Notes under the pieces: model-generated
Seen by the model: the letters and a program-made list of their open reading frames with translations, nothing else
Databases searched by the model: none
Told to the model about the DNA's origin: nothing
Translations under genes and position numbers: made by a program
Source: Deltaproteobacteria bacterium
GTDB lineage: Bacteria; Desulfobacterota; Desulfobacteria; Desulfobacterales; B30-G6
Length of the DNA stretch: 44,276 nucleotides
Direction of reading: 5' to 3'
Assembly (NCBI GenBank): GCA_024639645.1
Contig: JAHEIB010000002.1
Coordinates: 1-44,276 of the forward strand
Shown here: piece after piece, positions 1 through 44,276 of the stretch
Numbering within the stretch: position 1 is the stretch's first letter
How the letters are laid out: each line of letters begins with the position of its first letter

Positions 1-236
1 AATTTTTGCTTTAGGTGGCCTCGACGGGCCTTGTCGTCAAAACGGCACTTAAAATTTTCTTCCCATGGACACCGCCACCCCCCAAAACCCCTGAAGCAAC
101 CCCACCATGGGAGCTGACTTCAAAGTCAGGATAGACATTGCCCCCGGTGCTCTGTAAAATCGAACCCTTCGATTTCCTCCTTGATCTTAGAGTTAAATCA
201 TACATCCAATCCATTTTGATTATGATTGGGTATAGA

Positions 237-251
237 GCAAAGAGGGTGCCA
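237..251 (-). promoter_or_regulatory. sigma-54-type -24/-12 promoter-like motif
   Basis: The minus strand reads TGGCACcctctTTGC. GG and GC are separated by exactly 10 nt, as in the TGGCAC-N5-TTGC consensus. No convincing CDS lies downstream (only the low-complexity ORF 11..334), so the target is unknown. Confidence 0.3.
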
Positions 252-513
252 GAAAACAGTTTTGCAGTGGGAGACTTATTAATTATCTGATAATACATTG
301 AATTTAAATATCGCAACTGACAGATCCGGCGCACACTTAAGCATTTTTTATTACATATTTATTCTGTCTTTATGAGTTTGTTACAATTTTGTAATTTTTC
401 TTACAGACAGAATACGCATGAGATGTACCGGCCAATTTGGTTGAGGCTTTATCAATACCGTGCTACGTTTACACTGTTTTTCGATCTTAAAACGATACGA
501 TACCGCTTGTCCT

Positions 514-597
514 AATAATGTTCCGAAAATAGGGTGGCGGCATAAGGGTTTGTAGCAGAAAAACGGTCCTCAATCGGAACGTTTTTCTGACGACCCC
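514..597. repeat. Family-A hairpin repeat, copy 1 (long form)
   Basis: The sequence aataatgttccgaaaatagggtggcggcataaggg is followed by the palindrome cagaaaaacggtcctcaatcggaacgtttttctg. It is near-identical by eye to 19827..19912, and the hairpin core recurs at 35924..35973. Confidence 0.8.
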
Positions 598-666
598 AAT
601 AAAACACCAGCACACGACATGATCCGCGCACCGCAAATGACCGATGCGCAAAAGGAGATTTCACGA

Positions 667-1101
667 ATGAGTTTGACCGGTTTGATCATCCTGGCAGCCG
701 TCGGTGGGGTTGCAGTGACTATTCAGGGGCAGTTCATGGGCTTGATGGACAAGAACATCGGCACCCTGGAAAGCGTGTTCATAACGTATTTTAGCGGTGG
801 GATTTTTGCAGCCGTGGCAATGATCGCTTCTCGTGGGGGCAACCTGAAGGCTGTTCAAACGGTTCCGTGGTATGCCTTGAGTTCCGGTCTTTTGGGTCTG
901 GTCATTGTGGGGACCATCAGCTACACGATACCCAGGCTGGGTCTGTCCAAAGCGTTTACCATTATTGTAGCCTCCCAGTTTCTTGTGGCAGCCCTGCTCG
1001 ATCATTATGGTCTGCTGGGCGCGGCGATACGTCCCATGGATTTATCCCGTCTGGCGGGTATGAGCTTTCTGGTTGTCGGCGTCTGGCTCATTGTCAGATA
1101 G
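667..1101 (+). CDS. small DMT-superfamily membrane protein (DUF606/YdcZ-like)
   Basis: Taken from ORF 619..1101, with the start moved to ATG 667, which is preceded by AAGGAG. The protein is about 144 aa, wholly hydrophobic and Gly/Ala-rich with about 5 predicted TM helices, ending VGVWLIVR, which is typical of this family. Confidence 0.7.
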   Translation: MSLTGLIILAAVGGVAVTIQGQFMGLMDKNIGTLESVFITYFSGGIFAAVAMIASRGGNLKAVQTVPWYALSSGLLGLVIVGTISYTIPRLGLSKAFTIIVASQFLVAALLDHYGLLGAAIRPMDLSRLAGMSFLVVGVWLIVR

Positions 1102-1168
1102 CTTTAAGCTTTAAGCGATAAGCACCAAGCAGCTTACAGCTTAGTGCTAAAAGCTTGGTGCTATCGGT

Positions 1169-2383
1169 TTATCGCATCGCAATTTCAATGTGATACGATT
1201 TTCCAAGAACACGTTTAAGATACTCCAGCATGAGAACCGATCTGAGTTCATATGTGTCCATCTCTTCCACCTGTTCGTCCTTGAGCAGGTTGGCTACCCA
1301 TTTGGAAGACAATGATTTTTCATGGGCGTATTTTTCCCGAACCGATCTCAGATAGGTCCGATTAAGCTCTTGCAGCTCTCCCGTTTCCATGGCCTTGATT
1401 TTTGAATAAAAGTCTTCCATAACCGCAACGTCAGGAAGGGACGGATTCTCGACAATCGCTTTATAGGTCTGGCCAAACCGCTCCAACCCTTTGTAGATAT
1501 GGTGTTTCTTTACCATGTTGATTTTTTTCCAACCGGCGTCGAGCCACTTGAAAGCCCCGCATTTGATCCGTGTTACTTCCCCAGGCATCTCATAATAAAC
1601 AATAATGGAAAAGGAGTCATACATATACGAACTCACCCATCCCAACCCGGGTTTGTCGAGACCTTTTTTATCGGAAAAGAGATAGGTCCAGTCGCTATCA
1701 GCTCCCAGCACAACCCCTTTTTTACCGACAGTTGACACGTCAATCTGTTTACTAAGTGATATCAGAAGGTTATTTCCTCGATGCTTCATCAGAATCAGGG
1801 TTCGATCCAATTCATATCGGTAATAAGCCCCTGTATTTATATCCGGTGTGTTTTCAACGGTCTGCCGGCCTCTGACAATTACAGGGTCAGTGCTCTCTTC
1901 CAGATAATTCCATAATTGCGGCAGGTTTTGTTTTCCATCGCCAAATTCCGACCAGAAAGAAAGCCGCACGGACGATGGGTTCGTAATAAAGGAAGGGAGG
2001 GCTGAATTATAGGATAACTTCAGGACACGGGACAAGGCCCCGTCAAGGACAAATTCATGATACGCCGATGTCGCCTTGGATGTCCCATCAACATAATAAA
2101 GTCTGTTCTCCTCTTTTGGCGCAACAATAAAATCTAGAAACCCATCGATAAGCTCCGGATTAAACGTTGTTATTTCCTCGGAACCAGTTAATGCCAAAAG
2201 ATGTTCGAATGCGGGATTCAAAACCTCGGGGACTTTTTCTTCCATCAAGTCGTTATCTGGCCAGACTGCAGGTGGAAACCAGAAAACCGCAGCCAACAAG
2301 GGCAAGATAATCCATAGCCACTTCAGCCTATTGTCAGTTATCTTTTCAAATACGATTTTGTTGTCCATAAAAACCATCACCAT
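1169..2383 (-). CDS. hypothetical protein with an N-terminal membrane anchor
   Basis: A long uninterrupted ORF (404 aa) with one N-terminal hydrophobic helix (LKWLWIILPLLAAVFWF) followed by a soluble domain. I recognise no family motif. The start could be 2383, 2377 or 2368. Confidence 0.6.
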   Translation of the reverse strand: MVMVFMDNKIVFEKITDNRLKWLWIILPLLAAVFWFPPAVWPDNDLMEEKVPEVLNPAFEHLLALTGSEEITTFNPELIDGFLDFIVAPKEENRLYYVDGTSKATSAYHEFVLDGALSRVLKLSYNSALPSFITNPSSVRLSFWSEFGDGKQNLPQLWNYLEESTDPVIVRGRQTVENTPDINTGAYYRYELDRTLILMKHRGNNLLISLSKQIDVSTVGKKGVVLGADSDWTYLFSDKKGLDKPGLGWVSSYMYDSFSIIVYYEMPGEVTRIKCGAFKWLDAGWKKINMVKKHHIYKGLERFGQTYKAIVENPSLPDVAVMEDFYSKIKAMETGELQELNRTYLRSVREKYAHEKSLSSKWVANLLKDEQVEEMDTYELRSVLMLEYLKRVLGKSYHIEIAMR

Positions 2384-2594
2384 CCAGTAGAAAAAACGCC
2401 TCCCTTCAATGAGAAGCTCAATTATATAACGCTAAACTATAATTCGGGAACCACCAATGTCAATGGGTGAAGCTTTAAGCGATAAGCAATGAGCTGCTTA
2501 TCGCTAAATGCTTATCGCTTTCATGGATGGGTTTTTATAATATAGTGCTGCAGAAAATTCCGTTCGTGTTCAATAGTGGCGATTGCTTCTTTCT

Positions 2595-3758
2595 TTAAAA
2601 AATATAATTCGATATGATCTCTTTCATAATCTCGGTGGTACCGCCACCGATGGACAGGATCCGGTTGTCCCGAAACAATCTTTCCACCAGATAACCACGC
2701 ATGTATCCATAGCCACCGAAGATCTGGACTGCATCATAGGTAACCTTATCACTGACACTGCAGGCAAAGTTTTTTGCCATGCTGATCTCCTTGATCTGCT
2801 CATGCCCGGCGTCGATCTTGGCGGCAATACGGTATGTAAACTCACGGCTCGCTTCCACAAGCGTCGCCATATCCACCAGTTTGTGTCTTGTCACCTGGAA
2901 TCCCTTCAGTTTCTTCCCAAAAGCATCCCTTTCTCCGGCATAGGCAATTGCCGATTCTAGCGCCAGTTGGGCCGTCATGTTGGCCATGATTGATAGGGCC
3001 AGCCTTTCACCTTGAAAGTTTTCCATGATGGTATAAAAACCGGCATTTTCATCCCCCAGTCGATTATGTACGGGAACACGACAGTCATCAAAAAAAATCT
3101 GGGCCGTGTCTGATGCCCACCAGCCTGTTTTTTTATATTTTTCGGAAACGGAATACCCCGGCGTATCTGATTCGATGACCAGAAGACTGATGCCGTGGGC
3201 ACCGGTTTCTCCAGTGCGTACGGCACAGGTGATCTGATCTGCCCGGTATCCGCTGGTAATGAAAACTTTGCTACCATTGACCCGGTAAAAATCTTTTTCT
3301 CTGACGGCCGTTGTCTGCAGGCCGGCCACATCCGACCCTCCCCCCGGTTCTGTTATGGCCAGTGCCGCTATCTTTTCTCCCGACAAAACCGGTTTCACAA
3401 AACGTTGTTTTTGGGATTCGGTGCCGGCCGACAGGATCGGAGGGATGGCGATATTCAGACTGCCCAGACCTGCCACCAGACCGCCGGATCCTGAGCGCAT
3501 GAGTTCTTCAGACACGGCGATGTGGAAAAAAATGTCTCCTGGTATGCCGCCATATGCTTCAGGATATCCCGTTCCGAGGATACCAACTGCCGCGGCCTTT
3601 TGATAGAGCTCCCGTGGAAATTCCCCGGCTTCCTCCCAATCGTCTATGAAGGGAAGAATCTCCTTGTCCACAAATGCCTTCACCGACTTTCTCACCATGT
3701 CGTGGGCTTTTCCAAAATACTCCTGGCAGCTTGCTTTTGAACGGAATTCATATGACAT
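2595..3758 (-). CDS. acyl-CoA dehydrogenase
   Basis: 387 aa with ACAD hallmarks: ITEPGGGSDVAGL, the FITSG region and C-terminal QIFGGYGYMRGYLVERLFRDNRI..IGGGTTEI. Confidence 0.9.
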   Translation of the reverse strand: MSYEFRSKASCQEYFGKAHDMVRKSVKAFVDKEILPFIDDWEEAGEFPRELYQKAAAVGILGTGYPEAYGGIPGDIFFHIAVSEELMRSGSGGLVAGLGSLNIAIPPILSAGTESQKQRFVKPVLSGEKIAALAITEPGGGSDVAGLQTTAVREKDFYRVNGSKVFITSGYRADQITCAVRTGETGAHGISLLVIESDTPGYSVSEKYKKTGWWASDTAQIFFDDCRVPVHNRLGDENAGFYTIMENFQGERLALSIMANMTAQLALESAIAYAGERDAFGKKLKGFQVTRHKLVDMATLVEASREFTYRIAAKIDAGHEQIKEISMAKNFACSVSDKVTYDAVQIFGGYGYMRGYLVERLFRDNRILSIGGGTTEIMKEIISNYIF

Positions 3759-3766
3759 TATGCACC

Positions 3767-3790
3767 GTTTTAGGTTTTAGGTTTTAGGTT
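3767..3790. repeat. tandem 8-mer (ttttaggt x3) directly upstream of the ACAD start
   Basis: The plus strand reads gttttaggttttaggttttaggtt, which is AACCTAAA repeats on the gene strand. Related ACCTAA arrays occur at 11992..12017 and 42815..42840. Confidence 0.85.
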
Positions 3791-3792
3791 CT

Positions 3793-3842
3793 GCTATTCG
3801 CGACAATCAATGACGCGCGTAGCGCTAATGTCGCCCGCAGGG
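3793..3842. repeat. Family-D intergenic repeat, copy 1
   Basis: The reverse complement, ccctgcgggcgacattagcgctacgcgcgtcattgattgtcgcgaatagc, aligns by eye with 42754..42807 and more loosely with the reverse complement of 27658..27702. Confidence 0.7.
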
Positions 3843-3862
3843 CTAATGCCCGCTTTGAAAAA

Positions 3863-5614
3863 TCACAGTATCACCCTGGGAGCATCTATGATCCTGGCTC
3901 TCAGGTATTCTCCCAATGTTTTGGCCTGAGGGTCACTCCTCAGGGATGCAGCCACTCCGTCACCCAGCAAGCCTTTGATATAAAAATTCAAAGCCAGGAG
4001 ATTGGGCAGTTCATATCGCTCGATCTCAAAACCCACCAGATCTTTGAGAAGTATTTTCAAACGTTCCACCGACAAAAATTCCCGTAAAAATGCATATGCA
4101 TCCGGCGTCTTTGCCCAGACACCCAGATTGGCATTTCCGCCTTTGTCACCAGAGCGTGTGGCAAACAATGCCCCAAAAGGTACTGAAACGGTTTCGCCCT
4201 GCGGAACCGGTGGCATCGGTCTTGGTTGAAGCGACGCGTCATCCAGGGATTCTCCCTGAGTCAAGGCTTTCACCACAATCTCTTGATCGTCGACAAAAAC
4301 ATGCTGTTGGATGTGTTTGTTCGACACCAGTGCCGGCCAGTGCATAATGGCTGGAACACCTTTGGTGGGGGGGGCTGTGGCTGTAAAACCGGGGATGTTT
4401 GCCAGAGCCAACTCCACAAGTTTTGAAGAAAACAGGGCCACCTTTTTAGGATCCGGATCCATGACCGATAGTCGCAGATGTGCAAAGGCCTCTTCATTGG
4501 TTGATGGATTTTCTTTTTCCGAGCGAATGAGCTGTACATCCACCACCGAAAACAGTTTTTTTCCACCCAGGCTGTCAAAGAGGGCCTCTGTGACGATCTG
4601 TGCCTTTTTGTCGATGTCGAGTCCTGTCAAAATGATGGTCATGCTGTTACGGTAGCCCCCCAGGTTGTTGATGCAGACCTTGGTGGTTTGGGTGGGGGGT
4701 TCCCCTTTGACGCCTTGAATCCGAACCCGGTGGGTATCTTCCTGAAAAATATCGATGGTGTCGAACCGGGCGGCAACGTCCGGCGTCAGATACCTGGGTT
4801 CCCGAACTTCATACAGCAGTTGAGCGGTGACCGTTCCAACAGAGACAAGCCCGCCGGTGTTGGGATGCTTGGTAATAATTGAAGATCCGTCCTTTTCAAG
4901 CTCTGCAATGGGAAAGCCTACATTTTTAAAAGAAGGTACCTCATCAATAAAAGCGTAATTGCCGCCGGTTGCTTGGGCGCTGCACTCGATCACATGACCG
5001 GCCACCGCCGCGCCTGCCAGGGCATCCCAGTCTGATTTTTTCCATTTGAATTTCCAGGCCGCGGGCCCCATGACCAGTGCTGCATCGGCAATACGTCCCC
5101 CAACGACGATGTCTGCGTCATGATTGAGCGCCTCCACAATCCCCCAGCAACCCAGATACGCATTGGCTGAAATCGTCTGCGCCTTGGCATCTTTCAAGGG
5201 AATCCCCTTGTCCATGTGGGTGAAAGGTTCGCCTTTGTCTTGAAGATCCTGCAGTCTCTGCATCAGGTTGTCCCCCTCGATATAGGCAATTTTGGGGTGA
5301 AGCCCCAACGTTTCCGCTAGCTTCTCGAGTTCTTGGGCAAGTGACCCTGGGTTGAGACCCCCTGCATTGGCAACAACCTTTATACGCCTGTCAAGGCATT
5401 CTCCCATGACAACTTCCATCTGCTTTAAAAATGTCGTTACATAACCGGCATTGGGGTCCTTGAACTGCTTGCGAAGCAGAATGGCCATGGTCAGTTCGGC
5501 CAGGTAATCACCGGTCAAAAAATGGATGGGGCCGCCCTGAACCATCTCCTGTGCCGCAGAAAATCTGTCACCAAAAAAACCGCTGCAGTTGGCAATGATT
5601 AATTTCTCGTTCAT
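3863..5614 (-). CDS. AtuA-like acyclic-terpene-utilisation family protein (DUF1446 with a DUF4387-like C-terminal domain)
   Basis: Taken from ORF 3863..5677, with the start moved to ATG 5614 (MNEKLIIANCSGFFGDR), which is preceded by AAGGAAAG. The N-terminus IANCSGFFGDR...FLTGDYLAELTM is characteristic of DUF1446. The C-terminal roughly 100 aa (SGDKGGNANLGVW...LNFYIKGLLG) resemble DUF4387. Confidence 0.8.
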   Translation of the reverse strand: MNEKLIIANCSGFFGDRFSAAQEMVQGGPIHFLTGDYLAELTMAILLRKQFKDPNAGYVTTFLKQMEVVMGECLDRRIKVVANAGGLNPGSLAQELEKLAETLGLHPKIAYIEGDNLMQRLQDLQDKGEPFTHMDKGIPLKDAKAQTISANAYLGCWGIVEALNHDADIVVGGRIADAALVMGPAAWKFKWKKSDWDALAGAAVAGHVIECSAQATGGNYAFIDEVPSFKNVGFPIAELEKDGSSIITKHPNTGGLVSVGTVTAQLLYEVREPRYLTPDVAARFDTIDIFQEDTHRVRIQGVKGEPPTQTTKVCINNLGGYRNSMTIILTGLDIDKKAQIVTEALFDSLGGKKLFSVVDVQLIRSEKENPSTNEEAFAHLRLSVMDPDPKKVALFSSKLVELALANIPGFTATAPPTKGVPAIMHWPALVSNKHIQQHVFVDDQEIVVKALTQGESLDDASLQPRPMPPVPQGETVSVPFGALFATRSGDKGGNANLGVWAKTPDAYAFLREFLSVERLKILLKDLVGFEIERYELPNLLALNFYIKGLLGDGVAASLRSDPQAKTLGEYLRARIIDAPRVIL

Positions 5615-5810
5615 AAGTATCTTTCCTTTATATAGTCGGCCATAGCTATCTATAAGCAATAGGCTGTCATTAGGCAATCTGACGATTGCCGACTCTTAGC
5701 TGTTTGCTCTTAGCCAGTAGCTATTCACCGGCCAACAGCTAAGAGCCAAAAGCGTAGACGTTTACCCTCCAACCCTTTTATCCCCCTCGGACCCTGGAAC
5801 CCTGATCCTT

Positions 5811-6581
5811 TTATTTCCCCTTAAACTTAGGTTTGCGCTTCTCTATAAATGCCGTGATTCCCTCCACAGCATCCTGGGTTGACACCACATCTACCAGTTT
5901 TTCGCTCAGGTAATCGACGGCCTCGTTCAGGGGCATATCCGACATGTGATGAAAAGCCTCTTTGCCGAGTCTCAACCCAATGGGACTCTTTGCAATCAAC
6001 GCCCCCAAAATCCGGTCAACGCTTTCATCCAGCTTTTCAAAAGGAACGACCCGGGTGATAAGACCCATTTCAAGGGCTTCCTGCGCCGTGAGCTTTTCCC
6101 CCAGAAGCACCATTTCCATACCTTTCTTTTTCATCACATTCCTGAAAATCAAGGCACCGATCATCATAGGGAACAAGCCCACATTGACCTCGGGGGTCCC
6201 GAATTTAGCCGTCTCCCTTGCCACCACAATGTCGCAGGCCAGCATGAACCCCATACCCCCTGCCAGGCAGTACCCATTGACCCTTGCAACCGTCGGTTTG
6301 GGGTAAGCCACCATGCGTTTCAAAAGATCTGCATAGCGGCTGAAAGAGTCCTTGCCCTCCTCAGTGGCAGCGCCCCCAAGGTCAGCCCCGGAGCAAAAAG
6401 ATTTGTCACCTGCGCCGGTCACCATGATCGCCCGGACATGATCATCGGTTTCCGCTCGATCCAGGCAATCCATGAACTGCGCAATTACCTGGGGTGTCAG
6501 GGAGTTTCGTTGCTTTTCACGATTGATGGTCAGCATTGCAACATGATTTTCAACTTGATACAGAAGTGGATTTTCCGTCAT
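5811..6581 (-). CDS. enoyl-CoA hydratase/isomerase (crotonase) family protein
   Basis: Taken from ORF 5811..6650, with the start moved to ATG 6581 (MTENPLLYQVENHVAMLTINR). It has the oxyanion-hole motif GAGDKSFCSGADL and the C-terminal EGITAFIEKRKPKFKG. Confidence 0.9.
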   Translation of the reverse strand: MTENPLLYQVENHVAMLTINREKQRNSLTPQVIAQFMDCLDRAETDDHVRAIMVTGAGDKSFCSGADLGGAATEEGKDSFSRYADLLKRMVAYPKPTVARVNGYCLAGGMGFMLACDIVVARETAKFGTPEVNVGLFPMMIGALIFRNVMKKKGMEMVLLGEKLTAQEALEMGLITRVVPFEKLDESVDRILGALIAKSPIGLRLGKEAFHHMSDMPLNEAVDYLSEKLVDVVSTQDAVEGITAFIEKRKPKFKGK

Positions 6582-7048
6582 AATTGATTCCCCATGGTTT
6601 AGTAATTTATTTAAAGCCATAAGCTTTAAGCCGTATGCAGTAAGCCGCATATAGCTTGAATGTCAATTTTTAGGTTTCACCCTTGTTCGAGCGAGATGGA
6701 TGATCCAATGGCGATTTGCGCTGTTTGAGCCAATTAGGGCTCTTTATATCAGTGCATGTTACGAGTCTGACCGCCATGACCTCGCCAAGACAGGCAGTCT
6801 CATCCATACCTGCCGTGTTTCAAAAGTCAAGCCCCAATAAATTCGTGTTGGGAATTTATCAGACACGTCCTTGTCTCTTTCATGGAGGAGAAATTACCGG
6901 ACCTGGGGTTATCCACAAGCACCTGCGAAAAACCAATTCCAAATCCTTTGTATTTGCTATCCCATTGAGAGTGTGCTTAACTTTTACCTAAGATGAGCGT
7001 TTCAAATTTTAAGAATATAAGATAAAAATTATTCCAAAGGATTCAATC

Positions 7049-8299
7049 ATGAAAGATGTTGTTATTGCATCAGCATGCAGGACGGCCATCGGCGCATTCG
7101 GCGGAACCTTGCGGGACACGATCGCCTCGGAAATTGCCAGGGTTACCATGCAGGAAGCCATAAATCGGGCCGGTATCGATCCTGCAACCATCGATGATGT
7201 GCGATATGGCTGCTGCCTGGAGCCGGTAGACACATTGAATGTCGCCCGTACAGCTGCCCTGCTTGCAGGTATACCCGACACTGTTCCCGCCGTAACCATC
7301 AACCGTGTATGTATTTCGAGTATGGAAGCGACCATCTCCGGAATGGCCATGATACAGGCCGGCATGGCAGATATTATTCTTTCCGGGGGTGTGGAGCACA
7401 TGTCCGGGGTCCCATATGTCGTGCCGGCTGCACGTTGGGGATGCCGGCTGCAGGATCAGGTCTTTGTGGATGCACTGATTCGAAGTCTCCATTGTGGCTC
7501 CCATGTGATACCCCATCCTGAAGATGGCCCGGTAAATGCGGAAGCCCCCCCCTTGAGCTATTTTAAGGGAAAACCTTATATCATGGGCCATACAGCGGAG
7601 TTTGTTGCCCAACAGTATGGTATCGCCCGGGAAGAAATGGATGAAGTGGCCCTCAGGAGCCATAATAACGTAGAGCGGGCCACCCGGGACGGCTCTTACA
7701 AGGAAGAAATCGTACCCATGGAAATTCCCCAACGAAAAAAAGAACCCGTTCTATTTGACAAGGACGAACACTTTAGACCCGGGATGACCATGGAACAGCT
7801 CCAGAAGCTGCCACCGGCCTTTATCCCCAAAACAGGCAAGGTTACGGCTGGAAACGCGAGCGGTATCAATGATGGGTCGGCAGGAATGGTGATTATGTCT
7901 GCTGAAAAAGCCGCGGCCCTCAATATAAGACCCCTGGCAAAAATCAAGGCCATTGGAAAGGGAGGTTGTCATCCCTCGGTAATGGGCATGTCACCTGTTC
8001 CGGCCGTTCAGAACCTGATGACACGCAGTGGCTTGAAAATTGAGGATTTCGAGCTGGTTGAAGTAAACGAGGCATTTGCCGCCCAGTATATTGGCTGTGA
8101 AAGAGAGCTGGGATTGAACCGTGAAATTACGAATGTCAACGGGTCGGGAATCGGTCTTGGTCACCCGGTGGGTGCCACTGGCGCCCGTATCATCGTTTCC
8201 CTGATCCATGCCCTGAAACAGCGTGGAAAAACACTGGGGCTGGCCACCCTCTGCGGCGGCGGCGGTGTGTCTATGGCATGTGCGATCGAGATGGTGTAA
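7049..8299 (+). CDS. acetyl-CoA C-acyltransferase (thiolase)
   Basis: 416 aa with the nucleophile Cys context INRVCISSMEA and C-terminal NVNGSGIGLGHPVGATGARI and LCGGGG motifs. It lies divergent from the crotonase operon. Confidence 0.92.
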   Translation: MKDVVIASACRTAIGAFGGTLRDTIASEIARVTMQEAINRAGIDPATIDDVRYGCCLEPVDTLNVARTAALLAGIPDTVPAVTINRVCISSMEATISGMAMIQAGMADIILSGGVEHMSGVPYVVPAARWGCRLQDQVFVDALIRSLHCGSHVIPHPEDGPVNAEAPPLSYFKGKPYIMGHTAEFVAQQYGIAREEMDEVALRSHNNVERATRDGSYKEEIVPMEIPQRKKEPVLFDKDEHFRPGMTMEQLQKLPPAFIPKTGKVTAGNASGINDGSAGMVIMSAEKAAALNIRPLAKIKAIGKGGCHPSVMGMSPVPAVQNLMTRSGLKIEDFELVEVNEAFAAQYIGCERELGLNREITNVNGSGIGLGHPVGATGARIIVSLIHALKQRGKTLGLATLCGGGGVSMACAIEMV

Positions 8300-8812
8300 A
8301 GAGAGGGTTGCAGGGCGTGAGGGGGATACGAGGGTTGGAGGGTGGCTGACAGCTTTAAGCGGACAGCGGCATCCCGGCGTCCCAGCAGAAAAGAAGGTTT
8401 CTCGGGTTTTTTTGCTTGATGAAACGGAAACAAGTTGAATGCTCTATACCGACGGCTGTAAGCAACACAATAAACCCAAAGAGTTCAATGAACGCGACAA
8501 CCATGATTGCCCTGCCTGATCTATTGTTAATTTTATTAAATACATTTTAATTGTTTCATTGTATTTTCTATCTTTTATTGACATTTTCATCAAATTAGAT
8601 CAAGGTTGCCTTAATTGTTCTACAAACCGCGTGATCGGCACGCGGTTTTGAACCTGAACGTGCGGAGACGTGCCGTCTCCTTTGTCTTTCCACCATTGGG
8701 GGGAAATCCAAGCCACCCGTTTCACGGGTGGTAGTTGACTTAGGATTTGGAACCATCTATTCCCGTTTTAGGCGACAGGGTTGCGTCCCTATAAATCGTA
8801 AACGATTTTATT

Positions 8813-9256
8813 ATGAAAATAGATACAATCACCATCGATATCATCAAACACCTTCAGGACGGTCGGAAATCATTGAAGAAAATCGCGGATGATTTATCCA
8901 TTTCAGAAAACACCGTCCGATCAAGGGTCAACCAGCTAAAAAATGAAGACATTTTATCCATATCCGGCCTGGTGCGTCCAGAAGCTATCCCCGGCCATTG
9001 CTCGGTAATGGTGGGTGTCAAACTTTCAACCATGCATCTGGTTAAAAAGGGTGAAGAATTCAGCCAGCTGAAAGGTGTTGTTTCCGTTAGCGTTGTAACA
9101 GGTCGTTTTGACTTGATCTTGATTGTATTGCTCAAAGATAACTATGGCCTGCTTGAATTTTATACCGAGCAGGTTGCGCGGATAAAAGATGTCCAATCGG
9201 TTGAAACATTTGTGGTTTATAAAAGCTATGGCTTGAAGCTTCCCTATATTCTATAG
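8813..9256 (+). CDS. Lrp/AsnC-family transcriptional regulator
   Basis: 147 aa with an N-terminal HTH (DIIKHLQDGRKSLKKIADDLSISENTVRSRVNQL) and a C-terminal RAM/AsnC_trans_reg-like domain. It is the first gene of the gcv operon. Confidence 0.85.
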   Translation: MKIDTITIDIIKHLQDGRKSLKKIADDLSISENTVRSRVNQLKNEDILSISGLVRPEAIPGHCSVMVGVKLSTMHLVKKGEEFSQLKGVVSVSVVTGRFDLILIVLLKDNYGLLEFYTEQVARIKDVQSVETFVVYKSYGLKLPYIL

Positions 9257-9286
9257 CCGGACTATTTCATGAAAAGGAGCTGATTC

Positions 9287-11935
9287 ATGAACAATCTTTT
9301 CAAAACAATCTTGCATGATCGCCATGTCGACCTGGGTGCCCAGATGGTTGAATTCGGGGGCTGGGTTATGCCCATACAGTATCAACAGGGAATCGTCCGG
9401 GAACACCTTGCCACAAGACGGTATGCCGGTCTTTTTGATGTATCGCATATGGGCCGATTCACCTTCCAGGGGCAGGATGCCCTGACGTTTTTACAGCATG
9501 TCCTTTCCAACAATGCCTCTGGGCTCGAGGAAGGAGAAAGCCAGTATACCTTAATTCCAAATGACAGCGGCGGCGCCATCGACGATGCCTATCTTTACCG
9601 CTTTTATGCCGATGAATACCTGCTGGTGGTCAATGCCGGCAACCGTCTCAAAGATTGGGATCACTTTCAGGCCTGCCTGCCTGATTTCAAAAATGTCACC
9701 ATGGCGGACAAAACTGAAGACATCTCCATGCTGAGCCTGCAGGGACCGACATCCAAAGATATTCTCCAAAATATAATAGATACCGGTGCGCTTCCGGAAC
9801 CCATGCGAAACCATCTCAGCATCACCACCATTCAAAACAAAAAAGTGCTTATCGCACGTACAGGATACACCGGAGAGCCCCTCTGTTTTGAGCTCTTTAT
9901 CGACAGCACCGACACACCCCCTATCTGGGACCTGTTGATCGATCAGGGAGCCCATCCTGTTGGACTGGGTGCGCGGGATACCCTCAGACTTGAAGCAGGT
10001 CTTCCCTTGTACGGACACGAACTGGGAATGGATCCGGACAACAAGGAAATTCCGATCTACGCGTCACCCCTATCACGATTTGCAGTAAGTCTGTCCCCCT
10101 TGAAAAAAGATTTTATCGGTCGAAAAGCCCTTGAAAAACAATTTCAAGCCTTTAAAAAAATTGTCGATCAAGACTATTCTGCCATACATGATCTCCCGCG
10201 CTGCATTATGCCGGTGGCATTGAAAAAGAAGGGCGTGGCGCGCGCCGGATACAACGTTTTTCAGGAGAATCGTCATGTCGGATATGTCACCAGCGGCACC
10301 ATGATTCCAAGATGGAAAATCGAGGGGGAGGGCATCTTCTCAAAATTGACCGAGAGCCACGATCTCAGGGGAATCTGTCTGGCACTGTTAGACAGTACCC
10401 TGATGGAGGGTGATGACATCGACATCGAGATCCGGGGAAAACAGGCGCCGGCAGTTGTCGTTCCCTTTCACATGCGGAGCGAGGCGCCGCCTTTTGCCAG
10501 GTCCATCCCCTGGGACAAGATCGGACAGGAAAAAAAATCACCAGGAGAAGATGATATTTCCGGCAACGTTCAATCTCTGTTAAAAAAATCGATTCGAAAT
10601 ACAAAATGGCGCCAAGAGGAATGCATCAATCTCATCCCTTCCGAACAAACCCAGTCCGAACTCGTACGCTTGCTCTCCATCATGGACCCCTGTGGACGCT
10701 ATGCCGAGCACAAACAGGTGGGTGCCTTCAGTGAAGCCGAGGTTTTTTATTACCAGGGAACCGATTTTATAGCCGAAGTCGAGGCAAAACTCGAAACAGA
10801 GTTAAAAAAGTTCTTTGGGTGTCAGCAGGTGGAAACCCGTCTGGTTTCAGGGCAGATGGCCAACATGGCTCTGTTCAGCGCCCTGGTTGACTATATCAAT
10901 CGGAGCGACCGGAAAAATGAACAGCGACGGCTCAGGAAGGTGATGAACAACCATATCATCAAGGGCGGCCATTTGAGCGCACAGCCAATGGGGGCATTGA
11001 GAGACTTTGTGGCCCGGGACCCTTTGTCTGAGAAACCGGCGGTGATCAATTTTCCGGTCCTGCCTGAAAACCCCTATAAAATTGACATCGATGCCTGTGA
11101 GACTCTCATTCAAAAACACGCGCCGGAGCTGTTTATCTTTGGTAAAAGCATGGTTCTCCACAGGGAGCCCCTTGCAGAAGTGCGCCGGATAATCGATGGT
11201 CTGGGTATGGATTCGATTATCATGTACGACATGGCACATGTTCTGGGTCTGGTGGGCCCCCACTTTCAAGAACCTTTTAAAGAAGGTGCGGATTTTATAA
11301 CGGGGTCTACCCATAAAACCTATTTCGGAACACAGCGGGGTATCATCGGCACAGATATCAAGGATGAAGACCCCCGGTTCGAACTATGGGAAGCCGTCAA
11401 ACGCCGGTCATTTCCTGGAAGTGTCAGCAATCATCACCTGGGAACACTTTTGGGGCTTCTGATGGCGGCCTATGAGATGAACCATTTCAAAGACAGTTAC
11501 CCTAAAAAAGTGATCGACAACGCCAGTGTCTTTGCCAAAGCGCTGAACGACTGCGGGTTAAGCGTGGCCGGCGATCCGGAAATCTCTTTTACAGAAACCC
11601 ACCAAGTTATACTCAATGTGGGCTATGCAAAGGGACCTGAGATTGCCAGGAAACTGGAAGAGAACAATCTCATCGTCAACTACCAGGCAGCTCCGGTGGA
11701 AGAAGGCTTTACGGCATCCGGATCCCTTCGCATGGGTGTACAGGAAATGACGCGTTTTGGTATGGAGGCTGCGGATTTCGAAGAACTGGCACAATTGTTC
11801 AAGGATGTTCTGGTGGATAACCGAACCGTCAAGGAAGCCGTTATAGCATTTCGCAAACGTTTTCTTGAGATGAAGTTCTGTTTTACGGCGGATCAGATTG
11901 GAGACAATATTCAGAAGTTGCACGAGCTGCTATAA
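9287..11935 (+). CDS. gcvT: bifunctional fusion: aminomethyltransferase (glycine-cleavage T protein) N-terminal half joined to a serine hydroxymethyltransferase-like C-terminal half
   Basis: 882 aa with an AGGAG RBS. Residues 1 to about 405 carry GcvT hallmarks (GGWVMPIQY, LFDVSHMGRF, GARDTLRLEAGLPLYGHEL). Residues about 440-882 carry SHMT hallmarks (WRQEECINLIPSEQ compared with RQ..LELIASEN, the PLP-lysine motif GSTHKTYFGTQRG, and SVSNHHLG). There is no in-frame stop between the halves. Confidence 0.85.
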   Translation: MNNLFKTILHDRHVDLGAQMVEFGGWVMPIQYQQGIVREHLATRRYAGLFDVSHMGRFTFQGQDALTFLQHVLSNNASGLEEGESQYTLIPNDSGGAIDDAYLYRFYADEYLLVVNAGNRLKDWDHFQACLPDFKNVTMADKTEDISMLSLQGPTSKDILQNIIDTGALPEPMRNHLSITTIQNKKVLIARTGYTGEPLCFELFIDSTDTPPIWDLLIDQGAHPVGLGARDTLRLEAGLPLYGHELGMDPDNKEIPIYASPLSRFAVSLSPLKKDFIGRKALEKQFQAFKKIVDQDYSAIHDLPRCIMPVALKKKGVARAGYNVFQENRHVGYVTSGTMIPRWKIEGEGIFSKLTESHDLRGICLALLDSTLMEGDDIDIEIRGKQAPAVVVPFHMRSEAPPFARSIPWDKIGQEKKSPGEDDISGNVQSLLKKSIRNTKWRQEECINLIPSEQTQSELVRLLSIMDPCGRYAEHKQVGAFSEAEVFYYQGTDFIAEVEAKLETELKKFFGCQQVETRLVSGQMANMALFSALVDYINRSDRKNEQRRLRKVMNNHIIKGGHLSAQPMGALRDFVARDPLSEKPAVINFPVLPENPYKIDIDACETLIQKHAPELFIFGKSMVLHREPLAEVRRIIDGLGMDSIIMYDMAHVLGLVGPHFQEPFKEGADFITGSTHKTYFGTQRGIIGTDIKDEDPRFELWEAVKRRSFPGSVSNHHLGTLLGLLMAAYEMNHFKDSYPKKVIDNASVFAKALNDCGLSVAGDPEISFTETHQVILNVGYAKGPEIARKLEENNLIVNYQAAPVEEGFTASGSLRMGVQEMTRFGMEAADFEELAQLFKDVLVDNRTVKEAVIAFRKRFLEMKFCFTADQIGDNIQKLHELL

Positions 11936-12038
11936 GCGATAAGCCATAAGCTGTAAGCGGCTTATTGCTTATAGCTTACAGCTCATTACTTAAAACCTAA
12001 CACCTAACACCTAAAACAACTTTTCACAGGAGACTGCC

Positions 12039-12437
12039 ATGAAAGAATTGAGTGAACTTAATTTTCCTGACGATGTCATGTATTCCGATGATCACGAATG
12101 GACAAAAATGGAAAACGACGAAGCCGTCATCGGCATAAGCGATTATGCGCAGGATCAGCTGGGAGACATCGTTTTTGTCGAACTGCCCCAGGTTGGCGAA
12201 ACATTTGAAAAAGGCGCCGAGTTCGGTACGGTGGAATCCGTCAAGGCCGTATCCGAGCTATTCCTGCCTGTAGGTGGCGAAATTATTGCTGTCAATGACG
12301 CCCTGGAAGACACGCCGGAACTGGTCAACAACGAACCCTACACCGGAGGGTGGATGCTCCGGATCAAGCTCAGCGATAAATCCGAATTGGATCAGTTGAT
12401 GAATAAAAGCGCTTATCTCGAATCATTGAAAGGGTGA
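12039..12437 (+). CDS. gcvH: glycine cleavage system H protein
   Basis: 132 aa with the lipoyl-lysine motif GTVESVKAVSEL and a typical N-terminus (YSDDHEW) and C-terminus. Confidence 0.93.
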   Translation: MKELSELNFPDDVMYSDDHEWTKMENDEAVIGISDYAQDQLGDIVFVELPQVGETFEKGAEFGTVESVKAVSELFLPVGGEIIAVNDALEDTPELVNNEPYTGGWMLRIKLSDKSELDQLMNKSAYLESLKG

Positions 12438-12441
12438 TAGC

Positions 12442-13776
12442 ATGAGATATTTACCACACACGCAAGAAGATATCGCCGATATGCTGAAGACCATCGGTGT
12501 TGATAGCCTGAATGACCTGTTTACAACCATTCCGGAAGATTGCCGCAGAAAAACGGACCTCAAACTGCCCAAGGCCAAGACCGAGTGGGAACTGAACCAC
12601 CATATGAGCGGACTGGCTGCCCAGATGGCGGTCTGCCCGGATTACACGGTGTTCATCGGTGCCGGCAGTTATGATCATTATATACCGGAAGTGGTCAAAC
12701 AGCTTCTGAGCCGCTCCGAGTTTTACACGGCCTATACCCCTTATCAACCGGAAATGAGCCAGGGCACCCTTCAAGCCATTTATGAATACCAGACGCTTAC
12801 CACACGTCTTTTGGGATTGGACGTGGCCAATGCCTCCATGTATGACGGGGCTTCGTCTCTGGCGGAAGCGCTCCTGATGTCCATCCGTATTACCCGGCGG
12901 AAAAAAGTGGCTATCTCCCGTCTCATCCATCCCCTGTATCGACAGGTGGTTCGAACATACTTCGCTCCCACCGGCTTCGAAGTAGTGGAACTCCCCGTTT
13001 CAGATTCCGGCCAAACAGATATGACCGGCCTGGAAGATATGGAGACGTTTGCCTGCGTAGCCGTTCAATCACCCAACTATTTTGGTTGTATTGAAAACCT
13101 GGCCGCCTTTGAGGAAAAAATCCACTCGGACAGCAAAACACTCTTCATCGTCTCCTTCACAGAACCCCTTGCCTATGGTGTATTAAAAAACCCGGGCAGC
13201 CTCGGTGCAGACATTGCCTGCGGTGAGGGACAGAGTCTGGGCATCCCCAGATCTTTCGGCGGCCCCGGTCTTGGCATGTTTGCAGCCAAAAAGGGCTATA
13301 TGAGAAATATGCCCGGCAGGCTCGTCGGCCAGACATTGGATATTGAAGGCAAGCGAGGTTTTGTCTTGACCCTCTCCACCAGGGAGCAACATATTCGCCG
13401 GGAAAAAGCTACGTCGAACATCTGTTCTAATCAAGGCTTGTGCGCCACCGCCGCGGCCATGTATATGGCAACGCTGGGGGGCACCGGCATTCGAAAGCTG
13501 GCCGCATTAAATCACGACAAAGCCGCTTATCTGCAAGGTCTACTTAAAAATGCCGGGTTTGAAATCCCATTTGATACACCCGTATTCAACGAGTTTGTGG
13601 TCAAATTTCCAAAAGACTTTAAGAAAACCTATACAAACCTGCTATCCAAAAAAATAGTGCCTGGACTATCACTGACACCGGATTATCCCGAGTTTCCAGA
13701 TCACTATCTATTGTGTGCCACAGAAACCATGGACAAGGCGGATATGGACCTGTTGGTCAAGGAGGTGACATCATGA
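12442..13776 (+). CDS. gcvPA: glycine dehydrogenase (aminomethyl-transferring) subunit 1
   Basis: 444 aa with the N-terminus MRYLPHT..D...ML and the motif YTPYQPEMSQGTLQAIYEYQT. It starts 4 nt after gcvH. Confidence 0.93.
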   Translation: MRYLPHTQEDIADMLKTIGVDSLNDLFTTIPEDCRRKTDLKLPKAKTEWELNHHMSGLAAQMAVCPDYTVFIGAGSYDHYIPEVVKQLLSRSEFYTAYTPYQPEMSQGTLQAIYEYQTLTTRLLGLDVANASMYDGASSLAEALLMSIRITRRKKVAISRLIHPLYRQVVRTYFAPTGFEVVELPVSDSGQTDMTGLEDMETFACVAVQSPNYFGCIENLAAFEEKIHSDSKTLFIVSFTEPLAYGVLKNPGSLGADIACGEGQSLGIPRSFGGPGLGMFAAKKGYMRNMPGRLVGQTLDIEGKRGFVLTLSTREQHIRREKATSNICSNQGLCATAAAMYMATLGGTGIRKLAALNHDKAAYLQGLLKNAGFEIPFDTPVFNEFVVKFPKDFKKTYTNLLSKKIVPGLSLTPDYPEFPDHYLLCATETMDKADMDLLVKEVTS

Positions 13777-15227
13777 AGGAAGGCGTCGGAACCACGGGTC
13801 TGATACTCAATGAGCCCTTTTTATGGGAAAAAGGCAAAAAAGGACGAATGGGCTTCTCTTTGCCCAACAACGATGTTCCGTCATCCCCTCTGGTTGCGGA
13901 GCTGCTCGGAGAAGGACCTGATTTTCCAGATCTGAGCGAAGTCGATGTGGTGAGACATTACACCCGTCTTTCCACCTGGAACTTCGGGGTGGACAGCGGC
14001 ATGTACCCCCTGGGATCCTGCACCATGAAGTACAATCCCAAAACCAATGAACGCCAGGCATCGCTCCCGGGTCTGGCACAGGCCCATCCACTGTTACCGA
14101 CCGAATTGGCGCAGGGTGCGCTCAAAATCATGTTTGATCTTCAGGAGCATCTGGCCGAAATAACCGGACTGCCGGCCGTCTCACTACAGCCTGCCGCTGG
14201 TGCCCAGGGTGAACTTACCGGCATGCTTCTGTTTTACGCTTTTCACATGATGAACAAAGAAAGACGAACCAAAATCCTCATACCGGACACAGCCCATGGT
14301 ACCAACCCTGCGAGTGCCGCCCTGTGTGGCTTCCGATCGGTTCCCGTTGCATCCAATGCTCAGGGAGTTCTTGCACCGGATGATGTGGAGGCCCTCATGG
14401 ATGAGGACACGGCCGGCATCATGGTCACGAATCCCAACACACTGGGTCTCTTTGAAGAACATATCAAACAGATATCTGAAATCGTGCATACCAAAGGCGG
14501 TCTTGTATACGCAGATGGCGCCAACATGAACGCTGTAATGGGTATGGTGAACATGGCCGACTTGGGTGTGGATGTCCTGCACCTCAATCTTCACAAAACA
14601 TTTTCAACCCCCCATGGCGGCGGTGGACCCGGCAGTGGTCCGGTTTGCGTCACTAAAAAACTCGAACCCTTTTTGCCGGTACCCAGGGTGATGCATGTTA
14701 AGAACCGTTATGAACTCTCTTATGATTTCCCGGAATCCATTGGCAAGGTTCACGCATTTTATGGAAATTTCGGAATCCAAATTCGTGCCTATTCCTATAT
14801 TCTCTCTATGGGCGACCAGTTGAAAACAGCAAGTCAGCTGGCGGTGCTGAACGCCAATTATTTGAAAGAAAGCCTACGGGATATTTTTCACCTGCCCTAT
14901 GACAAACCTTGTATGCATGAGTGCGTCTTCACGGACAAACATCAACAAGCATTCAAGGTGAGCACACTGGACATTGCCAAGCGACTGATAGATTATGGGT
15001 TTCATCCCCCCACCATATACTTCCCTCTCGTGGTTCAGGGTGCGTTGATGATGGAGCCAACGGAAACAGAATCCAAGGAGAATCTGGATGATTTTATCGA
15101 AGCCCTGAGACAGATTGTTCAAGAGGCCAAGGATAATCCGGAGCTGCTGTTGCAGGCCCCCATCAAAACCAAGGTACGGCGGCTGGACGAAACCATGGCC
15201 GCACGAAAACCCTGTCTGGCGGGTTAA
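13773..15227 (+). CDS. gcvPB: glycine dehydrogenase (aminomethyl-transferring) subunit 2
   Basis: Taken from ORF 13713..15227, with the start moved to ATG 13773 (AAGGAGG RBS; ATGA overlap with the gcvPA stop). It has the PLP-lysine motif LNLHKTFSTPHGGGGPG. Confidence 0.93.
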   Translation: MKEGVGTTGLILNEPFLWEKGKKGRMGFSLPNNDVPSSPLVAELLGEGPDFPDLSEVDVVRHYTRLSTWNFGVDSGMYPLGSCTMKYNPKTNERQASLPGLAQAHPLLPTELAQGALKIMFDLQEHLAEITGLPAVSLQPAAGAQGELTGMLLFYAFHMMNKERRTKILIPDTAHGTNPASAALCGFRSVPVASNAQGVLAPDDVEALMDEDTAGIMVTNPNTLGLFEEHIKQISEIVHTKGGLVYADGANMNAVMGMVNMADLGVDVLHLNLHKTFSTPHGGGGPGSGPVCVTKKLEPFLPVPRVMHVKNRYELSYDFPESIGKVHAFYGNFGIQIRAYSYILSMGDQLKTASQLAVLNANYLKESLRDIFHLPYDKPCMHECVFTDKHQQAFKVSTLDIAKRLIDYGFHPPTIYFPLVVQGALMMEPTETESKENLDDFIEALRQIVQEAKDNPELLLQAPIKTKVRRLDETMAARKPCLAG

Positions 15228-15301
15228 CCCGGATATTTTTGTCATATGATGATAAGCAGAAAACCACCCCTTGTGTTTTATGACAGATTCGGGTCAACCG
15301 G

Positions 15302-16015
15302 ATGGTAAAGCATCAGCCTCCCACCCGGACCTTGGCCTGCTGGTGCCTGGATCTCAAGACAATGGCTTATCAGGAGGCCTGGGAATTCCAACAAGCCGTG
15401 GTCAGGGCTAAAATTGAAAAGAATTTTTCTCAGGATGTCATTCTGTTCGTGGAACACGCTCCGGTTTTTACACTGGGCCGCAGGGGGGGGCTTGAAAACC
15501 TGACCGTTTCCGAAGCGTTTTTGGAAGCATCAGGCATCCAGGTGATACAGGTGGAAAGAGGGGGGGACATTACCTACCATGGTCCCGGCCAGCTGGTGGT
15601 CTACCCTGTCCTGGATCTGGACCGTCAACGACTCGGTATCACTGAACTGGTTTTCATGCTCGAAGAAATCATGATCCGCGTTTCCAAAACCCTCGGCGTC
15701 CATGCGGTGCGAAATCCCAGGAATCGTGGTGTCTGGGTTGGTAAAAAAAAGATTGGCAGCATCGGACTTGCTGTCCGAAAGGGATTCAGCTTTCATGGAA
15801 TGGCGCTGAACGTCAACCTTTCTATGACGCCTTTCGAATGGATTCACCCCTGTGGTCTTGCCAATGTCTCCATGACGTCCCTCGAAAAAGAATTATCTGA
15901 AAGACCTTCCATGCAGGCGGTACAGAAACTGACCAAACAACATTTAAAAGATGTGTTCGGGCGGTCTTTAGAGGCGATTACGCGAGAGCAATTGGATAGG
16001 TTGATAAAGTTGTAA
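15302..16015 (+). CDS. lipB: lipoyl(octanoyl) transferase
   Basis: 237 aa with the motifs RGGDITYHGPGQLVVYP, GKKKIGSIGLAV and HPCG (catalytic Cys). Confidence 0.88.
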   Translation: MVKHQPPTRTLACWCLDLKTMAYQEAWEFQQAVVRAKIEKNFSQDVILFVEHAPVFTLGRRGGLENLTVSEAFLEASGIQVIQVERGGDITYHGPGQLVVYPVLDLDRQRLGITELVFMLEEIMIRVSKTLGVHAVRNPRNRGVWVGKKKIGSIGLAVRKGFSFHGMALNVNLSMTPFEWIHPCGLANVSMTSLEKELSERPSMQAVQKLTKQHLKDVFGRSLEAITREQLDRLIKL

Positions 16016-16194
16016 GCTGCAAGCGATAAGCCGTAAGCTGTTTTCCGTTTACAGCCTTTCCTCGAGCCGTGTCCTGTTATTGGGTTCGTTGGGTTCATTG
16101 CGTTTTTTGGGTTATTATGTTGTCTTCAGCCCTTAGCCCTAAAACCGCTCATGGCTAATCGCTTATGGCTTAAAGCTTAAAGCTCGGAGAAACC

Positions 16195-17061
16195 ATGTCA
16201 CACAAAGTGCTGAAAAAGCCTGCTTGGCTAAAACGGCGGATGACCGCGGGATCGGATTATGAAAAAGTTCGTGCGCTCATCGAAAACTGCCATCTGCACA
16301 CGGTTTGCCAGGAAGCCCATTGCCCCAATATCTGGGAGTGCTTTTCCAGAGAAACGGCCACCTTTCTCATTCTGGGGGACCGTTGTACCCGAAATTGCAG
16401 GTTTTGTGCCGTTGCCCAAGGCCCCCAAGAGCCGCCGGATCCAGAAGAGCCTGACCATGTTGCTTTGGCCGTTCAAGAACTAAAACTGGCCTACGTGGTC
16501 ATCACCTCCGTGACCCGCGATGATTTGCCAGATGGTGGTGCAGGCCATTTTGCAAGGACTATCCAGGCGGTAAGAAACAAATGCCCAGGGGTTGGTATCG
16601 AGGTACTGATTCCAGACTTTAAGGGAAAACGACACGCATGGCAGACCGTCCTTGACGCACGACCTAATGTTTTGAATCACAACATGGAAACCGTCCAGCG
16701 TCTCTACCCGCTGGTTAGACCAGAGGCAGATTACGGTCAATCTTTAGATCTTATCAGGTATGCCGCAAACAACGGGCATGGTATTTCCACAAAATCGGGT
16801 CTGATGCTGGGATTGGGAGAAAGCAATCAAGAAATCGTGACAGCATTTTCAGACCTCATCCGAGCTGGATGTCATATCTTAACCCTGGGTCAATACCTGC
16901 AACCCACCAAAGAACATCTCCCCGTAGATCGATTTGTGCCCCCAGATGCGTTTGATGAACTCAAAAAAATTGCCCTAGAAATGGGTTTCAGCGATGTAGC
17001 CGCAGACCCGTTTGTGCGCAGCTCCTATCGGGCCAAGGAATTATTTAAGGGTAGGTTTTAA
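16195..17061 (+). CDS. lipA: lipoyl synthase (radical SAM)
   Basis: 288 aa with auxiliary-cluster cysteines (CQEAHCPNIWEC), the radical-SAM motif CTRNCRFC and the C-terminal RSSYRA. Confidence 0.93.
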   Translation: MSHKVLKKPAWLKRRMTAGSDYEKVRALIENCHLHTVCQEAHCPNIWECFSRETATFLILGDRCTRNCRFCAVAQGPQEPPDPEEPDHVALAVQELKLAYVVITSVTRDDLPDGGAGHFARTIQAVRNKCPGVGIEVLIPDFKGKRHAWQTVLDARPNVLNHNMETVQRLYPLVRPEADYGQSLDLIRYAANNGHGISTKSGLMLGLGESNQEIVTAFSDLIRAGCHILTLGQYLQPTKEHLPVDRFVPPDAFDELKKIALEMGFSDVAADPFVRSSYRAKELFKGRF

Positions 17062-17513
17062 CTCAACTTTCGAGATTTAGAGCTGTTGTCATAAATATGT
17101 TCCGTTTGACTTCTGGCTGGCGCTTCGGCGGGTGACGGCAAACAGCCGATCGCCTGTTTGAAGCAAATTTGCGATCGTTTAAAAGGCCATGGGGTTGGAT
17201 TCGTTCTATTGTAATCAAACACTGTTAACCAGACAATCGTATCTTAATCTTTTGGCACGGGTGTTCCTTACGAACGCTTATTTGCAAGTTCGAGCGGTTG
17301 TTTGACCTGATTTGCCGAAGCAGTTTCGGATCGTTATTCTGGCAAATGCTATAGATAACGAAAAATAAATAATCCCCCGTCGCTTTGCAAACTCGCCATT
17401 GGGTCACCCATTTCGCTCAATTTATGCTAAAACCCGAAAGTTGAGCTTTAAGCTGTCAGACAAGAAGATTTTTTGAAGAGAAAAACCCAGTATCGCACGT
17501 TCTCATTCGTTTT

Positions 17514-18332
17514 TCATTTGATGTCGGGTTTTCGATTCTTGTAGGCAGGGGGCCGGTTTTCAAAATTGGCCATTACCGTCTCGATCTGGTTGGCTTGACC
17601 GATTATCTTCTTTTGAAAATGAGCTTCAAGGTCGAGACCATCGACCGAGCTCCCGTGCCAGGCTTTTTCCAAAAGCTGTTTTCCCGCAGTGATGGCATCC
17701 GGTGACTTGCCGGCAATCTCCTTTGCCATGTCAGCCGCCGCCTCGAAAGGGTTCTCGCAGATCCTGGTTACCAGTCCCAGACTGGCTGCCTCTTCGGCTC
17801 CCACTACCCTGCCCGTAAAAGTCAGCTCCTTGGCCACATCCAAACGTACGAGATCCCTCAGGGTCTGGGTGCCCGACATGTCCGGAACAAGCCCCCATTT
17901 GATCTCCATGACCGAAAACCGTGCATCCGTACCTGCCAGGCGTATGTCAGCCGCCAAAGCCAGCTGGAAGCCACCCCCATAAGCAGCCCCATGTATGGCG
18001 GCGATTACCGGCACCGGCATCTGTTTCCACACATACCCCACCAACTGGGCATAATTTGCCGGGCTGCCTCCAGGCTTGTTGAAAAACTTCAATCCCTGCC
18101 CACTGGCAATATCACCCATGGCCATAAAGCTTTCAAAGTCCAGACCGGCACAAAACCCCTTTCCTTCCCCGGATAGAACAACCGCACGAACCGATGGATC
18201 CGCCGAGACGGACCTGCCCGCATCGACGATTTCCACGAACATTTCCGCGTTGAGTGCGTTGTATTTTTCGGCACGGTTCAATTTGACATAAGCAACATGG
18301 TTTTCAATTGAAATCGTTACGAGATCAGACAT
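17514..18332 (-). CDS. enoyl-CoA hydratase/isomerase family protein
   Basis: 272 aa with the crotonase motifs GEGKGFCAGLD and AAIHGAAYGGGFQLALAADIR. Confidence 0.88.
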   Translation of the reverse strand: MSDLVTISIENHVAYVKLNRAEKYNALNAEMFVEIVDAGRSVSADPSVRAVVLSGEGKGFCAGLDFESFMAMGDIASGQGLKFFNKPGGSPANYAQLVGYVWKQMPVPVIAAIHGAAYGGGFQLALAADIRLAGTDARFSVMEIKWGLVPDMSGTQTLRDLVRLDVAKELTFTGRVVGAEEAASLGLVTRICENPFEAAADMAKEIAGKSPDAITAGKQLLEKAWHGSSVDGLDLEAHFQKKIIGQANQIETVMANFENRPPAYKNRKPDIK

Positions 18333-18452
18333 TTAAATTCTCTCCTAGTGAAATGTGATAAGTGCTTACGCGTCCAAAGACAATTCTGCTAGGGTCAATA
18401 TGAAATTATTCGATCTTATTTTCCAGTTTAAAAACAATGAGGGAAAAATGGA

Positions 18453-19025
18453 TTAAAGATTTCCTTTGAGTCCGATATCTTCCGCCACGTTTCTCATGCC
18501 CATAATGGTTTCCGTGATCAGGTCTCCGATATCCATGCCCAACAGCTTCGACCCTTTTTCGATCACTTCCCGGTTCACTCCTGCGGCAAATTTCTTGTTT
18601 TTCCATTTCTTTTTCACTGATTTTGTCTTCATATCCATCACACTCTTGGAAGGACGCACCAGCGCCGAGGCAGCAACCAAACCCGTTAGCTCGTCTATGG
18701 CGTACAAAACTTTTTCCATGGAGGTTTCCGGTTTCACATCGTTGAATATATCCCAGCCATGGCTGACCACGGCGCGTATGTATTCATCAGGCCAATTGTT
18801 TTCTTTCAGAATTTCAGGTGCTTTTGAGCAGTGCTCATCCGGGTACATTTCATAGTCGATGTCATGGATGAGACCGACAACACCCCATTTGTCAGGATCT
18901 TCCCCGTGCTTTTCTGCAAAATGCCGCATAACAGCCTCCACAGACAAGGCGTGGCTGATAAGGCTTTGGCTTTTTGTGTACTTTTTCAGTAGATTAAACG
19001 CGTCTTCTCGAGTCGGTGTGGTCAT
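18453..19025 (-). CDS. HD-domain metal-dependent phosphohydrolase
   Basis: 190 aa with the H...HD signature (SHALSVE..., GLIHDIDYE). Confidence 0.8.
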   Translation of the reverse strand: MTTPTREDAFNLLKKYTKSQSLISHALSVEAVMRHFAEKHGEDPDKWGVVGLIHDIDYEMYPDEHCSKAPEILKENNWPDEYIRAVVSHGWDIFNDVKPETSMEKVLYAIDELTGLVAASALVRPSKSVMDMKTKSVKKKWKNKKFAAGVNREVIEKGSKLLGMDIGDLITETIMGMRNVAEDIGLKGNL

Positions 19026-19054
19026 AATGTTACCTTTTATTAATATGAATGTTA

Positions 19055-19131
19055 AATTGAAGAACCTCGCAGCATGCGAAGCACTGCCAAACGACAGAAC
19101 CTGCAGGGAATGCGCTCGCTATTTCGGTTCA
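19055..19131 (+). repeat. Family-B mosaic miniature repeat, copy B1
   Basis: The sequence is aattgaagaacctcgcagcatgcgaagcactgccaaacgacagaacctgcagggaatgcgctcgctatttcggttca. Its 5' module is shared with B2 and B3, and its 3' module with B2, B4 and B5. Confidence 0.8.
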
Positions 19132-19141
19132 TGATTTTCAA

Positions 19142-19768
19142 TTATGTTGACCGTTGCATAGCAGCGGTAAACATACCTGCGCCAATCAAAGCCGTGCCAC
19201 CGCAACGATTGAACCATTTGCGTACACGTGTCTTCCTTATCGTTTCTCGCAGTTGACTTGCAAATAATGCATATAGAGCTGCATTTACCAGAGCCAAGAG
19301 CAGGAACGTCCCTCCCAACAGGAATAGTTGGCTAAGCACGGGTTCATTGGCGCTGATGAATTGTGGCAAAAATGCCACAAAAAAGGCGATTCCTTTTGGG
19401 TTGAGTGCCGTTACAATAAAAGAGCTTTTGAAAAGTGAGTGTGTTGAAATATCTTTTTTGCCATTTTTAATAGAATTTTTTTCAGGGTTTGCTCTCCACA
19501 GGTTGATCCCCAGATAAAGCAAATACAGCGCTCCAATCCACTTGAACAATGTAAAAAGAGTGGCAGAAGTACTCATAATAGCACCAAGTCCCAAAAGGGA
19601 GAGCGTCATTGCTGTAAAATCTCCAAACACGACGCCTGCTGCGAGGGGCACTACTGATTTACGCCCATGTGTGACGGCTTGACTTACAACCAGAATGATT
19701 GTCGGTCCCGGTATTACCAAAATAAGTATCGTAGCAAAAACATAGGTAATATAGATTTCCAAACTCAT
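19142..19768 (-). CDS. LysE/RhtB-family amino-acid exporter
   Basis: 208 aa, six hydrophobic segments, and an N-terminus (LVIPGPTIILVVSQAVTHGRK) typical of LysE translocators. Confidence 0.85.
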   Translation of the reverse strand: MSLEIYITYVFATILILVIPGPTIILVVSQAVTHGRKSVVPLAAGVVFGDFTAMTLSLLGLGAIMSTSATLFTLFKWIGALYLLYLGINLWRANPEKNSIKNGKKDISTHSLFKSSFIVTALNPKGIAFFVAFLPQFISANEPVLSQLFLLGGTFLLLALVNAALYALFASQLRETIRKTRVRKWFNRCGGTALIGAGMFTAAMQRST

Positions 19769-19826
19769 TCCTGTCTCCTTCTATGTGGCTAGCTTTTTGT
19801 TGTATCACTGTTTATAACGCTTGTCA

Positions 19827-19912
19827 TAATAATGCTCCGAAAATAGGATGGCGGCATAAGGGATTATACCAGAAAAACGGTCCTCAATCGGAACGTTTTT
19901 CTGACAAACCCT
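19827..19912. repeat. Family-A hairpin repeat, copy 2 (long form)
   Basis: The sequence is ataataatgctccgaaaataggatggcggcataagggattataccagaaaaacggtcctcaatcggaacgtttttctgacaaaccc. It has the same orientation as copy 1. Confidence 0.8.
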
Positions 19913-19973
19913 ATAGATTGATCTCTTGAGATACAAAACAGTCTTTAACCACATTGTTTCCCGCCAATGTCTT

Positions 19974-21206
19974 TTATCGTCTATCTTTTTCCGGAGGCGG
20001 TTGTAGAAAGCTGGTCAGCAAGACCGCGCCTCCTGTTAATGAGGCACACAACCAAAACGCCATGCTGAAGGTGCCGCTGCTGTCTGCCATAAAACCCGCT
20101 ACCGCGGGTCCTGTAATCTGGCCTACACCAAAAAACAAAGTAATAAATCCAAACGCCTTTACTGCTCGAACAGGTCCTGTGTAATCTCCAACAGCAGCCG
20201 ACATGATGGTTGGGATACTCCACACTACCAGGCCAAATATACCGATGGATGCATATAAAAAAAGATTAGAAAGCTTTGCCGCCACCAATACATATGAAAT
20301 AGTGAACAATGTGTAAACCAGGATCATGCCTGTCTTCCGCCCTAACCTGTCAGACAGCCATCCGAACAATGGGCCGGAGAAAATTGACAGCCCGCCGACA
20401 ACGGCCCAGAAAGTGCCCGCTGTATTCTCTCCGAAACCACGTTCATTGATCATGGTTGTCACGATAAAAGTTGCATAGACTACATATGTAGCACCAAAAA
20501 GGGCGTAAATGCAGCCCAGATGGACCAGGGTCCATGTGTTGGCATTCTTTTCCTTCGTGGGATATTTCCCAGAAAGTATGGGTGCCGATTCAGTATCACC
20601 TATCGGAGTGAGTCCCTTTTCACCGGGTTCATTGCGCAGAAAAAAGGCTGCAACAGCTGAGATGGCAAGCGAAATTGCACCAATGGTCAACCAACCAGTC
20701 CGCCAGCCTTCAGCCCCCATGGAAGCATTGACCCAGGGAATGAAAAGTCCAGCAAATACGATGGCAATCCCATTGCCTGAAAGCATAAAACCGGCTGCCC
20801 GACCCCGGCTGCTTTTCAAAAACCAATGGGAGACCAGTCCCATCATGGGTACATTGGCCAGCCCGGTTCCAATTCCGGTGGCAACATATAGAATCAAAAC
20901 GTCAAAAAAACCCATGGCCCTGCCGATAAAAACCATGGAGCTTCCCACAATTAAGAGCCCCAAAGATATCGTCCACCGGGCACCAATTGATCTTGCGACA
21001 ATACCTGCCAGAACAACCGAAACCATATATCCCACAAAATTACCCGTGCCAATGAGCCCCATCTGGGAATAACTTAATTTAAGAGAGCTCCCCATGGAGG
21101 GTAAAAGCATACCCAAAGAAAAGCGACCCAGGCCCAAGCAAGAAAAAAGAACGGCAGTGCCTGTAATAATGACAACCCAGCCATAATGCACTTTTATTTC
21201 CCCCAT
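19974..21206 (-). CDS. MFS transporter
   Basis: 410 aa with about 12 hydrophobic segments and an MFS-type loop (VARSIGARW). Confidence 0.85.
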   Translation of the reverse strand: MGEIKVHYGWVVIITGTAVLFSCLGLGRFSLGMLLPSMGSSLKLSYSQMGLIGTGNFVGYMVSVVLAGIVARSIGARWTISLGLLIVGSSMVFIGRAMGFFDVLILYVATGIGTGLANVPMMGLVSHWFLKSSRGRAAGFMLSGNGIAIVFAGLFIPWVNASMGAEGWRTGWLTIGAISLAISAVAAFFLRNEPGEKGLTPIGDTESAPILSGKYPTKEKNANTWTLVHLGCIYALFGATYVVYATFIVTTMINERGFGENTAGTFWAVVGGLSIFSGPLFGWLSDRLGRKTGMILVYTLFTISYVLVAAKLSNLFLYASIGIFGLVVWSIPTIMSAAVGDYTGPVRAVKAFGFITLFFGVGQITGPAVAGFMADSSGTFSMAFWLCASLTGGAVLLTSFLQPPPEKDRR

Positions 21207-21356
21207 CTTACAGATCTATGGCTTTCAATATCCCCTTTATATACCATTATGAGACTATCAATTTTTTTATGATACAATCAAACGTATTTCCGTTATCAAA
21301 TTTGCTTGATATGTTTTGGCCGCCCTTCTGTAAAGCGCTGTGGGGTCGTAAAAGAC

Positions 21357-21399
21357 AATGAGCGGTAAGCTCCCAAATACATAAAGCTTACCGCTCATT
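21357..21399 (-). terminator. hairpin terminator candidate downstream of rubrerythrin
   Basis: A 15-bp perfect stem (aatgagcggtaagct / agcttaccgctcatt) with a 13-nt loop. On the minus strand it is followed by gtctttta. Confidence 0.5.
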
Positions 21400-21544
21400 G
21401 CGTACCTTCCGAACCTTCATCCTTAATCTTAAGACCATTTCTATCTTGAGGAATTGAACCGCAACAGTAAGCACATTCTCCGTGGGTTCAAACGCAAGCG
21501 TAACAAGAAGATTGGGACAAAAATCATTTGTTAATGGTTTCGGC

Positions 21545-22120
21545 TTACCAGTTTTCTCCTAAAAGCTCAAAATGAGCCTGGGGATGCGCACAGGCCGGAC
21601 ACATGGCCGGTGCTTCTGTGCCTTCGGCCAGGTAGCCACAGTTTCTACAGCGCCACACAACTGCCTGATCTTTTTTAAATACTGTCCCGGCCTCGATATT
21701 GCCTGCCAGATCCACATAGCGTTTTTCATGCTGTTTTTCGGCAACACCAATGAAATCCCAAAGCATGGCGATGGCCTCAAAGCCTTCTTCCCTGGCCACC
21801 TTGGCAAAGCCTGGATAAAGCATGGTATGTTCTTCGTTTTCACCGGCAGCAGCGGCTTTTAGATTCTCGAGAGTCGTTCCCACAACACCAGCAGGAAATG
21901 ATGCACTTATTTCGAGAACACCACCTTCCAGGAAACTGAAAAAGCGTTTGGCATGCTCTTTTTCCTGATCGGCTGTCTCTGCAAAAATATCCGCAATCTG
22001 CACATAACCTTCCTTCTTTGCCTTGCTCGCAAAATAGGTGTATCGATTCCGGGCCTGGGATTCTCCTGCAAAAGATTTAAGCAAGTTCTGTTCTGTTTGA
22101 CTACCTTTCAATTCTGCCAT
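21545..22120 (-). CDS. rbr: rubrerythrin
   Basis: Taken from ORF 21545..22207, with the start moved to ATG 22120 (MAELKGSQTEQNL), which is preceded by AAGGAGG. It has diiron ferritin-like motifs (E..EH) and a C-terminal rubredoxin-type CRNCGY...CPAC. Confidence 0.9.
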   Translation of the reverse strand: MAELKGSQTEQNLLKSFAGESQARNRYTYFASKAKKEGYVQIADIFAETADQEKEHAKRFFSFLEGGVLEISASFPAGVVGTTLENLKAAAAGENEEHTMLYPGFAKVAREEGFEAIAMLWDFIGVAEKQHEKRYVDLAGNIEAGTVFKKDQAVVWRCRNCGYLAEGTEAPAMCPACAHPQAHFELLGENW

Positions 22121-22139
22121 TTGTTTCCTCCTTATCGGT

Positions 22140-22571
22140 TTAATTATGGGTTGACACTTTTTGACAATCCGGACAGATACCGAAAAAATCGACGCGGTGA
22201 TTGACAATCCAGTATCCTGTTTTCCGAATAACCTGCTCTTTCAGTTCCGTTATCTCGAGGTCATCTGCGTCCATTACCTGCTTGCATTTTGTACAGATGA
22301 CATGGGTATGCGGGTATGGCCGCTTTCCATCGTATCGATTGCTGCCCTTGCCGAATTCGAGTTCCATCACCACCCCCATTTCCTTGGCAAGAGAAATGGT
22401 TTTGTAGACAGTCGCCCTGCTGGTCATGGGAAAATCGACCCTGACCCTTTCATAGATCTGGTCCACCGTAGGGTGCGCGTCACTGGTTGTCAGAATTTCC
22501 AAAACGGCCTGCCGTTGGGGTGTCATACGATGCCCTGCCGCCTGCATCTGTTTTACCAGTGGATTGATCAT
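22140..22571 (-). CDS. Fur-family (PerR-like) transcriptional regulator
   Basis: It has the winged-helix N-terminus RMTPQRQAVLEIL and the Zn-site motifs HTHVICTKCKQV and CPDC. The start is either ATG 22571 or TTG 22589. It lies immediately upstream of rubrerythrin on the same strand. Confidence 0.85.
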   Translation of the reverse strand: MINPLVKQMQAAGHRMTPQRQAVLEILTTSDAHPTVDQIYERVRVDFPMTSRATVYKTISLAKEMGVVMELEFGKGSNRYDGKRPYPHTHVICTKCKQVMDADDLEITELKEQVIRKTGYWIVNHRVDFFGICPDCQKVSTHN

Positions 22572-22627
22572 GGTGTACGAATTTGTCAACGTCGATTTCC
22601 GGGGTATTGATGAAGTCGATCAATTAC

Positions 22628-22646
22628 AAAGAATGATTATCTCCAA
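22628..22646. promoter_or_regulatory. Fur/PerR-box-like operator upstream of the Fur-family gene
   Basis: The minus strand reads GGAGATAATCATTCTTT. GATAATCATT is an exact 10-mer of the 19-bp Fur-box consensus GATAATGATAATCATTATC. The site lies about 40-60 nt upstream of the candidate starts. Confidence 0.35.
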
Positions 22647-22697
22647 ATAATAGATCTCTTGTTTGTCATCGGGAAAATGGAATGTCAAGCAATAAAA

Positions 22698-23258
22698 TTA
22701 AAGCAGCTGCTTGAGGAATGACACGCCAAAACAGGAAGCGACAATATTCATTATACCCGCATCCATCCGGCTGCCATTATCCGACAAGGTGTTGCAAGGA
22801 AATTCACGCCAGTTTTTGTCTATGGACAATTCCGGCGCTGCTTCGTTGGAGAGGGTCAATGGCCAGAGCGAACAGGCCGTTGGCTTTAAATCCACTGGAG
22901 ATATCCGAAGATCGAGCGCCACGGAATGGAGCGCACAAAGTGTCTCACCTGAAGGTTTTGCATAGGTAAAGACACAGGATTCATCCTCGTTGGCGTCGAT
23001 ACAATAACTCGCATCGTCACATTCTTCAAACACATTTTTAAATCCATGATCATTTTTAATGCCAGTGGTATAGCGTGCAACAATGGGAAAACACCCTACA
23101 ATTCTATCAAGTTCTGACTGACTGACATGTGGTACGTATCTGGAACAGCAGGAGGGGCAATCCCTGCATACTTCTGGATGGCATTTATGACGAATGGTCT
23201 GCAGAGCGGCAAGGTCGACTCGTATGCCATGGATGGTCGGATTGAGATCATTTGTCAT
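22698..23258 (-). CDS. Cys-rich DUF3109-like protein
   Basis: Taken from ORF 22698..23435, with the start moved to ATG 23258 (MTNDLNP) because the upstream part is translated repeat B2. The pattern C..CRDCPSCCSRY ... C.F....GETLCALH ... KPTACSLWPL matches my recollection of the DUF3109 layout. Confidence 0.6.
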   Translation of the reverse strand: MTNDLNPTIHGIRVDLAALQTIRHKCHPEVCRDCPSCCSRYVPHVSQSELDRIVGCFPIVARYTTGIKNDHGFKNVFEECDDASYCIDANEDESCVFTYAKPSGETLCALHSVALDLRISPVDLKPTACSLWPLTLSNEAAPELSIDKNWREFPCNTLSDNGSRMDAGIMNIVASCFGVSFLKQLL

Positions 23259-23321
23259 GTAAGCATCTCTTTGTCTTATGATATAAATTTTTGATTTTGG
23301 CTTACACCACTCAGACAAACC

Positions 23322-23403
23322 TTGAACCGAAACAGCGAGCGCCTTCCCCATACTTTCTGCTGTTCGGCAGTGCTTCGCATGCTGCGGGGTTGGCGAGCGA
23401 ATC
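23322..23403 (-). repeat. Family-B mosaic miniature repeat, copy B2 (inverted relative to B1)
   Basis: The reverse complement reads attcgctcgccaaccccgcagcatgcgaagcactgccgaacagcagaaagtatggggaaggcgctcgctgtttcggttcaa. Confidence 0.8.
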
Positions 23404-23407
23404 CAAA

Positions 23408-24667
23408 TTAGATTCGATATACCGTTGGTCTGCAATTCTTGTCAATATCGATACCGATGGTATCCCCGGTTTTGAATCCAAGCGCCTTGAATCTTTTGAC
23501 GACCTCTTCATATCTGTCGGCATGCCAGTAGATGCTCCACAAGGGATTTCTTACCGTATCGATTCCATAAGCATCGTGGCTGCAGAAATTAAACCGGACC
23601 TTTTCCTTGGCGATCAATGTATCGGCTTCTGAAATAAAATAATCGGTGGTATAGATGTTTTTCTGCAGGGCTTTGGACAATCTGCGCTGCTGCTCGGGTG
23701 TTTCATCCAGATAGTGATTCGCCACCTGATAAAGTCCTTCCGGAACTTTGAGGCTCAATCCGAGGATGCCAAAACGCTGATGCATGAGGGCAAATTTCTC
23801 CATCTTGTTTTCAACATCTTCGATAATGGCAAGCACGTCCGCAATCTGCCATGCCTTATCTGTCCAGCCATGGTAAAGTTTTTCACACCCACTGATGATG
23901 TTCAGGTAGAACGCCCTCATATCAATCACATAAATGGGTCGTTCACGATAAGATCTGCGAATCCGGCATCTGCGGACCCCATCCAGAACCACAGAGCGTT
24001 CCGCCTCTGTCTGTTCAAGCATTTCAATGCCGGATATATCTTTGGCCTGTACGACATGAATCTGGTCCTCTTTATCGATAACGTATTCAATTTCACACTT
24101 GAAACCGAGATAATCCTGAATTTTTTTTGAGATTTCAAGCAGGTATATATTGTGAGGCGTCTGGGTAATGTATGGGTCATCTTGAAGCTTGCCGACCTGA
24201 TTTTTGCAGTACCCGAACTCCCAGTAATCGCCGAACATCTTGGCCATTACACTGGTACCCTCTATGAGGGGCATGACGATGATGCCTGTGGCTTCAGGAT
24301 CGATCTCCGGCGCATGGTAAAACTTCTGTTGACGTTTGACACTCAGGCTGCGCGTTGTCAGGGCCATTTTTATGATCCGTTTTCGCGCATATTTAACACC
24401 ACCGATGTCGGCATAGGTTTGCAGGGAATCAAAGGTACCACCCCTGTAGTACTCCTCCAGGGGGTTGGCACTCCGGGCCAGAATTTTATAGCTTTCCCGA
24501 TGCCTTTCGAGAAACACCTCGAGTTCTTCGAAATCATTATTTTCAAAATTCTGGGCCGGCACATAAAGAAAATCCGGAACGTTGAATTTCCCTTCCGTCA
24601 ACTTTTTCAGTAAGCGTGCCTTTTCAGGTATCTCTAATGTCATGGTATCCCTGAACAAAATCGTCAT
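23408..24667 (-). CDS. PEP/pyruvate-binding-domain (PPDK_N-type ATP-grasp) protein without a phosphohistidine domain
   Basis: 419 aa. The N-terminus (KARLLKKLTEGKFNVPDFLYVP) and ARSANPLEEYYRGGTFDSLQTY resemble the GGKxxxL..G.PVP and RSSA..ED..SFAGQ.DT motifs of PPDK_N. There is no GGxTSHAAI swivel-His motif. I do not recognise the C-terminal half. Confidence 0.6.
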   Translation of the reverse strand: MTILFRDTMTLEIPEKARLLKKLTEGKFNVPDFLYVPAQNFENNDFEELEVFLERHRESYKILARSANPLEEYYRGGTFDSLQTYADIGGVKYARKRIIKMALTTRSLSVKRQQKFYHAPEIDPEATGIIVMPLIEGTSVMAKMFGDYWEFGYCKNQVGKLQDDPYITQTPHNIYLLEISKKIQDYLGFKCEIEYVIDKEDQIHVVQAKDISGIEMLEQTEAERSVVLDGVRRCRIRRSYRERPIYVIDMRAFYLNIISGCEKLYHGWTDKAWQIADVLAIIEDVENKMEKFALMHQRFGILGLSLKVPEGLYQVANHYLDETPEQQRRLSKALQKNIYTTDYFISEADTLIAKEKVRFNFCSHDAYGIDTVRNPLWSIYWHADRYEEVVKRFKALGFKTGDTIGIDIDKNCRPTVYRI

Positions 24668-24830
24668 AAGATTTTATCGGTTTTCCGGTAGAGGATACAT
24701 TACACCCTGTTACCTTTGTTAGCCAGTTGTTTGGACCGGTATATTTTATTTCTTGACCTTGTCTTCTCGAGCAGGTAAGATCCTGACTGAGTACTCACTC
24801 GAACGCTGATCATATCATGGTAATGTCCAA

Positions 24831-25421
24831 ATGTCCAAAAAAAAAAGCGACATTTTGAAAACCGCCACGCGTCTGTTTGCACACAAAGGGTTCCGACAGA
24901 CATCTGTGGCCGAACTGTCCCGTCTGAGCAAAGCTGCGGAAGGCACCATTTTCTACTATTTTAAATCCAAGGAAAATCTTTTGGTTGCCGTCCTTGAAAC
25001 CGCCAGAAACACCATCATCGACGCTTTCAATAATGGCATGCGTGATAAGAGCTCCCTCTCTGGTATCGACCGGATTGAAACCCTGCTGGCTTTTTATCTT
25101 GATCTGACCGAGCATATGCAGGAAGAATTTTTGATTCTCCAGCGACATTTCCCATATGAAAAAGCTGAAGCGAATGCATTGTGCAGAGAGCATCTTGCGT
25201 CAATATACAACTGTGTATTGGACCATCTGGAAGCAGCCCTTGTATGTGGCCAGGAAGACGGAACCATTACTGCAGCACCCGGCAACAACACTGCCATGAT
25301 ACTTTTTTCATTGGTTGACGGCATTTCCCGTTTTAACACCCTGCGTATCTACGATACCAGCGCACTTTACTCAGATCTCATGATCATGTGCAGAAAAATG
25401 CTGACCTTCAGGAATGGATGA
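24831..25421 (+). CDS. TetR/AcrR-family transcriptional regulator
   Basis: 196 aa with the N-terminal HTH ILKTATRLFAHKGFRQTSVAELSRLSKAAEGTIFYYFKSKENL. Its stop directly abuts the SulP start (tgaATG). Confidence 0.88.
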   Translation: MSKKKSDILKTATRLFAHKGFRQTSVAELSRLSKAAEGTIFYYFKSKENLLVAVLETARNTIIDAFNNGMRDKSSLSGIDRIETLLAFYLDLTEHMQEEFLILQRHFPYEKAEANALCREHLASIYNCVLDHLEAALVCGQEDGTITAAPGNNTAMILFSLVDGISRFNTLRIYDTSALYSDLMIMCRKMLTFRNG

Positions 25422-27605
25422 ATGTTAAAAAAACTATTGCCATTTCTAGCCTGGTTTGACCGCTATAATCTTGAAATCGCTAAAAAGGATTTGGCGGGAG
25501 GCATTACCGTTGCCCTCGTTCTTATTCCGCAATCCATGGCTTATGCGCAGCTGGCAGGCGTTCCCATTCAGGTTGGCCTGTATGCGTCCCTGCTCCCTCC
25601 GCTCATCGCCATCCTCTTCGGCTCAAGCTGGCAGCTTGCCACAGGCCCGGTTGCTGTGGTCTCTTTGATGACGGCCGCGGCTCTGGAGCCAATTGCCACC
25701 ACTGGAAGTCTGGGCTATATGTCCTATGCCCTGATGCTGGCGTTCATGGTCGGCCTTTTTCAGTTTTTTCTGGGTATCCTGAGACTCGGCATGATCATCA
25801 ACCTGCTCTCACATCCCGTCATCAACGGTTTCACCAATGCTGCCGCCCTGATCATTGCAACCTCACAGCTTCCCAAGATGCTCGGGATACACATCGACAA
25901 AGGCGACTACCACTATGAAACACTCATCCGGGTTGTAGAAACCGCTATCCAGTATACTCACTGGCCGACACTTCTAATGGGTGTTTTAGCCTTTGTGATT
26001 ATGGTAGTCACCAAACGTCTGGACAGTCGGCTGCCAGGTGTTCTGGTGGCTGTTGTGGTAACCACCCTCATTTCATGGGCATTCCATTTCGAGCACAATA
26101 TCAGTGTCAACATGTCGGCCATAGAGCATTCCGAGGCTGCACACTTGATTGAAGAATTCAATCAAATGAGTCTGATGATACCGACCCTCTCAGAACATCG
26201 TGCCCTACAGAAGAAGAAACAGCTGTCCGCCAAAAACGAAAATGATATCTTTGCCATGCTCGATGCTCGCAGAGAGGTGGACGGACTGACCATTCAAATC
26301 GATCAATTGAAATACCAGATTCACCTCGTTCGTAAAAAAATCAGAAACCTGCTGTTTGTCCCGGTAATAAATCCCGACGACAAAATCAGTTTTTCGGTAA
26401 AACCCAGTGACGCAAAGGTCATAACACTGGACAAGCGGATCTATCGCATTTATGTCGGCAATGAAATTATCGATCCAAATCAGGTCACCTTTATGGGTGG
26501 CGGTGAGGTTGTGGGGCAAATCCCAAAAGGTATTCCATCACTGAAGCCGGTACCATTCAACGCATCCATATTCAGCCATCTGCTGCCTTTTGCTGTTATC
26601 ATAGCACTGCTCGGTTTCATGGAAGCCATCTCCATTGCCAAAGCAATGGCGGCAAAAACGGGTCAGCGGCTCGACCCCAATCAAGAATTGCTGGGACAGG
26701 GACTGGCCAACATGGCAGGCTCTCTTTCCGGCGGATACCCGGTTTCTGGTTCCTTTTCCCGATCAGCAGTTAATCTAAAAGCAGGTGCTGTTACGGGCAT
26801 GTCATCTGTTTTCTCCAGTCTGATTGTACTGGCATGTCTGCTGTTTTTTACACCCCTTCTCTACCATCTACCACAATCAGTACTGGCGGCGGTCATCATG
26901 ATGGCAGTGCTCGGACTGATCAATATCTCCGGCTTTATTTATGCCTGGCGTGTAAAACACCACGACGGCATCATTTCGGTCCTGACATTTCTGAGCACGC
27001 TCATGTTTGCACCGCATCTTGACAAGGGTATTTTCGTGGGTGTTGGACTCTCTCTAGGATACTTTCTGTACAAATCCATGCGTCCCGTTATGGCATCACT
27101 ATCTCTGAGCACAGACAAAGAACTGCACGATGCCCTGGTCTTCGGTCTCAGAACGTGTCGGTACATCGATGTCGTCCGTTTTGACGGACCACTCTTTTTT
27201 GCCAATTCGAGTTATCTTGAAGAACAGATAGCCAGTCATCGCAAAAATAAGCCGGAACTGAGACATATCCTCCTGGTATCGAACGGCATCAACGATATCG
27301 ATGCTTCCGGACAAGAAACATTGTCTCTTTTGATCGACCGGGTCCGGAGTGCCGGTATTGATCTTTCTTTGAGCGGCGTCAACGATACGGTCATGGCAGT
27401 GCTGGAACATACCCATCTGGTAGCCAAGATCGGGCGGGATCACATTTTTCCCAACAGCTACACGGCACTGCGCTCCATTCATGAAAAAACACATAAAAAC
27501 AATGAAGCAGAAAACTGCCCATTGAAACATGTGGTTTTCCAAACGTCGGAAAAAGAAAAAACAGAGCAAGGGGCACACGATTCCGACTCGGATAAGGGTA
27601 TATAA
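25422..27605 (+). CDS. SulP-family anion transporter with a C-terminal STAS domain and a large internal insertion
   Basis: 727 aa with the SulP signature DLAGGITVALVLIPQSMAYAQLAG, GQIPKGIPSL, and a STAS-like C-terminus (VVRFDGPLFFANS...NDIDASGQETL). Confidence 0.9.
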   Translation: MLKKLLPFLAWFDRYNLEIAKKDLAGGITVALVLIPQSMAYAQLAGVPIQVGLYASLLPPLIAILFGSSWQLATGPVAVVSLMTAAALEPIATTGSLGYMSYALMLAFMVGLFQFFLGILRLGMIINLLSHPVINGFTNAAALIIATSQLPKMLGIHIDKGDYHYETLIRVVETAIQYTHWPTLLMGVLAFVIMVVTKRLDSRLPGVLVAVVVTTLISWAFHFEHNISVNMSAIEHSEAAHLIEEFNQMSLMIPTLSEHRALQKKKQLSAKNENDIFAMLDARREVDGLTIQIDQLKYQIHLVRKKIRNLLFVPVINPDDKISFSVKPSDAKVITLDKRIYRIYVGNEIIDPNQVTFMGGGEVVGQIPKGIPSLKPVPFNASIFSHLLPFAVIIALLGFMEAISIAKAMAAKTGQRLDPNQELLGQGLANMAGSLSGGYPVSGSFSRSAVNLKAGAVTGMSSVFSSLIVLACLLFFTPLLYHLPQSVLAAVIMMAVLGLINISGFIYAWRVKHHDGIISVLTFLSTLMFAPHLDKGIFVGVGLSLGYFLYKSMRPVMASLSLSTDKELHDALVFGLRTCRYIDVVRFDGPLFFANSSYLEEQIASHRKNKPELRHILLVSNGINDIDASGQETLSLLIDRVRSAGIDLSLSGVNDTVMAVLEHTHLVAKIGRDHIFPNSYTALRSIHEKTHKNNEAENCPLKHVVFQTSEKEKTEQGAHDSDSDKGI

Positions 27606-27657
27606 ACAGGAGAGGGTCCAAGGGAAATAAGGCTCCTAACAGCCTAAACCCCAATTA

Positions 27658-27702
27658 GCTATTAATAACAATGAACATCGCGCGCAGCGTTAATTACACC
27701 TG
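27658..27702. repeat. Family-D intergenic repeat, copy 2 (more diverged)
   Basis: The sequence gctattaataacaatgaacatcgcgcgcagcgttaattacacctg has the same plus-strand orientation as copy 1. Confidence 0.55.
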
Positions 27703-27786
27703 AAAGGCAAATAACCATAACTTACAGCTTGAGGCTCAATACCACCCGAAGCACAAATATCACATGAAGTGCAGAGGAGAGAAAAG

Positions 27787-29004
27787 ATGGCCATTATCAA
27801 ATTATTCAGCGGCTCCTATTGTCTTAAAAAGGAGGTGGCTCAAAATATCATTGAAACCACCGGCTATCAGAGAATAACCGATAAAAACGTGGTGCAGGCA
27901 TCTGCAAAACTCTCAGCAATGTCGGAAACAAAATTATTCCGGTCTTTTTCAGCCAGGACTTCAGTATTCAATAAATTCACCCGGGAAAAAGAAATGGCTG
28001 TGTCCTATTTAAAACTTGCCTTATCAAGCTTATTGGATAAAAGTGAGTTCATCATCAGCGGCTATTCCGGACTGCTGTTACCAAGAAAAATAAGCCACGC
28101 AATCGGAATTTGCCTGATTGCCGACTTAAAATCCAGAATTTCCAATGCTGTTGAGCAAGGATCGTTGTCAAAAAGAGAGGCACATAAATTAATCCGACGA
28201 TCTGATGGCGATTGTGCTGCCTGGACAACCCTGCTTTTCGATGTAGATGACCCATGGAACCCCTCACTTTATGATATGGTGATTCCGATGGACAAAAAGA
28301 AGCCTGAAGAAGCTGCAAATACGATCATTCAAAATGCAGCCAAAGACGTGGTTCGGGTGACGTCAGAATCCAACCAGGCTGTCATGGATTTCAGGCTTGC
28401 CGCAGAGGTGGAAGTTGCGCTGACCCGAAACGGTCATCACTGTGGCGTAGACGCCAGTTCTGGTGAAGTAACGCTGACCATCAACAGGCCGGTGCTTGTT
28501 TTAAACAGACTTCAGGAAGAACTAAAAAAAATCGCTGAAAAAGTCCCCGGTGTTTCTGCCGTCAACACAATTGTAGGGAAGTCCTTCCATCAGTCCAACA
28601 TCTACCGCAAACATGACTTCAAATTGCCATCGAAAGTGCTGCTGGTGGATGATGAGCGTGAGTTTATCGAAACACTTTCAGAGCGGCTGCAGATTAGAGA
28701 CATGGGTGCCGCTGTTGCCTTTGACGCCAAATCAGCCATGGATGTGGTCGCCCAAGATGAACCGGATGTAATGATTATCGATCTCAAAATGCCGGGAGTC
28801 AACGGTATGGAGATGCTCCAGAGAATCAAAAAGACCCGACCCAATATCGAAGTAATTGTTTTGACGGGCCATGGGTCCAGAGACGACCAAGAGCAATGTA
28901 TGGCCATGGGGGCTTTCGCCTATCTGCAAAAGCCGGTGGATATCGACGAACTGGGGGATATCCTTAAAAAAGCCCACGCCAAAATCAGCAGCAGAAAAGA
29001 ATAG
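27787..29004 (+). CDS. response regulator with a long uncharacterised N-terminal region (possibly cytidylate-kinase-like plus BON-like) and a C-terminal receiver domain
   Basis: Taken from ORF 27769..29004, with the start moved to ATG 27787 after GAGGAGAG. The receiver has LLVDDERE..., MIIDLKMPGVNG, VLTGHG and QKP. The N-terminal roughly 280 aa have no intact Walker A that I can see. Confidence 0.8.
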   Translation: MAIIKLFSGSYCLKKEVAQNIIETTGYQRITDKNVVQASAKLSAMSETKLFRSFSARTSVFNKFTREKEMAVSYLKLALSSLLDKSEFIISGYSGLLLPRKISHAIGICLIADLKSRISNAVEQGSLSKREAHKLIRRSDGDCAAWTTLLFDVDDPWNPSLYDMVIPMDKKKPEEAANTIIQNAAKDVVRVTSESNQAVMDFRLAAEVEVALTRNGHHCGVDASSGEVTLTINRPVLVLNRLQEELKKIAEKVPGVSAVNTIVGKSFHQSNIYRKHDFKLPSKVLLVDDEREFIETLSERLQIRDMGAAVAFDAKSAMDVVAQDEPDVMIIDLKMPGVNGMEMLQRIKKTRPNIEVIVLTGHGSRDDQEQCMAMGAFAYLQKPVDIDELGDILKKAHAKISSRKE

Positions 29005-29121
29005 GGTACCAGGGTTCGAGGGTTGCTGAGTACGATCAGCCACCCTCGGACCCTCGAATCCTTGAACCCTTTGACCCCTTCTCCCAAACAATTGGGGGAA
29101 GAATCACTGGAGACAGCCACG

Positions 29122-30597
29122 GTGCTGGAAAAATTTAAACCGAAATTTTGGGATCATTTAGAATTTCCCGGAGACTCTCACCGTCAATCCTATGGCTTAC
29201 GCAGGAAATGGAAACTCATGGTGGCGCTCACACTTATTGTCGCCCTTGTGCCGTTTTTAAGCCTTTCCTTGGTCAGCTATCATTCCATAAGAGCGGCGGC
29301 CCAATCCGAAGCCATGGATCAGACACGACGGCTGCTTGAAAATCTGCAGCAGGTTATCATCTATCTTCTGTCCGAAGACCAGGAAACCATGAGCATGCAA
29401 ACCGTAAGCGGCTCCGCCCAAAAGAAAACAGGAACCGATAAAGTGTCTCTGCTGCTTTCAAAAATAGCCATTGGGGAAGGTGAATCGATCTTTATGGCCG
29501 ACACCAACGACCTAATGAAAAATCCCGCCAGTTATTGTGAAAGCATTCAACAAAAAATAATTTCGTCTCTGCCCGAGAATGATCATGAAAGCCAGGTTTT
29601 CCAGATTAATAACGATGCAGGTCAGCCGTTGATCGTCGGTCGCATCAAAATTCCTAAAACATCCCTGCTACTGGTCATCATTCAGAACGAAGAAACCCTG
29701 TTGGCAGGCTGGCACGCACCCTGGGTCAAACTGGCCAGTTTCCTCGGTATTGGCATCCTGGTCATCCTGGTCATGGTCCTGACCACCGCCACCTACGTCA
29801 TCAATAAAATCCACGTGGCAGACGAGCAACGAATCATGGATCTGCATAAAATGGAGTATCACAATAAGATGACATCCCTGGGAAGGCTGTCTGCAGGCAT
29901 TGCCCACGAAATCAACAATCCCCTGTCCATTATCAACGAAAAAATAGGTCTCATAAAAGATTTGCTGGAATACCAGCCCGGTGACTTACCCATGGCAAGA
30001 CTCGTCACTTTGCTGAGCGATGTGGCGGCGCCCATCAAACGCTGCGGCAATATCACCCACCGGCTCTTAAATTTCGGCCGGCATACCGAGACCTATTTTG
30101 AACCTGTGGACCTTTCCCAAATTTTATATGATATTATTGACCTGCTTAAAAAGGAAGCTGAATTCAGAGATATCGAAATTTACACGAAATTCCCAAATAA
30201 ATTTCCTGATATTACAAGCAATAAAGGTAATCTGGAGCAGATCTTTCTCAACGTGATGAACAATGCGTTTACGGCCATGCAATCGGGCGGGCGCCTGGAT
30301 ATCGAGGTCAGCAACACACATCCGGATCATGTGGTTATCGTATTTGAGGATACCGGATGTGGCATTCGCCAGGAAGACATCCAATATGTTTTTGAGCCCT
30401 TTTTCTCATCCAAAAGCACCGGGTCAGGAACCGGCCTCGGTCTCTCTGTTACCTATGCATTGACAAAGGAGCTGGGCGGGAAAATATCGGTAACCAGCAC
30501 CGAGGGAAAAGGGACACGATTCATCATCGAACTACCCCTTGAACCACCCCACAAGGATGACGGGGCCACCTGCGCGATTCCCGAGCTTGAAGTTTGA
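29122..30597 (+). CDS. membrane sensor histidine kinase
   Basis: It has the H box AGIAHEINNPLS, the N box NVMNNAFTAM, and G boxes EDTGCGI and GTGLGLSV, with two hydrophobic segments flanking a roughly 150-aa periplasmic region. The start is uncertain: GTG 29122 lies after GGAGA, and the ORF-track start at 29023 lies inside a GAGGGTT-type hairpin array. Confidence 0.8.
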   Translation: MLEKFKPKFWDHLEFPGDSHRQSYGLRRKWKLMVALTLIVALVPFLSLSLVSYHSIRAAAQSEAMDQTRRLLENLQQVIIYLLSEDQETMSMQTVSGSAQKKTGTDKVSLLLSKIAIGEGESIFMADTNDLMKNPASYCESIQQKIISSLPENDHESQVFQINNDAGQPLIVGRIKIPKTSLLLVIIQNEETLLAGWHAPWVKLASFLGIGILVILVMVLTTATYVINKIHVADEQRIMDLHKMEYHNKMTSLGRLSAGIAHEINNPLSIINEKIGLIKDLLEYQPGDLPMARLVTLLSDVAAPIKRCGNITHRLLNFGRHTETYFEPVDLSQILYDIIDLLKKEAEFRDIEIYTKFPNKFPDITSNKGNLEQIFLNVMNNAFTAMQSGGRLDIEVSNTHPDHVVIVFEDTGCGIRQEDIQYVFEPFFSSKSTGSGTGLGLSVTYALTKELGGKISVTSTEGKGTRFIIELPLEPPHKDDGATCAIPELEV

Positions 30598-30618
30598 CAT
30601 CCCTTATGGAGAACACAG

Positions 30619-31284
30619 ATGGACCAAAACGAAACCACCATATGCCAGGAAACATTGCAGTATTTCAAAATCATGCTGCCGTCATTTTCACACGAAGCAA
30701 AAAATGTGCTTGCCGTTATCAACGAAAATGCAGGTCTGATGGCTGATTACATACTGATGGCCCAAAAAGGAAAAACCCTTGATCTGGAGCGACTCAGTTC
30801 TCTGTCTACAACCATCAGGAAACAGGTGGCAAGATGCAACACCTTGATTACGGATGTCCGTCAGGCAGCTCAGGGAATCGATAATAGTTCACAGACCGTC
30901 TGTCTTGTCCAGCATGTCAGGCAGGTGTCCGAATTGCTGTCAACAAAGGCAGCCATGCGATCTATCCAGTTCCATGTGTCTGCCATGGAAGAACCGATTC
31001 TCATTGACACAAGACCGGTGTTATTGCTCCATATCATGTGGGTCTGTCTCGATTACGCCATGCAAACCGGTGAACGCGGCCAGCATATCGAATTGTTCCT
31101 GGAAAAAAAGGGTGAAAGCGTGCTTGTCCAGATGTCCGGAATCGGCAAACTGAAACCGGAATCCATCACCGCCATCATGCCTGATGAGCAGCGCAACTGC
31201 GTGCTCTCGGCATTGAATGCCGTACTGATAATCGACGAAAATGAAAAAACACTGTTATTGAAAATAGGAAAACGCCATGCCTGA
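30619..31284 (+). CDS. degenerate histidine-kinase-like protein (H box present, ATP-lid motifs not recognisable)
   Basis: 221 aa with a GGAGA RBS. It has the HisKA-like LPSFSHEAKNVLAVINENAGLM, but I could find no N/G1/G2 boxes. It overlaps the next gene by 8 nt. Confidence 0.6.
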   Translation: MDQNETTICQETLQYFKIMLPSFSHEAKNVLAVINENAGLMADYILMAQKGKTLDLERLSSLSTTIRKQVARCNTLITDVRQAAQGIDNSSQTVCLVQHVRQVSELLSTKAAMRSIQFHVSAMEEPILIDTRPVLLLHIMWVCLDYAMQTGERGQHIELFLEKKGESVLVQMSGIGKLKPESITAIMPDEQRNCVLSALNAVLIIDENEKTLLLKIGKRHA

Positions 31285-31639
31285 TAAGGTGCTACTGGTT
31301 GACGATGACGAAGATCTGATGGAAATTATGTCGGAAAGGCTTAGAAACAGGGGTATGGATGTGGACACGGTGGGTGATGCCGAGGAAGCATTGCTCTGGA
31401 TGGCGAATAAGCACTATGATGCCATTATCCTGGATTTTTTAATGCCCGGCATGGATGGCTTTGAGACCATCCATACCATTAGAAAGCAACAGTCTGACAT
31501 ACGGATCCTTCTCGTGACAGGCCAAATGCCGGCCGATGACGGCCGTAAAGCGATTCAAATGGGTGCTGATGTGGTTCTTGAAAAACCGGCAGACCTGGAT
31601 GTCCTTGTAAAATCGATTCGGCCTTTCGATTCCAATTAA
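31277..31639 (+). CDS. single-domain (CheY-like) response regulator
   Basis: 120 aa with LLVDDDEDL, ILDFLMPGMDG, LLVTG and EKP. Confidence 0.88.
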   Translation: MPDKVLLVDDDEDLMEIMSERLRNRGMDVDTVGDAEEALLWMANKHYDAIILDFLMPGMDGFETIHTIRKQQSDIRILLVTGQMPADDGRKAIQMGADVVLEKPADLDVLVKSIRPFDSN

Positions 31640-31712
31640 GAAGAACGACACCCGTCCCCCCTCTCCATAGATAGATCTTAACCCATTGTTTTAATATTTA
31701 TGTTTATTATAA

Positions 31713-32786
31713 TTAACGTCCTAACGGCTTGATCAGTTTATTTGCTATTTCCTTCTCAGCCCATTCAAAATCTGATTTTTCCTTACCCTTTTTAAACACT
31801 TCTGTTATTTGCACTGCCAGGCGGCAGGCTTTCTCATACCCCACAACAGCCGCTTCATCAATGACATCCCAATTTTCTTCTTCTAAAAACGCATCAAAGG
31901 CGATCACAACTTCCGGAAAAAGTACCGTTGAGACGCCATCCTGAAAGGCGACATAAAACCCAAGGGCGGCCGATTTTTTGTTTGACACAATATAATTCAA
32001 TGTTCCTTTTTCACCGGTATCAGCAAGAAGGTCCTTAATAGCCCTGGCAAACAAGGCCGTGGGTGATTGAGGGTATGCCCCAATAATCTCCCGCCATATT
32101 TCCCTGTCGAACACGTTTTCCGAAAGTTCACCTATTTCGTGATATAAATAGGTTCCCATCATTTCCTGAGTCAACTCGGGCAGTTTTGGCTGCAAAGCAG
32201 CCGGATCGTTTTTTTGCAAACCGTACTGTTTCAGGGCATACTGCAGTGCATGGCGTCCTGATTTTTTCACATAGGCAATCTGATCCCAGAAAATGGCTTG
32301 CGCTGTTTTTTTTCTAATTATTATCGAACTGTTCTGGGTCAAGGCAGGCGCAGCAAAAAGATCGCGGGCCCGCTCCTGCCCCAGGATGATCACTGAAAAG
32401 CCGTTGATCCTGGTTTCCTTCTCAATATCAGAAAGAAAAAAGGTCGGCTTGAGACGCGGTCCTAAACCAGCCCCATAATATATCCCGTGCCGGTGTAACA
32501 CCGTGTTCAGTGCACGGGTGTCAAAGGGATCATAGGTGTTTCCAAACACCAGCAGGTTTTCAAACGGTTTATCAGAGAGAACCTCCCAGGCTTCTTCCTT
32601 GCGGCCGATCCAATCAAGAACTTCGGCGGGTTCTTTTTCAACCCAGGGATCCAGCCCCTTTTCCCATTTATACTGATCACGAAGGCGCAAAGCCAGACCG
32701 CAGACTGAATATAAGCCGGCATAACGTGAATCAGATATCGAACAATTATGCTGTACCTGAGCGGTGATGTGCTGGAGATTGGTCAT
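31713..32786 (-). CDS. conserved-looking hypothetical protein (about 357 aa)
   Basis: A long clean ORF with no internal repeats. The start is ATG 32786 (or TTG 32795) after GAGGA. I recognise no family motif. Confidence 0.65.
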   Translation of the reverse strand: MTNLQHITAQVQHNCSISDSRYAGLYSVCGLALRLRDQYKWEKGLDPWVEKEPAEVLDWIGRKEEAWEVLSDKPFENLLVFGNTYDPFDTRALNTVLHRHGIYYGAGLGPRLKPTFFLSDIEKETRINGFSVIILGQERARDLFAAPALTQNSSIIIRKKTAQAIFWDQIAYVKKSGRHALQYALKQYGLQKNDPAALQPKLPELTQEMMGTYLYHEIGELSENVFDREIWREIIGAYPQSPTALFARAIKDLLADTGEKGTLNYIVSNKKSAALGFYVAFQDGVSTVLFPEVVIAFDAFLEEENWDVIDEAAVVGYEKACRLAVQITEVFKKGKEKSDFEWAEKEIANKLIKPLGR

Positions 32787-32988
32787 ATATATCAATATTC
32801 CTCGGCAAATCCCGATATAATTTCAAAAACATTTTCTCGTACCTTGACTTTCCAACTTTATACATTATGTTACCGAAAGTCAAAAATTGAGAGCGCGCAT
32901 TAATCCCTGGGCAATAAACAGCTTATGGCTTAATGCTAATGCTTGGTGCTCACCCAATGGTGGGCTTAAGACCCCAAGGAGACCACCC

Positions 32989-33234
32989 ATGTATTTTGAA
33001 GCCGTATTCAACCCCTCGGAAAACCTGGAATACACGACAGATGCCCATAGCCTGGCCGGTAAAAAAATAGCCATACAAGCCGGCTGGGTTATCAAGGAAG
33101 GCCAGTTCAAAGGTCAGGAGTGTTATTATATTCCCAATTCCACAATCGGTCTAATCCCGGTTTGTGACCTGGAAGAATTGAAACCACTCCCTTTTGTCAA
33201 GTGGAGAGACCTACTCAGTCAATTGGGTTTTTAA
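32989..33234 (+). CDS. small hypothetical protein (81 aa)
   Basis: Taken from ORF 32887..33234, with the start moved to ATG 32989 after AAGGAG. The upstream part of the tracked ORF is a TAAGC-type k-mer array. Confidence 0.5.
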   Translation: MYFEAVFNPSENLEYTTDAHSLAGKKIAIQAGWVIKEGQFKGQECYYIPNSTIGLIPVCDLEELKPLPFVKWRDLLSQLGF

Positions 33235-33289
33235 GTAATAAGCGCTAAGCTGTGAGCTATAAGCGTGTGGACCGGTAACAGCTTAAGGC

Positions 33290-34963
33290 TTATAGGGGAA
33301 ACACCGCTCCCCTATCGGCACTGCTTACACTGGCGGCGTACCTTGCCAGATAGCCGGTTTTCTTTTTCAGTTCAAAGGGTGGCAACGCTTCGAGCCTCGC
33401 CTGAATTTCTTCTGCACCCAGTTGCACATTCAAGGTGTTAGCGGGAATGTCGATATCGATGATATCACCGTCTTGAACAATGGCAATGGGACCCCCGGAC
33501 GCCGCCTCAGGAGACACATGCCCGATGGCTGCACCCCTTGAGGCCCCGGAAAACCTGCCATCCGTGATCAATGCCACATCCCGGTCGAGCCCCATACCTG
33601 CCAGGGCTGACGTTGGAGACAGCATCTCCCGCATACCCGGCCCCCCTTTGGGTCCTTCAAAGCGGATAACCAGTACCTCTCCCTTTTGAATCTTTCCAGA
33701 CATGATGAATTCAAAGGCTTCATCTTCAGAATGAAACACCCTGGCGGGCCCCGAATGTCGCAGCATCTCGTCTGCAACAGCTGCCTGTTTTACGATAGCA
33801 CCGTCAGGGGCGATGTTGCCTTTGAGTATGGCAAGACCCCCTTTTGCATGTACCGGGTCGTCAATGGGCCGAATCACCGACATCTCCCTTTTGTCCGCCT
33901 GCATGGCTGCCAGCATCTCTCCCATGGTTTTTCCGGAAATCGTCATCTCTTTTTCATTGACAAGATTTTTTTTCATCAACTCTGCCATGATAGCCGGAAC
34001 ACCCCCGGCATGGTAGAGGTCAACCACATGGTGAGGGCCGGCCGGGGCTATGGATGTGAGATGGGGCACTTTCTCTGCCAGTCGACCGAAATCATCCAAA
34101 CAGATATCAACCCCTGCATAATAAGCAATGGCAGTAATGTGCAAGACTGAGTTCGTGGACCCCCCCAGCGCCATGTCGGCCATGATCATATTTTCAAAAG
34201 CCCCTTTTGTCATCACGTCCCTGGGTCTGATGCCTTTTCTTGCCAGCTCCACCGCGTGATGACCCGTCTCTTTCGCCAACCAGATACGTTCGGAATAAAC
34301 CGCCGGTATGCTACCGTTCAACGGAAGTGCCATACCCAGTGCTTCCGCAAGATTTGACATGGTATTGGCCGTAAACATACCAGAGCAAGAACCAGCACCC
34401 GGGCAGGCACTGCATTCAAACGCATCCAGGTCACTTTCACTGATGCTGCCGCTCTTCAAACGCCCCACGGCCTCGAACACCTTGTCCAAACCGACATCAC
34501 GGCCAAGAAATTTTCCGGGCAACATGGGGCCACCGCCGATAAATATGGCCGGGATATCAAGTCTGGCCGCTGCGATAAGCATTCCCGGAATAATTTTATC
34601 ACAGGAAGCCATGAGAACCAGTGCATCAAACGGATGTGCCATGGCCATGATTTCAAGGGAGTCTGCGATCAGCTCTCTGCTGGGGAGTGAATAATTCATG
34701 CCGTCATGATTCATGGCAATGCCGTCACAGACACCGATGGTGTTGAACACAACCGGCGTGCCTCCCGCCGCATACACACCGGCTTTCACTGCTTCTGATA
34801 GTTTGTCCAGGTGAATGTGGCCGGGAATAATTTCATTGAAAGAATTGGCGATGCCGATGATGGGATTCTGTAACTCGCGTTCAGTAAACCCGCCTGCTCT
34901 CAAAAGAGACCGGTGAGGCGCCCGCTCCGCCCCCCGGGTCATCAGGTCACTTCTTTTCTTCAT
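33290..34963 (-). CDS. ilvD: dihydroxy-acid dehydratase
   Basis: Taken from ORF 33290..35035, with the start moved to ATG 34963 (MKKRSDLMTRGAERAPHRSLL) after GGAGGAG. It has the motifs CDKIIPGM and GAGSCSGMFTANTM. Confidence 0.93.
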   Translation of the reverse strand: MKKRSDLMTRGAERAPHRSLLRAGGFTERELQNPIIGIANSFNEIIPGHIHLDKLSEAVKAGVYAAGGTPVVFNTIGVCDGIAMNHDGMNYSLPSRELIADSLEIMAMAHPFDALVLMASCDKIIPGMLIAAARLDIPAIFIGGGPMLPGKFLGRDVGLDKVFEAVGRLKSGSISESDLDAFECSACPGAGSCSGMFTANTMSNLAEALGMALPLNGSIPAVYSERIWLAKETGHHAVELARKGIRPRDVMTKGAFENMIMADMALGGSTNSVLHITAIAYYAGVDICLDDFGRLAEKVPHLTSIAPAGPHHVVDLYHAGGVPAIMAELMKKNLVNEKEMTISGKTMGEMLAAMQADKREMSVIRPIDDPVHAKGGLAILKGNIAPDGAIVKQAAVADEMLRHSGPARVFHSEDEAFEFIMSGKIQKGEVLVIRFEGPKGGPGMREMLSPTSALAGMGLDRDVALITDGRFSGASRGAAIGHVSPEAASGGPIAIVQDGDIIDIDIPANTLNVQLGAEEIQARLEALPPFELKKKTGYLARYAASVSSADRGAVFPL

Positions 34964-35259
34964 GCTGTCTCCTCCAGTTAAGCCACTCCATAATTTTATG
35001 GAAGGCGACAGATACATGTGTGGATGGCTTTTCAATCTAGGGTCAATTGCGATGATTTGAAATCACAAAAACGCAACATGCCAAAAACCCGGTCAGGTAT
35101 TTGGCAAAGGGTATTATCACAGGTTTGCCGAAGCTGTTGAGGTGTTGGATGTCACCAGTATTGGGAAGCATTTTTTTCAGCGAATTATATGGAATTTTCT
35201 AAAAGTGTGTGCTGTTTGAAAGGATATTCGGCAAAAATTCGATGTGCCTTGCTTAATAA

Positions 35260-35811
35260 TCAAGAAATATTTGGGTCTATCAAACTTTGCCTGAAGGCTT
35301 CAAAAATATCGCCAAATCTTAAAACACCCGTAACCTCATTGCCAGCATTTTTTACTATGAGTGGCTGATGAACACCCATAATATAAATGTGCATTGCCTT
35401 TTCAAGGTTTTCTTCTTCTTTAATATATTCTATTTGTTCTGGAATATGCATTACGTCAGCGACCTTTAATTGACCGGCTCGATCACGAATGGTTTGAGTC
35501 GGTTCCAACCACAAATTAAAATCTTCGGCTATCTTCATATAAGCCCCGGCAGAGAGCATACTCGCTGTTTTATGTTGTTGTTTGACTCTACTATAGTTAG
35601 GCTCCAATGCCTTAAAAATATCGATCATGGTTACCTTACCTAAAAGGGCACCATTTTCATCAAGCACAATTGAGTCTTTATGGAGAGATTCGTCCTTTGA
35701 TTTTTTAGTTTGATCCAAGGCCTGAAAAACATCCAGCAGGCTATAATCCTTTTGAACTGTCAAGCAATACGATAAAGGTATCATTACGTCAGCGACCAGG
35801 ATCTGTTTCAT
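35260..35811 (-). CDS. CBS-domain pair protein
   Basis: 183 aa with two CBS-like repeats (VADVM...; VTGVLRFGDIFEAF). Confidence 0.8.
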   Translation of the reverse strand: MKQILVADVMIPLSYCLTVQKDYSLLDVFQALDQTKKSKDESLHKDSIVLDENGALLGKVTMIDIFKALEPNYSRVKQQHKTASMLSAGAYMKIAEDFNLWLEPTQTIRDRAGQLKVADVMHIPEQIEYIKEEENLEKAMHIYIMGVHQPLIVKNAGNEVTGVLRFGDIFEAFRQSLIDPNIS

Positions 35812-35923
35812 ACACTCTCCTATCTAAAAACCATTTGGGTTAAGGAAGATAAGGCACTTTAATCTGGGAAATTTAAAATTAAATATATTTAATGTGTTGT
35901 CAATCCAAATTTCACGTTTTATA

Positions 35924-35973
35924 GGGCTTGTCAGAAAAACGGACCTCAATCGGACCGTTTTTCTGACAAGCCC
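35924..35973. repeat. Family-A hairpin repeat, copy 3 (minimal palindrome)
   Basis: The sequence is gggcttgtcagaaaaacggacctcaatcggaccgtttttctgacaagccc, with arms of about 19-22 bp. The flanks tata / aatagatt resemble those of copy 2. Confidence 0.8.
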
Positions 35974-36416
35974 AATAGATTCCCACACAATAATTGCAAC
36001 GCCCACCGGTACAGATATCCCATTTATTACAAAAATGCAAAAAAAGGCAAATCCCATAGAATTGACATTGCCCTTTTTAACAATAAATCTTCAGAAAAAA
36101 ATTGTTACGGTGAGGTTAAAATTTCTTTGATTATGTCAACCGATAGATTTTATTGATGATCAAACCTTATGTGACATAAGCTCTAGTTGGGAGGGGTCTA
36201 CGGGAATGAACGAATCAACTATATTTCGGCGTTGGCCGAATTAAGGAGATTTCTTTGTTAATTCAAAAATAAAGCATTCGTTATCGGTCAAGGATTGATA
36301 GTAAAAAAAAGTAACTTCCAAGTTATCTATGGCCGGTGCTGATAACATATAGGGTATCAGTCATTTTTTGGAATAACGATGGGTGGGCGATGAATAAAAT
36401 CGCTGATTTGATCAAA

Positions 36417-37853
36417 CTATTTCCATGAGGCCTGCATTTTATCGAGCTCTTTCACAATATCATCATCCAACGTTTTTGGCCGATGCTTCATGGCTTCCAG
36501 GGTCATCTCCTGGAGTCTTTGTTCAAAACGTTTCGAACCGGCCTTCTCCCAATCCGCATATATGCTGCGATCGAAAAGATCGGAATAGCGAATGTGTCTA
36601 AAATGATCCATGGTATGGGATTCTTGAATGTAATTGCCAGTCGGCCCCACTTTGTGTATCAGGTCCAAGGCCAAGTGCTCGTCATCCAGCGGTAACCCTT
36701 TCATAAAATGATCTACGGCATCGACGATCTCGTTAACCAGCACCATAAACTCCGGACTCGCCAGGGAACCATGGTCCATCCAGCTCCCGCAGTCATGGAC
36801 CAGGCCTGAACCAGTAGCAGCAGCGATCAAACACTGAAATGTTGCTTCCGCACCGGCTTGTGCATCACAGAACTTGGCGTCGGTGGCACCGGCTGTACCA
36901 AAAAACGGCAGACCATAGTGCTGGGCCATTTGGGCCAGGGCCGCTGTCATCAGGGACATTTCACAGGCACCATATGAAAATACGGTGGTGCGCATATCCA
37001 TGATCGTCGTAAAGGCACCGGCAACAAACGGGGCGCCAGGATTGGCAAACTGATGCAGCACCAAGCCACTGAGGGTTTCGGCATTGCCCTGAACCACTGT
37101 GCCGGTCAGGGTCGCCGGAGCCGTCCCCGCCGCCTGAGGCGCCGGTGAATTAATCACCGGGATATGGTTCTCCGCACAGTAAAGAATCTTGTCCACAGCA
37201 GGACCATAGTATGCCAAGGGTGAAATGGGCTCTGAGTAGTGAAGCAGGCAGGGAAGCCTCTCGAAGTTTTCTTTGCCGCCACACAGCAGCAGGGCCATTT
37301 CAAATATGTCTTTGCTGTTGGCCGTGTCCTTGCTGCAGAAAGCCACTGGTTTTTCGCTGTATTCTAATGCATTACGTGCAATCACCCGGTCAGCAACATC
37401 CGGCGGTACATCATCGGCCATACCGATGAACATACTCCAGTGAAGGTGAGGCAGAGCGTCACACAAGGCAGCGGTCACTTTCACGTTGTCACTCACGAAG
37501 CGACTGCGGGCATGGGTTTGAGGGTCCATATAGTCAACACAGTCCAGACTCGTTCCAAAGTACGTCTTGTCGCGCTCCAGAATGATGGTCCGTTTCCCGG
37601 TCCGGGTCCCCAAAACTAGCCGGTGAGGGGCCCTGCGAATGGCCTCTTCAACCATCCATGACGGCATACGCACCCGATTACCATCCACACGGGCACCACT
37701 ATCGCTTAGGATCTCCAAGGCCCGGGCATGGGGTATGTCAACACCGGTCCGCTCCAAAACATCTAGCGTGGCACAGTGAAGCTGATTGATCTGTTCCTGG
37801 TTAATTACCTGCAGATGTGGTTTAAAGTAGATTTCATCGTTTATCATTCCCAT
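36417..37853 (-). CDS. MttB-superfamily (trimethylamine methyltransferase-like) protein, non-pyrrolysine type
   Basis: 478 aa with an N-terminus typical of the family (QINQLHCATLDVLERTGVDI...ALEIL..SGARVDGNRVRMP...VEEAIRRAP). The ORF is uninterrupted, with no in-frame TAG. Confidence 0.88.
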   Translation of the reverse strand: MGMINDEIYFKPHLQVINQEQINQLHCATLDVLERTGVDIPHARALEILSDSGARVDGNRVRMPSWMVEEAIRRAPHRLVLGTRTGKRTIILERDKTYFGTSLDCVDYMDPQTHARSRFVSDNVKVTAALCDALPHLHWSMFIGMADDVPPDVADRVIARNALEYSEKPVAFCSKDTANSKDIFEMALLLCGGKENFERLPCLLHYSEPISPLAYYGPAVDKILYCAENHIPVINSPAPQAAGTAPATLTGTVVQGNAETLSGLVLHQFANPGAPFVAGAFTTIMDMRTTVFSYGACEMSLMTAALAQMAQHYGLPFFGTAGATDAKFCDAQAGAEATFQCLIAAATGSGLVHDCGSWMDHGSLASPEFMVLVNEIVDAVDHFMKGLPLDDEHLALDLIHKVGPTGNYIQESHTMDHFRHIRYSDLFDRSIYADWEKAGSKRFEQRLQEMTLEAMKHRPKTLDDDIVKELDKMQASWK

Positions 37854-37993
37854 GTTGCCTCTCCTTTAAGGAAATTGTGGCAGGATCTATCTTGGGGAAT
37901 AGCCTAAGTATATCGGATCGCTTCATGGCATAAAGTTTTACCTTAAAAATTGAATAATTGCAATAAATCGGATATCAACGCGATCCCTTCCAC

Positions 37994-38453
37994 TTGAACG
38001 GCAATAGCGAGCGCATCCCCCGCAGCAAGCTGCTATTCGTGGGTTAGAACCACTATTTTTCATAATCCGTCCGGAGTGCGCGCGATCTACGGTCGTGAAT
38101 AAGGCTAAAGCCTCTCAACACAGCTTGCCCGAGTATCTCCTGACATACCTCAAGTCACCTGATGCTTAAACCGATTAAAGCCTTTCAATAAAGGGTTATT
38201 ATTAACAAGTTCATATTTCGCTTGCTTGAGCCTGTAGCGGCTGCATCATAGCCCAGATAAAACCGACGAGTTCACATACTATCGCCGTAATCACGACCGG
38301 CCGTAGCTTGCATTTCATGGTAAGAGACCAATAGCGTTTATGTAAGCGTTTAAGGCTCTTGTGCGCAATATTGGCACTATGGGGATTGATCCGGGCTAAC
38401 TCTTGGCGCACGGCAGAACATTCCTCGCAGCTTGCTGCGAGGTTCTTCAATTC
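37994..38453 (-). mobile_element. decayed IS110/IS1111-like element bounded by family-B end modules
   Basis: Read on the minus strand: a 5' module aattgaagaacctcgcagcaagctgcgaggaatgttctgccg (38453..38411, like the first 44 nt of B3), then a transposase C-terminal fragment, then about 165 nt of non-coding sequence, then a 3' module gggggatgcgctcgctattgccgttcaa (like the 3' ends of B4 and B1). Confidence 0.45.
38211..38408 (-). pseudogene. C-terminal fragment of an IS110-family (DEDD) transposase
   Basis: The peptide ...INPHSANIAHKSLKRLHKRYWSLTMKCKLRPVVITAIVCELVGFIWAMM resembles the conserved tail of IS110-family transposases (..fY.RL...GK..KvAivAvARKLl.iiwaML). Only about 65 codons remain. 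Confidence 0.4.
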
Positions 38454-38678
38454 GGTGAAATCTTTTGTTTTACGGAATGCTCTGATTTGTAAATTTGAAA
38501 TGGAGGCCTTTTTTCGGGCATTTATAACTAAAAAGGACCTGTACAGATATCTTTAGCAGGTGCTGAACACATATCTGGCATCTTGAATTATTTATGAATA
38601 ACGATGCGTTATATCTATCTATGATTTCCCCAAATATTCATAATACTACAACCATGACCCGTTCCGATGCAATGGTTT

Positions 38679-39800
38679 CTAATGGCTGGGTGTCAACTTT
38701 AAAAGGCGACCACCGGAACCGTCTTCGAGCACGTACAAACCACCTTCGGGTCCCTGTTCGACCTCGCGTATGCGTTCACCCCATTTAAAGCGTTCGGCTT
38801 CTTTGGCGGTTTCTCCTTTTAAATCAACATGAATAAGGGCTCTTGATACAAGTCCACCGATAAGTGCACTGCCTCTCCACCCGGGAAACATGCCACCATC
38901 ATAAATTACAAGACCGGACGGTGCAATGGAGGGCACCCAAAATGCCCGGGGAGCTTCGAAATCAGGACGGGTGTCATGATCGGGAATCGGTACACCCGAA
39001 TAGTGGTCACCGTTTGATACGATCGGCCAGCCATAATTTTTACCAGCAATGATCAAATTCAACTCATCGCCGTGACGCGGGCCCATTTCATGGACCCACA
39101 AACGTCCGTCAGCATCGAAATCGATACCCAGCATATTGCGGTGGCCGATGGTCCAGAACTGCTTGGCAATCTCACCACGATTTTGCCACGGATTGTCAGT
39201 GGGAACTGTTCCGTCGTCGTTTAAGCGCAGCACCTTACCAAGATGGCCGTCAAAATTTTGGGCCGGTGTAAGCTTCTGGCGGTCTCCAGAGGTAATGAAC
39301 ATTTTACCGTCTGGGCCGAACGCGATGCGATGGCTATAATGTCCTTTGCCTGTAACTTTTGGCTCCTGAGCCCACAGTCTTTCCACCGATGCGAGTTTCA
39401 GCGTAGGGTCTTTTAGATTAAGCTTTGCGCGGACCAACACCGCCCCGATACTGGTGTTATCATAGCCGCGTTCGGCATAAGACAAATAGACCCAGGAATT
39501 ATGTTCAAAATCAGGATGCAGCACAACATCGCCCAGGCCGCCTTGACCGCCATAGGCGACTTTCCACAAGCCCTGTACCTCCTTTTTCGATCCGTCGCTG
39601 GCAACATGCCACAGGGCCCCTCTCTTCTCGGTCACCAAAAGCGTGTTATCGGGCAGAAAAGTCATTGCCCAAGGCTCATCAAAAGTAGCAACTCGCTTGG
39701 CTGCAAGTACGGTGCCCTTCGTGCCCTCAATTGGAAAGTCTGTGCCTGCAGCCGGCACAGCCGTTGTAATGATAATCAGCGAGAAGATAAACAAGCGCAT
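38679..39800 (-). CDS. PQQ-dependent soluble sugar (glucose/sorbosone) dehydrogenase, secreted
   Basis: 373 aa with a signal peptide ([19 protein letters not shown]) and beta-propeller motifs [29 protein letters not shown] and [16 protein letters not shown]. Confidence 0.88.
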
Positions 39801-40034
39801 GGTTGTGAGTCCTTTTTTGTTTTTTTACGATTTGAAGACAAAAGGCACCGTCCAAAAATTAAATCAAGCATATAATATGGTCGCATTATTTTCTTTATAG
39901 ATAATTAACCAATAACATATATTTTTGATAATTGGGCAGAGTATCCTAATTGCCACTAAAGGTTTAGGATTATGCATTCCCATATTTATATTCGTGCGGT
40001 TTCCGCTGAATGCGAGTACGATAAAATCTACAAC

Positions 40035-40646
40035 CTATTTATTGATCCTTTTAGCAATCTCTGCAACATGTTTGCCTTGAAACCTTGCGCCGTCCAATTC
40101 ATTTTCACTTGGCATTCTCTCCCCAGACCCACCTGCGATCGTCGAAGCGCCATAGGGGGAACCACCTGTCACCTCGTCAATCTTCATCTGGCCCTGAAAG
40201 GCATAAGGTAGCCCTACGATTACAAAACCGTGATGTAGCAGCGAAATGTGAAAAGATAAGATGGTGGATTCCTGGCCACCATGCTGTGTGGCGCTGCTGG
40301 TAAACACGCTGCCGACCTTGCCCACCAGATCGCCCTGTGCCCAAAGTTGTCCTGTAGCATCCAGAAATTGGCGCATCTGCCCGCACATGTTTCCAAAGCG
40401 TGTCGGTGTGCCGAATATCACAGCATCAGCCGAGGCCAATTCGTCCACGGTGCAGACGGGCACATGGGAAATGGCCTTCTGTGCATTTACGGCGCCCATT
40501 TGTTCGAGTATTTCGTCAGGCAGGGTCTCAGGAACGCGCCGCATGGCGGCCTCGGCACCATCGACCTGTTTTACGCCTTCAGCGATCGCCTCGGCCATTT
40601 TATGTACATGTCCATAGGTGGAATAATAAACGATCAGTACTTTCAT
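40035..40646 (-). CDS. wrbA: NAD(P)H:quinone oxidoreductase, WrbA type (flavodoxin-like)
   Basis: 203 aa with [34 protein letters not shown] and GGQESTI. Confidence 0.92.
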
Positions 40647-40683
40647 TGGATGATCCTCCTTTTATTTATTTTGGCTCATGAAG

Positions 40684-41214
40684 CTAAAACCGATAACTCA
40701 CCGAGATAAATTCATAGTGGAACCAGGCAAAGCTATAGACCGTATCATTGTCAGCACCCCCTTCCAATGTCCGTGATTTTTTTCCGGTGTTTTTCAGGCT
40801 TTCCCAGCCATCTATTTTAACCTGAGGATGCATCACAAGACCGGCGCTTTTGTGATGCAAAATATTCTCGTCAACCCGTATGAGATTGGGATAATACTTT
40901 TCCGTTTCCAGCTCCCGGATTCTGCCGGTGCCCCCATCGAATTCACCGGCATTTAAATTGATCAAGGGGCGCTCGTCAGGATGGTAGGCCATAGAAAAGG
41001 GTAATCCGAGTCTTCCAAACGCCTCCGTGTATATCAGTTGGTATACCTTGTAAGTTGGAGAGATTTTTGGAAATGGCGTAGTAAACCGGATTGTTTTTGG
41101 GTTTGCAAGCTCAGATGCAAAGGCAGGCATGTTGATAACGGGAGCCAGGACCCCGATAACGCAAAATAGTGCCAGCATAAATAGAAAGAATCTACTAATC
41201 ATTTGTTTTTCCAT
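40684..41214 (-). CDS. secreted substrate-binding-protein-like fragment (probably truncated)
   Basis: 176 aa with a signal peptide, then a type-3 SBP-like N-lobe (TEAFGRLGLPFSMAYHPDERPLINLNAGEFDGG...YPNLIRVDE). It is shorter than usual, and the last roughly 30 aa are compositionally odd. Confidence 0.5.
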   Translation of the reverse strand: MEKQMISRFFLFMLALFCVIGVLAPVINMPAFASELANPKTIRFTTPFPKISPTYKVYQLIYTEAFGRLGLPFSMAYHPDERPLINLNAGEFDGGTGRIRELETEKYYPNLIRVDENILHHKSAGLVMHPQVKIDGWESLKNTGKKSRTLEGGADNDTVYSFAWFHYEFISVSYRF

Positions 41215-41460
41215 GTGGTGTTTGCCTCAGAACCATAAAATATATTTCAGATTATTTTCCCAATGCAATCCTGAATGTTTTATGAAGAGATAGCGGCTAT
41301 GGTGATTCCAGTTGCGAGGTTAATGCTACATAAGTCTGATATTATTAGACTTTTTTCTTCGCTATGTTCGTTTTATTATCACAGTAAACCGCTCTTAGCA
41401 ACCAAGTCTCCGGTTCCGAAGTTCGCAAAAGTATGCGACTAAATTTATGTGTCTTGGGAA

Positions 41461-41541
41461 GATTGAAGAGCACCCTGCGGCAAGCTGCAGGGAATGTTCT
41501 GCCGTTCGGCAGTGCTTCGCATGCTGCGAGGCTCTTCAATC
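41461..41541. repeat. Family-B repeat, copy B3 (81 bp with perfect 11-bp terminal inverted repeats)
   Basis: The sequence runs gattgaagagc ... gctcttcaatc. The left half matches the 5' end of the IS110-like remnant, and the right half is the reverse complement of the B1 5' module. Confidence 0.85.
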
Positions 41542-41592
41542 CTCCCCGGAATCTCTTTTTTTATTGCCCCGCTCGTCCGATTCATCCATAAT

Positions 41593-41660
41593 GATTGAAG
41601 AGTACCCCGCAGCCCGTTTCATATAATCTACGGGGAATGCGCTCGCTATTGCCGTTCAAA
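41593..41660 (+). repeat. Family-B repeat, copy B4
   Basis: The sequence is gattgaagagtaccccgcagcccgtttcatataatctacggggaatgcgctcgctattgccgttcaaa, with a B-type 5' terminus and a B-type 3' module. Confidence 0.75.
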
Positions 41661-41687
41661 TTCCAACCATCACCAAAGGAAAATCTC

Positions 41688-41855
41688 ATGAGCAACTGCG
41701 AAAAATGCGCCTTCAGGGCAAAATACGATAAATCCCCCCAATCATTTCTGGGACGGCTATGGAAATGGCATATCCGGTGGTGTCCCGGATGGAAATCACA
41801 CCTGCGGTCCAAGCCCCCGGAGGAACGGGAAAAGCTGCTGAAGCAATACAAGTAA
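41688..41855 (+). CDS. small Cys/Trp-rich hypothetical protein (55 aa)
   Basis: Taken from ORF 41595..41855, with the start moved to ATG 41688 after AAAGGAAAA, because the upstream part is repeat B4. The peptide MSNCEKCAF...LWKWHIRWCPGWKSHL has a CxxC ... WCPGW pattern. Confidence 0.5.
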   Translation: MSNCEKCAFRAKYDKSPQSFLGRLWKWHIRWCPGWKSHLRSKPPEEREKLLKQYK

Positions 41856-41913
41856 GCTTTTTAGGCTGTTAGACTATAGGCTGTAGGCCGCTAACAGCCT
41901 ACAGTTTGAACAC

Positions 41914-42678
41914 CTACAGACTATATTTCTGATCGTTTAGGCGATCAGAAATAAACGGCACCAGTTCCTTGAAATCCACCTGCATCTCGTCCGCTTCGCG
42001 CCTGGGCTCCCCATTTTCATATGAAATACCGAAATATTTATGGATCTTTAAGCGGTGTCTGGCACAAAACACTTTGAGGGAAGGTTTGGCCATGCTGGCC
42101 ACACAAATGGCATTCTGCTCCATTGCCCACTTGAAGTGAGGTCCATCCCCACCGCTGTCACCCATGACCAGGATGTTTTGGGGTGGAATCTGAAAGTGCC
42201 TTGCAGCCAAAGCCGTGTTGATGGGTTTGCCGGTAATTTCCTGCAGTTTAAAAAGGATTTTGGGATCACTTTTACTGTCCGGAAAAATCAGACCCGGATG
42301 TGCTGACAGCGCCGAAACCCGGGGCAGCAGTTTTTTTGCAAAAACACGCTGAAAATATCCCATGGACCCGGTGGTGTTGATCATGAAAAGGATATTGTTG
42401 GAAAGACAGGCTTCGATCAGTTCAGAAACACCCGTATAATGGGCATATTTCCGGTCAAGATAGTCATCCATTTGGTCGGCATTCAGGAGCGCCGGGAGAA
42501 GCCCGAGGCAACGCTTCATGGCAACGCTCAGTGAGATCTCATTTCCGGTGTACTGCTTAAAGATGGCAGTCAGTTCCGACGTATGCTCCGGGTAAACAAA
42601 TGCCATGCAGTCAAAAGGCCCGTTGGGGGAAAGACATTCGCTCCAGTCTGATGAGATCAAGCCGCGGTATTTAGCCAT
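41914..42678 (-). CDS. hypothetical protein, possibly HAD-like fold
   Basis: 254 aa. GLISSDWSECL sits at the position of HAD motif I and MGDSGGDGPHF resembles motif IV, but the assignment is weak. Confidence 0.55.
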   Translation of the reverse strand: MAKYRGLISSDWSECLSPNGPFDCMAFVYPEHTSELTAIFKQYTGNEISLSVAMKRCLGLLPALLNADQMDDYLDRKYAHYTGVSELIEACLSNNILFMINTTGSMGYFQRVFAKKLLPRVSALSAHPGLIFPDSKSDPKILFKLQEITGKPINTALAARHFQIPPQNILVMGDSGGDGPHFKWAMEQNAICVASMAKPSLKVFCARHRLKIHKYFGISYENGEPRREADEMQVDFKELVPFISDRLNDQKYSL

Positions 42679-42753
42679 CTATGAACACCCCTCTTCATCC
42701 AAAAAAATCCTTTGATAAACATATTCTTTTGGTTAAAATTCATGATCCTTTAT

Positions 42754-42807
42754 CCTGCGGGTATCATTCGCTTCGCGCGTCATTTATTGTTGTTAGTAGC
42801 TATTCGC
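42754..42807. repeat. Family-D intergenic repeat, copy 3 (inverted relative to copies 1 and 2)
   Basis: The sequence cctgcgggtatcattcgcttcgcgcgtcatttattgttgttagtagctattcgc is followed by an aacacctaaaac array. Confidence 0.7.
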
Positions 42808-42871
42808 TGAATCTAAAATTTAACACCTAAAACTTAACACGGTATATTTTCCCCTGGGACCCTTCCTATCC

Positions 42872-43672
42872 CTATCTCCCTTTGAAAACCGGCTTCCTTT
42901 TTTTCAGAAATGCTGCCTGTCCTTCCTTGAGATCCGCACTCTCCAGGGATTTCTGCACAAGTTGTTTGGCCTCGGCCTGCTGTTGTGCATTCAGACGATC
43001 CGATGTTGAAAGCAGATTGAGGATGCGCTTGATCCCTTTGAGAGACAAGGGGGCATTGGCGGCAATCTCTTGTGCCAGCACATGGGTAAAGGCCGTCAAC
43101 TCGTCACAGGGCAAAACATAATCCACCAGACCCATTTCTTTCAGGCGGTCTGTTTTGTATCGACGGGCTGTAAAGAACATTTCCTTGGTCCGGGGCAGGC
43201 CGATGGCCCTTACAAAGCGCTGAAGACCCTCCGGGAAATAAACCATTCCCAGACGGGCCGGTACCATCCCCATCTGCACATGCTCTGCGGCAATCCGCAT
43301 GTCACACGCCACAGCCAGATCGCAAGCCCCGCCGAATGCAAAGCCGTTCAGCATAGCAATGACGGGATAGGGAAAATCGACGATGCTCTCGACAGCAAGT
43401 TCAAAGGGACTCTTGTTTTGCAACAGTTTCTGCACTTCTGGGGACACACCCGTTGGAATGGCATTGATGTCGTACCCCGATGAAAAAGCCTTGTCGCCCG
43501 CCCCCCGAAGAATCACCACCCGAATGTCATCTTGGGATGCATGTCTTTGCAGCACCTGGTAAAGTTGAACCAGCATTTCCGGCGTCAGGGCATTGCGCTT
43601 ATCCGGACGGTTGAGGGTCAACGTGAGGATGCTGCCCTCTTCTTGTGTCAATAATTGATCGGTTTTTTGCAT
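42872..43672 (-). CDS. enoyl-CoA hydratase/isomerase family protein
   Basis: Taken from ORF 42872..43684, with the start moved to ATG 43672 after GGGGA. It has the motifs GAGDKAFSSGYD and EGQAAFLKKRKPVFKG. Confidence 0.88.
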   Translation of the reverse strand: MQKTDQLLTQEEGSILTLTLNRPDKRNALTPEMLVQLYQVLQRHASQDDIRVVILRGAGDKAFSSGYDINAIPTGVSPEVQKLLQNKSPFELAVESIVDFPYPVIAMLNGFAFGGACDLAVACDMRIAAEHVQMGMVPARLGMVYFPEGLQRFVRAIGLPRTKEMFFTARRYKTDRLKEMGLVDYVLPCDELTAFTHVLAQEIAANAPLSLKGIKRILNLLSTSDRLNAQQQAEAKQLVQKSLESADLKEGQAAFLKKRKPVFKGR

Positions 43673-43714
43673 TGGTTTCCCCAATCCGGATATAAGGTGA
43701 TATTTCTAAAAATA

Positions 43715-44276
43715 TCATGCGCTTTTCGGCTTTACGAGGTTCCAGCCTGCATCCGAAAGAAAGTGTACCAAAACACCAAAGCTTTGAGCATCGGCTGCGC
43801 TGGCATTTCCGTCGAGTCCGCGTTTGTATACGCCCTGGACGATGGCGGCAAGACGAAACATGCCGAAGGCCATGAAAAATGACCAGTTGGGAATATCTTT
43901 GCGCTGGGTACGTTTGCAATAGGCCGCCGCATAAGCATCCACGGTGGGAATCCCAGTTGTCTCAAAATCGACATCAGATATCCCAAAAGCATTAGCGCCC
44001 AGGGAAGGCAGGTAATAGCCCATGCAGTTGTAAGCCAAGTCGGCCAGGGGATGTCCCAGGGTGGAAAGCTCCCAGTCGAGAACCGCCACCACTTTAGATT
44101 CAGTAGGGTGAAAAATCATGTTTTCAAGCCTGAAATCACCGTGCACAATAGTGGCACGGTCGTCATCCGGTATGTTCTGTGGCAGCCATTCCATTAAATT
44201 GTCCATGCTTTGGATGGGCTCTGTTTTGGAAGCCATATATTGCTTGGACCACTTACCCACCTGTCTGGTCATGTAG
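43715..44276 (-). CDS. aminoglycoside-phosphotransferase (APH)-fold kinase, C-terminal part; N-terminus lies beyond the window
   Basis: It has the catalytic-loop motif IVHGDFRLENMIF and the metal-binding VLDWELS. The frame stays open to the window edge. Confidence 0.8.
   Translation of the reverse strand, partial: YMTRQVGKWSKQYMASKTEPIQSMDNLMEWLPQNIPDDDRATIVHGDFRLENMIFHPTESKVVAVLDWELSTLGHPLADLAYNCMGYYLPSLGANAFGISDVDFETTGIPTVDAYAAAYCKRTQRKDIPNWSFFMAFGMFRLAAIVQGVYKRGLDGNASAADAQSFGVLVHFLSDAGWNLVKPKSA

Follow-up and report, generated by a model that had tools for sequence, protein, structure and literature searches.

The cluster described here is an otherwise normal set of glycine-cleavage genes with one unusual part, a T protein that carries a C-terminal SHMT domain. 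This GcvT::SHMT fusion is widespread but apparently unstudied. It is matched in at least 596 stretches from many phyla within a collection holding one genome per species, databases label it merely 'GcvT', and a full-text literature search found no paper describing a GcvT::SHMT fusion. A profile search gave no gcvT above the equivalog cut-off other than the fused gene, either in this genome or in 23 of 24 related ones. We think it fairly probable that the cluster constitutes a conventional, L-protein-dependent glycine cleavage system accompanied by the pair of enzymes responsible for making its lipoyl cofactor. Under that reading we infer the hand-over of folate from domain to domain, the direction of flux, the regulation and the co-transcription of the genes.

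Organization of the cluster

The window, by which we mean the whole stretch of 44,276 nucleotides that was analyzed, lies on contig JAHEIB010000002.1 of a Deltaproteobacteria bacterium belonging to the Desulfobacterales (assembly GCA_024639645.1; genome 83.6% complete). Seven same-strand open reading frames, placed by a first-pass annotation at positions 8813-17061, are all present on the forward strand, and the functions assigned to them agree with the open reading frame list, Pfam and NCBIfam (Table 1). Downstream of lipA there is a convergent gene.

Table 1 Features of the glycine-cleavage and lipoylation cluster, with positions in the window
Feature	Position	Strand	Length and basis
Lrp/AsnC-family transcriptional regulator	8813..9256	+	147 aa; Pfam AsnC_trans_reg and HTH_AsnC-type
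GcvT::SHMT fusion (P0001)	9287..11935	+	882 aa; TIGR00528, NF001567, Pfam SHMT
Hairpin of ~20 bp with TAAGC-type repeats	11925..11983	+	folding
gcvH, lipoyl-carrier H protein	12039..12437	+	132 aa; TIGR00527
gcvPA, P-protein subunit 1	12442..13776	+	444 aa; NF001696
gcvPB, P-protein subunit 2	13773..15227	+	484 aa from the ATG of the ATGA overlap; NF003346
lipB, octanoyl (lipoyl) transferase	15302..16015	+	237 aa; TIGR00214
lipB-lipA spacer with pairing TAAGC-repeat ends	16015..16185	+	folding
lipA, radical-SAM lipoyl synthase	16195..17061	+	288 aa; TIGR00510

The genes had been described as tightly packed. This is true of gcvH and gcvPA, which the sequence places 4 nt apart, and of gcvPA and gcvPB, where the ATGA at 13773-13776 is common to the stop of the former and the start of the latter, with an AGGAGG 8 nt 5' of the gcvPB start. 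It is not true elsewhere, the gaps being 30 nt (Lrp gene to fusion), 103 nt (fusion to gcvH), 74 nt (gcvPB to lipB) and 179 nt (lipB to lipA). Strong hairpins occupy both the 103-nt and the 179-nt gap, each without a U tract. The first overlaps the stop codon of the fusion gene (-31.7 kcal/mol, z -4.6, none of 200 shuffles equally stable); in the second, the TAAGC-repeat ends pair across approximately 170 nt (-61.4 kcal/mol, z -3.7, 0 of 200 shuffles).

The enzymes are assigned by scores above curated family cut-offs. The GcvT part of the fusion scored 273.9 bits with TIGR00528 (gcvT; cut-off 235.85) and 322.7 bits with NF001567 (cut-off 300), while gcvH scored 164.5 bits (TIGR00527, cut-off 115.85), gcvPA 608.9 bits (NF001696, cut-off 364) and gcvPB 701.4 bits (NF003346, cut-off 441). 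In the translation of GcvH the lipoyl-lysine is K69, within a VESVK motif. All of the P, H, T and L components of the glycine cleavage system are thus above cut-off in the genome, with L encoded on another contig. Both enzymes of the LipB-LipA de novo lipoylation pair likewise exceed their cut-offs: lipB with 163.9 bits (TIGR00214, cut-off 83.55) and lipA with 375.4 bits (TIGR00510, cut-off 310.25).

To call the operon self-contained, as had been done, is nevertheless an overstatement. The genome search returned lipA as a single match, the sole lipoyl synthase found; lipB is the best of three genes with an LplA/LipB catalytic domain and the sole LipB-type transferase found; and the one E2 of the genome is encoded outside the cluster. 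LipA and LipB probably serve this E2 as well as GcvH, and the cluster is therefore not self-contained.

The fused T-SHMT protein

The fusion comprises a T protein (approximately residues 1-400), a linker (approximately 400-425) and an archaeal-type SHMT region (approximately 425-882), with Pfam matches to GCV_T (260 bits), GCV_T_C and SHMT (112.6 bits; cut-off 27). Among solved structures, the best relative of the C-terminal domain is the SHMT of M. jannaschii (4uqv/4bhd), matched along almost its entire length with 178.6 bits and sharing the archaeal-type GSTHKT and FPG..SNHHL motifs; bacterial SHMTs reach about 80 bits. M. jannaschii SHMT uses tetrahydromethanopterin. Unlike that stand-alone enzyme, the domain described here has two extra insertions and forms one polypeptide with a folate-type T protein, and its host bacterium possesses formate-THF ligase.

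The PLP lysine is kept (K677, in STHK), as are DMAH (D648, H651), GGH (H562), SGQMAN (521-526), RYAEH (Y472, E474), YY (488-489) and the carboxylate arginine R815. These residues align with those of canonical SHMTs, are invariant in 28 fused proteins with 64-95% identity to the fusion of the window, and presumably play the roles of their counterparts in E. coli SHMT. Judged from its sequence, the C-terminal domain is most likely an archaeal-type SHMT that would make serine from a second glycine and methylene-THF.

There are reasons to consider whether the domain might instead be another PLP-dependent aldolase or transferase, or mainly a structural module that dimerizes the T protein. Its score with the NCBIfam SHMT model NF000586 (236.1 bits) is below the cut-off of 335; its identity to the two canonical SHMTs, encoded by glyA genes elsewhere in the genome, is just 23-24%; it carries two family-specific insertions and reads GGHLSA in place of GGHLTH; and threonine aldolase 7k34 is third among its solved matches. 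Furthermore, with two canonical glyA genes present, ordinary SHMT activity does not depend on the fused domain, which could have another substrate or role. Against this stand the complete and invariant retention of all the PLP-binding and acid/base residues that could be placed, a characterized archaeal SHMT as closest solved relative, and the suitability of SHMT chemistry for fusion to an enzyme that produces methylene-THF. We therefore regard these alternatives as improbable. An AlphaFold2 model of the whole fusion, built from a 28-sequence alignment, was too weak to address domain packing (mean pLDDT 66.4, pTM 0.49).

Where the fused gene stands alone, in five Desulfobacterales genomes, its neighbors had no function in common. 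The unfused T-like relatives P0259 and P0260 lie on short contigs whose gene context was uninformative.

The L protein and the redox partner of GcvH

It had been observed that the window encodes no L protein, and this is correct: the contig contains zero lipoamide-dehydrogenase-like matches. When lpd homologues were sought elsewhere in the genome, one was found, at C106:3350-4726 (TIGR01350, 544.8 bits; cut-off 408.8), directly after sucA-sucB, the genes for E1o and E2o. An lpd gene above cut-off is also present in 23 of the 24 fusion-bearing genomes of the order, the exception being only 61% complete. Among 80 loci from other lineages, 12 have an lpd homologue beside the fused gene or the gcv genes that accompany it, and nine of the ten such homologues tested pass the TIGR01350 cut-off. 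The weight that had been placed on the missing L protein is consequently not borne out. Indeed, it is usual for gcv operons to lack lpd, and the operon as such is routine.

E. coli gcvTHP offers a familiar parallel, drawing on lpd from the pdh/suc clusters and being regulated with the involvement of Lrp. In both systems the T, H and P genes lie together on one strand, L is encoded outside and shared with 2-oxoacid dehydrogenases, and a protein of the Lrp family is tied to the operon. The present cluster differs in having a two-subunit P protein (PA and PB, the arrangement of Bacillus and Thermus), an SHMT domain at the C-terminus of T, lipB and lipA added at its end, and a local Lrp-type gene.

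The first-pass annotation had also raised the idea of a non-canonical redox partner for the H protein. The GcvH of the operon could in principle be reoxidized or reduced by a partner other than Lpd, for instance a heterodisulfide-reductase-like Fe-S protein. In addition to the want of lpd in the window, a second GcvH, encoded on contig C101, sits among two HdrD-like CCG/Fe-S proteins, a GlcD-like flavoprotein, a multihaem cytochrome and an LplA-like ligase, a setting which implies that lipoyl carriers with unusual partners may exist in the organism. However, the HdrD-like genes accompany the C101 GcvH and not that of the operon. The conventional lpd on C106, those of 23 of the 24 relatives and those that several lineages carry beside these fused gcv genes leave no need for such a partner, and we hold its involvement to be very improbable.

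Direction, regulation and meaning

The conventional system that we favor would work as follows. GcvPA/PB would decarboxylate glycine onto lipoyl-GcvH, and the T domain of the 882-residue fusion would transfer the aminomethyl group to tetrahydrofolate, yielding 5,10-methylene-THF and ammonia. Reduced GcvH would be reoxidized by the C106 dihydrolipoyl dehydrogenase, held in common with 2-oxoglutarate dehydrogenase in the manner of E. coli. The archaeal-type SHMT domain would then combine methylene-THF with a second glycine to give serine, such that two glycines would become serine, CO2, NH3 and 2[H]. Conversion of serine to pyruvate may follow, a serine dehydratase alpha homologue (SDH_alpha, 192 bits) being encoded in the genome. 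GcvH, and probably the single E2, would be octanoylated by LipB and sulfurated by LipA.

Regulation of the cluster likely falls to the local Lrp/AsnC protein. Its gene lies 30 nt 5' of the fused gene, its score is below every NCBIfam equivalog cut-off, and an orthologue (64-81% identity) adjoins gcv genes in G112, G018, G036, L068, L111 and L128, of which L068 is nearly identical to the present genome (94%). The glycine riboswitch RF00504 had no match in 8200-17600, even at E<=1, and none in nine Desulfobacterota loci; the search of 8200-17600 for other known RNAs gave only a chance match to a miRNA model (E 0.6). A three-hairpin leader 5' of the Lrp gene was rejected as a conserved RNA element, as upstream sequences from three relatives did not align with it.

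The B. subtilis-type operon gcvT-gcvPA-gcvPB (Rfam RF00504) has the same enzyme set, and its riboswitch activates gene expression under glycine excess. RF00504 also lies directly 5' of the fused gene in six of nine operons in which that gene comes first, from Bacillota and Pirellulales, and is in tandem in four of the six. The Desulfobacterales variant thus departs from the riboswitch operons, and a protein regulator appears to replace the glycine riboswitch in it. By analogy, the riboswitches 5' of the fused operon in other phyla point to induction by glycine, evidence that comes from distant lineages, with the riboswitch unmatched in the window itself. On the same grounds, the riboswitches outside the Desulfobacterales favor breakdown of glycine to serine over glycine synthesis.

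A synthase direction had been proposed, in which methylene-THF derived from formate would combine with CO2 and NH3 to form glycine, and the fused SHMT would add a second methylene-THF to form serine. Glycine cleavage can run in reverse, and in Desulfovibrio desulfuricans the system supports autotrophy (PMC7547702). The reductive glycine gene set of the present genome comprises formate-THF ligase (FTHFS, 698 bits), the glycine cleavage system, SHMT and the serine dehydratase homologue. Additionally, P0263, an unfused relative of the SHMT-like domain (49% identity), follows immediately on an NAD-linked formate dehydrogenase, with a P-protein gene close by. Conversely, the genome encodes an acetyl-CoA synthase (CdhC/AcsB, 233 bits), making the Wood-Ljungdahl route available for C1 assimilation; GrdA (glycine reductase) was not found, in a search without a positive control and in an incomplete genome; and the fused operons of other phyla follow glycine riboswitches. 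What had motivated the proposal, an operon without lpd, is explained by the lpd on C106. Reductive operation is therefore disfavored, and we consider it unlikely. We think it quite unlikely, too, that a bifunctional fusion, sharing its L protein with 2-oxoglutarate dehydrogenase, would pass methylene-THF between its active sites while running reductively in this Wood-Ljungdahl-positive anaerobe, with two C1 units of the methyl branch converted to glycine and then serine.

Comparison with the reductive glycine pathway of D. desulfuricans G11 is instructive here. Both organisms belong to a sulfate-reducer lineage with glycine cleavage, SHMT, formate-THF ligase and serine deaminase available, although in G11 GcvT and SHMT are separate proteins and glycine reductase is used as well (PMC7547702). 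The organism described here has acetyl-CoA synthase, and no GrdA was found in it.

Returning to the conventional glycine cleavage system, the earlier phrase 'dedicated glycine<->serine/C1 module' remains a fair description, as the cluster joins glycine cleavage or synthesis, the serine-forming step and lipoylation of the H protein. The window contributes a Desulfobacterales form of the cluster, in which an Lrp-type regulator is found instead of the glycine riboswitch. The point worth keeping is the fused T-SHMT protein itself, which is present in hundreds of species from many phyla. If its domains hand over methylene-THF, it would provide a natural precedent for coupling the glycine cleavage system to SHMT, a coupling of interest both in engineering the reductive glycine pathway and in research on photorespiration.

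Gene layout and synteny

The window is contig C264 of a 3.4 Mb genome (302 contigs, 83.6% complete) whose close protein matches are labelled Desulfobacterales. Pfam and NCBIfam searches identified seven plus-strand open reading frames encoding, in order, an Lrp/AsnC regulator, an 882-aa protein with GCV_T, GCV_T_C and SHMT domains (T::SHMT), GcvH, GcvPA, GcvPB, LipB and LipA, and, apart from the regulator and the SHMT half, all products passed curated NCBIfam equivalog or subfamily cut-offs. GcvH carries the lipoyl-lysine motif. The cluster is as the first-pass annotation described it, with the same seven reading frames, a 4-nt spacing between gcvH and gcvPA, and an ATGA overlap of gcvPA and gcvPB with AGGAGG upstream; it is an ordinary glycine cleavage and lipoylation cluster, probably an operon. 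The gene downstream of lipA is convergent, and hence any transcript must terminate past lipA.

The other intergenic gaps measure 30, 103, 74 and 179 nt. Folding placed an approximately 20-bp hairpin (-31.7 kcal/mol, z -4.6) at the opening of the 103-nt gap and paired the two ends of the 179-nt gap with one another (-61.4 kcal/mol, z -3.7); both structures consist of TAAGC-type repeats and lack a trailing U tract, and these spacers could influence mRNA stability or processing inside the cluster. The hairpins upstream of the Lrp gene matched no Rfam family, and three relatives showed no alignable counterpart in their own upstream sequence.

Coordinates of the cluster and of associated features
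Feature	Location	Observation
Seven-gene cluster	window 8813-17061, plus strand	
Fused T::SHMT gene	window 9287-11935	
Acyl-CoA dehydrogenase, AtuA-family and crotonase genes	window 2595-8299	AtuA-family protein (539 bits) has ferredoxin-like tail; divergent from thiolase
Three short GC-rich hairpins	window 8620-8735	within 513-nt region 5' of Lrp gene
TAAGC-type repeat spacers	window 11925-11983 and 16015-16185	resemble REP-like intergenic elements
lpd	C106:3350-4726	544.8 bits (cut-off 408.8)
Second GcvH (120 bits)	L148 (G000:C101:16000-29417), ORFs 1431-10845	same-strand row: HMGL-like, GlcD-like FAD oxidase, GcvH, multihaem cytochrome c, two HdrD-like CCG/4Fe-4S proteins, LplA-like lipoate ligase
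Second, divergent GcvT-like gene	L054 (G018:C42) 6506-7783	in one relative; 425 aa; TIGR00528 163 bits (below cut-off); between Lrp gene and gcvH, fused gene upstream of Lrp gene
Bona fide lpd (509 bits)	G018:C42:12121-13536	divergent, ahead of fused gene
Stand-alone archaeal-type SHMT paralogue	L047 (G071:C12) 6940-11937	about 40% identical to fused domain; adjoins GlcD-like and HdrD-like (CCG) genes

The order ech-thiolase-Lrp-T::SHMT-H-PA-PB-lipB-lipA is repeated exactly in a 94%-identical MAG (L068), and the thiolase-gcv neighbourhood is kept in genomes G001, G035 and G112 as well as in L068. Three related genomes share T::SHMT-H-PA-PB-lipB-lipA, a fourth has the same arrangement without lipA, and three more genomes of the taxonomic order place gcvH and gcvP in divergent orientation to the fused gene. 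The fused gene stands apart from any gcv gene in about 15 of 24 loci, where the neighbours sampled are unrelated. Among the best 80 of at least 596 loci, about 32 have gcvH/PA/PB next to the fused gene, six have lipB, seven lipA and three an Lrp gene. The seven-gene layout is therefore a lineage-specific way of grouping genes that are themselves widely used.

The L protein and lipoylation

Contig C264 contains no lipoamide-dehydrogenase-like match, and to this extent the first-pass annotation was correct; that absence, though, lends no support to its suggestion of a non-canonical redox partner for the H protein or of operation in the synthase direction. The genome encodes an lpd on contig C106, preceded by genes for a 2-oxoglutarate dehydrogenase E1 and an E2 with lipoyl, E3-binding and catalytic domains. 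A lower-scoring second homologue (393 bits) adjoins a 2-oxoacid:ferredoxin oxidoreductase on C125. In the textbook case of E. coli, the glycine cleavage system draws on the same lpd as the 2-oxoacid dehydrogenases. An lpd above cut-off was found in 23 of 24 fusion-bearing genomes of the same order, the exception being only 61% complete. An lpd homologue adjoins either the fused gene or the gcv genes that accompany it in 12 of the best 80 loci, as in several Bacillota loci (T::SHMT-H-PA-PB-...-lpd) and in one from Syntrophobacter (lpd-H-PA-PB-lipB-T::SHMT), and nine of the ten homologues tested near fused gcv genes passed the equivalog cut-off. Taken together, the fused T protein operates in ordinary L-containing systems, and an operon without lpd is a matter of gene layout, not biochemistry.

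No lipoyl synthase other than lipA was found in the genome, lipB scores highest among its three LplA/LipB-type genes, and exactly one E2 gene, that on C106, is present; the lipoylation genes thus probably serve this E2 besides GcvH, and 'self-contained' overstates the case for the cluster. Separately, the row around the second GcvH (L148) may be a lipoyl-carrier redox module with no relation to glycine cleavage.

Regulation and direction of flux

Neither a glycine riboswitch nor any other Rfam family was matched in window 8200-17600, and nine related Desulfobacterota loci likewise gave no glycine riboswitch; the regulatory role here is probably taken by the Lrp/AsnC protein. In other phyla (Bacillota, Pirellulales), RF00504 aptamers lie directly 5' of the fused gene in six of nine fused-first operons, in tandem in four. 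Glycine riboswitches ahead of gcv genes are glycine-activated, as in B. subtilis, and by analogy this favours glycine consumption by the fused family, with two glycine yielding serine, CO2 and NH3.

The genome also encodes acetyl-CoA synthase, formate-THF ligase and serine dehydratase; GrdA was not found at 83.6% completeness, in a search run without a positive control. Hence a Wood-Ljungdahl route could oxidise or assimilate methylene-THF, and a reductive-glycine route is unneeded for C1 assimilation. The synthase direction is nevertheless possible because the glycine cleavage system is reversible (PMC7547702), and one unfused relative of the SHMT-like domain (P0263) sits after formate dehydrogenase. 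This protein (485 aa, 49% identity to the domain; contig from ENA sample ERZ25072999) is encoded by a gene overlapping the tail of a gene pair for NAD-linked formate dehydrogenase, with genes for an epimerase, an aminotransferase, a PALP enzyme, NAD kinase and a P-protein fragment downstream.

The fused T-SHMT protein

Apart from the fused gene, no gcvT in the genome exceeds the equivalog cut-off; in 24 fusion-bearing relatives the fused gene is the best gcvT match in all and the only one above cut-off in 23, and it is therefore taken as the working T protein and not an extra paralogue. Two canonical SHMT genes (555 and 416 bits, Pfam SHMT) lie elsewhere in the genome; the C-terminal half shares only 23-24% identity with their products. 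Among solved structures the M. jannaschii SHMT matches this half best (178.6 bits, with bacterial SHMTs at about 80 bits), and we therefore term it archaeal-type. Aligned with canonical SHMTs, the domain has two family-specific insertions and retains the PLP lysine K677 (STHK), DMAH (D648, H651), GGH (H562), SGQMAN, RYAEH (Y472, E474), the YY pair and the carboxylate-binding arginine R815, residues whose PLP, acid-base and carboxylate roles are presumably those of E. coli SHMT. All are invariant among 28 full-length fused proteins (64-95% identity to this one). The predicted monomer model of the fusion is of low confidence.

The fusion occurs in 33 of 99 sampled genera of the order and falls into about eleven distinct clusters at 50% identity (873-961 aa, identity down to 35%). 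A collection in which each species is represented by a single genome gave at least 596 matching stretches. The best 80 of these are labelled Desulfobacterota, Planctomycetota, Acidobacteriota, Gammaproteobacteria, Chloroflexota, Actinomycetota, Bacillota, Spirochaetota and Armatimonadota. Databases name the protein only 'GcvT' or 'aminomethyltransferase', and a full-text literature search found no paper on a T-SHMT fusion. The one notable component of the cluster is this fusion, which is widespread and apparently uncharacterised.

What the first reader, a model, noticed from the sequence alone, without database searches (positions are those of the whole stretch)
9287..11935. In-frame fusion of the glycine-cleavage T protein to an SHMT-like PLP enzyme
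One 882-codon ORF joins a complete aminomethyltransferase to a complete serine-hydroxymethyltransferase-like domain that keeps the PLP lysine (GSTHKT). The linker is about 30 aa (APPFARSIPWDKIGQEKKSPGEDDISGNVQ). Between the end of the T domain and the first SHMT motif I see no ATG, GTG or TTG in frame, so the SHMT half cannot be translated on its own. Both activities use 5,10-methylene-THF, so a fusion would hand the C1 unit directly between glycine cleavage or synthesis and serine formation. In textbook organisms gcvT and glyA are separate genes. The SHMT half is divergent (archaeal-looking GSTHKTxxGxQxG), so its substrate or pterin specificity may also differ. One caveat: an A8 homopolymer (10530..10537) sits in the linker.
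Basis: partly seen in the sequence, partly recalled or inferred. Interest (0 to 1): 0.75.

Follow-up and report, generated by a model that had tools for sequence, protein, structure and literature searches.

The report
Fused glycine-cleavage T protein and SHMT
One real, widely conserved gene joins the folate-dependent T protein of the glycine cleavage system to an archaeal-type serine hydroxymethyltransferase, which probably links glycine breakdown and serine formation in one protein, and databases label it only as "GcvT".

Summary
Window 9287..11935 (+) is one 882-codon ORF. It carries a full GcvT (above NCBIfam equivalog cut-offs), a conserved 15-aa tail, a variable linker of about 20 aa, and a full SHMT-fold PLP domain.

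The A8 run is not a frameshift artefact. At least 76 intact full-length orthologues occur in species-representative genomes, and 120 protein clusters share the architecture. Close relatives break the A-run and keep the frame.

Both halves are under strong purifying selection (dN/dS 0.05-0.12). Every PLP, substrate and catalytic residue of SHMT is invariant. The closest solved relative of the SHMT half is the M. jannaschii enzyme.

Unfused members of the same SHMT clade sit directly downstream of a gcvT gene, and the split falls exactly in the linker. gcvT plus this SHMT is therefore a conserved module, fused or adjacent, found in many bacterial phyla and in DPANN archaea.

In the window the gene heads an Lrp, T-SHMT, gcvH, gcvPA, gcvPB, lipB, lipA cluster.

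The likely function is a bifunctional enzyme that passes a shared folate between the two sites (2 Gly <-> Ser + CO2 + NH3). That hand-off is inferred, not shown. I found no description in the searchable literature. I rate it a new variant of a known kind, of moderate interest.

The parts
8813..9256 (+). Lrp/AsnC-family transcriptional regulator directly upstream (30-nt gap)
   Evidence: Pfam AsnC_trans_reg plus HTH_AsnC-type. An Lrp homologue lies next to the fusion or its gcv cluster in 11 related loci.
9274..9279 (+). Shine-Dalgarno-like AAGGAG, 7 nt before the ATG of the fusion
   Evidence: Read directly from the sequence.
9287..11935 (+). Complete gcvT-SHMT fusion ORF (882 aa plus stop)
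   Evidence: Full-length orthologues.
9287..10471 (+). T-protein (aminomethyltransferase) half, aa 1-395. It has two insertions relative to B. subtilis GcvT, at about aa 288-303 and 343-360.
   Evidence: NCBIfam TIGR00528 273.9 bits (cut-off 235.85) and PRK00389 322.7 bits (cut-off 300). PDB 1YX2 at 1.1e-59. Foldseek TMt 0.86-0.90 to 1YX2/1WOO. AF2 pLDDT about 90.
9581..9583 (+). Codon of D99, the equivalent of the catalytic Asp97 of E. coli T protein (GGxIDD motif)
   Evidence: Alignment to 3A8I. D99 and D100 are invariant in 61 fusions.
10472..10516 (+). Conserved C-terminal tail of the T module (aa 396-410, HMRSEAPPFARSIPW), which extends beyond the end of canonical GcvT
   Evidence: R397, E399, A400 and P402 are invariant. 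dN = 0 at pS 0.2-0.6 against close relatives. The tail is also present at the C-terminus of unfused partner GcvTs. 1YX2 ends about 8 residues after query aa 391.
10517..10576 (+). Variable linker (aa 411-430), which contains the A8 run at 10530-10537
   Evidence: Sequence is poorly conserved, but the length between aa 402 and 438 is nearly constant at 34-36 residues. dN/dS is 0.15-0.5. AF2 pLDDT is 54-58. The A-run is interrupted in L002, L003, L007 and L009 without indels.
10577..11932 (+). Archaeal-type SHMT (PLP fold-type I) half, aa 431-882
   Evidence: Pfam SHMT. PDB 4BHD/4UQV (M. jannaschii SHMT) at 1.6e-51, against about 1e-20 for bacterial and eukaryotic SHMTs. Foldseek TMt about 0.81. 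dN/dS 0.05-0.10.
11315..11317 (+). Codon of K677, the PLP Schiff-base lysine (GSTHKT)
   Evidence: Aligns with E. coli K229. Invariant in 76 fusions.
11684..11686 (+). Codon of Q800, which replaces the pterin-contacting Asn347 of E. coli SHMT and is a signature of the clade
   Evidence: Gln in 76 of 76 fusions and in the closest unfused relatives. Asn in M. jannaschii and E. coli.
12039..12437 (+). gcvH (lipoyl carrier H protein)
   Evidence: Pfam GCV_H 2.4e-42.
12442..13776 (+). gcvPA (P protein subunit 1)
   Evidence: Pfam GDC-P 7.5e-131.
13713..15227 (+). gcvPB (P protein subunit 2). The mechanical ORF start overlaps gcvPA, so the true start may lie downstream.
   Evidence: Pfam GcvP2_C, GDC-P and Aminotran_5.
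15302..16015 (+). Lipoyl/octanoyl transferase (LplA/LipB catalytic domain)
   Evidence: Pfam LplA-B_cat 8.1e-44.
16195..17061 (+). Lipoyl synthase LipA
   Evidence: Pfam Radical_SAM plus LIAS_N.

Best explanation
The ORF encodes a genuine bifunctional protein.

The N-terminal half is the T protein of the glycine cleavage system encoded by the downstream genes (gcvH, gcvPA, gcvPB, lipB, lipA). It takes the aminomethyl group from the lipoyl arm of H protein, releases NH3 and loads the carbon onto tetrahydrofolate as 5,10-CH2-THF.

The C-terminal half is a catalytically competent, archaeal-type, PLP-dependent serine hydroxymethyltransferase. It interconverts glycine + CH2-THF and serine + THF.

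Because all SHMTs are obligate dimers, the protein most likely forms an SHMT-dimer core with two T domains tethered by flexible linkers of about 20 aa (inferred). The product of one site is the substrate of the other, in both directions. The fusion would therefore create a local folate cycle: 2 Gly + NAD+ <-> Ser + CO2 + NH4+ + NADH. This gives 1:1 stoichiometry and short-range hand-off of CH2-THF and THF (inferred).

The protein belongs to a conserved gcvT/SHMT module that exists either fused or as adjacent, tightly spaced genes.

My confidence by step:
- About 0.9 that it is a real fusion with both halves active.
- About 0.5 that folate hand-off or cycling is the selective reason for the fusion.
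- About 0.75 that THF, rather than another pterin, is the carrier.
For: Shown here:
- Domain calls: the T half is above the GcvT equivalog cut-offs, and the SHMT half is above the Pfam gathering score.
- The catalytic Asp of the T protein is kept.
- The equivalents of E. coli SHMT S35, Y55, E57, Y65, S97, H126, S175, D200, H203, H228, K229 and R363 are invariant in 76 fusions.
- dN/dS is 0.05-0.12 in both halves.
- The predicted folds match T protein and SHMT.
- The SHMT loops with low pLDDT are the active-site loops carrying the residues mapped; in solved SHMTs these lie at the dimer interface (own knowledge). This is as expected for an obligate dimer modelled as a monomer.
- In the window the fusion is the only T-protein gene in the gcvH-PA-PB-lipB-lipA cluster.
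- gcvP genes lie within 8 kb of the fusion in 32 of 80 loci and gcvH in 28. Only one locus (L048) shows a second gcvT there.
- Unfused clade members always follow a gcvT gene. The break falls in the linker, and the T partner keeps the APPYARP tail.
- Neighbours in related loci concern glycine and serine: lpdA, threonine aldolase, SerK-like and SerB-like genes.
Against: - No biochemical data exist for any member.
- The SHMT half is below the NCBIfam bacterial GlyA cut-off (236 vs 335 bits).
- Its closest characterised relative uses H4MPT, not THF (PMC3697235).
- The pterin-contacting Asn347 is replaced by Gln, and K346 by Tyr/Phe.
- About 60% of related loci have no GCS genes within 8 kb, so in some lineages the protein may work apart from a gcv operon.
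- If the pathway runs catabolically (Ser and Gly both donating C1 to THF), the two sites compete for THF and there is nothing to hand over.
- The AF2 monomer gives no confident placement of the linker. The tool returned no coordinates or PAE, so the geometry between the sites is unknown.
Confidence: 0.72

Rival explanations
1. The protein is a true fusion with both activities, but there is no C1 hand-off. It works catabolically: the SHMT half cleaves serine to glycine + CH2-THF, and GCS with the T half cleaves that glycine to CO2 + NH3 + CH2-THF. Both C1 units then leave to the bulk folate pool, for example for oxidation through the methyl branch of the Wood-Ljungdahl pathway in sulfate reducers. 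The fusion would serve only co-expression, stoichiometry or stability.
For: - The gene sits in a glycine-cleavage operon under an Lrp-type regulator, next to catabolic genes for fatty acid and terpene-like substrates.
- A threonine aldolase that supplies glycine lies in the related L081 operon.
- The linker is flexible and poorly conserved.
Against: - The nearly constant linker length suggests a defined physical relationship rather than mere co-expression.
- So do the absolutely conserved T-module tail and the persistence of the tail in unfused neighbours.
- SerK-like and SerB-like genes downstream in five loci point to serine as a pathway intermediate to be passed on, not only degraded to glycine.
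Confidence: 0.25
2. The C-terminal half is not a folate-dependent SHMT. It is either an SHMT-fold enzyme with another reaction (threonine or beta-hydroxy-amino-acid aldolase or transaldolase, alpha-methylserine HMT), or it uses a different C1 carrier such as a methanopterin-like pterin.
For: - It is below the bacterial GlyA cut-off.
- The second-best PDB family is the L-threonine transaldolase 7K34.
- The best PDB relative is H4MPT-dependent (PMC3697235).
- N347 is Gln, K346 is Tyr/Phe and R235 is Gln.
- The clade is separate from M. jannaschii-type SHMTs in the NJ tree.
- The module occurs in DPANN archaea.
Against: - The residues that in E. coli SHMT act on the C1 transfer and contact folate (E57; Y64, which is Tyr in 71 of 76 fusions and Phe in the other 5; Y65; the G125-H126-L127 loop) are kept in the 76 fusions.
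- Many more distant solo homologues have lost E57.
- The domain is covalently or genomically tied to a folate-binding GcvT domain of ordinary bacterial type.
- R235Q and G262G263 to SN are shared with the bona fide SHMT of M. jannaschii.
- Most hosts are bacteria, which normally use THF (established knowledge).
Confidence: 0.12
3. The SHMT half is mainly a structural or dimerisation scaffold (a pseudo-enzyme) for the T protein.
For: One divergent fusion (P0132, 889 aa) has lost the catalytic Lys, E57, H126 and H203 equivalents while keeping an intact T half.
Against: In the window protein and in all 76 genome-derived fusions every catalytic residue is intact. The SHMT half evolves more slowly than the T half: dN/dS 0.05-0.10, and 63-71% vs 55-65% identity across phyla.
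Confidence: 0.03
4. The fusion is an assembly or sequencing artefact at the A8 homopolymer, and gcvT and the SHMT gene are really two genes.
For: One base more or less in the A8 run gives a stop within 12-21 codons. Genuinely split versions of the module exist in other lineages.
Against: - Independent assemblies give the same 882-aa frame at 64-95% identity.
- L002, L003, L007 and L009 lack the homopolymer and have no indel.
- No start codon or RBS is available for a separate SHMT gene. Real split versions do have a stop, a spacer or RBS, and an ATG.
Confidence: 0.01

Closest known systems
Stand-alone glycine cleavage T protein GcvT (B. subtilis 1YX2, T. maritima 1WOO, E. coli 3A8I)
   Same: - Same three-domain fold (TMt 0.85-0.90).
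- 29-35% identity.
- Above the NCBIfam GcvT equivalog cut-off.
- The catalytic Asp is kept.
- Encoded next to gcvH and gcvP.
   Different: - Two insertions in the C-terminal domain.
- A conserved RSEAPPYARP tail beyond the canonical C-terminus.
- Covalent fusion to an SHMT.
Methanocaldococcus jannaschii serine hydroxymethyltransferase (PDB 4BHD/4UQV), H4MPT-dependent archaeal SHMT
   Same: - Best solved relative (1.6e-51, about 32% identity, TMt about 0.81).
- Same GSTHKT motif.
- The same deviations from bacterial SHMT: R235 to Q and G262G263 to SN.
   Different: - The fused clade branches apart from the M. jannaschii-type clade.
- It has Gln for the pterin-contacting Asn347 and Tyr/Phe for K346.
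- It has extra loops (aa 476-486 and about 536-552).
- It is tied to a GcvT.
- Its hosts are mostly bacteria, so THF rather than H4MPT is expected (inference).
Unfused gcvT-SHMT gene pairs of the same clade (L081; L082 Chloroflexota; L083/L084 Nanoarchaeia)
   Same: Same SHMT clade (50-55% identity to each other and to the window's SHMT half). Same gene order. The T partner carries the same APPYARP tail. The bacterial pairs are followed by gcvH-gcvPA-gcvPB.
   Different: Two polypeptides: a stop codon, a 1-19-nt spacer (with an RBS in L082), and an ATG, placed exactly where the fusion has its variable linker.
Functional GDC-SHMT coupling in plant mitochondria (photorespiration; established knowledge, not tested here)
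   Same: Same net chemistry is proposed: 2 Gly -> Ser + CO2 + NH3 + NADH, with CH2-THF made by the T protein and consumed by SHMT.
   Different: In plants the proteins are separate and share a soluble folate pool. Here they are one polypeptide or adjacent genes, and the SHMT is of archaeal type.
GcvT-like folate domains fused to other C1-releasing enzymes (dimethylglycine dehydrogenase/oxidase, sarcosine oxidase alpha subunit, TMAO demethylase)
   Same: They show up as weaker hits of the T half. They are precedents for fusing a T-protein-type folate domain to the enzyme that supplies or uses the C1 unit (established knowledge).
   Different: In those cases the partner is a flavin or metal-dependent demethylase that delivers an iminium or formaldehyde. 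Here the partner is a second folate enzyme, so folate itself would be the shared species.

Membership tests
GcvT, glycine cleavage aminomethyltransferase (NCBIfam TIGR00528 / NF001567) | Score above the curated equivalog/subfamily cut-offs | tested here: met
   TIGR00528 273.9 vs 235.85; NF001567 322.7 vs 300.
GcvT, glycine cleavage aminomethyltransferase (NCBIfam TIGR00528 / NF001567) | Three-domain T-protein fold with folate-binding domain | tested here: met
   Pfam GCV_T plus GCV_T_C. The AF2 model matches 1YX2 and 1WOO with TMt 0.86-0.90.
GcvT, glycine cleavage aminomethyltransferase (NCBIfam TIGR00528 / NF001567) | Catalytic Asp of the GGxIDD motif (E. coli D97) | tested here: met
   D99 aligns with D97 of 3A8I. 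It is invariant in 61 fusions.
GcvT, glycine cleavage aminomethyltransferase (NCBIfam TIGR00528 / NF001567) | Genomic association with gcvH and gcvP | tested here: met
   gcvH, gcvPA and gcvPB lie directly downstream in the window. gcvP genes lie within 8 kb in 32 of 80 related loci and gcvH in 28.
GcvT, glycine cleavage aminomethyltransferase (NCBIfam TIGR00528 / NF001567) | H-protein-dependent aminomethyl transfer to THF | not testable with these tools
   Needs an enzyme assay.
SHMT superfamily (Pfam PF00464) | Score above the Pfam gathering threshold over the whole domain | tested here: met
   112.6 bits vs 27, covering profile positions 10-398 of 399.
SHMT superfamily (Pfam PF00464) | PLP Schiff-base Lys in the (T/S)THK motif, plus the PLP ligands (D200, H126, H203, S175, S97) | tested here: met
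   K677, D648, H562, H651, S621 and S521 are invariant in 76 fusions.
SHMT superfamily (Pfam PF00464) | Amino-acid substrate and catalytic residues (S35, Y55, E57, Y65, R363) | tested here: met
   S452, Y472, E474 and Y489 are invariant in 76 fusions. R815 is Arg in 75 of 76; the other sequence has an alignment gap at that column.
SHMT superfamily (Pfam PF00464) | Canonical pterin contact Asn347 | tested here: not met
   It is Gln800 in all 76 fusions, and the neighbouring K346 is Tyr/Phe. The change is conservative and its consequence is unknown. This residue is a contact, not a family-defining feature.
SHMT superfamily (Pfam PF00464) | Obligate homodimer with a shared active site | not testable with these tools
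   Only a monomer could be modelled. Low pLDDT in the loops carrying the active-site residues (467-491, 557-567, 711-716, 801-811) is consistent with a dimer but is not proof.
Bacterial-type GlyA (NCBIfam NF000586 / PRK00011) | Score above the curated cut-off | tested here: not met
   236.1 bits vs 335. I therefore do not file it as bacterial-type GlyA, and annotation pipelines do not name it SHMT (names listed).
Archaeal H4MPT-dependent SHMT (M. jannaschii type) | Branches within the clade of the characterised archaeal enzymes | tested here: not met
   In the NJ tree the fused and paired clade is sister to, not inside, the clade that holds M. jannaschii SHMT. The tree is distance-based, without support values.
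Archaeal H4MPT-dependent SHMT (M. jannaschii type) | Preference for tetrahydromethanopterin | not testable with these tools
   Needs an assay with THF and H4MPT.

The most novel reading that the evidence does not exclude
The gcvT/archaeal-type-SHMT module, fused or as adjacent genes held together by the conserved APPYARP tail, forms a physical complex that keeps one (polyglutamyl) folate cycling between the T site and the SHMT site. Two glycines would then be converted to serine, or the reverse, without releasing CH2-THF. On this reading it is an ancient module exchanged between DPANN archaea and at least eight bacterial phyla. In anaerobes such as these Desulfobacterales it would be the unrecognised serine-forming or serine-consuming arm of glycine-based C1 metabolism, in some lineages feeding a SerK-like/SerB-like route. 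Its SHMT activity would be systematically missed by genome-based pathway reconstructions.
Probability: 0.3. Interest if true: 0.75.

Novelty: new variant of a known kind. Interest (0 to 1): 0.55.

Why it matters
1. **Annotation.** Every source name listed for a full-length fusion calls it aminomethyltransferase, GcvT or glycine cleavage T protein. Woesearchaeota members are called 'hypothetical protein', one is tagged K00605, and only one 330-aa cluster fragment carries an SHMT name. The SHMT half misses the NCBIfam GlyA cut-off. Metabolic reconstructions of Desulfobacterota, Acidobacteriota, Planctomycetota, Chloroflexota or DPANN MAGs can therefore wrongly score glyA as absent, or overlook this second SHMT. 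That affects calls on the reductive glycine pathway, on serine and glycine auxotrophy, and on C1 flow.

2. **Enzymology.** It is a natural test case for whether folate intermediates are handed between two folate enzymes. Nature supplies matched fused and split versions for comparison.

3. **Evolution.** An archaeal-type SHMT tied to a bacterial-type GcvT, and shared by many bacterial phyla and DPANN archaea, marks inter-domain transfer of a C1 module.

4. **Engineering.** A compact T-SHMT fusion could be useful in synthetic reductive-glycine-pathway strains.

Tried and rejected
- **Frameshift artefact at the A8 run:** rejected.
- **Internal translation start for the SHMT half:** none found.
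- **Glycine riboswitch or any Rfam family in the window:** none at gathering thresholds.
- **Promoter and terminator scan of 8300-17400:** promoter-like counts match the shuffles, and terminator-like sites (18 vs 10.6 +/- 4.0 expected) gave no usable signal.
- **Literature:** ten full-text searches found no description of the architecture. They combined GcvT or aminomethyltransferase, SHMT or glyA, fusion, fused or bifunctional, the Pfam accessions, Desulfobacterales, Woesearchaeota and reductive glycine pathway. Two candidate papers used 'fusion' in an unrelated sense.
- **AF2 monomer:** it gave good domains, but no coordinates or PAE were available, so the distance and orientation of the two folate sites could not be measured.
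- **Foldseek against PDB:** no solved chain covers both halves.
- **Co-occurrence with a canonical glyA or a second gcvT in the same genomes:** not testable.
- **SHMT half as pseudo-enzyme:** rejected for this protein, though one such relative exists.
- **T half as a DmdA-, Tdm- or SoxA-type demethylase domain:** rejected. Those models score far below their cut-offs while the GcvT equivalog passes.


Full report
**1. Observation**

Window 9287..11935 (+) is a single 882-codon ORF. It starts at ATG, with AAGGAG 7 nt upstream.

- Pfam places GCV_T at aa 9-247 (2.9e-77), GCV_T_C at 356-393, and SHMT at 434-837 (2.2e-32, 112.6 bits).
- In NCBIfam the N-terminal half passes both GcvT cut-offs: TIGR00528 at 273.9 vs 235.85, and NF001567 at 322.7 vs 300.
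- The C-terminal half scores 236 bits against bacterial GlyA (NF000586), below its cut-off of 335.
- The A8 run is at 10530-10537. One A fewer or one more gives stops at codons 431 or 422.
- No in-frame ATG, GTG or TTG lies between M396 and L462.

**2. The fusion is real**

- A protein search returned 120 clusters of 880-934 aa with the same three Pfam domains at 64-95% identity. The source names listed for these fusions are aminomethyltransferase, GcvT or glycine cleavage T protein.
- A scan of one genome per GTDB species found 182 stretches that encode relatives. The best 80 were fetched, and 76 of them hold an intact ORF of about 884 aa; the other four hold no intact ORF, and three of them (L038, L064, L068) stop at a contig end.
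- In a DNA alignment of the linker with six close relatives there is no indel. The A-run is broken in four of them, for example GAAAAGGGACC in L003 and GAGCGTGAATC in L007.
- Nei-Gojobori estimates against seven relatives give these dN/dS values:
  - T half: 0.08-0.12.
  - SHMT half: 0.05-0.10.
  - Residues 396-410: dN = 0, despite pS of 0.2-0.6.
  - Residues 411-430: 0.15-0.5.

The first is a strictly conserved tail of the T module (RSEAPPFARSIP). The second is a variable spacer of about 20 aa. The distance between aa 402 and 438 is nearly constant at 34-36 residues in 84 of 88 sequences.

**3. The T half**

- The closest solved proteins are the T proteins of B. subtilis (1YX2, 1.1e-59), T. 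maritima and E. coli.
- D99 aligns with the catalytic D97 of the E. coli enzyme and is invariant.
- Relative to 1YX2 there are two insertions (about aa 288-303 and 343-360), and the tail extends past the canonical C-terminus.

**4. The SHMT half**

- The best solved relative is the M. jannaschii SHMT (4BHD/4UQV, 1.6e-51, 178 bits). Bacterial and eukaryotic SHMTs score 50-80 bits.
- I aligned E. coli GlyA (sequence verified as identical to 1DFO), the M. jannaschii enzyme, 76 fusions and representatives.
- The equivalents of S35, Y55, E57, Y65, S97, H126, S175, D200, H203, H228, K229 and R363 are invariant (R815, the R363 equivalent, is Arg in 75 of 76, with one alignment gap). In the window they are S452, Y472, E474, Y489, S521, H562, S621, D648, H651, H676, K677 and R815.
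- Two deviations are shared with M. jannaschii: R235 to Q, and G262G263 to SN.
- Two deviations are specific to this clade: N347 to Q800 in all 76, and K346 to Y/F799.
- Archaeal SHMTs are reported to be selective for the modified folate of their host (PMC3697235). The carrier used here is therefore an open point. I favour THF, because the partner domain is an ordinary bacterial-type folate-binding GcvT domain and most hosts are bacteria (inference).

**5. Structure**

- AF2 with a 61-sequence alignment gave mean pLDDT 79.6 and pTM 0.71.
- The T half scores about 90 and the linker 54-58.
- In the SHMT half the segments below 50 are exactly the loops that carry the active-site residues and that in known SHMTs are completed by the second subunit.
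- Foldseek matched T proteins (TMt 0.86-0.90) and M. jannaschii SHMT (TMt about 0.81).
- No PDB chain covers both halves.

**6. Distribution and origin**

- By record title, the carriers are mostly Desulfobacterales and other Thermodesulfobacteriota. Others are Acidobacteriota, Planctomycetota/Phycisphaerae, Gemmatimonadota, Woeseiaceae, Thermoleophilia, Anaerolineales, Candidatus Abyssobacteria and bacterium UASB270.
- An exhaustive search of 50%-identity representatives with the SHMT half found further fusions of 873-961 aa, down to 33-38% identity. Pfam confirms GCV_T in all eight such representatives scanned and SHMT in seven; P0200 shows GCV_T only.
- Two of these fusions, and one solo relative, come from Candidatus Woesearchaeota, where they are named 'hypothetical protein'.
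- In a neighbour-joining tree rooted on E. coli GlyA, all fused SHMT halves plus four solo proteins form one clade. That clade is separate from the large clade of solo archaeal-type SHMTs that contains the M. jannaschii enzyme. Gln at the N347 position marks nearly the whole clade. The tree is distance-based without support values, so the topology is indicative only.

**7. Unfused members**

This is the most informative result. Solo members of the clade on long contigs were looked up in their genomic context.

| Locus | Arrangement |
|---|---|
| L081 | gcvT 4738-5997, SHMT 6001-7413, then gcvH, gcvPA, gcvPB, a threonine aldolase, a Pyr_redox_2/Pyr_redox_dim flavoprotein of L-protein type (460 aa, Pfam hits only) and an LplA-type ligase |
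| L082 (Chloroflexota) | gcvT 4743-5981, SHMT 6001-7395, then gcvH, gcvPA, gcvPB |
| L083/L084 (Nanoarchaeia) | gcvT and SHMT 1 nt apart, with no other GCS genes nearby |

In all of them the SHMT gene lies immediately downstream of a gcvT gene. The T proteins end ...APPYARPLLFKE*...APPYARPVS* and ...SPYARPVIHPEAR*. The SHMTs begin at the N-terminal helix, so the break lies precisely in the variable linker. L082 has an AAAGGAGA ribosome-binding site in the spacer.

gcvT plus this SHMT is therefore a conserved two-part module. It has been fused or split more than once, since solos nest among fusions. The conserved tail belongs to the module whether or not it is fused, which suggests a docking role (inference).

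**8. Context**

In the window the order is:
- Lrp/AsnC regulator (8813-9256)
- the fusion
- gcvH (12039-12437)
- gcvPA (12442-13776)
- gcvPB (13713-15227)
- an LplA/LipB-type transferase (15302-16015)
- lipA (16195-17061)

There is no second gcvT and no L-protein gene in the 44 kb.

Among the 80 related loci:
- gcvP genes lie within 8 kb in 32 and gcvH in 28, either co-directional or divergent.
- lipB is present in 20 and lipA in 15.
- Only L048 shows an additional, unrelated gcvT (431 aa, no tail) in that cluster.

Other recurrent neighbours:
- Dihydrolipoyl dehydrogenase directly upstream (L066, L078).
- A class I/II aminotransferase adjacent in about 8 loci.
- In five loci, a distant homologue of archaeal ADP-dependent serine kinase SerK (E 4.7e-18, well below its cut-off) directly downstream. 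In four of them a SerB-like ACT-HAD phosphatase follows.
- A threonine aldolase in L081.

Where recurrent neighbours could be assigned a substrate, they concern glycine, serine or lipoate.

**9. Mechanism**

Shown: both domains are complete, have intact active sites, are under purifying selection, and are linked to GCS genes.

Inferred:
- The protein is the T protein of the local GCS and also an SHMT.
- It dimerises through the SHMT half.
- The two sites exchange CH2-THF and THF, giving 2 Gly + NAD+ <-> Ser + CO2 + NH4+ + NADH.

The argument for hand-off has two parts. First, it is the only arrangement in which one site's product is the other's substrate in both directions. Second, evolution has kept the two proteins physically or translationally tied, with a fixed-length tether and an invariant tail.

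The main rival is a purely catabolic arrangement. Serine and glycine would both donate C1 to the bulk folate pool, and fusion would bring only stoichiometry. I cannot exclude it.

**10. Comparison with what is known, and novelty**

Both enzyme families are textbook. The chemistry equals the GDC-SHMT coupling of plant mitochondria, where the proteins are separate. T-protein-like folate domains are known fused to dimethylglycine or sarcosine oxidases and dehydrogenases and to TMAO demethylase (hits).

I found no paper describing a GcvT-SHMT fusion or a dedicated gcvT-SHMT gene pair in ten full-text searches. That library lacks most subscription journals, so absence is not proof. The sequences themselves are public.

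I class it as a new variant of a known kind. It is not surprising chemically. It is notable for four reasons: its breadth, its archaeal-type SHMT, the fused and split module, and the fact that annotation hides the SHMT activity.

**11. Verdict**

| Item | Assessment |
|---|---|
| Observation | confirmed |
| Real bifunctional fusion | about 0.9 |
| Folate hand-off as its purpose | about 0.5 |
| Interest | 0.55 |

Noticed in passing
window 11932-11986; also 1104-1150, 2469-2521, 6613-6645, 16013-16038 with 16154-16179, 21359-21397, 32921-32939, 33232-33292: A family of mostly intergenic (one site, 6613-6645, lies inside the ECH ORF 5811-6650), REP-like palindromes built from tandem 7-nt units (xxTAAGC) on one arm and their complement on the other. 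One sits directly after the fusion's stop codon and folds at -26.3 kcal/mol (z = -3.8). TAAGCNNTAAGC with up to 1 mismatch occurs 38 times against 1.6 expected. It may be a terminator, an mRNA-stabilising hairpin or a mobile REP element.
   Followed up: partly
protein P0132 (889-aa fusion from the representative library): A divergent GcvT-SHMT fusion whose SHMT half has lost the Schiff-base Lys (THK to AHH), E57 (to T), H126 (GGH to GGL) and H203 (to Q). Its T half looks intact. It is a possible pseudo-enzyme that retains only a structural role.
   Followed up: partly
L053 10694-12841, L066 10796-13001, L075 5587-7750, L078 10684-12640, L069 10755-11675: A 293-306-aa protein lies directly downstream of the fusion in five related loci. 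It is distantly similar to archaeal ADP-dependent L-serine kinase SerK (E 4.7e-18, far below cut-off). In four of the loci an ACT-ACT-HAD SerB-like phosphatase follows. This hints at a serine/phosphoserine route attached to the module.
   Followed up: partly
L015-L017, L023, L049, L059, L074, L077 (next to the fusion); L081 10732-11796: A class I/II aminotransferase of unassigned specificity lies adjacent to the fusion in Acidobacteriota, Planctomycetota and Thermoleophilia loci. A GntG-family low-specificity threonine aldolase sits inside the split-module gcv operon of L081.
   Followed up: partly
window 12039-17061, compared with L066 6530-7966, L078 6558-7964 and L081 11918-13300: The window's gcv cluster, and the whole 44 kb, lacks an L-protein (dihydrolipoyl dehydrogenase) gene. 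In several related loci lpdA (TIGR01350, 502 bits) lies directly upstream of the fusion or inside the cluster.
   Followed up: partly
window 36417-37853 (-): A protein of the MttB (trimethylamine methyltransferase) superfamily, 478 aa, Pfam 3.7e-89. Relatives without pyrrolysine are known as glycine betaine or other quaternary-amine methyltransferases (own knowledge). That could connect to glycine and C1 metabolism, but the gene lies 24 kb from the fusion.
   Followed up: no
window 2595-8299 and 17514-18332: The fusion operon is flanked by a cluster of acyl-CoA dehydrogenase, AtuA-family protein, enoyl-CoA hydratases and thiolase. Parts of this flank recur in the closest relatives: the AtuA-family gene in L001-L009 and the thiolase in L001-L006.
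   Followed up: no
window 13713-13776: The mechanically listed gcvPB ORF starts at a GTG 64 nt inside gcvPA. The real start is probably further downstream, or the two genes overlap.
   Followed up: no
window 1169-2383 (-), 23408-24667 (-), 30619-31284 (+): Three sizeable ORFs (404, 419 and 221 aa) have no Pfam match at E <= 1e-5.
   Followed up: no
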